From Catajapyx aquilonaris (Eukaryota), in the NCBI GenBank assembly GCA_000934665.2, contig KZ537984.1:124001-188000 (forward strand): a stretch of 64,000 nt of DNA, given 5' to 3'. This document shows positions 1 through 64,000 of the stretch, piece by piece. The position numbers were made by a program, and so were the translations under genes. Under the pieces are notes generated by a model that saw only the letters and a list, made by a program, of their open reading frames with translations, had not been told where the DNA came from and did not search any database. How positions within the stretch are numbered: the first letter of the stretch is position 1; each line of letters starts with the position of its first letter.

Positions 1-59
1 AACCAAGATTTGACCCAATGACCCACAAAATCAGGTATGTCGCAAAGATGAGGACACCT

Positions 60-211
60 CAAGGGGTTAGTCACTTATGAAGTCCTTTGTACTGTACACA
101 GAGACTGACGTCCAGTCGCAGTTGGGCTGACGTCTGGACAAAGTTCGTGAAGTGCGACTGAAGTCTAATCGAACACAGTCTTGTCGTATGCTATCAAGTG
201 ACTAACCCCTC
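60..211. mobile_element. Short MITE-like element (possibly Mutator-type) in an RYBP/YAF2 intron
   Basis: Perfect 15-bp inverted repeat AGGGGTTAGTCACTT (62-76) / AAGTGACTAACCCCT (196-210), flanked by a 9-bp direct repeat AGGACACCT (51-59, 212-220). There is also an internal inverted CAGTCGCA/TGCGACTG pair. The superfamily is inferred from TSD length only. Confidence 0.55.
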
Positions 212-272
212 AGGACACCTTCTTTTAAGAAACCAGATGGTTCCACCATGTATGACACCAACAGTAACTTAC

Positions 273-701
273 GGATGCTTGCTCTTCTTAGCCACCTTGT
301 CTGTGGGCATGCTCTTCTTTTCCGTCTTCTCTTTTCCCTCCTTTGTTGTTTCCTTCTTGACCTTTGGTGGCGTGCTGTTGAACTGCTGGGCCACCTGTTG
401 GGCCACAAGCTGTGGGTTTATCCGCGGCTTCCTGTAAAAAAATGATTACAGTTTAGATTGCCATTAGTTTTATCTAAACGTATACGTTTACCTTGTGGAC
501 GTTCCCTTCCGTACGTCGCACATGAGGCACTTGAAGGCCTCGGCCGTGTTGCGATAAGTGCACACGCTGCAATCCCAGTAGTCCTCCAGCACCTTAGCCT
601 GCCTCTTATTCCGCCTGAAACGCAACATACTTTAAGCATCTGCCAGCCCTTCCTTTTATCACAACTTCATACCTGTTGGCAGCGTTCTTCTTGTGGTCCA
701 T
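273..701 (-). CDS. RYBP/YAF2: RYBP/YAF2 family Polycomb (variant PRC1) RanBP2-type zinc-finger protein, 5' part; gene continues past the left edge
   Basis: Exons 701-673, 614-492, 431-273, with GT-AG introns and consistent phase 2. Translation: [68 protein letters not shown]. This contains the W-x-C-x2-C...C-x2-C finger and the [16 protein letters not shown] segment typical of RYBP/YAF2. The C-terminal RING1-binding exon is not in the window. Confidence 0.93.
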
Positions 702-1100
702 GTCCGGTCCTCAGGTCTTACTTAGACCCAGGGGCGGATACTGGGGGGCAGAGGTTCTTGTTTGGAGGCTCGACTCTAGTGGGGGTGGGAGAGGGATGGG
801 GCTCACCGTGATAAGAACGGAAACTGCAGGCACACACACCAGAGGGGCAATCGGCCCAGGGGTGTGAACCGGTCTGAACAACAAGGGGCGGCCCACGGGC
901 GAGTTTTAAAGCCGGGGGCGAACTCGAAATTAAACTTAAAGATTTGGAGCCGCCATCTTGGTATGGGATGGAACGAGTTTTGCAAGTTCAACCGCTTTGG
1001 ACACACACGCGCATGCGCTATAGCCACTGCGCATGCGTTGGTTAATATTCGAAAAATCATGTTGGGAAAAAAAAAATCCGCAGACATCCAAGATGGCGGC
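702..1100. promoter_or_regulatory. Bidirectional promoter shared by RYBP/YAF2 and ZC3HC1, with YY1/Pho-type and NRF1/Ewg-type motifs
   Basis: Start codons at 701 (-) and 1093 (+). CCAAGATGGCGGC occurs on minus at 961-949 and on plus at 1088-1100. GCGCATGCGC is at 1009-1018 and TGCGCATGCG at 1028-1037. Confidence 0.7.
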
Positions 1101-3605
1101 CGATACGGGAGGGAGTCGGGAAGAATGTTCGATTGAATCCAGCCAGCGCTTCGATCCTTTCCTGTTGGACGCCCGGGACTTCATGAAGGAGAAGGAGCAG
1201 ACGGCCAGGTAGATAGCCCAGGGTGGGAAAAGGACATGCAGCAACAGAAGGCCGAAAGTAAAGCGCATGGTTCAGGCAGCATGTGATAATCAAAATAATT
1301 AATTATTAGAACGTACAACCATAATTTGCATGAATTCACACAGTGCAAGTACCACAATATTGTGTCTTTTCAGATCTGAACTTGTAAGACCACGTTGTAT
1401 CTTCAAGTTGAGCAAACGATGCGCGCCGACTGCTAAACCTTGGAGTCATCATGATTTTGTGGGGCGCTTGAAGACGTTCAGTCCGATTAACTGGCCTTAT
1501 AAGCGTGTATCGCCGATTGAGTGTGCGATGAGAGGATGGGTTATCTACGGGATGAACCGGATTACTTGCATTACCTGTAAGGGTCGCATCTACGGAGGGA
1601 TTATGGACACCAAGTACACAGACCTTTGTAAGAAGCTGCTGCAATGTTATGTTTAAAAATGGTTTTCAATTTTTACTTACTGGCTGTTCAATTTCAGATG
1701 AACAGTGGGTCCAGAAACTGCGATCTAATCTCCAAGAGCGGCATGAACTTTGCTGTCCATGGCGAGTGAACCCAACGAGGCTTGAGTTTGAGTATATCTT
1801 TGACCCAGGGAAGGTCCCGCAGTTAGGATTCATTAGAAGGCTCAAGAAGTTTTCACAAGTCAATATGCTTCCAGAGTTGTCAGAAGAATTCTTGGAGTCC
1901 ATCTCTGAAGATACGGAAACAATCAACTCAATTTCTTCCAGACTTGAGAGTGTTCCTGAAGAAAGGGTGGCTCTCATTCTTGCGTTATGTGGGTGGGAGG
2001 TTAAATCGGCAGACGTCCTGTGCTGTGGGATTTGCCTCAGAGATGTGTTCATTCGCACATTTGGTCAGACTGTGTCACGTGCGTCTACTCCATCACAGTC
2101 AGGGGCAGACGACTCATATCAGAACAATCTGACAGACAGTGATTTAGCAACAGACATTTCTACTAGTGTGTTAGAACCCAACACATCTGTGAACGAGGAA
2201 TCAGTGGGTGATGTGGGTGAGAGAAATGGCGATTGTGATATTGGTCACTTGGTAGCACAGTTGGAACTAAATGGCAAGGTCGCAGGCGACACCGAAAAAA
2301 TAAGTGAGGAAATTGTGGTAAATTCAGACACTGCTGAAATGGAAGTGCAATCAGAGTCCAATGAAGATAATCTTGGTGCCAAAACTGTTGATACCATTGA
2401 AATGAAAGACTCGCTGGCATGCAGCGAAAAAGACAGTCCAAGTGCAGGTGTGGTCCGCGAAGACCTAAAAATTGATCCAAAGTCTGAGGAGAGGGATGAG
2501 GCGGCTGATGTGATGGATACTGATATGACTGAAGAAAATACATGCAAGCAAGCTGATTCAGACTCAAATGCGACTGATTTGGAGCAGAAATTACGACCTG
2601 AGGTAGGTGAAGGCACCAAGATCAAGTCTGATGCGATGGACGCAGTGTCAAATGAAGAGGTAAACTCGCCTTCCAATAAGAAGGGCCACCAAGGTGAGGA
2701 TAAAGACATCTCGGTTGAACCAGACAAGAATGGTATCTCTTTGGATAAAAATGATGAGAATGTTACCGCTGAAGGAGACAGTACAAGTGATATCCCGTCT
2801 GAAGAGGTCAAGAAGAATGAAATTCCAGCTGAAGGGGACGAGAAGAATGCAATTCCAGCCGAAGACGATGATAAGAAAGGAATTTCTATTGATGAAGGCC
2901 TGCCAGCGGAAGAGAAGAGCTTACCAAATTCCAACTGCAAAAATGAGGCAGTGCAGTTGGAAGTTGATGCAAATGTGAATACCACAACAAGTGAGTTAGG
3001 TGAAGAGAAGTGCTCAGAAACTGGCATTTCAGAAGCTGAACCCAGTGAGGAGGCGCCAAAAAATGAGAAGAATGATGATACGATATTTGTGGCACCGAAA
3101 ATCGAGTGCCATGAATCTGATGTCCATAGTGAAGCTGACACTGTAGAAAACACCTTTTTAGCTGACGACATGGAGGCCGAAACGTCGTCCGTGGTAGCGC
3201 CTTCCACTGAACCGAATTCTCCAAACACTTCCTTCCTGATTCCACCAGATCCAAACGCTGCGTCGAAGAAAAGACGTAGATCCACGAGCATAATTCAGAT
3301 GAAGAAGTTCCGACCGTCTTCATTCCACCCTCTCAACAGCCACCGATTCTGGTGTCCATGGGCAGCACCGAACGACATCGTGAAGCACATGTCCAACACC
3401 AAACTTCCCGGATGGAAACTCTACATGTCCAACATCAACAACAACCTCATCAGAAGTCCAGACACCATCAGATTATGCCACAGCTCCACATATGTAAGTA
3501 TGGAACACATTAATGTACGAGTAGTTGCTAACATCAATTTCTTTCTAGTCGACAGCGGAAGACGGACTGCGAAGGATACGCCGCGTCCTTGGAAAGTGCC
3601 TCTAG
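1093..3605 (+). CDS. ZC3HC1: ZC3HC1/NIPA-like C3HC zinc-finger protein, ~740 aa
   Basis: Exons 1093-1208, 1374-1627, 1698-3493, 3549-3605 (2223 nt, in frame, all GT-AG). First module: PWSHHDFVGRLKTF...SPIECAMRGW...CITC...HELCCPW. Second module: LALCGW...CGICLRD...FHPLNSHRFWCPW, split by a long acidic insert. Basic NLS-like KKRRRS; AATAAA at 3682. Confidence 0.88.
2810..2898 (+). repeat. Degenerate ~30-bp coding tandem repeat in the ZC3HC1 acidic insert
   Basis: Peptide units KKNEIPAEGDE / KNAIPAEDDD / KKGISIDEG; DNA units AAGAATGAAATTCCAGCTGAAG / AAGAATGCAATTCCAGCCGAAG. Confidence 0.6.
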
Positions 3606-3809
3606 CAGTCTACCGCAACAACTCGCCAACGAAAGCCTATTTTTATGTGTACAAGATCCGCAATTTTTTTTAAAGTAACTCAATAAAATAATTGTCATTT
3701 TTTTTGTGGCAGGAACTCAACATCTAATAAAAGTAACAACTTTTCGAATGGAAGTAGCTGTTACGTTGCTTTCAGTCCATTGTTTACACGTTCCAGTTTT
3801 AGCAGCGAT

Positions 3810-3838
3810 CTGATTGGTGGTGGGGCTGACGCATGCGT
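3810..3838. promoter_or_regulatory. QARS proximal promoter motifs (inverted CCAAT box, NRF1-like palindrome)
   Basis: CTGATTGG at 3810-3817 and ACGCATGCGT at 3829-3838, about 100 bp upstream of the ATG at 3933. Confidence 0.4.
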
Positions 3839-3932
3839 AGTTCGGTTTTTGTGCGGCTGGCAGGTGTAAACGGGCCGGCGTCCGTGTCACGTTGCTTCTT
3901 GTGTCGGGGACACATCAAGAGGGGGCTTGACA

Positions 3933-6900
3933 ATGTCTGAGGAGGCCATCAGGCTGTTCCAGAGCGTGGGGCTGAGCGAGCAGAAGGCGAAGGAGACGGC
4001 CGTCAACACGAATCTGTCGAAGAACCTGACTCAGGCCATTGTGCAGGTGAGGAAATGGACATTTTTTTTGGTCACATGTTGCATCATGCAAGTCTTTTTC
4101 CAGCAGACCTTGACATTTTGAGAGATAACCTGTAGGGCATATGTTAATGATGTGTATTACACTGCCTATCATTTACAGAGCCAAGAGTATGGGCTGAAAC
4201 TGGATCCAAAACAAGGAGTCTTGCTCTACCAGATTGCGTCGAAGATCCGACCGCAAATTCAGAACCGGTTGCCCACGTTGGTGCAGTATGTCTGTACCGG
4301 TAAAATCGATGGGGAGATCCGTATGCAAGGTACACCGGAAAACAAACAGAAAAAAAATTAACATATAAATGATGTGTCATCAATTTGTTTCAGCTGCGTT
4401 GGACTACTTCATATCGCATATTAATCAAGATTTAAATATCAAGGAGTTTGAGGATGCGTGCGGTGTTGGAGTTATTGTTACTCCTGAAGATGTGGAGCAA
4501 GCTGTGGAGAAAGTTATTGCTAAGCATAAGGCTCAGCTGGTGGAGGAAAGATATGCTTTCAATGTTGGGCTGCTGATGCAGGAAGCACGGATGGCTCTGA
4601 AGTGGGCGGATGGGAAAGCTGTGAAGAATGAGGTGGATGTCCAGGTTTTGGATCTGCTTGGACCTAAGACCCTACAGGATTTGTCCGGGAAGGACAAGAA
4701 GGCCAAGAAAGCAAAGCCTGAGAAGAAGACAGTGCCTGAACAAAAAGCGGACGAATCGGATGGGGCTGCTACCATCGGTGAGCTTATGAAGAAACTTAAC
4801 TTTCACAGGCCAGGTGAAAACCACAAGTCGGATGGATACGTCATTACGCCAAACACACCTGACCTGCTTAAGGCCCATGTGAAACTAACTGGTGGGCAGG
4901 TACGCACTCGATTTCCACCCGAACCCAATGGAATTCTTCACATCGGTCATGCAAAGGCCATCAACATAAACTTTGGATATGCAGCTGCCAACAATGGTGT
5001 ATGCTTCTTGCGTTACGATGACACCAACCCAGAGAAGGAGGAGGAGAAGTACTTTACGGCCATTCGGGAAATGGTGGAGTGGCTTGGATACAAGCCCTAC
5101 AAAGTGACGCACTCATCAGATAATTTTGATCAGTTGTATCTGTGGGCAGTGGAACTCATTCGTAAAGGGATGGCATACGTTTGCCACCAGAAGTCTGAGG
5201 AGATCAAGGGATTCAATCCGCCACCATCACCTTGGAGGGACAGGCCCATTGAGGAGTCACTTACACTGTTTCGGGTGGGTTTTGTGTATGATGAAATTGT
5301 AATTTATAATAATACGTGCTTCAGCGTCTCTCGGGTTAACTGCCAAGTGGTCAAGCTCGACAATAAATATTGTCAGCAGTTACACAATTTTGTTTTGTAA
5401 CTTCACACATGCTTTTTTAACCCATAGGACATGAAGCATGGCAGGATATGGGAAGGTGAAGCCACCCTTCGGATGAAGGTAACTCTGGAAGAGGGAAAGC
5501 AAGATCCAGTTGCATACCGTATCAAGTTCACTCCTCACCACCGCAGTGGGGGCAAGTGGTGCATTTACCCTACTTATGACTACACGCATTGCCTCTGTGA
5601 TTCTATTGAGCACATCACCCACTCGCTTTGTACCAAGGAGTTCCAGAGCCGGTGAGTTCAGTAGATCCCAATTAGCCGTTGATTTTAAAAGTTCGCAGGA
5701 AGCAAATTTACATGAACATGAAAACATGTTCGCATAAAGCTTGTGACTGTTTTTACTATAATTTCATTATTATTTTCCAGTCGGTCTTCCTATTATTGGT
5801 TATGCAATGCTCTGGACATCTACTGCCCTGTCCAGTGGGAGTATGGACGTCTCAATGTCAACTATACTGTGGTGTCCAAGAGGAAGATAGCTAACCTGAT
5901 AACATCAAAAGTGGTGAATGACTGGGACGACCCCCGACTCTTTACCCTCACTGCCCTGAGGCGCAGGGGCTTCCCAGCTGAGGCCATCAACAACTTTTGT
6001 GCCCTGGTTGGCGTCACAGGAGCACAAGCAACTGTTGATCCACAGATGTTGGAGGCATGTGTTAGAGATGTACTTAACATCACTGCTCCAAGGTATGGAA
6101 AAGTTGTCACTATACAGCATGAATGTCAGAGTGCAGAATCGTCACTATGTTTTTGAGCGATATAGTACAGTATGTGCATTTGTAAGGTAAGCTTTAATGG
6201 CTACATTAATGTGATTGTGGCTTTTGTTTCTTTACAGAGCAATGGTAGTGTTGGAGCCACTCAAAGTAGTCATCACCGCAAACTTCCAAAGTGAAGGAGA
6301 TGTAATTTTGAATGTACCAAACTTTCCCAGCGACCCTGAGAAAGGAAGCCATACTGTGCCTTTGTCTCGTGTGCTGTACATTGAAGACAGTGATTTCAGA
6401 GAGGTATAGAGCCAAGTCTGAACAAAATAATAACCTTTTGGGGAACGCGATACAAAATTTTGGTTATTAGCCATTAACATTTGGGAAATTTTGTGTTGTT
6501 AGAAGTTTTCATAATATTACAACTGCAGTTGTTATAGTACTGTAAACTTACAGACACTAGATTTGTGCATGCTTTAAAATGCTTCCATAATAGACTACAT
6601 GCTTTCGGTTGCAGACTGGTGACAAGGGGTACAGACGCTTGACCCTGACCCAACCTGTGGGTTTGAAACATGCAAGCCTTCTCCTATCTGTGACCAAAGT
6701 GGTGAAAGATGCATCTGGAAAAGTTGATCACTTAGAAGCGACTTGCCATCCAATGAATGAAGGTCAAAAGCCAAAAGCCTTTATTCACTGGGTGTCACAT
6801 CCAACTGAAGTGGAAGTCAGGATGTATGATAGACTGTAAGTCAGTTTTAGTCATTTTAGTTGCGTCCTTTTTTTTCTGCAGGAATTTAGTAAGCTTTGTT

Positions 6901-7217
6901 GTTCCAGGTTCAATCACAAGAATCCTGAGGATCCTAACGAGGTTCCTGGTGGATATCTTACCGATTGCAATCCTAATTCGCTGACTGTCTGCACGGCCTA
7001 TGCTGATCAGTCCGTCAAAGGGACCAAAGTTTATGACAAGTTTCAGTTTGAAAGACAAGGTTTCTTCTCTGTGGATCCTGACAGTTCATCTGAAAAGGTA
7101 ATTCATGATACTTACAGATTTAATTGGCATTACTAAAAACCATATCTTGATTTCGTTTCCTTCCAGTTGGTGTTCAATCGAACTGTTGGGCTGAAGGAGG
7201 ATGCTGGGAAAGACTGA
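3933..7217 (+). CDS. QARS1: Glutaminyl-tRNA synthetase, cytoplasmic, ~769 aa
   Basis: Exons 3933-4046, 4179-4329, 4394-5274, 5428-5651, 5781-6092, 6238-6403, 6615-6835, 6908-7097, 7167-7217 (2310 nt, in frame). Motifs: [19 protein letters not shown] (class I HIGH), [26 protein letters not shown] (KMSKS equivalent), [28 protein letters not shown]. Has the eukaryotic N-terminal extension; AATAAA at 7251. Confidence 0.97.
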
Positions 7218-10200
7218 ACCGCCCAATGCAACTTATGTGAAGTTTCCAATAATAAAAGAGTTGATTTTGGTCTATTCCTTGGAGTCGTATTTTCTGGTAC
7301 GAATCGAGGGAGCATGGGATGGAGACAAAAAGTAGCGTTATTAATCATTAACGTAATTTGCTTTATTCTGCATCTGATTATTTCATGTCTGATACATATT
7401 AATTGTGTTGAAAAAAGAAGTTCTGCATATAAATATGCATTACTTATATTGTTTGGGTGAAAAGCTCTTTCAAGAATTTTTGAAGGCAGCAATATCTCCC
7501 CAAACTTAAAACAGCCTCTCTGATGACAATGGCAAAGATATGAAAAAGGAGAATTACAAGAAAAGTTGGGGGGGGGGGTTAGAGGTATTATCCAGAAATT
7601 GCTTACATCGCTAACGTGTAAATGGAGGTGCAGGTTAACAACAGCTGCCATGCGAAGAGCGACCCCGCGCCTTTGCATGTGCAGGGGGGGAGGAGCGTAT
7701 ATCACATTTATCCCTTTTTGCTGTCACTGTCTTGAGCCAGTGGACAGTAGTTTTGCCGAGCTACAGAATATTTCCCGACCAAAAAAAAAAGTGCATTATT
7801 GCAATTTAAGAAAAAGGTAGGCAAGTCATGTTACTTGTGTATGACATCCAGAGTTTTAAAATGTACGGGAACTGCTTAGTAAAAAGTATGATTGTCTTGT
7901 TGTGAGGGGGATGAATATCATTATATGCGTAATGATTTCACAGAAAGAGAGAGAGAGACTTGGGTGTACTCATTTGCAAGTTAATTACCTGAGTACCTGT
8001 GAGTGCATATTATGACACGAACCTGTGGCATACCATGAAGCAACTAGGTTTATGCAACCTTCACTGTAGCTTGAAATAATCAGAACATGTTATAAATATT
8101 ACAATAGTCATAACAGGTGGCCTTCTGGGAGTTGCAGCATGCATTCGTAGGCCTATGCTGCAAGTCGCAGAGCAGGGCGCCTGTTATCGTATACATTTGT
8201 AAGACAACGTGGCACATTAGAGTACATTTGGAATTACAGGAGGGGGGGGGTCTTCTACCAAGATAAGAGTTGACGAGAGAATTAGACGATAGATTTGTTA
8301 GTCGCATGAGACTCTCCAGGAATCCTGAGGAGAGAAACATGGACTGTTCAAGAACGACAAGAAATACACTGGGGATATGTTACAATGGACGGAGGTTGGA
8401 CTGATAAAGGTTTTTGCAGAGGTTCATAAGAATTCTGCGCAACATTCCCACTTCTGCCGTTTTTTAAATACTTCTTTTATTCTCCTGTTCGTTATAGAAC
8501 AAGTCTGGCTCATACTCTGCTAAGAAGACTACTCTCGGGGTAGAGATAGTTAACAGTACAAGGAATGCCAAACTATGCCAAGTTCACGTTTAGCATGAGT
8601 AGTGAATATTTCTAAAAAACAAATTTGAGGTCAATATTAAATCTTGATCTATTTTGGCATCCCAATCAATGGTAATTACATTAATTACAATAAGTGACTA
8701 AGACATTGGCAACGTAATGAAAGCATTTTTAACTATAACAACAACACATTCAGGGTCCATGCTATGCCACGAATATACCTTGCACAACCTGCTGCCCAAA
8801 CATGACCATGATTATTCATCAGCACACATCATACGGCCATGAATATGAAACAAAAACCAACTCTTTGGTAATACTCACATCCCCATTTATCACAACGCAT
8901 GGGGCCAACAAGATTTTGATACCTGTTAAGCAAGCATAAGTTTGGTAGCCAATTAAATTGCCTTTGGTAAATATTGATGGTGTAATGTTGTGTTTGGAAT
9001 AACCACAATTTTATAGCAACAAAGGATTCAAACGCAAAAAAAAAAAAAAAAAAGTTGCAAGAGTGCAAGAGAGCTTGGCTTTTACATCATCCTGGAACTC
9101 TTCCCATAAGATGTAATTTTCAAATATTGTGCCAAAAATTTTTGCTATACTTTGCCATTTTATTTTTGCCTATAGTTACAAAGCCTTGAGTATATCACGA
9201 CCCATGTCTTATTCGAGAGGGGGGCCAATCCTCTCTCGTATCCACTTCATTAGGCTTTAATGTCCGAATGCTCCCTTATTTCCCCCCCTCCCTCCCTCTC
9301 TAGGTTTGATGCAGTGCCTCATTAACATGGTGAACAATAAAATTTCTGGTGGCCCCCTCTGGGCTATTCCGGGATGGCGTGCAAGCAAACGCTGCGTGAT
9401 TGCCTACGCTGCTCTCTCTAATCGCTCGCGTGACGTCATCCAAAGTCACGAAATTACAGGACTATATCTCGTAACATTTTTTTTTTTTTTTTTTGACAAA
9501 CATTTCTAGAGAAAAATAATAATAATTTGGGAGTTGACTCCATGCTTTAGGTTCACACAATATTCTGTAAAATAATGATGACGCGACGCGAGGCGATTGA
9601 ACTATTTACATAATGTACAGGATTCATGGACGGCATGTTTTGGGCTGCAAAAATCTCAAATAGGAAGACGAGATCCGTCCAGAAACGTACCCAAATGCAG
9701 GTAGGTAATACAGAATATATATAATTACATTCCTTGCTCGTGGATCGTTCCCCGTTTTTGTTTCAGTTAATTAAACACTACAGCTGTGTTGGTCTTACAA
9801 ATGTTTTATACCCTAATTATGTCTAAATTGTATACAAATTGTGTGGTATAGGCGCTGCCTTGCAGGTAAAAAGCGTTACGTTGAGAGTACGACATCTAAG
9901 TACGATAATTAAATTTGTTTTTAAAAGGTCGCACATGTACAAAAAAAGAAAAAAAATAGTGATCCCTGGTTATCCCCTAATGAAAAGAAAGAGGTACATT
10001 TTTTTTGTACCTCCGATAAGACGCAAACACTCTTTCACATGCATTTACACAGTCGGAAGTACATATAGCGTGTGAGCAACGATTCTGTATAGGAAGTGTT
10101 AGAAACAGGAAGTACAGTATATGCGTACAGGGAGCGCCCTTCTTTTCTTAAAAGAATTTTAATCTCTTTATAATAAAAAAAACAACTGCACAGTACCAGG

Positions 10201-11352
10201 TTCTTACTCGTGCTTCTGTGTACTTTCGGCATTTTAAGTCATGAAAACACGAAGTCTTGCTGTCTAAGTCATCCTACCTAAAAAAAAGCTGCAATTTTCC
10301 GGTGACTCGATTGAAAAGATTGGTCACACACACACACACACACATAAAAAAAACAACTTTGAACCCGAATGAACTTTGCGTGTGTGGAGCTGATCTAGTA
10401 TGCATCGAAAAGATGGACACGGTGAACCGTCGGAACCAACTATAGACAAGGAAAAAAAAAAAAATTGCAAAGAGGACTAGCTCTCTAATGCATGGCAAGA
10501 ATAGAAAAGGTAACGATCGAAACACGTCCAATAAAAAAAAGAAAGAAGTAGAGTAGTGCTGTCGATAATTCCCCAGACATTCTTAAAAAAGGCCTACCCT
10601 GGATTGCCGTAGTAAAATGGACAAAGAGCGAGAGGTTTTATAGATCGGAAACATACGGAGGCCAGAACCGAATCAAATGATGGTCGGCCATTGAAAAAAT
10701 GACAGGAGAAAGAGAGAGAAAAAGAAACTGACAACGAGATGAGGACAAACAGCAAGAAAGACACACTTTCGCGTTATTATTTTTAATAACCTCTTGAGCA
10801 TTGGACCACGAAACCGCCATTTCTTGTCTTGAAGATTAATTAATTAACCCAGGTTACGACGTTTGACATCCAACTTGCATACTGTATACACCTTACGAGA
10901 CGATATACGAACAACTCTGGAGGAATAATTTGCACAGAAAAAAAAAATGAAACGAGAAATTCTGATTGAATAGACTGTTTTGCATGGGCATTTTTTGTGC
11001 CATTTTACAGGGTGAATCCCGAGCAGGTGAGGTTTACGTTTTTTTTTTAAATTTAAAAAAAGCAATTTTAATTACGCCGCGGACATGCATTGTGTAGGCG
11101 TGTGATGCAGCTCGGGGCGGATTGGGGTACGTGTGATGTTCGGTAACGATGCTATCGGATTACAACACTCCGACATCATTATTACGGGAGCTGTTGGCAT
11201 CATTTTAGCCATTTTTTTCATTTAAAAAAATTTGATTGCGCTTTGGCCCGTTTCTTACCGGACCGGCTGATTACTTTTAATTTTTAAATTTTTCTTTTGA
11301 GGGGGGTGTCCAATCGTTGGGGGATCTTGATGAGGTGTTGTCCTCTCCACGG

Positions 11353-14300
11353 CTAATCGTTGGTCACGCCGGTACGTCGGTAGAAGGTGGTGGTGATGAC
11401 CTTCAGTCTGCCGTGCTTTGGTGCTGGCAGGACCTTGAGGAAACGCCCCTGGTGCCAGCCGTAGTCCCAGCTGGTGGTCAGCGGGTACGCGAACTTGTTC
11501 TCCGGCTTGTTGCGGTACCGGTACTTCAGGTAGTTGTAGCGCCCCTTCCCCTCATGGCTGATGCCTGCACACAGACACAACGAGAAGCAACATGTGAAAA
11601 ATGTGCGAAATATTCGCAAAAATAATTTCTGCTAAAACAAACAGCAAAGCTATAGCCCTTGAGACCGCTAGGCCTATAATAAAAATTGAACCTTATATTC
11701 TCAATGGCTTACATGCCATAAATGTGGTAAAACCTTTCATGTAGTTATATCACCAGCAGCACTCATTCACATATGAACTGTACAGTACAGTCCGAACATG
11801 CGATAGTGGTATGCAAAAGTCTGGACTGAATAAAACTGATTTTTCGTCAGAGATTGCAGGTCTTTTCAGTAGTGCTTTGCGTATGTATATAGTAGTATAG
11901 AAAGGTCCAGTAATTGATGGGCAATGACACTAGGCCGGAACCTTGTATATTATAGTTTTAAAAAATGTTACAAAAGCCAGACGTGCATCACCCTTTTGAG
12001 TTCTACTTTATGGCATATTAATGCAGCTAATCATCAGTAAATCATATATTTCAACGAATGTGTGCATGTAAGAACACGATTCGCAGATATTTTTAGCCAC
12101 CAAAAAAGTCAATTCGCTGTGCATATACTGGCGTTCAATCTTTAGTAACTGTTGTATTACAGCAGTGATATATATTATATCCTCAGAGAGAAGAACTAAA
12201 ACTGTTGAAATAGCTTTACATGGTTTTTAAAATATATTATAAGGTTCTCAGGCTACGGTGCTTTCTGTATGATGCAAATTGCAACCGTATGATTGGAATA
12301 ATTATGTTCATTAGAGCAAAAAAAATGTATGTAGGAAAATCTGTTTCCTTGATATTAAGTTCTTTCCATTTCTGGAGAGTAAAAACATTTAAGTCCTGTA
12401 TCGGATGAATTAATATGAAATCTGCAAAAAAAGCATTAAAATTTGCATAGGTGTTTTCACTCGTGAGAATAAATGTATACGGTCAGTTCTCGTAAATCGC
12501 CCTATAGTAAAAGAAATGTGATTTCGTAAATGCTTCTTTCTGTCTGAGTTGGATAGCTAATATTATATTCGGACACTCGTAAAGCCAATTTTTACGTTCC
12601 TAAAAAAAAGCTTTCTTCTCAGAAGAGAGGTCAGTTATATAGAAACATAACGATATAATCGAGTTATACTTCACGGAGGAATAAGGGAAAAAGAATCTGC
12701 GACGAAGGGGTAGAAAAAAGTAGCCTATATACATACACTGTATTTATGAGAACAGAGCCTTATGTAAAAAATAAGCAGACTGCTGGACTGTCCACTAATC
12801 TGAAATACACATGCTATGCAGTTCAAGTTAGTGAATATGACCCATTACTTATTCCTGCAAAGTGCTAATTTTTTTTGCGAGCTTGATGGGTGCTTTGTAA
12901 TTTCATACTTTTCATCAGTAGGTCTAAAGCTTAAGCTCTTCATTTTCAGATCAAACCTAACGCACATCTCGGCAATCAACCCGGCGGAATACCAAATACA
13001 TGAGCTTAATACCCATCTCCAGCGCGGCCTAACCCAATCAAGTAGTGCTAAAAATCATACCCTGGCGCATCGCTTCTTCACTCTTTCCATATAGGCTGCC
13101 CGTCGTTTAAATGGCATGCACTCTTAATTCTCAACAATCTACATAACGCCTATAGTCCCTATATAAACGACGAGACAAAATGCCGGAGAAACCGGGCGTG
13201 ATTCTTCCGACAAAATTCTCTGCAAAATGTCCCCCCTCTCAACCAAGCCTGCAATGCCAGTTTCAGCATCAACTACAACAAAAAGCACAATCAATGTAAG
13301 AGAAGCATGATTGGTGCAAAAACACACAGCAAACATACAAAAAAAAAGTGTGCCTTTCTATATATCCTTGCTCCCCTGGCAACCGGCGCCACACACATCA
13401 AAATTCGCAAAATCCGGCGCCCGTTTCGAAAACTCGCACAAGTGCACTCGGTGGGTTTGCCAATTCTAATTATAAAATTACTCAACATACCTGCAGTCAT
13501 ACCACATCGGCCAGGAACCCCATCCTGACACCCCCTTCTTTTTTTTCTCAGTTTGTTGGACAAAAAAGTCTAAGCCATGACCGGACACTTGCGACGGGCT
13601 TAGTGCCCACGGCAAAAGTCAGACTTTGGGCAACTGGGGGGGGCGTACTTGTCAGGTAAAAAAAAAATTTCGGAGAGGAGGTGGTGGGTGGGTTTGCAAA
13701 GATCGACCCTGAGGCCCATTTGTTGTTGGAAACGGGGGGGTCCACCTTGGATACGGAGAGGAGAGGGGGGGGGGGGGTGCAGACGAGAGGGGGGTCTCGT
13801 CTAGCTTCGTATATTGTTCTTCGGCTTCTCTATCCTGCTGGGTGGATGGGGTGGTGGAGGGGTGTCCCATGGCAACGTTTCCATGCCAACAACTCCGTGA
13901 TTGGCGAGCCCCCGATCAGGACACCTGTCTCTTATACCCCTCCCTCTTATTGACGGAGGGGTGGAAAAGGCGGCCATTTTGTCCCAAGGAAATTTCACCC
14001 CCCCCCCCCCTCATCCTACAAGTACACAAGCACACACACTGGATAAAAAAAACACCTGGTCTAGTGTTTACCGTGCAATCTACATTATCGTCGTTAATTA
14101 TTAACGCCCACGCGACCCCAATTTCCGCCCCCTTGATTTTTTTTTTTCCTCTCTGGATTTGGGGACCCACTTCACCTGCCCGGGGTCCGGTGGGTCTATA
14201 ATCTTGGTTTTTAATCGGTGGGGTTGGTGAATTATTAAAATGTGGTGCTAAGGTGGGTGGTATCGACTTGGAGGCCGAAAAATGCTTCTAGGAATTGCGG

Positions 14301-15589
14301 TAGGCTATTACTCTTCAATGTGTGACTTGCAATCTAACATGTGCCGAATTTTTGTAAACACTACATAGATTGTATATGATTGTCAGTTGTGCCCACTTGC
14401 AGTGATTATTGACAGACAGTAAAGTTTCAGTTGGTATGTACCGTAGGCACTAATTACACTTATTACACATGTCACACACTTTACAACTCAGGTGCAGGAA
14501 CAATATTTCTGTCGTCTCAAGGACAGACGGCTTATTGTTGAGCCGCACTTCTTGAGAGTACAAATCGGTTGTGAAGGTCGCAGGGTAATGACCAGATAAG
14601 TATCTCGTTTTAGGGTTTGGCTTTCCTTGCAATTAGTGCGAGCCTGATTAAAGAGAGGGGGGGATATATCTCATGAAACGTCACAAATGATGACAAGCGT
14701 TGTCAAATCGATAGGTTTTTGGGTATCGAGGCAGATGTTGTCTTCATTTTTGCGAACCCCTGTATATATACGCACCGTGAGAGAAGAGGCCATGGAAACC
14801 TGAGATAAGGATTGAATTAGGCTGAAAAAAGGGGTTGATATATCAGCGGACTATACCCACCGAGGGGGGGTTCCACTTCAAACTTTAATAAGGACACTGC
14901 ACAGCAAACATACGGAAACTTTTGCTCAAAGCCTGACCACATGTCGATGGATTTGGTGACATGAATCGCGCGGCAGATTAGTTTGAGTGGCTTGCACACT
15001 TTTTCTGTGTAAGTGAGCACCCGCACATTCTGAGCTAAATTTTTTGTTCCTCGATTTGAATTAAATCACTACTTGTACTTATATTAGAGTCAAAAGCCAC
15101 TTAGAATAACCGAGAGAGTAGCCAAGCGTGTAAAATAAATCTCTATAGCAATGAGAGCTGATAAGCCTGTTCGTCATGGATTTGCAATAATAACCTCACA
15201 CCCGTAACTTGAAGCCCATTATTATATGACGTAATTCATATATGTAGGCCTATGTAGGCCGGACTTCTTTTTCTCGAAAAATTGTGAGTACCATCATAGA
15301 TGAGTTCGTGGAGTTCTTCGGGCACAGGCTTCATTCCGACATCATCCGGAGAGCGAGCCTGCTGGCCAGGTGCTGCATCCTTCAGAGGATGTCTCTCTCG
15401 AGGAACCAGAGGAATGCGAGTGACCTCGTCAGGTGACATCTTCTTGTGCATGCTGGCTCGTATCTCATCCTGGGACACCCTCTCGTTGATCGTCTTCTGC
15501 CACTTGATGTAGAAGGCCAGTCGCAACGACTCCTCCTTGTTCATCCGCTCCTTCATGAAGTTAATGAATTCGACCCTTTGCTCGCCCAT
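11353..15589 (-). CDS. SPMIP1: SPMIP1/ATP6V1FNB-like sperm/ciliary microtubule inner protein, ~169 aa
   Basis: Exons 15589-15292 and 11564-11353 joined across a 3.7-kb phase-1 intron (GTACTC...GTGCAG). Gives FMKERMNKEESLRLAF...MKPVPEELHELIYDG|ISHEGKGRYNYLKYRYRNKPENKFAYPLTTSWDYGW...FYRRTGV, matching the family signature as I recall it (GISHDGQGR..YL..R....PEEKF.YP..SSWEYGW). The donor is weak. Confidence 0.82.
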
Positions 15590-15730
15590 CGTGCTGGCTG
15601 CCTTTGACTTATTTGTTTTTTTTGGTAATTTGAAACTTATGGAATTTGGATGGGAGGTGGCGGATCAAGGAGTACTAAAAATATGCTGATCTTTTGGGTT
15701 CCGAACGTGTTTGGCAAAACAAAGGTTGTT

Positions 15731-15744
15731 GTTTCCAAGGAGAT
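15731..15744. promoter_or_regulatory. Candidate RFX X-box upstream of the SPMIP1-like gene
   Basis: GTTTCCAAGGAGAT is an imperfect match to GTTNCCATGGNAAC, ~140 bp upstream of the ATG. A forkhead-like TATTTGTTT lies near 15610. Confidence 0.4.
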
Positions 15745-16383
15745 GTGTTTCCAGGGCTGCAGCAGTAACTTGCGATTTTTGATGTGCAGAGTCCAATAAC
15801 CGAATTTTGTGGCCGAATAAAAGTGGGTTTCTATAATCATGCAGTGTCATAGTTCATTCAGAAAATTCTGTCAGATTTGATGGAACTGCGTGCTGCAACA
15901 TTTGCACCACCTTTATGATACAGACTTGTAATAGAGATGTTCACACAGCATAACTCGCATGTTACGTGTAACGTAACAGAGGAACTCTATCTCCCATCAG
16001 GGTGATGAAAATAGTGTTATCTCAGCTCTCAGTGCATTACTATTCCAGTTTGAACTAGGGCAATTGCAGTAATTGAAATTTGCATTCCGAGTTACAGCGG
16101 TGGGAAATGCAAATGTTGCGCAAATATTTCCAGGATTCGCCGAACTTCATTAATCAACCAAGAAAACCGTGTCACTCATAGAAAATATTCGATTTCGCAC
16201 CTTCGTGCCAGGGCACCATATATCTGCTTGTCATGAGATGGTACTACCGGTACTATAGGCCCACTCGATAATTAATCGTTATGTAATAATGCTTCAGAAT
16301 TGAGGGAAACTAGTAAATTCAAGGCTCTCACAATTCCTGTTCCCTGACATAAGCCGACCCAAGATACGCAGAAAAATTAATAG

Positions 16384-16553
16384 GCTAGGACAATGCACCT
16401 GCACAAGTGTCCCCTCCCCAACAACCCCTTTCCCTACCCTACATATCCCGAAACAGTCCTTGCACGGTGATTGAAGTAAAAACAGAAAACTGATGGTGGT
16501 ATGCCACCCCCCTATAGCTCCCGTCACGGGTAATAGTAATAGTAATAATAATA
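16384..16553 (+). mobile_element. Short non-LTR retroelement 3' fragment or SINE with (TAA)n tail and 35-bp target-site duplication
   Basis: Identical 35-bp direct repeats ATAAGCCGACCCAAGATACGCAGAAAAATTAATAG at 16349-16383 and 16554-16588 flank a 170-bp insert ending ...CCCGTCACGGGTAATAGTAATAGTAATAATAATA. Confidence 0.65.
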
Positions 16554-18577
16554 ATAAGCCGACCCAAGATACGCAGAAAAATTAATAGTCTTCCAAGAAA
16601 AATATGCACGTATAGTTAGTGCTACAGGTCTATTTGTAGCATTTATATAGTGCTCTTTGTAAGCAAAAATACTTGATTATTTAAAATAGCGAGAAACAAT
16701 GCTGTCTTCCTGAAACATTCGCACGTGTGACTGTGTTCATTTATTAGTGACAAAGGTTACGAGGTATCGACTTAGACCAGCTACGTGTCACACGCGGATA
16801 CAGCCACGATTGAGGTGTTCATTTGACGTCAGAAGTGGACTGAAGGTGTTCATGTATAAACCACCAAGTGTATAGTGCTGGCTCGTGCAGCACAGACATA
16901 TAAGCAAATAGGCATATCGATTCCTTGAAATAGCTACAGACAATGGGTGGAAATTTTAGTCTGTAGCAGCGCCAGTGTTGTCAATGGTATACTGCTAAGT
17001 TAGCAGTAACTAGAAGTGGGACGAAAATTCCAACCAGTATTTCTGAACTGAAAACGTATTCACCAAGACATGAATTCTTGTTACACCAATAAAGAATAAT
17101 ATTATTGTGTAAATAATTGAGGCAATGGAGACGTCCGTATTCTTGTTATGATAAGGACAAAGACAGTAATTCTGCTCAATTGGAGGATTTAGTTCGGGCT
17201 TCGGGTGAAGTAACGGAAGGAGCTTAACATTACCTTCACACTAAAGATTACCAAAAGTTACCAGAGATATTTTGCAACACGCAGGGTCAAAGTCAGTTCC
17301 GAGAAAATTCTCCGTATACTGCGAACAGCTCATTATTATGCTGCAAAATTAGATTGAAATTCTTTGCCGGTACAACGTACAAGCAAGATCACATTAGTAA
17401 TTGATAGGACTCGGTCCACTGAATCCAGGTTTTGTTACAGACTGTTGATTACCCTATATACACCTTTCAGTCTAATTCGTTAAAACAACAAGAGGACTGC
17501 AGGATTATTTATTTGACAAACATTTATGGCTATAGTGTATGCTAGATAATTATGTTTTCTCAACACTTTTGGTATTGTTCGGATAATATTAGATTAATAT
17601 ATTGTTCCACCATTTATTATTCAGTAATTGTCATTGTGTGTAATATATTGTAGTATATATTCAAATTATCAAATTGTCACTTCAAGAAAACCGCACATGT
17701 TGTATAGACTACTGGAAAAACGAAAAGCAGACCTGAAATCAGCGGACTCGGATTAGGTTAGGCCACCCACCGAATCTCTTGCCCCAACGTTATTGCAGGA
17801 TAGTGTTATACGTATGGTGAATTCCTCTGTACGTATAATTGGATATTTCCTCTTAATTTGTGTTGATACAAGTGCCCCTGTCAATTAGGCGAAATCGTCC
17901 GTTTGAAAATATTCTGGTATACTGTGGGTGACAATGTAATAAGATACTCATGGTAATTTATTATCATACGTATTGTTAAACTCTGGTTTTATCAGTGCAT
18001 AGAGCAAGAATAATATATTTAACCATAGAAAGTAGTTACGGCTCAATAGGTAGCAATGACTGTCAATTTTAAACTAACAATTTATAGGCTTTTATGTGGT
18101 CGACACATTACACATAGCATTCTTGTGTAATGGCCTATTAATGGTACAACAGTTGCAGGCCTTACTCGTCTGACGACTGTGATAAGCCTCTTACGGTAGT
18201 ATTTATGAAAGGACTTGCGGCATGCATTGCACAGGGGATTATGCTGCACATTTGCACTACAGTAGGCCTATAGCCGGCATATTTCTCGGATTGTTTCGTT
18301 AGGCATTACTGATAGGTCTGGCCCTGCCAAAATGTTGACATGACACTATAAACCACGAATGCTTAATTGCAATTATTGAAGGGCCTCGTACTTGCAATGC
18401 GACATATTCTGATTGTGCATCCTGCTGATCACATAATCTTAACCAGCCAATGAGAAGCAGAGATTCCTGGCAGTGAACACAAGGATTGGTCGCTTCTGTC
18501 GCGTTTCGTTATCATTTGGCAAATCCCAATACCAAATTGTATTACGTCATCACCCCCATTAATAACAATCCATAATC

Positions 18578-19181
18578 CAGTTGATTCCGGATATAACAGA
18601 CTCGGCTATAACTGACTTTCTGTTATAACAGACTCGAAAGGCCGGTCCCTGCAAACTTCCTTAAGGTCCGGTGTATTTTTACTCCTGATATAACATACAT
18701 TTTCACGTCAACTCGGGTATAACAGACCATTATTTTCTTGGCCCATCGCCTCTGTGGGCGCTTGTGATTACTCAGCTTCCTTTCTCACGCGAGGAAAGCC
18801 CTGCATACTAATTTTCGCATCTGTCACTAATCTAACACTTGCCGAAAAGGTCGAAACAATATTATTTTAGGGTACATTTGGCAAGAATGGACGACAGGAA
18901 AAATTGAGTTTTTTTGGGGGGTCCTGCGTAATTTACGGATGAGCTAATTTCGCATTTTGTGGATAGTTTCATTAATACGATTTGTAAAATGTTATTGATT
19001 TGTACAATGCTATTGATTTGCCCGTGTAATGCAGTATTGTGCATTATATAAGCATAATTATATAGAAAGCAGAAAATTTTGTGTGTTCGTTGCAAAAGTG
19101 GTGATTTGGCTATAACAGACCTCGGTTATAGCAGACTTTTTTCAGCGGTCCCTTGAAGTCTGTTATATCCCGAGTCAACTG
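18578..19181. mobile_element. Non-autonomous Tc1/mariner-superfamily (pogo/Tigger-like) MITE, ~600 bp
   Basis: Left TIR CAGTTGATTCCGGATATAACAGACT; right TIR (reverse complement) CAGTTGACTCGGGATATAACAGACT, 23/25 identical. TA follows the right end. The subterminal TATAACAGAC motif recurs several times; no coding capacity. Confidence 0.75.
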
Positions 19182-20363
19182 TAGCTATTAATAATAATCC
19201 ATAATCCACAATTATTACTATAATTCACTGCTAATAATTCTGGACGTGTAGATTTCGTTTATTTAATGCGGGTGGGTTGTAATTCTTTCCAGAATTACAC
19301 TCCTCCTCTCTTTGAAGTGTGTATCTGATTATATGCTTCCTCATGAATATGAGTAATAATTATGGAAATTTTAATTATAATTTTCCATAATAAGGAAGCG
19401 TCGAAGGGTATTATCGTGTGATTACGCGATACAGTGTAACCCTGATTAGTACGCGAGTGGTCAAATAATTTGATTGTGACATTTGCAAGTGCTCGCGTGT
19501 TACAAAATCTCTGTTGTAAGATTAGCACAAGATATATGCGACATTTATTAGCGTTACTGCATAAAATTACATCACCTGCTAAGTCTCCCTAAACTCTGTA
19601 AAGGTCTAACGTAGGTTAGTGAGTCTAATATTTAGTGAGGTGGTTCCTAATAATAGTCTATAAGTACAAAGTACATAGTGTGTAGCTTTTGCTTATGTAT
19701 AGCTCCCCTATAAAAATGCATGCGGAAAATCCATAATTTTGAAACTTAAATGGCAACAAGGTCTTTACGTAATTTTTTACCGTAATAATAAAAATTAGTA
19801 TTTTAATGATTGCGCATTATTCACTAAAATTAACATTAGTGAAGTGAATGTGTAGGATTTAGGCTACTAGTTTTCCTTTGTTATACAGTACACTACATAC
19901 TGCCATTACCCCCATTTGAAGAGTTGCCACATTGTGCAACCATGACTGAGTAATCATCAGATCAAACATCACTTTGATGAACAATAAGTAATTGTTAAAA
20001 ATACACATTTTATTACATTGCCGAAACAAGTAACTACCAGGGGTCTTAACACTTGTGGTCATTAGAAGTTTGAAAACGAAATTGTCCAAATTCGTCCTTT
20101 TAAAATCCACTCTTACACCAAAATAATTATGACAGCTCCTAAAATGACTGCTCCGAATATTCATCAGCCGAGTTTATTATTATGATTTAAATAAAAAATA
20201 AAAAAATCCAGAGTATATCTCTCGAAACCCCCGCGCTCTGTGTCGCATCTCTCTCTCTCGCAGCTGGCAATCTGCCTTTCGGAAGGGATCGATCTGGCAA
20301 CGTGGCCCGAGCAATCGCAAGGCCGAATTGCAAAGTACACAACGTTCATACAGGGAGCGAAAG

Positions 20364-20716
20364 ATGGCGGCGACGTTTCCAGCTGAGGTGGACGTGTTCT
20401 CCGTCCCACACCAAAGGATGAAGCACCTGGTCAGCAACTATCTCGACCAGGTCAGTGTCATCTGCATAAAGGGATGCCCGTATAGGATGACTTCACATTG
20501 GGAAGGGGTCATGACATTGCCTGCCTGCATCCGCAAAGGCCCCTGCTTTATTACACCCAGACAGATATCTGTTGACATTTTAATGTTACGTATTATTATT
20601 AAGACTGATCATTTTTTCTCCCGATAACCGAGCTCATGCTGCAAGTGACAAGGCTGGATTTATCACATGTCAACTCATTTCCACCTTGACTTGAATGGAA
20701 TATTGTTTTACCAGTC

Positions 20717-20778
<62 letters not shown>

Positions 20779-23700
20779 CGTACATAAGTTATTAATTAAT
20801 CCATACTTCATATGCAGAGTAAAGTAAAAATAATTTCTGGCACTTTAGCTGTCTGCTGTAAAACAATATTTATGTATAACCCATAAGTATAATGTGGCTG
20901 CTTCACAGTTATTTATGGGTAATAGTATGTTCGAAATGAAATGTTTGTTGCAGTTAGCTATTTTTACTCTAGAATCTGGTTATTGAGCTGTTACTTTTGA
21001 ACAGTTGCTTACAGAGCTTGTCACATATGATTTAAAATGCCAGGTTGAATGAAGGGGGATCAACATTTCCTTGACCTTTGATATAGTGCCAATGAGTCGC
21101 TATATGGATCATTTACTGATGGGAAATTAAGTTATTGCAAACTTGCAATTTTTACGATCTGAAGTGGTGCTTTAATTTATCGTACTACCGTATGAACATT
21201 AACTTCCAAAAGCCACTTAGTATTGAAAGAAATTTGGTCTTCCACACGCTAACGCCTCTTACACACTTGGAACACACTGTGTATAACTCAGCTGCGTCAT
21301 TTGCACATGAACATGTGTGGCATTTCGGATAATGTTGCAAATATTAAAATAAAATAAAATTATGGCGAGTTGGAAGATTTTTCGGTTTTCATAGCCAAGA
21401 CATCACTTATTACCTTGTTGATAATAATATTCTTTACACCCTGACCTTGCTTCACTCTATGCTCAGTTAACCAAATAAGTACTCTAAGGGATATCAGTTA
21501 GCATTGATTAAAATACACCAGACCTGTGTTTGATGAGCCTGAACTTTGAAAATGCGATAATCGGGATAAATCATTATGATAAGTGAAAGGGCACATCGTA
21601 ATACAATGGTGCAAATGTACGTATATTAATATTATCTGTAAACTTTGATAACGAAAATTTTCACATCTTTTTTTGTTTACAATCGAGCACGGGTTCAGTT
21701 CTCCTTGAATTGGAGACTTGCGAGGTGCACAACCCTGCATTTACCACCGAATAAAATCACTCACCCGCACTTACGATGTCACCTTACCCATCCACGCTTC
21801 AAGGATATTGGCGAGTTAACGAATTAATTGTTGCCAACTCACCTGCTACCTATCCGTGGCCATTGTTGTTCCTCCGGTTCCGGCGCCACACCTGGGTGCT
21901 GGCAGTGGCTAGATGGAAGTGGAGGGCTTTGAGATCAGTTTGGTTTGGTTTGTGTCACGTTAGGGGGGGGGCACACACAATAGCCTGAAGGAAATTTCAC
22001 GCATGATGAGTGCTTGGCATGGGGGGAGAGGTAGGTATATAGGTGGAGGGGGTTGTTGCATAGAGAGGTAGCGGAAGTGACCGAGAAAGGGTAGGCGGCT
22101 TTTGGATGGGGTGGCCATTAGGGGAGAAACAGAAGGGGAGTATATACATTGTGTGTATGTATAGAAGAAAAAAAAGAAGAGGAAACAGGTGGAGAATCAT
22201 GCAAGGTAGTTGATTGGTCATGATTCAGACACGTGCTCCTTTTCTTGCGGGGGTGTATGCAAAACATTCAACCGCCTGCTGCCTGTGAATAATGCTGCAG
22301 GAGTCAGCCCAAATTGGTCTCACGTTGCAGTCGGGACACGTGGTTCGCACCGTACATGCGAGCAATAAAAGTCATACGTGTACGAGGTCGACAGCACAGT
22401 TTTATTGAACTCGTTATCTGAAACGGTCCTATGCGCCATAAATAATAGCACCAGCAGCAACTTGTTTGGATCTTTACTGGTTCAAGCAGACTCCAGGGGG
22501 TAGTGTGAGGCACGACCGACCTTTGACCCCCTCTGGGTATGTGAGTATCAGCAAATGACCTCTCGCCGCAATGACAAGAGTAACACGAGAAGAAACTTCC
22601 CCCCTTTGTCAACCTATACACCAAGAGGCCATTAGCCGCTGATAATGGCTATCAGTTTCACCACATTTGCATGCTTCTTCTTTACCTTCGGTAGCAACTG
22701 CACCTGAAATAAATTGTCGTTAAACGTGACAGCAGAATCGAACTGACTTTTGTTTATGTGCTGGACAGGATGGCTTGATGAGGCCTGTAAATAATAAGCA
22801 GTATTGATAGGCTCATATTTCAATAATTGGCTTTCGATGGGTAGAGGCTGCTCCTGTTACGTTATTAGTTATTGATTTATCTAGGATTTTGTCATCATGT
22901 CAAAAATGTTCCAAACCGTTCCTTTTCCCCGCCATTAATAATTGGGACCGGGAAACTTTGAGGGTCGTAATGCACTGCTGAGCTTTCGAGTGACACGTGA
23001 TGGATTTTGCTTGGTCAAAGGGTGTGGTTTTGCCGATCCGAATTCATTACTATAAAAGAGTACTTGGTCCGACTGCACAAGTGCGTTCATATAAAAAAAA
23101 GTGCAAGCCCAGGACTCGATAATCCAGGTATGGGATCACCTGCGGGGAAAAAAAATCCCTGGGGATGCAAGCCTTCCCCATGAGCGTAATTATCGTATCG
23201 AATGGTGGGGATTTTGGAGGGTCACGGTGGGGAGGGAAAGGGCAGCAGGTGGGTTGGAGGAGGGGGACAGAAATTGCTTTGTTTGTGGATACGGATTAGA
23301 GGTAGGGGAAGTAAGAAGCCGGACAATATGAAGGGGAGAAGGGGGCTTGAGTAATACCTGTAATTAGTCTTAATGAAGGCAGGTTGCTCCTGATTGATGC
23401 AAGGTTCAACCGAATAACACAAGGTATAATAAACACGAATCAGTGCCATACATTTTTGTAAAAAAAAATGCAATATTGTACAGTACACTGGCCATATTAT
23501 GTGGGGTTAAAAATGTAAGTGATTACTGGAGTGTGGCCACACATGTTCATGTTGTGTCAACATTATTCGAGACTGTTGTTTATGGCATGTTGCGCAGTTT
23601 TATGGGTACGCACGGTGCGGTCAATTTCGCAGCGGTTTTGCAATGTGAAGGAATGGGCACGTCTCTTTTAATTTTTTGGGCAAAAGTGTTTTGGCTTCAC

Positions 23701-26700
23701 GCATGCTTCAATCGCATGCATAGAGAATGAGCTTTCTAAGGGCTTCGAAGGACGACATGTTCGTACGTTGGGAAATAATATTTTCTCCTTCCATCCGACG
23801 TATCGATCTGAGAATTTTGGTGGGTTTCACCTGGCGCTGCATGTATGGCTTCGACAACAACCTTCCACGTCTCCTATATGCCTCATTGTGATATATCGGA
23901 TCAAACAGTTGGAGGAATTATTTATGGGAGTGGCCCGCCTAAGTGTGTCACGCCGAATCAAGTGTTGGATAACACCATCGACCTGTTGTTGGCTGGAAAG
24001 GTATCACACCGAGAGAATGGCAGCCCGGGTTAATTTATTTATGTATTTATTACAGGCAGGTTGAACGAAAGGGCGCGATAAGTGCTGTCTAAAGGCGTTT
24101 CGGAAAATTACTGTATATACCAATTGAAATGGCATGTGCTGATTGTGTAATGGCTGTACGGAGAGTTGCGTAGTCATGATCGAAAGGTTGGATTTTTGAA
24201 CTAAAGGTTAATAATCATGTTGCCTGTATCATAATTTGTAATGCAGCATTACAGGATGATGCGTATACCATTCATCCTTGCACGATGCAACCCAAATTAC
24301 ACGGACTTTGGCTGTCCTTTACTAATGCTGCCTTTCAAAGCACAATAGTACCAAGCTGGCTAGGCTTTCTAATTAAATCATGGCGGCTTTGGATTTTCGT
24401 CCGACATGTCAAGATGCTATATAAAGGGACTTTTATAGGAAGTTGCTCGTACACGGTTGGCTGCTCGTTACAATAAGGATTACCCTGTTTTTTTGCTCCG
24501 CTTCCTAGAAGTTACACAGTACCCTGACCAAATCTGTCCCTGTACGGTACAAAGGCTACACCCCAACTCCGACGCTGACTTGGCGACTTCAATTTCCTCT
24601 AATAGGGCTGAAGCCCAAATAGCGGGAACTGATGCAAGGTAATTGATATGGTATGACGAGAGGGGGGGAGAGACCGGCAGGTAGGTAACACGCGCTCTTT
24701 TTTTTTTGCCTTCCACATTTCTGCTTCAGTGGCTGCCTTTGTAGTGGTTGTTGGGGAGACTGGAATCTAGCCCTGAAAGGCTGCTGACTCACGCGACTAT
24801 TGATTGCTAATGAGAAGACTAGAAGCTAAAGGGAGCTTGTCTGGTGGGGGGGGGGGGAAGACCCATTGTTTGTTGTCCACTTTGGGCCTGCTGGTGCGTG
24901 TGTTCCGGACTCTTCCAACTTGTCTTATTATAGCCAGTTACAACAATCATTAAAACTTTTTCTCATGAAAAAGCTGTAGCTAGGTTGAACTACCTTGGTA
25001 TATACTGGCTGGTAACGAGGAGATTGGTTTGGCTGGGAACTGGTGGAAATCGACAATCTATTGTTGTACTGCCCACGTCCGCGCAGTCCCACAATAAGAG
25101 GCCACGTATTGTTTTTCTCTTGTCTGCGGATTTCTGACCATCATGTCAACCGAAGGTGTGGCCAGCTTGTGTTTGCCGATTAAATAATGTTAAAATTTCA
25201 GCTGTCGACTATGGACTTTGCCAACTGCAGAGATGTCCATTATTTCCTGTGCAACCTCTACAACACTTTTTGCGAGTTCAAATCGCACGAGTACATTGAG
25301 AACACCATGATCATGAAGGAACTGAAGGTCCGATTGGAGGCTCAGTCGATATACAACAGGGCTGTATGCAAATGCCACGAAGACAACAGGCTGTCAGAGG
25401 TAAACCCGAGAAAAAAAAATGTAAAAGTGGGACTGGATGCTAAGTTTTGCTTAATTGTATAGATATTAGAACTGGTGAAAGATGGGTACATGTGCACTGG
25501 AAAATCGGTCGACGAATGCATCAGTTATGGACGGAAGCTTCAGGAAGTACTTCAGGAATTTACCCGCACTTTCCTGCCTCACATGCAAGAAGAAGAGGAC
25601 ATATTTCAAGTAAGTTTAGCCGGTCTGGAGCGATTTTTTAATATTTTTCAGCAATTTGTGCATTCCAGCCTCTACTGATGCAGTACTTTGAGTACGAAGA
25701 GCTGAAGCACCTGAAGGAAATAGTGATCAAGGAGCATGAGGTGTGGAAAGAGAAGCTGCTCGATGGAAAGGAGAAGAGTTTGATTGAAGAGGAGAACCAA
25801 ACTGCAGAGAAGGATAATGCCTGCAGGTCGGAACAAAATGAAAATCGCAACGTGACGAGAGAGAAAGTTGATTTCAACGGAGATTCTCCAGAAGTGAAAA
25901 ACGACTTTGATAAATTGCCCTCGGAGGTGACATGCAAGATCTTCTCGTACCTGACTCCGCCGGATCGAGGGAGATGCGCGCGTGTTTGTCATAAGTGGAA
26001 CACTCTGGTTATGTCACCTTCACTCTGGATGAACCTCTATCCTTCACTGTGGGCGCGAGGCAAGTGTCGCATTACATTGGTTTCACATTCTTGTTCTAAT
26101 TTTAACGTTTTAGGAATCTGGTCTTTTGAACCTTATGACACGTTGCCGTTAATTGAAGAGGAGTCGAGTCTTCACTGTGGAAGCTGCAGTGTGTTAGACG
26201 ATGATGGAGATGTGGACGAATCAGAGGAGGCCTGTGATGATTGTGACGGTACAAACGACATCAGGAGGATAATGCTCCGGGAAATGCACATATTCAACTA
26301 GTACAGCACTTTTTACATTCAGACTTATTGTAAAACGTGCGTTGAAATTAAGTTACATAATTGCCTTTTTTTCTCTTACAGCTTCATTGAATTTTTGCTT
26401 CCAAAAGTTGGATTGGCCGTGAAAAAGTTGGTTCTTACTGGCAGCAAGGGATTGAAGGACCATCATTTGAGATCCATGCTAGAGATGTGCCCAAATTTGG
26501 AACAATTGGATCTGTGTTACACCATGGTGACTGATGGTGCTTTCAAAGGGTATGTGGCTGTTTAATAACTTACAGTGTACGGTGCAGTCGCAATAAAGAA
26601 TAACTTTGGTATTATCATTGTTAGGCTATCCAGCAAGTTGCTCTGCTTGAAATCACTGGACGTGTCAGGTTGCTCCAGACTGACAGATGTGTTTCTGCAG

Positions 26701-27114
26701 CGATTAGCAGTGGCCATCACTCCATGCCATAGCCAAGATGCAACATCTTGTCCCCAAGGTTCTGCAGAAACCGAATGTGCAGCAGAAAGAGGCCACTGCA
26801 ACTGCTGCAATCGCACACATTCCAACAGCCTGCATTACTTGAGCCTCTCTGGTTGTTCTTCAATCACAGACGAAGGTGTGCGAGGCTTAGTAAGTACTGT
26901 AGGAGTGATGAAACATCTGGTCCACTTGGATCTGAGTGGATGCTACAGGCTCAGCTCTGGAATTCTTCACGAACTTACGCGAAACTGCCCGAACCTGAAG
27001 CCTCAGAACTTGTATTACTGCACCTTGATTACTAAAGGTCCATTTGAGACTGAAGCTAATGGATGTCAGAATTTGCAATGCCCAATTAGGACTTGCTGCT
27101 GCTTGGGAGAGTGA
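20364..27114 (+). CDS. FBXL5: F-box/LRR-repeat protein 5, hemerythrin-domain iron/oxygen sensor, ~555 aa
   Basis: Exons 20364-20450, 25202-25399, 25463-25609, 25669-26059, 26114-26300, 26382-26549, 26625-27114 (1668 nt, in frame; intron 4 is GC-AG). Hemerythrin ligand segments: FPAEVDVFSVPHQRMK, EFKSHEYIEN, CHEDN, FLPHMQEEE. F-box LPSEVTCKIFSYL, LRRs, and C-terminal YYC...ANGCQNLQCPIRTCC. Confidence 0.95.
20719..20777. repeat. (TAA)n microsatellite, ~19 units, in FBXL5 intron 1
   Basis: Uninterrupted TAA run read directly. Confidence 0.95.
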
Positions 27115-28329
27115 TAAGGAAATGGAAATGAATTCTAGTGTTTTCTAGTCATGTAGTGGTGCAAGGGCCAGATACAGCTCGTTTCCACAATGCAATAAGT
27201 ATTTCGATTAACTTCAGTCATTCGTCCTGGTTCAATCGAGCCAGGCATTTCAAATATTCAAGTGAAGCACTCAGTCCAAGTAATGCTTCAAACGCAATAT
27301 TGGATAGAAAGTGCATAAATAATGAGCAGAGAATATTGCTTCTGGCTGTGGTCTTATGTCATTCATTCGTTTGCCTGTAATGATTAGGTATGAGAAGTCA
27401 GAAAGAGATTATTGTGTAAAATATTAAAATCCTATTTGAATTTTTAAGGTTTCTAGTTTTTCATCTGGTCTGAAATTTGAAGGTTATGTATGACGATTTT
27501 CACGATGATGTGTTACATAATTCCTCAAGGGGCAGGAGTGTGCAATAAAAATGGGCTAAATACGTAGGAGTACCCTTAAACTTTAAATGTTTGCCTCCTT
27601 TAGACGCATGTAGAACTTTCATAAGTACATGAACATTAATTGTCATGCTTATAATTAATATTAAGCAGTGCCCATTGTTATTAGACTGACAGAAATATTT
27701 ATGTGCCAAGTCTTGCGTTATAATCCATATGTAACATTATGAGAATTTTCTGTTATTTTGCTTTCTATTTTTTACTATTTTGCATAAAGTACGAGCTGTA
27801 TATGTTAGTTACTTTTGTTTTTAGCTGTCCATGTTTTTTGAAAGTATAGTTAGAGCCATTTAAGAAAGTCTTAGCTGCAGAGAATTCATCCTATTGACAG
27901 CTGTATTTTTTGTCAGATGATACCTTAATTTCTTTAATTACTTATGGTGTTATTTCATTTATGTGCTTTTCATGTAATATTATGACTGGTTTCAGGAACC
28001 AATATGTAAGTAGAATACACGGCAAAGTGTATATTATCAGGTTTAACAGGTTTATGGTTCATGTTGTAATTGCCCAACTTAGTCCAATAAGAATATTCCA
28101 TTACGTTTGTTTTCTTACGCCTCTGGCATGCAATGATCCTCTTTTGCAAACAACGAGTAATATTTTTTTGTGATATGGAGTGTTATTCACGTTCAGCTTC
28201 AACATCTCATAAATAACGTTGTCATTTCCTGTGCAATACCAAGGTCGAAAATAAAGTTTCTTACATGGATGATGGAATCCAGTTTTGGCAACACCTAAAA
28301 AAAACCCTCCAACCAGTCACCTTCACTCA

Positions 28330-31300
28330 TCATTTATTCACGTCCAAATCACAGGGTCGTCGGAAGACTTGCGGCGCTTCCCTGATCCACTTGTTACTCA
28401 CTGCAACAGAAACGTAAGAACAGGTTAGACTGCTACTAAACAGAATCTACATAATCTGAAGGGATGGATGTGTTTGGATGCTCACCCCACTTGTGTCCGT
28501 ATAGCACTGGACAGGCGCCATGCAGGGTGAGGACATCGGGTTGACCACTTTCTTTGAGGTTGTGCCAGAAGAGAGCCGAGCCCTTCCTTGGCCAAACAGA
28601 CAATCCGATGCGTGGGAATGCCGTGGCTCCTCCTTTGGAGACATCACTCAGCTGGGGAAATGTAATCCAAGTTGTAGTCTACATTCCATGATAACAATTA
28701 CAATTGATTGGTTGTCAAGGGCAAAACCATTAGCATGATTGCATACTCCAGCTAATTAACCCAGATATGCATAATTTTTTGGGTTTGATTTTTAATTAAT
28801 TTTCTATGTATGAGATAATGAAGACCTAGCACAATAAGTATCTAACATTGTACAAGTGTCCTATACAACATAGGACGCTAGGCATATCTGGGTTAAGGAT
28901 GATCAAAAATTGTTCCGAAAGAAAAATCATTCTCAAAACTATGAAAAGCAACTGGTTTTTACTATAAAAGGTTGCAAGGTTGTTACTCACGTAAATCATA
29001 AAGGTAGCGATTCTGTCTCCTATGAACAGGTCCTGCTGACTGATCCCTTTCATCTGGAATCAGATACGGAATGAATTATTTGCGTCAACAACCTTTTGTC
29101 AGGGGGCCACCGAGCTGCTTGGGGTCATATTTTGTGCATTCCCAGACGGTGATTATTATTACTGGGTGGGGTTTATGACTGTGCAAGATAACTCGAGCTA
29201 GTTTTACTGCGGGAGGGCCTGCAATTGAACCCAACCGCTCTCGCATTTGAAATTAATCGGCTTACCTGGGAAGCAGTTTTGTCTCGGAAAAGGTAATCAT
29301 GGTGGGGACTGAAATGGCCTCCAAGCCCGTAATTCACTACCTGCAATCAAGACAGTAAGTGGATAATGTCACCAGTCTTATCTTACCTTTTTCATATACT
29401 TTAGCGTGAAATCGTAGTGCAGGTTATAGTATTCGCCACTTGCATAGTTGACAATCTGCGAAAAGAAGAAAGAAGTGCTGCGGAAAAAAAGATGTGAATG
29501 GCTATTGTTTGCGCGTGCCGTAATGCAATTAGTGCCAATTGCAGAGAAAAGAACCAAAAGTGGGAGAAAAAAATGGATAAGAATATGTGCGATATAAACT
29601 CTCGTGCTTTCCTGCACCGGTGACCCGAATTATTGTGAAGTAATAAGCAATTGCCAGGAAATAACGTAATTGTGTCGAACAGTGTTATAAAGCCGAGCTA
29701 TAGCAGGCATATCAGCAGCACCAATCAAGAAGTAACAGTGAGCTATATTAATTTATAAAATAGCGGTATTATGCTGGCTGTTAAAGCGGGATAGTCGACC
29801 ACATTGTTCCGATCTCACCCATTTTTTAAAAAACCTCTGGAAAAATCTGGCGCACTCGTGCATCAACTTTTTCTAAAATCAAGAAAGAAATTATAGTGGT
29901 ATTTGCTTGGCACGTATTTTTTAAATCCGGTTTGAACATGCGGCTTACCAAATCTGATCTAATATATTTAAAAAGCAAGTTCGTGCACTGATGCAGTCTA
30001 TAAATATTGCTATTATATTGGGCGATGTCATGTTTGACGTAATGAGGAAATATAAGACAAAACATTGTGCTATCAGATCAGTGTCCAGTGTTTGAGGAAG
30101 TCATCCCAAGGCTACCTAATAACTTCCACGGTTACATGAGCCATGAACCTGGCTCTAATCTGATATAGGAGCCATCCGATGATTATACCCGTGCAAAAAA
30201 AATGGCAAGCTCGCTTAGCCTGGAAAAACGTGACCAAAAATTACGTCACGCGTCAAGCCACATTTTGAGTACTGTCACGGTTACATACCGGGCTAAGGTT
30301 TTTCCTGGATTGACATCGTCTGGATTCTTTGCAGGAGATGCACATGAATACTCCTTTTTTTCAGCCGTTTTATGCGCGTAAAAAAGCAGGGATATAGCCT
30401 TCCGAAATCCTTGAGCGACAATAATGAAAGTTGGTGGAGAATCACGAAGTGTGACGCTTCCGCTCCGAAATAAACAGAGGAGAAGCCAACGATGATTTTA
30501 AAAAAAAGCATGCATAGGTTGCATCTCTCTCTCACCTGGAGGTGCTCCGCCTCGTTTTGGTCCGTATCGGCCTTGAGACCAGTCAACCGAGACACCCGAT
30601 TGCTGATCTTCCTCACCAACGGGTCCATCTGGTCCGGGAGCCAAGAGGTTTTCGACACTCGAAGGTTCGACAGCTGGCTCTCTGATCCTCTCTGACCCTG
30701 AACCAGTGATCTCGACAGCTGAAAATTGGGGATCAATCACTTGCGAATTATTGAAATAATACACCTATACCCTTGGGTACTCTGATTCAGTCGACTGAGA
30801 GGAAATATTTCTTACGCCGCACCACTTGTGGCCCTGCCAGGCACGGTACGTCGCATTGCGTGATGATTTTAGTTAATTGCGAGCATCAGCGTGCTGGGCG
30901 TTTATTATGGGTTGTGCAATATAACAACACCTTATGCCATATATACGGAACAAGGAAGGCTTTAAAAAATCGCTCCATTTTGCAAATGCTAAATAGCAGC
31001 TCCTCCTAACAAGGCCTTCGCTATTATGCTGTTGTATTATTCAAAATTGCGCAGCGTGCCTGCCGTGCACAGAATAAAGTACCGTACCAAGGTCTGCGTA
31101 CTGACACCACCGGAAAAGGACATTCCGCTCCTTGTCACTTGCCCAGACTGCATTATTGCTTCTCAGTGACAAGAGTGCACGAAAGCTACTCTTTTTTTTG
31201 GAGGCAGCGAGTATAGAGAGAAGGTTGGGTAATTACCAAAGGCCTTGCGAGAGATATGAGCCTCTCGATTTCTGCCGAAGACACGACGTCGTGGAAGCTG

Positions 31301-34300
31301 TATATCGACGGAGTAAGCTGGTGTTGCTCCACCTTGACTGGGTGAAGGAGGTAGAACGGGTTACCTCTGCTGTCCACCCAACATCTCAGCTTGGCAGTGT
31401 ACCTGTCATCCTAAAGGACAAATCGAGAACCTGAGACCCTGGTGCCTTATGATAATATATACTACTACACCCGCGCGGCTTTTATAGCCCGACTGTATGT
31501 TTTATCGTAACCGATTGTATCACTTGCCCGCAGGTTTTCTCCTCTGCACAGGGCCGCAAAGTTTATGAGGTCTTCTTCTATGGACAGGTGAGGTCCAAGG
31601 CGATAAGGGTGCTCTTGGAAGGCGTGGCGACGTCGATCTCCTGACAGGTGCGATCGTAGAGGCTCGGTGTAAAGGTGTAAATGGCCATCACCTTTGCTTA
31701 ATTTGACATCGTGCTGGAGGAGATTAAACGAGGGAGATTCCGATCAGAACTTGGACAATAATTTTTAAAATTAACGAGCCGATTGCCTCGAGGGAAGCAA
31801 CAATGTCCTCACCCTGCGGATGGCACTATCCAGGAAATGGGCCACTTGATCTTGAGATACGCTGCCATTGACTTCATGACCTGCTAGGTCATACGCCTGT
31901 TCGAACCACTCGATAGCTCTGGTGTAAATACCAGCATTGTAGCAGTGCTTGCCCATAAACGTACAGTCTTGCGCCTTCAGTTCTGAAAAATCCACACAGT
32001 AAAATATTGCGAGAACTTGTCCACAACTTTGCACAGCATACAGTACACTTTCTCTCAACCCAATATGTGGTAGGTCTCCTTCCCATGTCGGGGTCCATAT
32101 AAAGGAGCCGCCCCTTTTGTGCATTGTTGTGCATTCCCGGGCTTCACAGGTGTAAACAACAACCGGACACGCCTTTTTGACAGCAGGCTGGATGATTAGG
32201 CGTGAATTCCTCTTCCAGAAGCCTGTTGCGCAAGGCAACTTAAAGCTTGTTTAGATCCCAACCCAACCCTCAACAATGGAGGCGTGAATCAAAAGAAGGC
32301 TGATGGCCTGCGAGTCTGAATTGAGATTTCTCAACTCGCACAGCAGGGGTTGCATCCTGTGAATAGAGCCGATGCAAGTACGTGACATCCGAGAGCAAGG
32401 GCAAATATCCTTCCAGTTTGTCTAACGGTACTACCTGGAGAGGATGATGGAGAAGAAGAGACCTGGCCTGCCGTTCCCATATAGCGGACCACAAGGTCAC
32501 ATATCGCAAATTGCAGGTGGGGTGCCAGATTAGAAATCGCCGCATGTGGAAATGAAGACAAAAGAAGTGAATGAAAAACTTTCACTTCGAATTCGTATAG
32601 TATACGCAGGGCGGATTAATTTAACCGTTGCTCATCATGAGAGCCGCCAAAAAGGGGTCCTTTGACATGTGGGGGCCACCACCTAAAGCCCTGAGGGTGT
32701 GTGGGTTTTTCTGTCAAATATGCAGGACAACATTAGCGGCTCGTATAATTTCATACTTTTCATAGCGGACGGTGTCAGGTGTGGTTAATGTCAATTCGAC
32801 ACTCTGTGTTGCCATCTCCAGGGACTAATCATGTTCACGCCCTGTGAATTACCATAACTTTGCACTTTTTTTTCGCCAACAAAATGTGCGGGTCACACTC
32901 GGGGGGTCGAGAATGGCCTTAATTTGAAATTCTAGCATTGTTGAGCCAATTAAGCTGTAATAGATAGCCTGCATGTGCCAGTACGTGACTGTCGGATTTG
33001 TTTTCCGTGTCAATTGGTAGCTGCATGCCCTGCAATTCAGTGCTTACCAGTGTTTGTCTGCACGTCCCAGATCGAACCTCTGGAAAGATCAGACACGTTT
33101 AGGTTGTATACGTCTTGCAGTCGGATTATGGCGTTGGCAGCTCCGTGCAAATCCTTTTCCTTAGGGAAGGTGAAGGAATGTCTCAGGTGGTCCAGACGGT
33201 CGTGTAATCCTGTGGGATTGAGGAAATACAATAATCCCATAAACACACTTTATTCCGTTATTGTGTTACTGGCATTATAGGCGATAATGATCTCGATATA
33301 CAATAAGGGAGGTTAACACAGCGATCATAACTGCAACGGGGCTTTTACGATTCTAAATCCTGTCATTAACGTTCTGATAGAGAGAGAGGAAAAAAATATC
33401 ATTGTGAAACGTGTGTATACCTTGAGACAGTTACCGGCATTCATTAGTTGCGAATTAAGTTTCACCCGCTTACGTATACGTCATTGCGAAAGTAATGCAC
33501 TGCAATTTGGCGAATCAAAATGTCATCATTTGCACGTAATAACTGAAAGGCGTTGCAATACATTACAAATGTAGGGTAAAGCATCGTGATGCTTGATGGA
33601 AAAACATGGGGGTGTGAAAACCTTCGATGCAAAAATCTGACTTTGCATGATAAAGTAATCCAAGTGGGATGACAGCACTTCAAACGTAACGTGTGTGTAC
33701 ACCATACGGTCATACCTAAACAATAAAAAATGAAAGCAAGGACCCCTCATAGTAAATTACTCCCTGTCATAAGGCACACGCTTCAAGAGATGCCATTTGG
33801 CATTTGAATATTTTCACATCTCAAAGTGCAAGGCGGCTGTTATGTCACGCCCTTGCAGTTATGCAAATGTTACATCACAGTTCTAATGCAGGCGGTGTCC
33901 TGTCCAAACCCACGCCACGGTTTCAGAATGAGATAAGAAGGTTGCTGGGAAGTGCAACTTACTTTTGTGACATTTTTGCCTGACAAAAGCCTGGATGTCA
34001 TTCCAGTACACTGTGAGCCTCTTGACTAGATGATACGCATGGAGAGGATTGTCCCTCACTTTTTCCAAGTACTGCTCTTCACTCTTGAACACTTCCTCTT
34101 CAATCAGTTCATATTCTTCCAGGTACCTGAAATAACCCAGTGTTAATCATTTTGTTGGCTCATTCAAGTTAATGTTGCACACCTCTGGAGTTTGGAGATG
34201 CTGCTGTCAACATTCCCGACATAATCGCGTAGAATGTCCAATATTTTTTTCTCCAGCGCAAAAAAGCTGCCGAGATCCGCCGAGGTCAGGAACAGGTCAC

Positions 34301-34352
34301 CGCCCGTACAGGCTGGCAATAATAGCGTCCCGAGCAGATACAACGGGAACAT
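28330..34352 (-). CDS. P4HA: Prolyl 4-hydroxylase alpha subunit, copy A (525 or 527 aa depending on the alternative exon)
   Basis: Exons 34352-34183, 34126-33963, 33209-33048, 31982-31813, 31713-31528 (GC donor), 31410-31237, 30718-30536, [29455-29387 or 29340-29266], 29053-28991, 28651-28486, 28400-28330; in frame with either alternative. Signal peptide MFPLYLLGTLLLPACTG, NPLHAYHLVKRLT, DLHGAANAIIRLQDVY, LCRGE, HxD, GDRIATFMIYLSDV..GGATAFP, TLHGACPV, KWVSNKW. An in-frame ATG at 34379 lies upstream of a good splice acceptor, so 34352 is preferred. Confidence 0.92.
29266..29340 (-). CDS. P4HA copy A alternative exon 8b (VVNYGLGGHFSPHHDYLFRDKTASQ)
   Basis: 75 nt, phase 0/0, acceptor TGATTGCAG and donor CAG|GTAAGC; intact H-H-D motif. 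Closest to the canonical V.NYG.GG.Y.PH.D. Confidence 0.85.
29387..29455 (-). CDS. P4HA copy A alternative exon 8a (IVNYASGEYYNLHYDFTLKYMKK)
   Basis: 69 nt, phase 0/0, strong acceptor TTCTTTCTTCTTTTTCGCAG and donor AAG|GTAAGA; intact H-Y-D motif. Confidence 0.72.
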
Positions 34353-36590
34353 ATCTGGAAGAGAAATGACACCAAGCATGACCTAATGGCCGGTACTTAG
34401 CAGAGCCATTTTCTTCCCCCCAAAATGATTTCCATTCCCAAGGTGGTCAAAGGCACGATCGGCCCCGTGACACACCTATGATTTATGCGATGGGGGACAC
34501 AACAGAATTGCATCCTGAGTATAAGGTGCGTTTTTAGTGGAAAACAATGCAGTCAGTTCAAGGCGTCGGCGTGATTTGAGGAGTCGAAATATCGTGACAT
34601 ACACAATTGTCACCGCTGGCCAGGAATTCTCACGAACATTGTTTCATACTTTACCTTGACTTGTATATGGGATCAATTACGTTTTTGATCTTTTTTTTTC
34701 ATTCGCTTATATATAAAGTGGAGGTTATCGTCGATCACGATTGATTTGCGATCAGTGCTTTAAAAAGGGACTCGGGGTGCGGGTTTGACGTTAATTAGTC
34801 GTCCGGAACAATTTCGGGCAAAAGCGTGATTCTATGCGTTCATTATTATCTTCATTCATTCAGGAGAGGTAGTAGGTAATTTTACGCTTTTGACCATGGG
34901 GAAAAAGAGGAGGATTTTTCCCAGCGGAAACTTTGAAAAAAAAAGGGGGGGAACTGAAACTTTCCAATATTTCACCGGAATTTGTGTGCACTGGAATCAA
35001 AGCGGAATAAATATCACGAGCAAAATAAAAGTTAATTGTCACTCGTCATTTAACGTGACAAATACATAGCCTATGTGAAGTATTGGATAGTTACTTTGTC
35101 GATATTCATTTCGCTGAAGGGAGGGCTCAATGACAGCTAATTGACCTGAGGGTAAACAATGGGCTAATCATAATCACAATGGGGAGATTTAATTGGACAT
35201 TACAAGGTCTGTTTGCGAACATGTTTCTTCCGGATCCATAGATATTGTCGTATTTGATATGACAGTACTGACTGCTGAAGCTAATGGTCTGCTGGATTGT
35301 CTTTGTCACTTATTAGAATCAGCCTGCTTCAATAAATCACTGCTTCGTGACACAAGGCTATGAAGCAATTTGTAGTCTGATGAGTTCTAAGGTTGTTCTA
35401 GCTGCGGTTTACAAGTGGGAGTAGAAGAGTCCTCATTAGTTCCAGGTTTCCGTTGTGCAAGAGACAAATGCTTTATGACATGTTAGGTCAAAATGTATTC
35501 CCAGGCCGAGGGAATTCGCACACGTGAACTCATAAGAGGCAGGTCATGCACGATTCTTGGCACCTTCATGTGCTGGATGCTATGCTTCGTCTCATGCACA
35601 AAGTATTCTGCAAAAATAATAAAAAGAGTAGAAGTGATAATTATTGGTTACCTTGCTCCATCAAAAGAAAGGTCACCTGACAGTCAAATTTCCTGCAACT
35701 TTGTGCAATCACCCCTTAAAGGATTTAGGTATTGCAGGATATGAGCCTGTGAAAATCACATCAATTTCGCACATCCAATAAACTGGAAAACTTAAACACC
35801 AGAACCGAGGCAATGCAAAAATTCAAACGGTAGATTGAACTATAAATTCTGAACTTTCGACTTGTTTCCCTCTCTTGAAATATTGTGTCCATACTATATG
35901 TAGCAAAAAAACCCTGTACTTAGCAATAGTTCACGCCCATACAATCAACTTCCCTTTATACATTATTACGTGTACCCCACCCTTAGTACTTGATAAGATC
36001 ATAATATGTAGTCCTGGATATTCACTTAGAGAACTATTTAAGCTTCGCTGCACCAACTGACGAAGTGCGAGGCCAAATGACAATAATTTCGAAACAATTT
36101 ATCCTGAAAATGGGCCCTTTTACCTGAAAATGTCATGGTTCAAATATTTCAAAATTCTACTTCGAAACCTTCCAGTGTGGCTGACTCTGCTGCATTTAGT
36201 GTGTTCCAACTACTATAAGGCTTAGCAATACTTGAAAGTAATCTGCTTATTTACTTTTAGTGGTATAATCAAAATGTTAGCAGCTAATATCTTGTTGAAT
36301 TGACCATGAATGAGCTTAGGACCTGGTTTTATCAACTCCATGTGTTGCATCTTTAAGGATTAGCAACCATCTTAATGATGCGTGATCAGTAATTACTGTA
36401 TTTTCTCCCAGAGAGATGACATCAAAACTATTTTTTAGCATCTATTGTTTTTGCATATTTAAAAATCGCTAACCACCACATTTCTACCGGAACTGTCTGA
36501 ATGCAAGGCCGCCTTTTACAGCCTCAACCCATCAGAAACAACACTGCTAAGTATACCCTGCAAATTCACTTATGATCAGAGGCGCCTTAC

Positions 36591-36720
36591 CTGCAATCCT
36601 GCTTCTTCGGCGGCGGTCAACGACTTGGGTACCATCCACGTCCAGTGCAATGGTTTATCCAGCAGGCGTCCAAAGAAAGACGAAGAAGCCCCTGCTTGCG
36701 TGCGGGACTGGTAAACGAGC
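36591..36720 (-). other. Candidate 5' UTR exon of P4HA copy A
   Basis: 130-nt GC-richer block bounded by TTCTTGTTCAG| and CAG|GTAAGG. The first coding exon of copy A has an acceptor (TTTCTCTTCCAG at 34355) 2 nt before its ATG, implying an upstream exon. Confidence 0.4.
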
Positions 36721-39700
36721 CTGAACAAGAAGTGCACGTGAAAAAAAATGATGGTTTGTTGCCCAGAGTGTGTGCAGTAGGTGGAATAATCCGGCAGATT
36801 GCAGAACTTTCGGAGTAGACCAAACACCACGTGCCGGTAGACTTCCTTCCTTCCTTCCTCCGACGAGCAACCAACTGGAATGAAATTGCGCAGTGTGAGT
36901 ACCTAAAAAAAAAAGAGGAGTGGACATGCCCCAGATTGACCAGGTCGTGGTTTCAGGCCTCATTTTCAGTGTGTGGTGACCCAGAGGACAGCCAGATTAT
37001 GATCTAGGGCCCCCGTTTTTGATGGGGAAAAATTGTGTGAGCTTACCGGCAGCATGCAGATGTGGCCAGATCCTGGTTCAAAATGGCAACGAACCGTAGT
37101 TGCGCGCAGATGGTATCTTCTGAGATTAATGTTCTCTCTTGGGTACTATCTTGCGGTCACCGCCGTACCGTTAGTTGGAGTGAGCGGTTATGAATAGCAA
37201 GCAACTTCTTCTGGGTTATGACTTTTTTTACATTTTTTAATTGACACGTGTTCGTGCGGTACGGTACATCGTACTTGAAAATGTTCTGTTTAGAGCCATT
37301 ACACATGGTGGAATTGTCCAGTCTCCAGGAAGTAACGTACCATATTATAATATGAGTTGATAATATAAGCAGTAACTGGATGCATCTGTGTAAGACACGG
37401 AAGGTAGGATGAATTATTACCCAGTAAGGTCTCGTGCATGTGCAATAAAGTAATAAGGATTAGAAAATATTAATGCCTGCAATAAAGTCAGGTGCAAAAA
37501 CTTATTTCCCATACATTCGTATATGAGTGAGAGAAAACATTATTTCCTGACCACCGCTGACTACTTTCCATTTTGAATTGAGTTTGGCCTCACTAATCAC
37601 GTTTACCAAAAGGTGGTACATTTTTTTCTTTCCAAAAAACGAGGTGAGCACGCCCTAGTTGTTTTTCTCATTTTTTGACCAAATAACATTTTTTCTCTCT
37701 GTATAATACAATCCCCATGTCGTATAATATGCAGAGCGTAATTCCGGCGGACGTGACCTGTCGCCCATAGTTTGCATTCTCCATTATGGATAATTGCAGA
37801 CGTATGAAAAACGCGAATGGACATGGCAGGCAGACGGGATCCCGTTATGATATCTATACGTGTTTTTGTCATGCATGTGATCCTCACGATGACCCAATTG
37901 AAGCATTCAGCTTCCACCTAAAAGACACCACCTGTGTTCCCTCCTCCCAGTTGAATAAGAGAGTTTAATTCTTCAGAGAGAGGAGTCACCGGCCTTTCTC
38001 TTTCGTTCGTAAAGCCGAACGTGACGAATCATCCCAGCTTGTAACGAGAACATGACACTCCCGCATTTTTAAAAGCCAAGAAGTGAGGTCGACAAACTTG
38101 AAAATCGCATCGATATGTCACGATCCCTCGCAATGTTCATGCACGTGGAAATTAATGGGCTTAATAACGCCTCCTGCGTAATGAAGGGATCAGTGCACTT
38201 TGGTGCGTGCGTCCAACTTCCTTGGGGGTTGCCTTGGCAGTGGCCTTTTAATTCGTGCCCAGTCACTGCACCTAAATTAACACGGTGAGACTACTGCATC
38301 CAAAGACACCTTGAGTGAGTGAGAGAGACCGTGAATCCAGGAAATTGCTAACTATACGAGGCCAGGGTGACAATACTTTTGTGAAAGATGCACTTTTTTT
38401 AAAAAGTTGAGAACACGTACCGGCTAAAATCCGCATAACAGGACTCTGACCTCTTCCCCATGTGTCATCCACAAGAGTGGTTACGCCCTAGCGAAGGTTT
38501 CGTTGGTAACGAAAGTTTCGAATGGTGAATAATCTCTCACGCGACTTATAAATAGAAACAGGTTGAGCTTGCTCTCATCATTTAATGAAATCTCCACCCT
38601 ATATTATAGAGATTAAAGGTCACTTCCTCCTCTTCCTGCTGCTAGTCACCCAGAAGTGGGGCGATTGGCCACCAAAAGACAGGTATAACCTTGTCTGTTG
38701 CCAACTTTCTCTCATTCACTTTTTGGGGCCCGAGAGAAGGAAGGTCGTGCTCAACTGTGCGATGAATACTCAACCTTCTTCGCGTAATAGTCGCGATTCT
38801 TGCACCTTTTTTTTCGTAAAAAAAATCTTCTGACACAGAGTGTGATTTGCAACTCAAAGAGAGCCGAGGCTAATTGGAATCTGATGTCACGTATGCAAAC
38901 ATACTGGAATATAATCCGGCTATATGGGACAGTGTTGTCTCGAGGTTCACAGCCTTGACATGGCTAAGTGCCCCGACCTTTTTTTTTTTCATTTGACAAT
39001 TCGCAACGACATTAAAAATACGGAGAGGTGACATAAAGGAAGGAATATAAATCTCGACTGTCCCTATAACTTATTCTGGATGTCAACTCATGTAAGTTGC
39101 ATGTTGCGTGCGCTTAAATTGCAGTCATTACCACCACGTTAAAAAAAAGACAATTCCATTATTGGACGAAGAATTTGTTATGCGACTATAAAAAAACCCT
39201 CATCGGCTTCCAAAGAAGGTTGGTGTGATTCACGAGGAGAAACGGTTGATTTTCCGATCCAATTTGTTACAACTGTACAAGGACACGATGTGTGTGTGTG
39301 TTGGTGAAGGGAATTGACCCCACGTATCTGCCTGTTACACAATATTTTGACTTGTTCTGGACCTGTCGTCTTCACCTTTCGTGAAACCCGTGGGCAGACC
39401 TTGGCTTGGTATTCAAGTCAGGGTGGCTGCTTTAGAGTCCTTTTGTTTCGCTCTTTAGAACCATTTCCCAGCACCAAGAAGTTTCATTTTCAGACCTATC
39501 CAAAAGCTGTCAAGGTGATAGGTGCGGAGAGGCCAAGAATCCTCTTTCGTATTCTTTTATACACCTGGATTCCGGGCGAGGACACTAGTGACGTCAAATG
39601 TGTGTGCGCCCATAAGAAGGCGAAATCGATGCCACCTATCATACACCTCCTACTACCTAATAAATAACCATCATTGTCGCACCGCCTTGACGACTTTGCA

Positions 39701-42700
39701 ATAACAGGCGGGGCTCTTCCAAAAACAAATTCACAGCTGTTTATGTAAAAATTAGTTCTTTTTTAAAGAAAATAATGTAATCACATGCACAATCATTTTG
39801 GTTCTGAAATGCAAGATAGGAATCGTATTAATAATGGTACATTATTCAGCAGATTTTCATATTTTTAATAACGGGGTTGTATGATCGATAGTATTCCAGA
39901 ACAAGTGAATGATTGGTATCAATCAGATAATCCGGGTTTACTAATGAATCATGAAAACCTGTCTTATGATATCTCATCAGTTTGGACAACCTGTAAGGAG
40001 TGTGATTGTTGCATTTGTTGACCTACATTTAATCAGAACAGTTTTATGAATAAATTGTCAAATGCGAGCTTATTACACATCCTCACATGACTGGCATTTA
40101 ACCAAGTAACTTGTATGAAAATGTGCATGATTTTCAATCACAAATTGTTTACTGGTTTCGGTAGAAGCCATGAAAATGACAGGATGAGGAATAGAGTAAC
40201 CTTCATATGCAACTTTTACTATTCAATAGAGACATTTGGTTGGAAACAAGCACACTATGAAAGAAATTATTGTGCTCACTTTCCGGGACGTCCTACATAC
40301 TGGATGTAAAGTGCAGTTTAATGGATATATATATATATTTTTTTTTCCTGCATTACTAACTTGTCAAGGTCTACTACTGGGAAACTTTTGCACATGTGGT
40401 GCATCCGTATTATCATTCTATTGCTTGAACAACCTTTACATGAGGTGAAGTATGAATCAGCAAGGTTAACTTATATCTCAATGCGGAGGGTCGAGAGTTA
40501 CAAAATTCTGGATTTTATTGCCGGTGACCTTTGCAGATTTATTGAAATCGTAAACTGAGTACCCGGAAGCGAAAGCGCTAATCCGTGATTATATCAGTTT
40601 GGAGAGAGACCGTGTTATGGGATTTTGCTTTAACAGACCGATCATAAAGCCCCTTTCTAAACTACTCGATTTGGCACAATATTTTTTGATAAAAACTTTG
40701 CTGGAGATTAGAGTAAATAGCAAAAAAGTGTGTTCAATTGGCTCAACCTACTGTGCTACCCATTTCTAGACTATTATCATTCCATAAATACTTGTATAAG
40801 GAAGTGTTTCATAGCGAGTGAAACCTTGAAAATATCATTAAGCCATTAATCAGCAGCAGAACATGTAATTTTGGCTGGTCCCTTCAAATGAACGACTTAG
40901 ATGCAAAAACTTGGGACACGACTTTGGATAATAATTGACAGCAAATTTATTCTTACATGAATTTAAACCTACTCCAGGAATACTATGTGGCAAAGTTATT
41001 GGCAAACTGATTTCTAGCCCATCAATTTTTATAGTTTACGACATCGTGCAGGTACAAGTAGGTCTTAATTTAGCCAATGATGCCAGTGGGTTTCCCCAAA
41101 CGACCGACGAGACACACGAAGAAATCGAGAAACTCGTTTTAGCATCCGATTCCTTCATCTCTCCAAGGCCGAGAATGGGCAATGTTATCTCTTCCCCATC
41201 CATGGTTTCTGTCGTCAAAGTCTCGTGACGGTTCTGTACGTGACGGACCTTTCAGTTAAAAGGCTAAACTGGCCAGGTTCCGCACATCCGTGTAGGTTGA
41301 TTCACGTGTATTGGATTGGGGATCAAAGGTGAATAATTGTGGGCTTGTCTGTGTCACACTGATGACTCGTTAGTTGGCACGGAAGGACCTTTTTCCGTTC
41401 CGATCCAACGCTTTTGCCTGAAAAGAACAGGGCTGGTCACGGCCTTGCTGCCCTCCTGTTTCCAATAACTCACCTAATGGCGGTGTCAACATTGTAGTCA
41501 AGAACGCACAGGTGAAAGGGCCAGTCGCTGCTATCGGACCATGCAAATTTCACTCTCTATTACGTATTGTTCTCTGTTTTTTTTCCACCACTCTCTGGAT
41601 GATGGTCGCGCCTGAAAAATACAGGGTGTGCAATTTGGACTACAACAAAATTTAAAAAATTCAGATGTGTGACTGATGTCTTTGGACCAATCCTTGGGAA
41701 TCTGTGTCGAGCTGATATGTCCCTGAGGTCATCCAGATATATGCTCCGGATCGCTCTTGTCTGATGCTGACCCCTTCTGTTGATAACAATCGGCGAGGGG
41801 GTAAGGTTGGGTGACATTTGAGGCCGCCTGAATTAGCCCCGTGATTGTCGATCCGTGGAATGAGAAATTATGAGAAACATTCACTGACCCTCCCATCCCC
41901 CCCTCCACCTCTAGCCCCTTTCGTCTGCATGAATAGGGAGGCCCCGCTTTAATAAATGAAATGGAGGTCGGCGGATTACTGGCTGCAAAAATCCAGCAGA
42001 AAAGAAAAAGTGGAAAAATGAGCAAACCAGATTGGATGTTTCATGACTCGAGGGTGGAAGTCGTCGGTTTTTATTCGAGTGTTACGATCGTCAATATTAC
42101 TAATGAGTGGTCATATTACCTTGTTCTAGAAAATGTAAGAGTCGAGCTATAATTAACGTACGTTTAGAGAGAAGGGTGGAGGGGGAGAAAAGCTGATTTG
42201 AAGCAATAGACCATACCTGTTGTATTGTGTATGAAGTATTTGACATATGATATTAAGAAAGTAATAGGCTGTGGGTAAGTAGATTTGGTTAAAATGACAT
42301 GTCAGAGACAAAGTTAATTTATTTTTCATGTCAGTCACCACCGTTGCTTATGGTGTCAACACCTCGGCTTGTGCAATTCGTTAAAAAATTACTGTCTGGT
42401 TTTCCAACTACGCTGAAAATTTGACCCCAATCATGATTATTTTTTTCTTCAGATTAACACACATTTAGTTGCTTTCTCACGCAAGAGATGAGTTTGATTA
42501 TATTGATTAAACACCTTCGCCTGGTGATGATCACTTTCAATGGAAATATTTTTTGTGTTAAGTGTCAGAGTAATGATTAAATAACTGCGATCATATTTTG
42601 TGTGCATTTAATGCACCTATATTGGAATTTCTCCAAGGAAAACTATACGGGAATAGGTTTTCCATCCCCTCGAATTTTCCCTCTCCCTTTTATCCCAATT

Positions 42701-42924
42701 TCAGAAATAATTTACAGTAAATCCGTCAAGGTTGAATGTTGTGAGAAAGCAATATGTACACTTTCAATTATAATTTACAACGATACTGCTCATTAAACCT
42801 CCAAATTATGATATTAAAGCTCGACATTTTAAACTTCACGCATTTTCAGGCAAAGCTTGCTGACCCATTTAACTAACCAGATAGAAGTGAAAAAAATACT
42901 TGTTTCTGAGAAAATGTTAGCCTA

Positions 42925-42990
<66 letters not shown>
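42925..42990. repeat. (TAT)n microsatellite, ~22 units
   Basis: Uninterrupted TAT run read directly. Confidence 0.95.
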
Positions 42991-42992
<2 letters not shown>

Positions 42993-44737
42993 CAAATGAT
43001 ACTGAAAGTGACAGTTATTTGCACAGTTTGCATATTTTTTAAATTAAAAACATTTTTTTGCTAATTTGTGCTAATTATTTTGTTTTCGTGAAGGACAATG
43101 TAAGTAATGTATAATGTGCTTAGCAGTTGAATAGTACTGGTGTTCCGAGCCTTTCATTGTTAGTCACAGTTGATAATGCTGAATTATTGTCTATTGAAGT
43201 GTATATTAAAGTACATAAATAATCAGGACATAATACGATTGCTGACGTTTGAATATAAAAATTCGTCACAATCCATAAGGAAACGCGCCAGGATTACACA
43301 TTGCAGATATTTTTGCCCTCTGCTGAAGTGTGCCATGTGAATACGCCGCCAAACACAAACATTTCCTGGAGTGAGATCATAGCTTATTAACTCTGATTCT
43401 CCATTTTTCTTGCATATAGCCAGAAATTTCCCAAGTGTTCCACCAGCGGTTTCCGCCAACTAGTTTCCACGATTGCGTCCACTTCCTCTTCCTTACCAAC
43501 AAAAACTTCACGCCCGCAACTTTTTGGGGGTGTCTCCCCCAAATAAACAAGTGGAATCGGCTTAAATTAATCGGAAGTGTATAAGTGTGTGTGTAGATGA
43601 GTGGCATGAAGAGCATGTTAGGGTGTGGGCATATGAAGGAGGTGTGTCCAGAGCAAGGCCGAGTGTGTTGAGTTGCGGTGGTGCCAGGAGGCGGAGGCAT
43701 AATACTGTTGGAAGCAGGCAAGCGATGGGATTGAGGCCAGTCGTTGGAGAGCACCACAAGGACCCTGTACCTCCACAGCAGCACCCAGTCTCAACTTGCA
43801 CTCCGGACAAACAAGTCCACTTGGCACACGGCTCTCACACACTTTGCCAGGTCAGTACTGTTTACATCAGGAAGTCACCCATTTGTTCATACAATTTCAA
43901 ATGCATGTTCTTTTTTTTGGGTATACAATCTGGAACGGAAGTTAAGGCACGATTTTTAGGCGGGACGACCCTGCCCGGTTCTAAAGGAACGTGCGAAATG
44001 TGGAACATGCTTTGTCCACATTCTGACCGTTGTTTCGGTCGACTGAGGATATAAAGACATCGTGTGCCAAAAAAAAATGTAGGAAAGTTAATGGCAGTGG
44101 ACAAGCACGAGACAGGTCGTAAAAAAATATAGGAACAATTTTTTAAAGTAGTTTCAGGGCGGCAGGCGTCAGGTCCATTTAGGAAACGAGATTGCTCGAG
44201 TTACGTGACCGTTGCTGACGACTCTTGCAAAATATCCTGGCATGCCGCGAGACACCGTATTGCACGACCAGTTTTTTTTTGTGAGGTGGGGCTGTAAAAT
44301 GATACACTGAACGAAAAAGGTTTTTCCAGCCATCAGTAACGTGTGATCAAAGAGGGACACGAGAACCTCCCATTTAGGAGGAGCTGAGGCCTTTTTTGAA
44401 GGTGTCTGTCGTGTTCTGGATCACGGTATGATGGGGATGGTGTAACGAACTCCCCCCTAGTTTTATCGGGACACTTTTGATTTCACTTTATTTTTTTGTA
44501 CTCGGTGAATTACTGCACTGGGCAACCTGTTAATTATTCACCCTTCGCACACTGCGTAAATGGCTTGTCGAAATCTATGCAGGTCGAGTCACGATAGTGT
44601 TAACTCTTTTGCGTAATGTCTGTCACGCATGCACGCTATCTGGGGAGGATCCTCCTTCATTCGATCGTTGAACTTTCTCTCTCATCAGAGCAGTAGTACC
44701 CGACACCTAGTTATATCGCTGTTTCTTGTTGCAGCAG

Positions 44738-46057
44738 ATGAGAAAGCCCAGGGTGAAGATGCCGTACCTGATACTCCTGTGCCTTCTGGTCGCGTGCCAG
44801 GCGGCCCCGCAGAAAGAGGTGACCAAGACATGTCCGGAGGGGTACGAACTGAGTGTGGACGAGGTGACTGGCAAGTACGACTGCGTCTGCCTGCCGTACC
44901 ACCTGTACTGGTCTGGTGACGGGTTGTGCTACCGGGAGTTCTCGCAAGGCCCGTGTCCTCCAGGGCATCGACTGGTGTACAACGACGCCACCGAGAAGGC
45001 CGATTGCCAGTGTCCTTCCTACTGGGCCAAGTGGAAGGACGGCGCATGCTACCAGGAGTACTCGAGAGGACCGTGCAGCGAAGGCGACCTGTTCATCGCG
45101 GATCTGAACACTGGAGAGGCCCAGTGCGTGTGCAACCGAAGCATGGTCATGCACTACCACGCACCCACGGACAAGTGCTACGAGCTGTACTCCCAAGGAC
45201 CGTGTCCGGATGGACACATTATCCGGTTCGACTACCGGTCCTTGTCCCCCGAGTGTACCTGCAGGGACGGACACGTCAAGTGGAGCGACGGCAAGTGCCA
45301 CCAGTTGAACACCCGTGGTCCGTGCCAGGAGGCTGAACACTGCCAGGACGGTACCATGTGCTTCGTACGTAGCCTCGAGTCCCTCCGTATCGGATGCCAG
45401 TGTCTGTACGGGGCTGCGGATGACCAGTGCCATCAGATGTACTCGAGGGGCAACTGCCAGTACGGCGAGTGGCTGACCCCAGGCGAGAACGGTACCGCAC
45501 CTTTGTGTCAGCCTAAGCCGCAGTGCCAGCGGTTCGACAACTGGTTCTACTGGGGACCGCACGAGAGGTGCTACAGGCAGTTCAGCAGAGGACCATGCGA
45601 GAAGGGACGTCTCTTCTACATGGATCCGTCCACTGGAGAAGCCGGGTGTCACTGCAGACCAGCGTGGAAGGCCTACTACTGGAGCCGTACCCAACAGTGC
45701 TTCGAGCAGGACTCGCGTGGTCCGTGCTCATCCGGACAGTACTTCTCGTTCAACTACACCTCGGGTGAAACCGAGTGCAACTGCTTCCGATCCTACGTGT
45801 TCAACCCGGACGACGGCACCTGCGTCGAGAAGTACACTCAAGGACCATGCGAGGAAGGTCAGCTGGCGGTCAGCCAGGAAGGCACGGGTCAGTTCAAATG
45901 CGACTGCGGTCAGCACCTTTCAGCGCACTACTGGGCAGACAACGGTAAATGCTACGAGCACCATCGACAAGGCCCGTGTCCGAGTGGTCAGCTGTTCAAG
46001 GTGGACGAAAATACCGGACGGCCCGCGTGCCTCAGCTGGCCTGCGGGCAAGAAGTAG
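44738..46057 (+). CDS. Secreted Cys-rich protein with nine tandem C-x6-G[PN]C modules (DUF4789-like), 439 aa, single coding exon
   Basis: ATG directly after a GCAGCAG acceptor. Signal-peptide-like MRKPRVKMPYLILLCLLVACQA; nine repeats of the form C.C...W....C[YHFV]....[QR]G[PN]C..G. Strong GC3 bias, AATAAA at 46311, probable upstream UTR-exon donor CAG|GTCAGT at 43850/43851. The DUF4789 label is from motif recall. Confidence 0.85.
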   Translation: MRKPRVKMPYLILLCLLVACQAAPQKEVTKTCPEGYELSVDEVTGKYDCVCLPYHLYWSGDGLCYREFSQGPCPPGHRLVYNDATEKADCQCPSYWAKWKDGACYQEYSRGPCSEGDLFIADLNTGEAQCVCNRSMVMHYHAPTDKCYELYSQGPCPDGHIIRFDYRSLSPECTCRDGHVKWSDGKCHQLNTRGPCQEAEHCQDGTMCFVRSLESLRIGCQCLYGAADDQCHQMYSRGNCQYGEWLTPGENGTAPLCQPKPQCQRFDNWFYWGPHERCYRQFSRGPCEKGRLFYMDPSTGEAGCHCRPAWKAYYWSRTQQCFEQDSRGPCSSGQYFSFNYTSGETECNCFRSYVFNPDDGTCVEKYTQGPCEEGQLAVSQEGTGQFKCDCGQHLSAHYWADNGKCYEHHRQGPCPSGQLFKVDENTGRPACLSWPAGKK

Positions 46058-46241
46058 TGGACAAGAAATCTATTAACATAATTATATTACGCTGCACTTT
46101 TTTTGCGAGGAAAAGAGCAGAAGACTTACTCAACCTGTAGATAGTGTGCAATGTGTAGAGAGAGAGACGGGGACGATCAAAAGGCCGTAGGTGATACCTT
46201 CGCAATCGTCCAAAAAACCACCGAATGTACAAGGTCCTTTA

Positions 46242-46402
46242 AAAAAAATATTTTGTACTTATTTCCCTTTGTACACCGATCAAAGTTCGTTATTTACAAG
46301 CGCAGGCTGTAATAAACCTGATTGCGTACAGTTTAAAAAAAAACAAGGGTGTCCAAAGACACGCCATTTGATCTCCATGTCCTTCCTTTCAGGTTGATAG
46401 AA
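46242..46402 (+). repeat. Dispersed direct repeat, copy 1 (~160 bp)
   Basis: AAAAAAATATTTTGTACTTATTTCCCTTTGTACACCGATCAAAGTTCG...CCTTTCAGGTTGATAGAA, near-identical to 50192-50358. Confidence 0.9.
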
Positions 46403-49400
46403 TTCTACGCCGATCGGCTGCTGGATTGCGACATTATAGTCGTGTAGACTTTCCTTTTTCTGCGGAGACATTTCGACTTGGGTGTAAGAAGCAGGTCCAC
46501 AAATAAGCGGACCTTTGACATTTTTACAACCGTCGTGGAATCGCCAAACATATATTTTTGCCCGGACTGTGGCAGCCAGTGTTAATGTGACACTATTATG
46601 CAACTAGGCAAGATAGATTTTTTTTTATAAAGAAAAAGGGTATAGGGGGTGACCCTTCAAATTACAAAGCTGATTTCGCAAAAGTAGGATCTATGATGCG
46701 TTAACCATAACCTTTTTCAGACCTCAATCTAAATATCTTCTAATAATTAATATTCGCAAAGAGTTTTGCGGGAAATTATTCGTTTAGATGGGGTTAAAAG
46801 GGGGCTTGCGACACACTCGGAATGGATAAAAAGGATTGTGACAACAGGTGTTTTGACAGGATGGGCACACACCGAGATACAGTGTCCCAATTTCAGCTGG
46901 CATTTTCAGACAGGGGAGATTTATTTTGCACGATTTACGGAAGGGAACAACATACTTGTTTGGTCAAGGAAACAATCAGTGGGTTTGGCAAAAACCAGGC
47001 TCAAAGTGCCGGAAAAAAAAGCAGTTTGAAACAATAGCACAACAGGGGGGGTTTTAAGTTAGTAACCCATTTTTCGGGCTTTCTAAACGGTTTCTTGAGG
47101 CTTTTCATAAACACGACATGTACTTTTGCGACCGCCTTTGGCGTTACGACATGGTCAATTCGATGAAGTGAGAGCTTCATTTACAAGCGTTTGTGACTGG
47201 AATTGACGTTGGTCGAGTTCAAGGCTTTTTAAGCAAGTGGTACAACCGGTTTAACTCCCAATTTTTTTCTCAATTATTTCGCTCTTCATTTCTCCGTTAT
47301 AAAGCCAATGATGCAATAATTTTTCCAACCTGGTGACGAAGCTTCAATTATTGTGCTGCTTGTAATGTGCATAAGGAAATTGTAAAACAGGGCGTGACAT
47401 ATTTCGACACATTTTTTTTTTACATATTAAAAAAATTGCATATCGCAGCACCAGGGTTGTGTATAGGAAATCCTTGCACTCTCTCATGTGGTGTGGGTCA
47501 TTGAAATGTAGACTAGGAAGTGATGGACGCAAGGTTACCAGTTTTTGAGAGGAGAATAGGATCGTGAAGTTTTTTGGGGTGATGGTAGCTCAGGGAAGGC
47601 CACTTGTTTCACACGATCTGTAGGATAAAAAAGAAAAGCTGGTCGAGTCTGGGGGGGTAACATTATTGGAGAGACTTATGAATAGTTGTGGCCTTGGCAC
47701 GAAATAAGGTCACACTTTTTTAAACGATTCATGTGCCTTCAGTTTTTTAAGGTCCGCAATGGCATGCGGTATGCATTTACAACTTTTATTATAAAAGTCA
47801 TGAAACACGATTGCTGTCAGGATTTAGTAACTTTATTCTTGTGTGTTTTTGCAGACTCCGGGCTTAGTGTTCTGTAACGTTTCGCATAAGGGGAGTTGAA
47901 ACCCTTCGTTTTCTGGTGGGAAGGACAATACTTACTGTACTACACTTGCTATATTTCACGCCACAGCCAGCTGCATATTGTTCCGCCATGGTGACTCTGA
48001 CCTGTTTATGATTTTGCCAATTTTTGTACACTTTCAAGTACATTCACGCGTTTTTGACCTCATAATTTTTGGCACGTATCAATGGTCTCCATAAATAGAC
48101 TGGAATAAAGAGTTTTCTACTTGTTAGTGGCTTGTTTCAGTTCATTATACTCAGCCACACATTAGAGGTAAGTTAGTGTGTGGTTTCTTTGGGAAGGGTG
48201 GGAAAATTTGCGTCCATTGTTGGCTGCTTTTACCTAACAGGTTTAAGTTTCCTATCTTAATACTAGTGCACTATAAGTAATCCAAGTTTTACTACGAGGA
48301 TAGGGTCCAGCAAAAGCAGAGGGTAGTGAGATTTATTGCGTGTTGTGAAGCGTCACCTGAACTAAAAGTAATTGGTAGTATTGCGTATAGCATTGTCACA
48401 GCCTTCATTTACCACCTGATCTCAATTTTGATTGTAGATTTCATTTACAGTATTTCCTGCGTTTTTATTACATGTTACTACACAATCACTTTGGAGATAT
48501 TGGCTAAGTTTGTGACACTTTGTTCCACAGATGTATTATTTTTCTATTTATTATTTTAATTTTATATTTTTACATATAAAATTTTAACTACCACCCTTCC
48601 ATGACACCTAATTATTTAATGTACACTGTCAGGTTGCTGATATATATTGAGCCACAGTAATTTCAATTAGGAAAGTCACTGCTCATTTAATTTTACAGCA
48701 TTATCCAACCCTGTAGCTTGTACAGGTCATAATATGGCCAGCACAGTAGTAAATGCAACCATTAATAATACTCAATATCGCCTTTCTCGCCTGCTTCGCG
48801 TGCACATGACTAAACCACTAATTAGATTTTTCTCACAAGCACGCCTGCTCCATCAATCCTTAATTGTTTATCACTCATTGATGTCAAAATTTGGCATGTA
48901 AGAAACTTCATAATGTTACACCCTAAACCCCATCTGAAGAGGCATATACCGTAAAGCCTTTCAAGTCCAACGACATGGCAGACTCCACAAAAGGAATTCC
49001 TATGTGCTCTGTCGTGAACGGGAATCAACTTATTGATCAAGTCGGCTGGATGTCTTTCAAACAATCGAGCGAGGGTTTTGGTATATAGTTGGAACTCGGA
49101 GATCTCAGGTGAAGCAGATGGCGACACAGCTTGGATTCGGTTTGGATCTTCTGTGTGCGATGCCGCCAGGCGGGCAGGTAAAGAACCTTCTCAAAAACAT
49201 TGCATCCATGGAGCACATGGAGAAAGGTGTGCAGAGGGCAGGGATTAGTCTGACCAGAAAAACCAGTCTTGATCCCAGTGATATATGGCTTGTATACTAT
49301 ATTCCCCTTTTTATTGCACATGGCCGCACCTCTTTGCATTGTTTTGTAGGTTCAACATTTTATACTTCAAAACGAAAAAGCAAAATGTAGGCTTCGTTAC

Positions 49401-50191
49401 AGAACTGTTGTCTGTTCCTGGTACCGGATATTAAATATTTAATTTTGATAATGGCAGCATGATGTTTCACATGGGTGTCAATTCGCCCACAACATTCACT
49501 CCCCTGCATTAAGCAGGTCATCTGAACCAGTCTGCCACCCCCCACGCCCCATGTCACAATAATGGGCATCAGTAGGCTGGAGAATCCTCCTTATGCCCAC
49601 GCTCCTCAGATGGATTTTGCACGCGTGCGATTGTTACCTCACGTATGTGCATAAAAGCGACACACTTGCACCCGGCCCCTTCTCTTTCACCCGATATACA
49701 TATACCATGGCAGTCCGAGCATCCAACTCTGAACCCTGCCATTTTGGCCCAATGCTGCACCTATATTGCTCCACTCGAAAAAAAAATATATGCTACATCA
49801 TGATGATGTTCCACTTCAGCAGCCTGTGATATAACATGTCTGTCGATTGTGGGGTTTTGACACCTGTCACACAACTGTCCTCCATGAAGTTCATCTTAGA
49901 AGAATAAGACGTTACGATATACAGTGGGCGAATAGAAATTTTTGCAGTTTGAATTTTTAATACATGGAAAATATGCATAAAATGCAGCGGAATCTAGCCC
50001 GTTATGAAACTATATTGTTGTCCAAACTGTTTTTAAATTATTTTTGTTGCATGTAGGGAAACCTCTTCAGCTCAGAAACGGAACAACACCGTTACAGGCA
50101 GGTTTCACTCTAAAATGTAAATTTAGATATCGTATATCCGCCCAATTACAAATTTTCGTACTGTGCAGACGTTCTCAACAACAGGTATAGC

Positions 50192-50358
50192 AAAAAAATA
50201 TTTTGTACTTATTTCCCTTTGTACACCGATCAAAGTTCGTTATTTACAAGCGCAGGCTGTGATAAACCGGCCTGATTGCGTACAGTTTTAAAAAAACACA
50301 CAGGGTGCCAAAAGACACGCCATTTGATCTACATGTCATTCCTTTCAGGTTGATAGAA
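50192..50358 (+). repeat. Dispersed direct repeat, copy 2
   Basis: First ~70 bp identical to copy 1; the remainder has a few substitutions and indels. AATAAA of copy 1 reads GATAAA here. Confidence 0.9.
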
Positions 50359-51478
50359 GCACAGAATTACTCAAATCCCACCCAATAATTTTCAAATTGC
50401 GGCAGGAGGAACCAGAGTAGAAACAAAATGTCCTCAAAACCATATCTGTAATAATTGGTCGTAATCTCAAATGGAAGCGTCGTCGCGCCGTTACTCTGGG
50501 CGACACACCAGAAACCATTGTCGGCCGATGCGATAAAGAGTTTCTCCGCTGGCGATTGGACCTATTTTTTTTTGGAGGGGGCTCACCGGTCCTTCCAAAA
50601 GCGCCGGCGCTCTATGGTGGTGTGTGAGTGAAAGAAGAAGAAGCCTGTGAACTTGATCCTGAGTGGCATGCGCTCGCGTGGATCCCTCCACCCAAAAGGA
50701 AAAGTGAGCGATGTTGTGTTTTGAGGAGCCGCAGTCAAGTGGGCCAGAGTTGCAGGAAGAGCAGCAGACACAAGCCGGCGAAACAGAAGAAGAGGAATCC
50801 TCCATCCGTGGCACACGCTGAAAGAAAGGGCCAGGCAAGGTGGGGAGTGGGGGGTGTGAAAATAGGAAAAAACTTTGTTGAATGACCCTGCGTTGAGGGA
50901 AGGTGGTGAGGTATAGTCTTCATCCGTATCTTCTCATCGCAAACTCCTCCTCCACCTCTCATTCCCCAGCAGCACATCTCTAACTTGCCTCTCACTTTGG
51001 TGAATCTTACACTCTGCTGGGGGGTGTCGCCCAGTGTTGTTGTCAGGGTTCGATCCTGACTCAACAACAAGTCGCACCATAAACAGGTAAGTGCAGACCT
51101 CTCGTTATAGTCATTACTATTAGCTGCAATTGCAGTTCAAAATGCAACCAGCTAAGTCAAAAATGAATAGGGCAGTGCATAGTTTCTTCTTCTGGTGTCG
51201 TAACATCCATAGCACTCACTGTTAAAGTGTCCATGAACATTCCAAGGAAAACAGAAGAAAAGTAGCATACATAACCTGGAAGTGGCGTGTCTTTATTATT
51301 ATAATTATGTAGATGCTGACAGCTCCTGCAACAGTATGACCCGGGCAACATTTTGTTGTCTTATGCGAACGTGTTTTCCAGTCTCATTAGAAGTCGACCT
51401 TTTCACAGCGTGTTGGGCACAACAACACAGGCATATTTATCTGTATAAATCAGCTCCTTCATTCTGGTTTCAGGCACG

Positions 51479-54400
51479 ATGCTCTGCTCCTTGACATGTA
51501 TGAGTGTGGCAGCTGCCTTGATGTCCTTCGTGACCGCACAGGAAGCGGAACTATTCACGGATCATGAGGACCTCTTCTCTGCTACATCCAAACTGGAAGC
51601 CCTGGTCCAGAACGAGTTCCAGATAGTGGACATTCTGGACACATACCTGAAGCACACCCAGGAAAAAATTGATTCGATCAGGACGTAAGTGATGATGACA
51701 TGGGTGTGAATCTGGACGACCTTGCCATTTCTTAAGGACTGCAGATATGTCATATTTTGAGCAAACCGACTGCTTTAATAAATGTGGAGCACACGCGGTT
51801 TCTTACACATGAAAGAACAATATTTCTTCATGGGAGGTGCCGAGCCGAAACCGTGACCAAACGCGATGTGAACGCTTCTCCAGTTCTTCATTCAATAATA
51901 GGGTGCTTTTTACATGCTACTTGTTAGGCCTTGAAGTCAGGTAGATAAGTAAAGTGCAGTGGTGAGAGATGCTAAGCTGGAATATTTGCACGAGAACTTT
52001 CGCGGCTGTCGACGGACACAGACATGGTGAAGCAATATTTGCGCGCAAAAAAGGCCCATCGTGACATGCCCTCTTTTTTCGCATGGTTTAGGAGCGTTAA
52101 AATGTTATGTTGTGACAGCTTCCTGCAACTTGGCTGGCATTTTGTTTTATTTGCGCGGGTAAAATCAGGGCTCCTTTTATCTGGAGATGTGAACAAACAC
52201 GAGTGTTTTGAGAGAGAAAGTGTCTCTATCATCAGTAGGTGGTATATAGAAAATTCTCAAGGAGAGCAAGGGCAATATTGTGGTTTTGTGGCGTCACACG
52301 GTGTGGTACAAAAGGCACATCTATTTCCCTTAGTGGCTCCCATCCAAAAAAAAAGGACGAATTCTTTACGGTAAGGGAAAGTGATGTGCAGGTGACGAGA
52401 AAGCACCGTTAGAACATGCTTATTACGAGCACGGGGCAACACTTTACAGCTTGCTAATTAAAAATTGAAATGAGGAAGGAACGGAAATGTAATATGTAAC
52501 AGTATCGTTTTCACGTCCTACATTTTTAGTGCCTCGTGATACTCTCACTCTCTAGCTGAAATACTAAGGAAGAGTATTGTCTACATACTGTACAAGAACT
52601 GTCTCTGTCAAGGTTGATCGCAGGATCACTCCGCATTCCAAGAATAACAGTGTAATTAAGCAACATGCGTGTGAATATCGTGCGTCCTTATAGAGGTTTT
52701 GAAATTTCCTGCAGGTTTAGCGAAAGTAAACCAGAAGTGTGGTTATTTTCATCGTATTTCCAGGTTCGGTTGTTGCTCACTGTCCAAATGTCGTTGACAC
52801 TTGCACGTCAATTATTGCTCAAATTAGAGGGGCGAATAATTAGACGATCAGCTTCTGTTACTTTCTCCTAAGTGCATGGTCAGTGTGAAACCCATAGTTA
52901 GCGAAAGGCTGCCAACGCACATCATAACCCACTGACACGTTAGGGTAGCTCGAGCCTGGTTTTTCGAAGTAGCACAAGTGCACTTGGGTGCGAAAATTTT
53001 TCTGTAAAAAAAATTGCGTGATTTTAAGTTGCGGATGAACAATAGCAAGTAAACTAGAAAATCACAGAGAATCTTACACGTGGCTCGCATACCTCATGAG
53101 AATTGCAACACACAACGGGTGTGACAAATTTGCATGACAGTTGGTGTGACACGAGCATGATTTCCGCGTTTTAATTAATTTGGTATGATATAAACCGCCC
53201 CCTATTTCATGGATCCTCTCGAGTGTTTCGGGGGGTTCATTTTCATCTCGTCAGCTGAAGACCGCTCTTAGTATTGGCTCATTTTCGTTCTTGTTCAGTT
53301 GTGTAGCCTATAGTTTCACGCTTTCTCCGCTTGCTCGCCAGCCTGGAAAAATAGGGAGGAAGAATTAGGGTAGCAATACAGTGCGCTAATTCACACATAT
53401 TGGATACGTGCTCCAATATGTCACTGTCTTCATGGCCAACTTGTTTGCCAAATGGAGATAAATGCGTGTGCTAACCGTGGCACAAAACGCAATTTTCCAC
53501 TGCATTGTCCGCAATCGTTAAATTGTCATTTGAAAACGAAGGCCATAAATCAAACGTGATCAGACTTCAATTTTTCGTATCTAATTGGGTCATAAAATAT
53601 TGACAAGCAATTACTGCAACTAATTTTTAGCTCTAATGTTTCGTTGTTTGTTGCTTTAATTTATATCCAAAATATTGTACTTTCGGTGTGTCCAGTTCTT
53701 GCATGTGAAAATATGCATATTGCGTCAAAGCAGGCCAGCACATCTTACAGAGTATTATTATGCGGATCATATCACATACTTATGTTCGTGTCAAGCAGAC
53801 CGGATGGAAGAGTGAAGCAAAAGTACGACTCGAGTCTCTCTCCCCCATTTTTTGCGTCACGACTGTCGTGTTTGCATCAGCGGCCTTGTTGAAAGATCAA
53901 GCAAGTGGGATAAAGGTCATCCCTCCTTCCAGCCCCCTATTTTCTTATTATCTCAGTCATCTGGCCACTAATGATTACCACATCGATTATACAAGATATC
54001 AGAGACTGGAAGTCAGTCATTAACCCAACAACCTCCTGACGTCATGTTCTCATTTTTAGTAAGCTTCTGGTGCTAATAGCTTTCTTATTGTTTTCGCAGG
54101 TACATTGAAGATTATAGGTTCACAATGGCTGCCGGAAGAAGCTCGAAGGATCTGGTGGCCAATCCTGTTGATGCTTATGCGCTTCTCAGAAGACTTACCA
54201 TCGACTGGAGTGAGGTCGAATCGGCCTTAGCAGTGTCTGCAAATTACACCCAAGGTATGCGGGAAGTGGTCACCTTGATGAATACATATGCATCGTTAAG
54301 TGTACTTGATGCATCGTGTTTATTTGAAAGGGGCCGAGGGTGAAGGTAACAACGTTTAAGGAAACGATCTTTTGTTGACTCAACCACAGCTAAATGTTCT

Positions 54401-57400
54401 TACCTTTTTTATACACATTGTATTCATGTTGTAGTCTCATGGTATGTAACTGTAGGTGCTGGTACGTCCAATCTGTACGAGGGACAGACCAGATGTGGCA
54501 AGAGCTGATATCCGCGAAGTGTTGCAGACTATTCGAATTGATTACGAGAGACAACCGCTGTGAATGATACTCTGCCATTCCAGCACTGAAGTCACCACGA
54601 GGAAAAAGGAAAGTTTTTTGACGTGACATTAATCGCTGAGTGGCACTAATGGCACAAGTGCTATCGGCTAACAGTATGACAAGAATATTAAACTTGAGAG
54701 ATCTTATCCGATTGTATTATGCAGGAGATTCTATACACACATCAGGGTGTGACGAAACAGGATTTGCTATATTACTGTGAAAACATTTTACATCGGTATT
54801 TTTTCCCCTCGAACATACCATCGGACAAAAGGAGATTCGACATATCAGAAATGTTACACTTTCCCACTTTTAGTGTAAAGTCCCGACCAGCACACAAAAA
54901 AACAATCAAGTGCTGTAACTAGCCAAAAAATGTCACTCGCTCTTTGTCACACTATGCACCTATTTATACGTAATTGGCAGGATGTCTTCCACCGCAGTAG
55001 TAACGGTACTCGTCCTAGACAAAAACGAGGGAAAGGCTCAAGGAAGAGGAACTCGGAATGCGCGATTGTCATAGGCCACAACCCTTGCGAAGCGAGGGTT
55101 TCAGGTGACGTTTGATGCTCGAAAAAATAAATGCGAGCAACATGCTCACTCACATACAAGATAAACAATCGTTTCAAAATAGACAAAAATCAACGACGTT
55201 TGAACTATGGAAGTCAATTATTGGGTGCGGCACTCGCAAAGACCGCAAATGAGAGAGGTAAAGACAATGCATGTCCTACATTCAGGGATTAATGAGCGTG
55301 ACAACAGTCACATTGTGGGGTTTGACATGATTGGGCCAAAATTTGGAAGAATGATTGCTATACCTTTGAATTTCTTCCTTCAGATATTCTGAACTGGCTG
55401 GTGAACTTCCGCGAGAAGGCACATTTTCCGATGTTGGACGACCTGCATGGGGCTGCTCAGGCTCTGGTGCGCCTCCAGCATGCATACGACCTGGAAGTGT
55501 ACGCCCTGGCCGACGGTGCGCTCCAGGGGACATCATCGCACTCGGGTAATGAATAATGTAATATAATAATTATCAGCACGTGGGCATAAAACTAACAGAT
55601 TCAGACCGACTTCTATGGTAGGCTAAACTCCTCGGCACTATAGAGGTTCACTTTATGTAAATTATTTGGTTTCTGCTGTCACGATCTTCCGGTATGCCAA
55701 TAGCATTGTGGGGCATAAATATGCAGCAAGTATGAAGGAAAATTAGCTGTAAAAAGTTGCTGAGCATGTGTGTAAATGGGTGGATTAAGTAGCAGTCCCA
55801 CAGTAGGTGGTTGGCCTTCAAATTAATTAGCAGCAATCTTGTTGTTACTGATAACAGAGTGATAAATGACTCATTATTGGATAATATACTTTTTATGATT
55901 GGAGCACATTATATCAATGTCTCGTTATTCTCGAAAAGTTCGGGTCTGTTGTAAGTAAATGGCGAATTGGCAACTACTTTCTTTGATATTTTGTTACGTG
56001 TTAGCTGTCATGTAATGGTCCAATAATGGCTCATTTCTTAGAAAGAATATTGCAATGCAGATTGCCTTGACCCATTGCACCCAGTATAAATTCTAGCATG
56101 GTGATTAAACCATGTAGTGAAAGTTGGCAGAAGAGTAATTTGAAGGAGGATTTATTGAACCCTTTGCAGTATTCCGGAGCTTGCATGAGCTAAGTGCCCG
56201 CGACCTCCTCTTCCTTGGAAAGCACGCCTTCAGCTACGGATTTTACGATAAAACTCTGGAATGGCTAGGAGTTGCATTGACAAAGGCAGAGGAAGAAAGG
56301 AACGCCACGACTTCTCCAGAAGAAATTAGGCCCATACTACACACTGCCATGGAAATGGTTAGTAGCTTTAACTTATGCACCGTTAAAGGAAAATCATTGG
56401 ATCATCATTAAGTACACTTGGCATTTACGACTGCGACTCTACCGTTGTCTAATGATAGAGTCACAGCCTGTCACCACCACGCCTTGTAACCGTGACAAAT
56501 GTCCGTTGCTACTAATAAGGGCAATTTTTCTAATTTCTGGAACATCCTGTACATTATTATCCTGTTTATTCAACAGCATGATGACATCCTGGACAAGCAC
56601 GGTCCACGTGGAGTCAACTGGCAAACCAACTCGGTTCCTGTTGATCCAAGCCTAGCTCATAAGGCCAAATACTCATTTCATCTGGACTCACCTCCATTCC
56701 AACCTAAACTGTTTCAACAGCAAACAGAAGCAGAAGAAGTGGAACACTATTTCCGCCTATGTCGCGGAGAGAAATTAAGGGTGAGTTATATCATAACCTG
56801 TTCAAGATGCTAAATAGGAGAAACTGGTGCTCTTTTAGCCAACATATACTGTACGGAGTCAAAGTGACAAAGAGAAGACTAATGTTGGGAGGTGATGATT
56901 CTCACAGGGGGTGAACAGGAAGAGAGTCATACACTTTGTTTGGATTAGTTGTGTAACAGATTCCCCCTTTCTCTTTCGTGAATAAGATGCAACGAAAAGA
57001 CTATTACTTCAGCACAATCGTACTGCAAGAATGCCTATTAATTATGAGACAGAACGAAAGTCAATATTCACTTGATATACACTATTATTCACTCTGATAG
57101 ATCGTGATAAACTGACTGTTTGGTTATCTTTTCAGCCAGCAAAATTAGAAGCGCTTCTTCGCTGTCGGTACGCTACGAATGGAGCAAACAAACTGGAGCG
57201 GATAAAAATAGAAGAGCATTCTCACGATCCATTTATTGTCATGGTTCACGACCTAGTTACACCCAGACAAGCGGAGGCCGTCATCGAAACTGCACAACCA
57301 AGAGTAAGTATGAGCTTTCGAAATTCCATTATCGCAAAAAAAAATACAAAATATGACGGTACTGTACTTTCAGCTGTACCGATCGCGACATCGCCACGAG

Positions 57401-58137
57401 TTGGAAAATAACAAGGATGTAGTGAGTTCAAAACGAGTGAGCCAAAAGTACGAACACAAGGTGTTGAAAATAATAAGGAATCAAATATTAATTAAATCAA
57501 TTTTCCTATTAGTGCTTGGTTAACAGAAGAAGACACTCCTGCATTGTCCATAGTGACTAGAAATATCGAAAAAGTGACCGGCCTGAGGGCCAGTTATCCA
57601 CAAGAAGCTGAGGACTACCAGGTGACCAACTATGGAATCGGAGGCCTCTACGTGACCCACACTGACCACCTGATGTCCAACCCAGACCCTGATGCCTACT
57701 CGGAATGGGAACATTACGTCGGTGACAGGCTTGCCACAGTCATGGTCTATGTGAGTTATTAGACGATGATTGAAGGTGAAGGTGCGATCATTTTTCTTAT
57801 TTTTTTTTTCAAAGCTGTCAGATGTGGATGCAGGAGGAGCGACTGTGTTTCCGAGGGCAGGGGTGACCCTTTGGCCTCGAAAAGGATCGGCTGCATTTTG
57901 GTGGAATTTGTACCGTAATGGAGAAGGTGATGGAAACACCAGGCATGGAGCGTGTCCTGTTTTACACGGTTCCAAATGGGGTCGGTGCCAATTATTGCAT
58001 TGCAGGTGTGTCCTTTTTTGCACATACTGAATGACATTTTCTGCATTTCAGTGTCCAACAAGTGGATTCGATACAACGAACAGTACAAAAACGCACCATG
58101 CGGGCTTCATCCCTTGGACAAACATTCCCGACCTTGA
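51479..58137 (+). CDS. P4HA: Prolyl 4-hydroxylase alpha subunit, copy B, ~548 aa
   Basis: Exons 51479-51684, 54100-54254, 55384-55545, 56170-56357, 56577-56780, 57136-57303, 57374-57447, 57513-57750, 57815-57980, 58052-58137 (1647 nt, in frame). Signal peptide, NPVDAYALLRRLT, LCRGE, NYGIGGLYVTHTD, GDRLATVMVYLSDV, TRHGACPV, KWVSNKW. Probable UTR-exon donor CAG|GTAAGT near 51087. Confidence 0.93.
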
Positions 58138-58725
58138 TAAAACTCGTCCAAATGTATACGCAATGCGTATTACTATTTCTGTCTGTGATAATGTCAAAGA
58201 TTGCAATGTAAAAAACGTGTATATCATTGTATAAAATATAGAGTGTGTTCTGTGACAAGTGATTTCAATTTCCAGTTTTTACAACCTGATCAGAACAATG
58301 ATTCGTATCCTTGGGTAATTAGTACAGTACAGTACAGCCACAAACTGTAAGTTATCAAAGTTTGCAGCACGGGTCATAATTCCTTTGAATGCTTTGCCAA
58401 TTGGCCTTTCATGCCAGTTTCATGCTAACAACAAACCCCGTAGCCGCAACCGTCCGGGAACGAACCCGTTATTTTCGAGGGTGTCTTTAGGCCAGCCGGC
58501 CAGCAATCTAACACAACAGCAAGTGTGTGTGCACACAGTGCAATACCGGCCATTGACCATGGCATTGGGTCTCTGCTGGATACTCCAAACGGGCAGTGCT
58601 TACGTGGAGCTGTAACCAGCTAGAAGATATCAGTGTAAAGGTAAAGGTAATATCGTGATTAATGCAGGAATCTGATGCATTTTAACGGTTGTTTTGTTCG
58701 AAGGGACAAGAGGCCGATCTGTAAA

Positions 58726-61346
58726 ATGGAGAGGTGTTTAATATTAATATGTGCCCTTATGAGTTTGTCATTGACTGTGGGAACTGATGTGTTCTCTTCC
58801 ACTGTCGAGTTGGAGGAATTGTACCGAAAGGACAAGGTCATTATTACTTTGCTGCAAAAGTACATTGACAATGTGGAGGAAAAATTAACTGCAGTCAGAA
58901 GGTAAGTTGAGAGCCTGTTTTCTACTTGCGATTAATATTATTTTGTTACTGTTATAATTTTCAAGGTTTGTGAGTCAGTGTGAAGGCAACAGACAAAACA
59001 TTTTGTCACCTAGTCAAATTGTGGGTGATCCTATTGACGCTTATAAGTTAGTAAAGAGAATGACCGTGGACTGGGATGAAGTGAAGGCTTCGTTAAAATT
59101 AAATGATACATTTGGTAAGGTGATGCTTACAATATTATTATGCGTGAACTTCATGGAATTATATAATATTGCATCACTCTTCTAGCTATACTGAAAGAAG
59201 TTTTAAACCAAACCAAGGAATTGCCAACTTTCGAAGATTTTATCGGAGCTGCCATGTCCGTTATGACACTCCAAGACACTTACAGTCTGAACATGTCTTT
59301 GTTCACCAAAGGTCAAGTTAGATCATCTTTAACCCCAAAATTGTTTCAGAGTGCATACACTTTTACAGGTTAGTACTCGATAATATTATTATGAGAAGTA
59401 TGTTCTACTGTTGACCTTTCTCTCTCACAATTCGCAGCCCGTGATTGCCTCTTCATTGGTAAAGCAGCATTCAACAAGGGTCTATATGATAAGGCCATAC
59501 AATGGTTAGAAGCTGCAATGGCTAAAGTTGCTGACAACGACAAGACAACGACCGAAAAAGAAATTCGACCCTTCCTGAAAACTACTATCCGAGTTGTGAG
59601 TAAAATAATTATTATGAAACATGCAAATCACATCAGTAACATTTTTTTGTCAGAATTGTTACGCATTATTTTTAATGCTGTAGGTCTTCTTAATGGTCAA
59701 GTTTGTTGTATTATTTGAAAATTACGCCCCTCTGCAATTTTTTTTTTTTTGAAAAAACGTCATCCCATACATGATAATAGCGCAATTTTCCAACTTCAAG
59801 CCCTCGTGACTCTAAATGTGACTCTAATCATTCTGAATATCACGTACTTCATGTATGTAATTATCAGACATCCAAAAATACGGTTGCGTGTTAATTAGAG
59901 CACAAGCTGTAACAGTGATATGCAATTTCCTTCAAGCACGACGAGACTCTCCGCAAGAAAGGACCTCTAGGGGAAAACTGGCAGACATTTGAATTTCCAG
60001 TGAACGGAACAAAACCCAAAAAAGTGAATAAATACCAACCACAACTGTACAAAAGGCTTCCTCTTCATCTCGAAATGGAAAACTTCAAACGCCTCTGCCG
60101 AGGAGAAAATCTTCGGGTGTGTTTGACACCACTTTCTTCACACTCAATAGCCCCACAATCATTTTATTTACTTTGCCATCAGAGTGCACGAGACGATGCA
60201 GTTTTGAAGTGCCGTTTGCTCCACCATTCCAACCCGTTCCTGAAACTGGGACCGTTCAAGTTGGAGGAAGTCTCTCTCCTGCCCTCCATATCCATCTTCC
60301 ACGAATTCTTGTCGCATGAAGAAGCAGACACGTTGAAGAGGATGGCCAGGCCTCACTTGCATCGAAGCCTCCATCGAGGGAAAAAGGGGACATTTGTGGC
60401 CACCGACACCAGGACCAGCAAGCAGTAATGGACCATGAGATAACAATATGCAGATTAGCATGATGCTAATGAACATTTTGACTTACAGAGCGTGGCTTTC
60501 GGAAGAAGATGATCCTATAGTTCAGAAGTTGAATGACCGAGTCTCGGCCGCGACCAACATGCTGGTGTACCCTGAGTACATCGCGTCTGAGTTCTTCCAG
60601 GTGGCCAACTATGGCATAGGAGGCCGGTACACGCCCCATGCTGACTTTCTGCACCAGACAGACGATGGTGTGGTTCCAGAAGAAGGAGGAATGGACACTG
60701 GAAGAGGAAACAGGATGGCCACATTCATGACATATGTACTGTACGAAATTTGAACCTAATGGAACAAATGTCAGATCAGTTTTTGGCCAAAATTGGCTCC
60801 TGCCTTTGACGTAACTCTCAAAGGAGAGCAACACGGTAGTAACTCAGTTAACAGTAATTTTTTGAATATAAATTTTCACATTTGTTCCGCACAGTAGGCC
60901 TATATGGTTCTGTATAATTGGTTTCTGTTGTGTATATTCATAGTGTCATGTCTTATCGCTTTGATTTTTAGTTAGAGGATGTGGAGTCTGGAGGAGCGAC
61001 AGTATTTCCTATAATCGGAAGGGCCGTTTGGCCCCGGAAAGGTATGGCCGTCTTCTGGTACAACCTGATGTCCAACGGTGCAGGAGACCCTTTGACGCGA
61101 CATGGATCTTGTCCTGTACTTCATGGCACAAAGTGGAGTGAGTATTATGGACACCACTACTGTCTGGATATGTTTTAAATACGGTATCTTATAGTTGCCA
61201 AAAATATGCATGTGCATTTGAGTATGTTCATCCCAACTTATGTTTGTTTTTCTCTTTCAGTTTGCAACAAGTGGATTCGTTCACACGAGCAGATGTTTCG
61301 ACTGCCTTGCGACGTTAAAAACTGGGAATACTTGAAATTTCCATGA
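58726..61346 (+). CDS. P4HA: Prolyl 4-hydroxylase alpha subunit, copy C, ~528 aa
   Basis: Exons 58726-58901, 58966-59114, 59186-59368, 59438-59595, 59937-60116, 60183-60424, 60489-60735, 60972-61137, 61261-61346 (1587 nt, in frame). Signal peptide, DPIDAYKLVKRMT, LCRGE, NYGIGGRYTPHAD, GNRMATFMTYLEDV, TRHGSCPV, KWICNKW. Confidence 0.93.
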
Positions 61347-61534
61347 ATACCAAATAATATTCAGTTGCTGAATGAGACATCATAAATTATTATAGCTTAC
61401 ACACTATAGATTTTAATAGTCAGATATGATTCCTCCTGGCCAGTTACTCATAATATTTTAAAAAAAGACACTGACAATGACATAACTGTGCGTCTGTGTA
61501 AAGTGCCTAAACGCAAGTAATAACCTTGATAATA

Positions 61535-61659
61535 CTCTAATGGCGATTAAATTTAACATGGGAATAATGTTGATTAACGTTCAGTGTCGGACGATTACGT
61601 GCATTACCATATATTTACATTATTCCAACTATCAGCTTTTGAATTAAGCGCCATTAGAG
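61535..61659. repeat. Short imperfect inverted repeat (degenerate MITE or hairpin) between P4HA-C and NAA10
   Basis: CTCTAATGGCG...GGAATAATGT on the left matches the reverse complement of ACATTATTCC...CGCCATTAGAG on the right. Confidence 0.45.
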
Positions 61660-61959
61660 CAAATGAGTAGTAATTTATTTATAAAAATTGTAATTTTATA
61701 CAATGAAACTGTACATATTATGAGCAATAAAGTGTTAAATTACGATTAAAATCGAGTGTAACAATCCCTGTTAAATTCCTTCCCACCTGGCCACCCTGCC
61801 GACGTTCGATTTGGCAACACCGCACGAGAATGCAAATGGCCTCCGCCATTATCCATTTTTGCACGCGTCTAATCTAGTCCCGGTGGAAGTTGAACGTGTC
61901 TTCGAAACGTGCCTGGAAAAGAGCCCTACTCGTGGTCGATCATACCCCAGTGTACAGCC

Positions 61960-62745
<786 letters not shown>

Positions 62746-62978
62746 TTAGTCTAATGATGTGAGTATTCCAAAGACTGAGTAAAAATTCTTGCAAGCGAAA
62801 TATTTAAAATAATTCCTGAATGAGCCGGCTCATAAACTAATATATTAAGAAAAAAGGAATCTGGAAACATGCGACTAGATGTATGAATATTTTTGATGTT
62901 AAAAGTGTGTTGTAATTTAGCTACATGGCTTGAATTTCTCTGAAAATTATAATATGCCACAGGTATTGTGAACAAATT

Positions 62979-63245
62979 AATTGGTGAAAATCACAAGTTG
63001 CACCCTGTAGTGTCAGAAACTAGTTGAATACCCCTGCACTAGTGTGTAGCTGGGACTGATATTCGTTCCAAAAGACCCTGACTTCTGTTTCTTTTTATTT
63101 GGCATACGCCTATTTTGGAAAAATATGTAGCATGTGGGTACTCCCCTCATGCGTCATTGCACCTAGGCGCACATTGTAATGCTTGGCCCTTTTTAGCTTG
63201 TAATTGGAGAATGGCTACAGGGTGCGACCTGTGATTTTCACCAAT
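62979..63245. repeat. Pair of inverted Tc1/mariner-like element ends facing away from each other
   Basis: ATTGGTGAAAATCACAAGTTGCACCCTGTAG (~62980-63010) is the near-perfect reverse complement of CTACAGGGTGCGACCTGTGATTTTCACCAAT (~63215-63245). The TA|CAGGGTG termini lie on the inner side. Confidence 0.55.
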
Positions 63246-63577
63246 GAATTTATTGAATTTTCCAAATCTGAAGTGCCACATGAAGTGGTTTGAATGCAAA
63301 TAATTTATATTTATATTCTTAGATGTGGTGTTTGAGTCACATGTGTTGGTTACTGCATCCGATGTTTAATGAAAATGGTATGTGGGATGTTACAATGATG
63401 AGTCTGTCCACATCAGTTTTATTTATAATAATTCGAGAGGTAATTTTTTCCATGAGTCAGCAAAATTTTTTTTTAAAAATCTGTGCTGGTGTGCTGTTAG
63501 CAGGGCTGTTTATGCAGCATCCATGAAATCAAACCCTCTCTGAAATGGTTTCAGGGAGGGTGACGTTTGAAAAGTTA

Positions 63578-63775
63578 GGCCCCATTTCTCGAACAGTGGT
63601 TCAAATGTAAACTCTGTTCAAGTTTAGAGTCTCTGAAAAAAACCCTCTGAACTGGGATTAAACTGGACTTGAAGAGATTTGAACCACTCTTTGAGAAATT
63701 GGGCCTGAACTTGGATTAAACCGGACTTGAACCGGGTTTACATTTGAACCACTGCACTGTTCGAGAAATCGGGCC
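63578..63775. mobile_element. PIF/Harbinger-type (Tourist-like) MITE, 198 bp
   Basis: Left TIR GGCCCCATTTCTCGAACAGTGGTTCAAATGTAAAC; right TIR (reverse complement) GGCCCGATTTCTCGAACAGTGCAGTGGTTCAAATGTAAAC. TTA duplicated at 63575-63577 and 63776-63778. Confidence 0.8.
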
Positions 63776-64000
63776 TTAGTGTGCTGCGTAAATTGTTTCT
63801 TGACATTTAAGGGCCAAAACCAGCAATTTTTATCTGTCACTTAATGACACTATCCCGCATGGCAGAAAATATTTTGATTAATTCTATACCCTCTGTTTCC
63901 TGGTAGGTCTCTAATTTTGAATTTTTTAACACAACTTATAGACATGTGATTGGTAGATATCTGCCATATCCACATTATTCATGTTGCCCATGATAATTTT

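Follow-up and report, generated by a model that had tools for sequence, protein, structure and literature searches.

Collagen prolyl 4-hydroxylase (P4H) isoenzymes differ in the X-Pro-Gly sites that they hydroxylate, and vertebrates vary two substrate loops of these enzymes by means of alternative exons. The locus described here, in a stretch of 64,000 nucleotides from Catajapyx aquilonaris (hereafter “the window”), raises the question of whether the iron-binding strand of such an enzyme can itself be exchanged through splicing: a gene for a P4H alpha subunit contains two homologous versions of the exon that encodes the HxD strand. It can be asked whether the second version is truly a copy of the first, whether it has been kept as an exon, and whether a transcript would carry one of them or both. 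Our reading, to which we give an even chance of being right, is that an ancient tandem duplication of exon 8 in a collagen-type P4H alpha gene produced two alternative exons, that each mRNA would carry either 8a or 8b, and that 8b would give the canonical enzyme and 8a a second enzyme form.

The gene in question (“gene A”) is modeled with 12 coding exons, 8a and 8b both counted, and the features that bear on the argument are the following:

28330..34352, reverse strand: gene A, collagen-type prolyl 4-hydroxylase alpha subunit, from ATG to stop (open-frame exon model)
30536..30718, reverse strand: exon 7, 183 nt, phase 0-0, C-terminal ...AEHLQ, donor GTGAGA at 30536
29456..30535, reverse strand: intron 7, 1080 nt, of which the 20 nt before the AG are the pyrimidine tract of exon 8a
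29387..29455, reverse strand: exon 8a, 69 nt, 23 aa, the divergent copy, IVNYASGEYYNLHYDFTLKYMKK
29341..29386, reverse strand: the intron between 8a and 8b, 46 nt, donor GTAAGA, acceptor TTGCAG
29266..29340, reverse strand: exon 8b, 75 nt, 25 aa, the canonical copy (G-L-G-G-H-F, H-H-D), VVNYGLGGHFSPHHDYLFRDKTASQ
28991..29053, reverse strand: exon 9, 63 nt, phase 0-0, containing GDRIATFMIY, MKGISQQDLFIGDRIATFMIY
28486..28651, reverse strand: exon 10, 166 nt, with the distal His (..TLHGACPV..) and the conserved Lys-Trp

The family assignment comes from several parts of the gene. Crustacean and chelicerate P4H-alpha proteins align along gene A from end to end (tblastn). The P4Ha_N dimerisation domain (Pfam PF08336) is found in exon 2 at 31.2 bits and in exon 3 at 45.1 bits, with a cut-off of 25.3. 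The exon 4 fragment, taken alone, matches the peptide-substrate-binding domain TPR_P4H (PF23558) with an E of 6.7e-5 at 23.4 bits (cut-off 27), and this TPR region is covered by the tblastn alignments of full-length relatives. Exon 10 by itself scores 16 bits for 2OG-FeII_Oxy_3 (PF13640; cut-off 27); used as a protein query it gave 3334 matches at E<=0.001, and the top full-length proteins among them carry the name P4H alpha and come from a spider, a centipede, a crayfish, an ostracod and a copepod. With these matches and the alignment of 8b to the structure 7zsc_A, a C-terminal 2-oxoglutarate/Fe(II) dioxygenase domain is present in gene A. Its iron triad is complete, with H-Y-D in 8a or H-H-D in 8b and the distal His in exon 10, which aligns with a column invariant among the relatives. 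Comparison of the whole gene placed one marine transcript protein and a crayfish protein at the top; relatives are no more than 73% identical to gene A even in exon 10, the best-conserved exon, and exon 7 as a protein query found no match in the protein collections. By themselves these matches would place the source among the arthropods, probably the crustaceans.

Apart from the 46-nt intron, the introns of gene A measure 56, 753, 1065, 99, 117, 518, 1080, 212, 339, and 85 nt. All junctions are GT-AG with one exception, a GC-AG intron after exon 5; the donor of exon 5 reads CGG/GCAAGT (31522-31531, reverse strand), and a GT donor that would keep the frame is absent. Exon 7 is predicted to be the upstream constitutive exon whose donor is joined to 8a or 8b, and exon 9 the predicted downstream constitutive exon.

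The window holds two further P4H-alpha genes and several unrelated ones, the latter recognized by Pfam searches on long open frames:

1556-3673, forward strand: NuBaID/zf-C3HC protein
4369-5400, forward strand: glutaminyl-tRNA synthetase
25642-27114, forward strand: F-box plus LRR protein, convergent with gene A
44711-46057, forward strand: protein carrying eight DUF4789 repeats, located in GC-rich sequence
54086-58113, forward strand: gene B, P4H-alpha paralog, HxD strand single
58976-61330, forward strand: gene C, P4H-alpha paralog, HxD strand single
62275-62745, forward strand: GNAT acetyltransferase

Genes B and C stand in tandem, and their HxD strand lies in a larger exon that is fused with the neighboring exons; three short introns in the two genes measure 64, 66, and 64 nt. 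Gene B is similar to the crustacean P4H alphas of the “..GGLYVTHTD..” group.

Between exons 7 and 9 of gene A, both 8a and 8b are phase-0 exons of a length divisible by three with flanks AG and GTAAG, both have GT-AG sites, and both encode the motif N-Y...G...H-x-D. A first-pass annotation of this DNA had described two homologous phase-0 exons here with intact splice sites and HxD, 46 nt apart, and the coordinates, lengths, sequences, and spacing that we find are the same. Every combination of the two would stay in frame: the predicted product of gene A is 525 aa long if 8a is used, 527 aa if 8b is used, 550 aa if the two are joined, and 502 aa if both are skipped.

Is the likeness between 8a and 8b real, or might 8a be a chance open frame within intron 7, with no exon duplication behind it? 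By general measures 8a is hard to recognize. Against a family profile built from 53 strands, 8b reaches 49.5 bits, whereas 8a stops at 6.4 bits with an E of 0.98 over the 2749 ORFs of the window, which is what a chance frame would show; 8b matches 7zsc_A (human P4HA2) in the PDB with an E of 0.021, and 8a matched no chain there at E<=10. It is therefore recognizable solely in register with 8b and from its genomic context. That comparison took in every open phase-0 frame of 60-90 nt lying between an AG and a GT, 1740 in all over the two strands of the window, and each was scored from its first residue in register with 8b. Exon 8a scores 39 (z 5.6); the only scores above this belong to 8b itself and to the true HxD segment of paralog C, and the best of the 1736 other frames reaches 9. 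Added to this, 8a shares strand, phase, and first aligned residue with the adjoining 8b, and BLASTP of 8a against 8b, as a single comparison, gives an E of 2e-5. A chance origin was rejected on the test with splice-bounded frames (39 against 9), and we regard it as hardly credible; judged from their sequences, 8a and 8b are true tandem duplicates, as the first-pass annotation had proposed.

The duplication is an old one by the same kind of evidence. Identity between 8a and 8b is 14/23 at first, 11/23 at second, and 4/23 at third codon positions, so that first and second positions together (25/46) differ from third positions with a Fisher p of 0.004. Third positions agree no more often than at random and have been randomized, while first and second positions were kept, which points to an old duplication.

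What the two exons would exchange can be read from the alignment of 8b with 7zsc_A, which places exon 8 over the catalytic loop and the HxD strand. For the human enzyme C-P4H-II, PMC9676403 gives the iron triad as His430, Asp432, and His501, the βII-βIII substrate loop as Arg435-Gly448, and Tyr427 (Tyr140 in the algal Cr-P4H) as touching the proline to be hydroxylated. On this alignment the swap would exchange the entire catalytic (βI-βII) loop together with the HxD strand and the initial segment of the substrate loop, the last of these being two residues shorter in 8a than in 8b; exon 8 carries two of the three iron ligands. The substrate-contacting column holds Tyr in 91% of 53 relatives; 8a has this Tyr and 8b has Phe (the Phe codon of 8b lies at 29311-29313 and the matching Tyr codon of 8a at 29426-29428, both on the reverse strand). 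The 8a product would thus be a second predicted enzyme that retains the iron ligands and the substrate-contacting Tyr. It could also be inactive, since two highly conserved glycines are changed in 8a: these residues, conserved at 96% and 98% in the family, are replaced by Ala and Glu.

Relatives were searched for a counterpart of 8a. In all 243 proteins of relatives with a recognizable strand, that strand is no closer to 8a than it is to 8b, the nearest relatives being at most 73% identical in exon 10. The best 150 representatives include 69 proteins that are 150 aa or longer, and in none of these do two strands lie less than 200 aa apart; in a second protein set one of 116 has close strands, an Ixodes model with near-identical copies 57 aa apart. 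This model (Ixodes scapularis, P0222, residues 541-630) could reflect either a recent tandem duplication or an artefact of assembly or modeling. Clusters of decapod, copepod, and second-Daphnia-paralog sequences, transcript assemblies included, have an invariable HxD exon, and none of 27 loci in metagenome contigs, among them one spliced transcript, one genomic fragment, and one trio of insect-type tandem genes, has a tandem HxD strand. With the 41-aa in-frame stretch of the window that contains 8a, no protein sharing three 5-residue words was found, a weak negative because the same search missed true orthologs when exon 7 was used.

Two other readings accept the duplication. The more serious of them, which we consider unlikely though clearly the stronger rival, holds that 8a is a relic, either an alternative exon that was once functional or a copy long protected by chance, which is now never or negligibly spliced, with the gene making the 8b enzyme only. 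The chance-level profile score, the missing PDB match, the loss of the two near-invariant loop glycines, and the lack of an 8a-like strand in all 243 relatives and in the word search would all fit such a relic. Against it, 8a aligns with 8b over 23 codons free of indels and with an open frame, and it retains six of the eight columns conserved at 85% or more in the 53 family strands (N, Y, G, Y, H, D). Its splice signals are intact from the AG to the GTAAG: the pyrimidine tract, with C or T at 17 of 20 positions, is the joint-best of the 12 exons (0.8% of the AGs on the strand reach it), and the donor, agreeing with consensus at 7 of 8 positions, is likewise joint-best (0.3% of the GTs on the strand reach it). 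In a neutral simulation of 200,000 runs tuned to the observed divergence at first and second positions, at least six of the eight columns were kept in 0.16% of runs, with the caveat that four of the eight are fixed by the pattern that picked the 53 strands; AG and GT both survived in 8.6% and the open frame in 43%, and the three features came together in 0.005% of runs, so that a long-neutral copy this divergent should have lost these features. Third positions speak less clearly, as a neutral 8a would be expected to show an identity of 0.36 there against the observed 4/23, a rejection that is marginal (p 0.04) and leaves the relic some room. The retained residues and the joint-best splice signals suggest that selection kept 8a as an exon: it looks like a maintained exon bearing marks of purifying selection, and the evidence argues against drift ever since the duplication. 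Use of 8a may nevertheless have been lost recently, which is compatible with the neutral test.

The remaining reading, that the 46-nt intron is spliced and that 8a is a cassette joined with 8b always or sometimes, giving the 550-aa product in which 23 additional residues precede the catalytic loop, turns on what could keep the two exons apart, and we think it improbable. The first-pass annotation had proposed steric exclusion through a short distance from donor to branch point. Its candidate branch adenosines, 18 and 31 nt from the 8a donor, are present (in GTGAC and CTTAC, respectively); its value of 54 nt for the shortest other modeled intron was not recovered, the shortest other one that we measured being 56 nt. 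At 46 nt the intron is still the shortest of the 14 measured in gene A and its paralogs (the 13 others span 56-1080 nt), which counts against joint inclusion and is at most suggestive of exclusion. The length is, however, within the range that insects splice. The criterion of a donor-to-branch distance below 50 nt is human-derived (PMC5740500); Drosophila splices introns of 40-50 nt, only more slowly (PMC5762160), and introns of 40 nt in Drosophila bcd and of 35 nt in Tribolium have been validated (PMC4675715), which makes the steric argument weak for an arthropod and means that nothing observed here prevents the joint inclusion of 8a and 8b. The intron has a consensus donor, an AG, and a branch-like CTTAC 15 nt from the acceptor; moreover, the NCBI models of the Daphnia ortholog include a form with both alternative exons. 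Nonsense-mediated decay is excluded as the enforcing mechanism because joint inclusion stays in frame, as had been anticipated.

Pairing between RNA segments offered no better handle: two adjoining imperfect inverted repeats, 71-75% complementary, lie at 28927-28967 (intron 9) and 29389-29443 (exon 8a). The pairing of 8a with intron 9 is no better than that of a shuffled exon (z -0.37), and that of 8a with the intron between 8b and exon 9 reaches a best z of -2.2, with 1 of 60 shuffles as good, which is not convincing. The protein, too, speaks against joint inclusion. A second N-Y...H-x-D in the core of the double-stranded β-helix would probably disturb folding, and strands less than 200 aa apart are confined, in the two protein sets above, to the single Ixodes model. 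We keep to the reading in which each mRNA would carry 8a or 8b, and in which the use of 8a, its mutual exclusivity with 8b, and any functional difference between the products, such as one in O2, iron, or substrate kinetics, are things we infer from the DNA.

Among known systems, a set of C. elegans genes offers a parallel for the exon arrangement. In that species, the five mutually exclusive clusters whose introns are too short to be spliced all have exon lengths divisible by three (PMC4165533), and egl-15, let-2, bet-2, gly-5, and gly-6 share with gene A both this property and a very short intervening intron (PMC4165533). Their introns, however, are of 14-30 nt or below the worm minimum of ~40 nt (PMC4165533), whereas the 46 nt of gene A are within the insect-spliced range.

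A nearer comparison is found in Daphnia. The orthologs of D. pulex (XP_046438572-76), D. magna (XP_032786907-13), and D. carinata (XP_057374182-83) have, within the catalytic domain, two tandem homologous alternative exons that encode 21 and 23 aa; the length of each, like that of 8a and 8b, is divisible by 3 nt. They belong to the same ortholog group as gene A (...PHHDYL.K.K...), and the borders of the HxD exon are identical. The arrangement is the reverse, however: in Daphnia the next exon, equivalent to exon 9 of the window, is double and the HxD exon single, and a second copy of exon 9 in the Daphnia style is absent from gene A. The Daphnia copies are also far more alike than 8a and 8b. 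Transcript-derived entries carry each alternative exon alone (P0288; P0285), and the NCBI models of the pair include forms with both, either, or neither exon. The 23-aa copy is identical across D. pulex, D. magna, and D. carinata (the Daphnia entries consulted are P0271, P0273, P0168, P0272, P0283, P0284, P0276, P0280, P0282, P0169, P0285, and P0288).

Vertebrate P4H genes provide the third comparison. The first-pass annotation had described the alternative exons of P4HA1 and P4HA2 as encoding segments next to the HxD exon and not that exon itself. This holds for P4HA1, whose pair lies upstream of the HxD exon and swaps a part without an iron ligand; exons 12a/12b of the human P4HA2 gene correspond to exon 9 of the window. 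Like 12a and 12b of P4HA2 (C-P4H-II), 8a and 8b would change the start and length of a substrate loop. Exons 9/10 (9a/9b) of P4HA1 (C-P4H-I) are a textbook mutually exclusive homologous pair (PMC11868403); PMC8373072 counts the pair as a tandem exon duplication substitution and mentions reports of equivalent exons from a nematode. The affected part is an active-site substrate loop as well, namely the hairpin loop. PMC9676403 likewise has splice variants of human C-P4H-I and C-P4H-II altering the two substrate loops. The open-access literature searched describes no P4H in which the HxD exon has alternatives.

Taken together, the human variants and the Daphnia pair show that exons around the active site of P4H enzymes have been duplicated more than once. 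A pair that swaps the βI-βII loop together with the HxD strand would be a natural experiment on P4H specificity and turnover, one in which the share of the loop, with its Tyr/Phe position in contact with the target proline, could be weighed, and it would add to the small set of enzymes in which an active-site strand is exchanged through splicing. Somewhat more tentatively than for the exon arrangement itself, we propose that gene A switches the catalytic loop and two of the three iron ligands between two ancient exon copies between which the family consensus has been split, 8b having the glycine-rich loop with Phe, and 8a having Tyr with a loop stiffened by Ala and Glu. If this is true, exon duplication would be a recurrent route to tuning the specificity of collagen hydroxylation, and gene A would represent one more case in which alternative exons around the active site of a P4H arose independently, beside the pairs of P4HA1 and P4HA2 and the exon 9 pairs of Daphnia.
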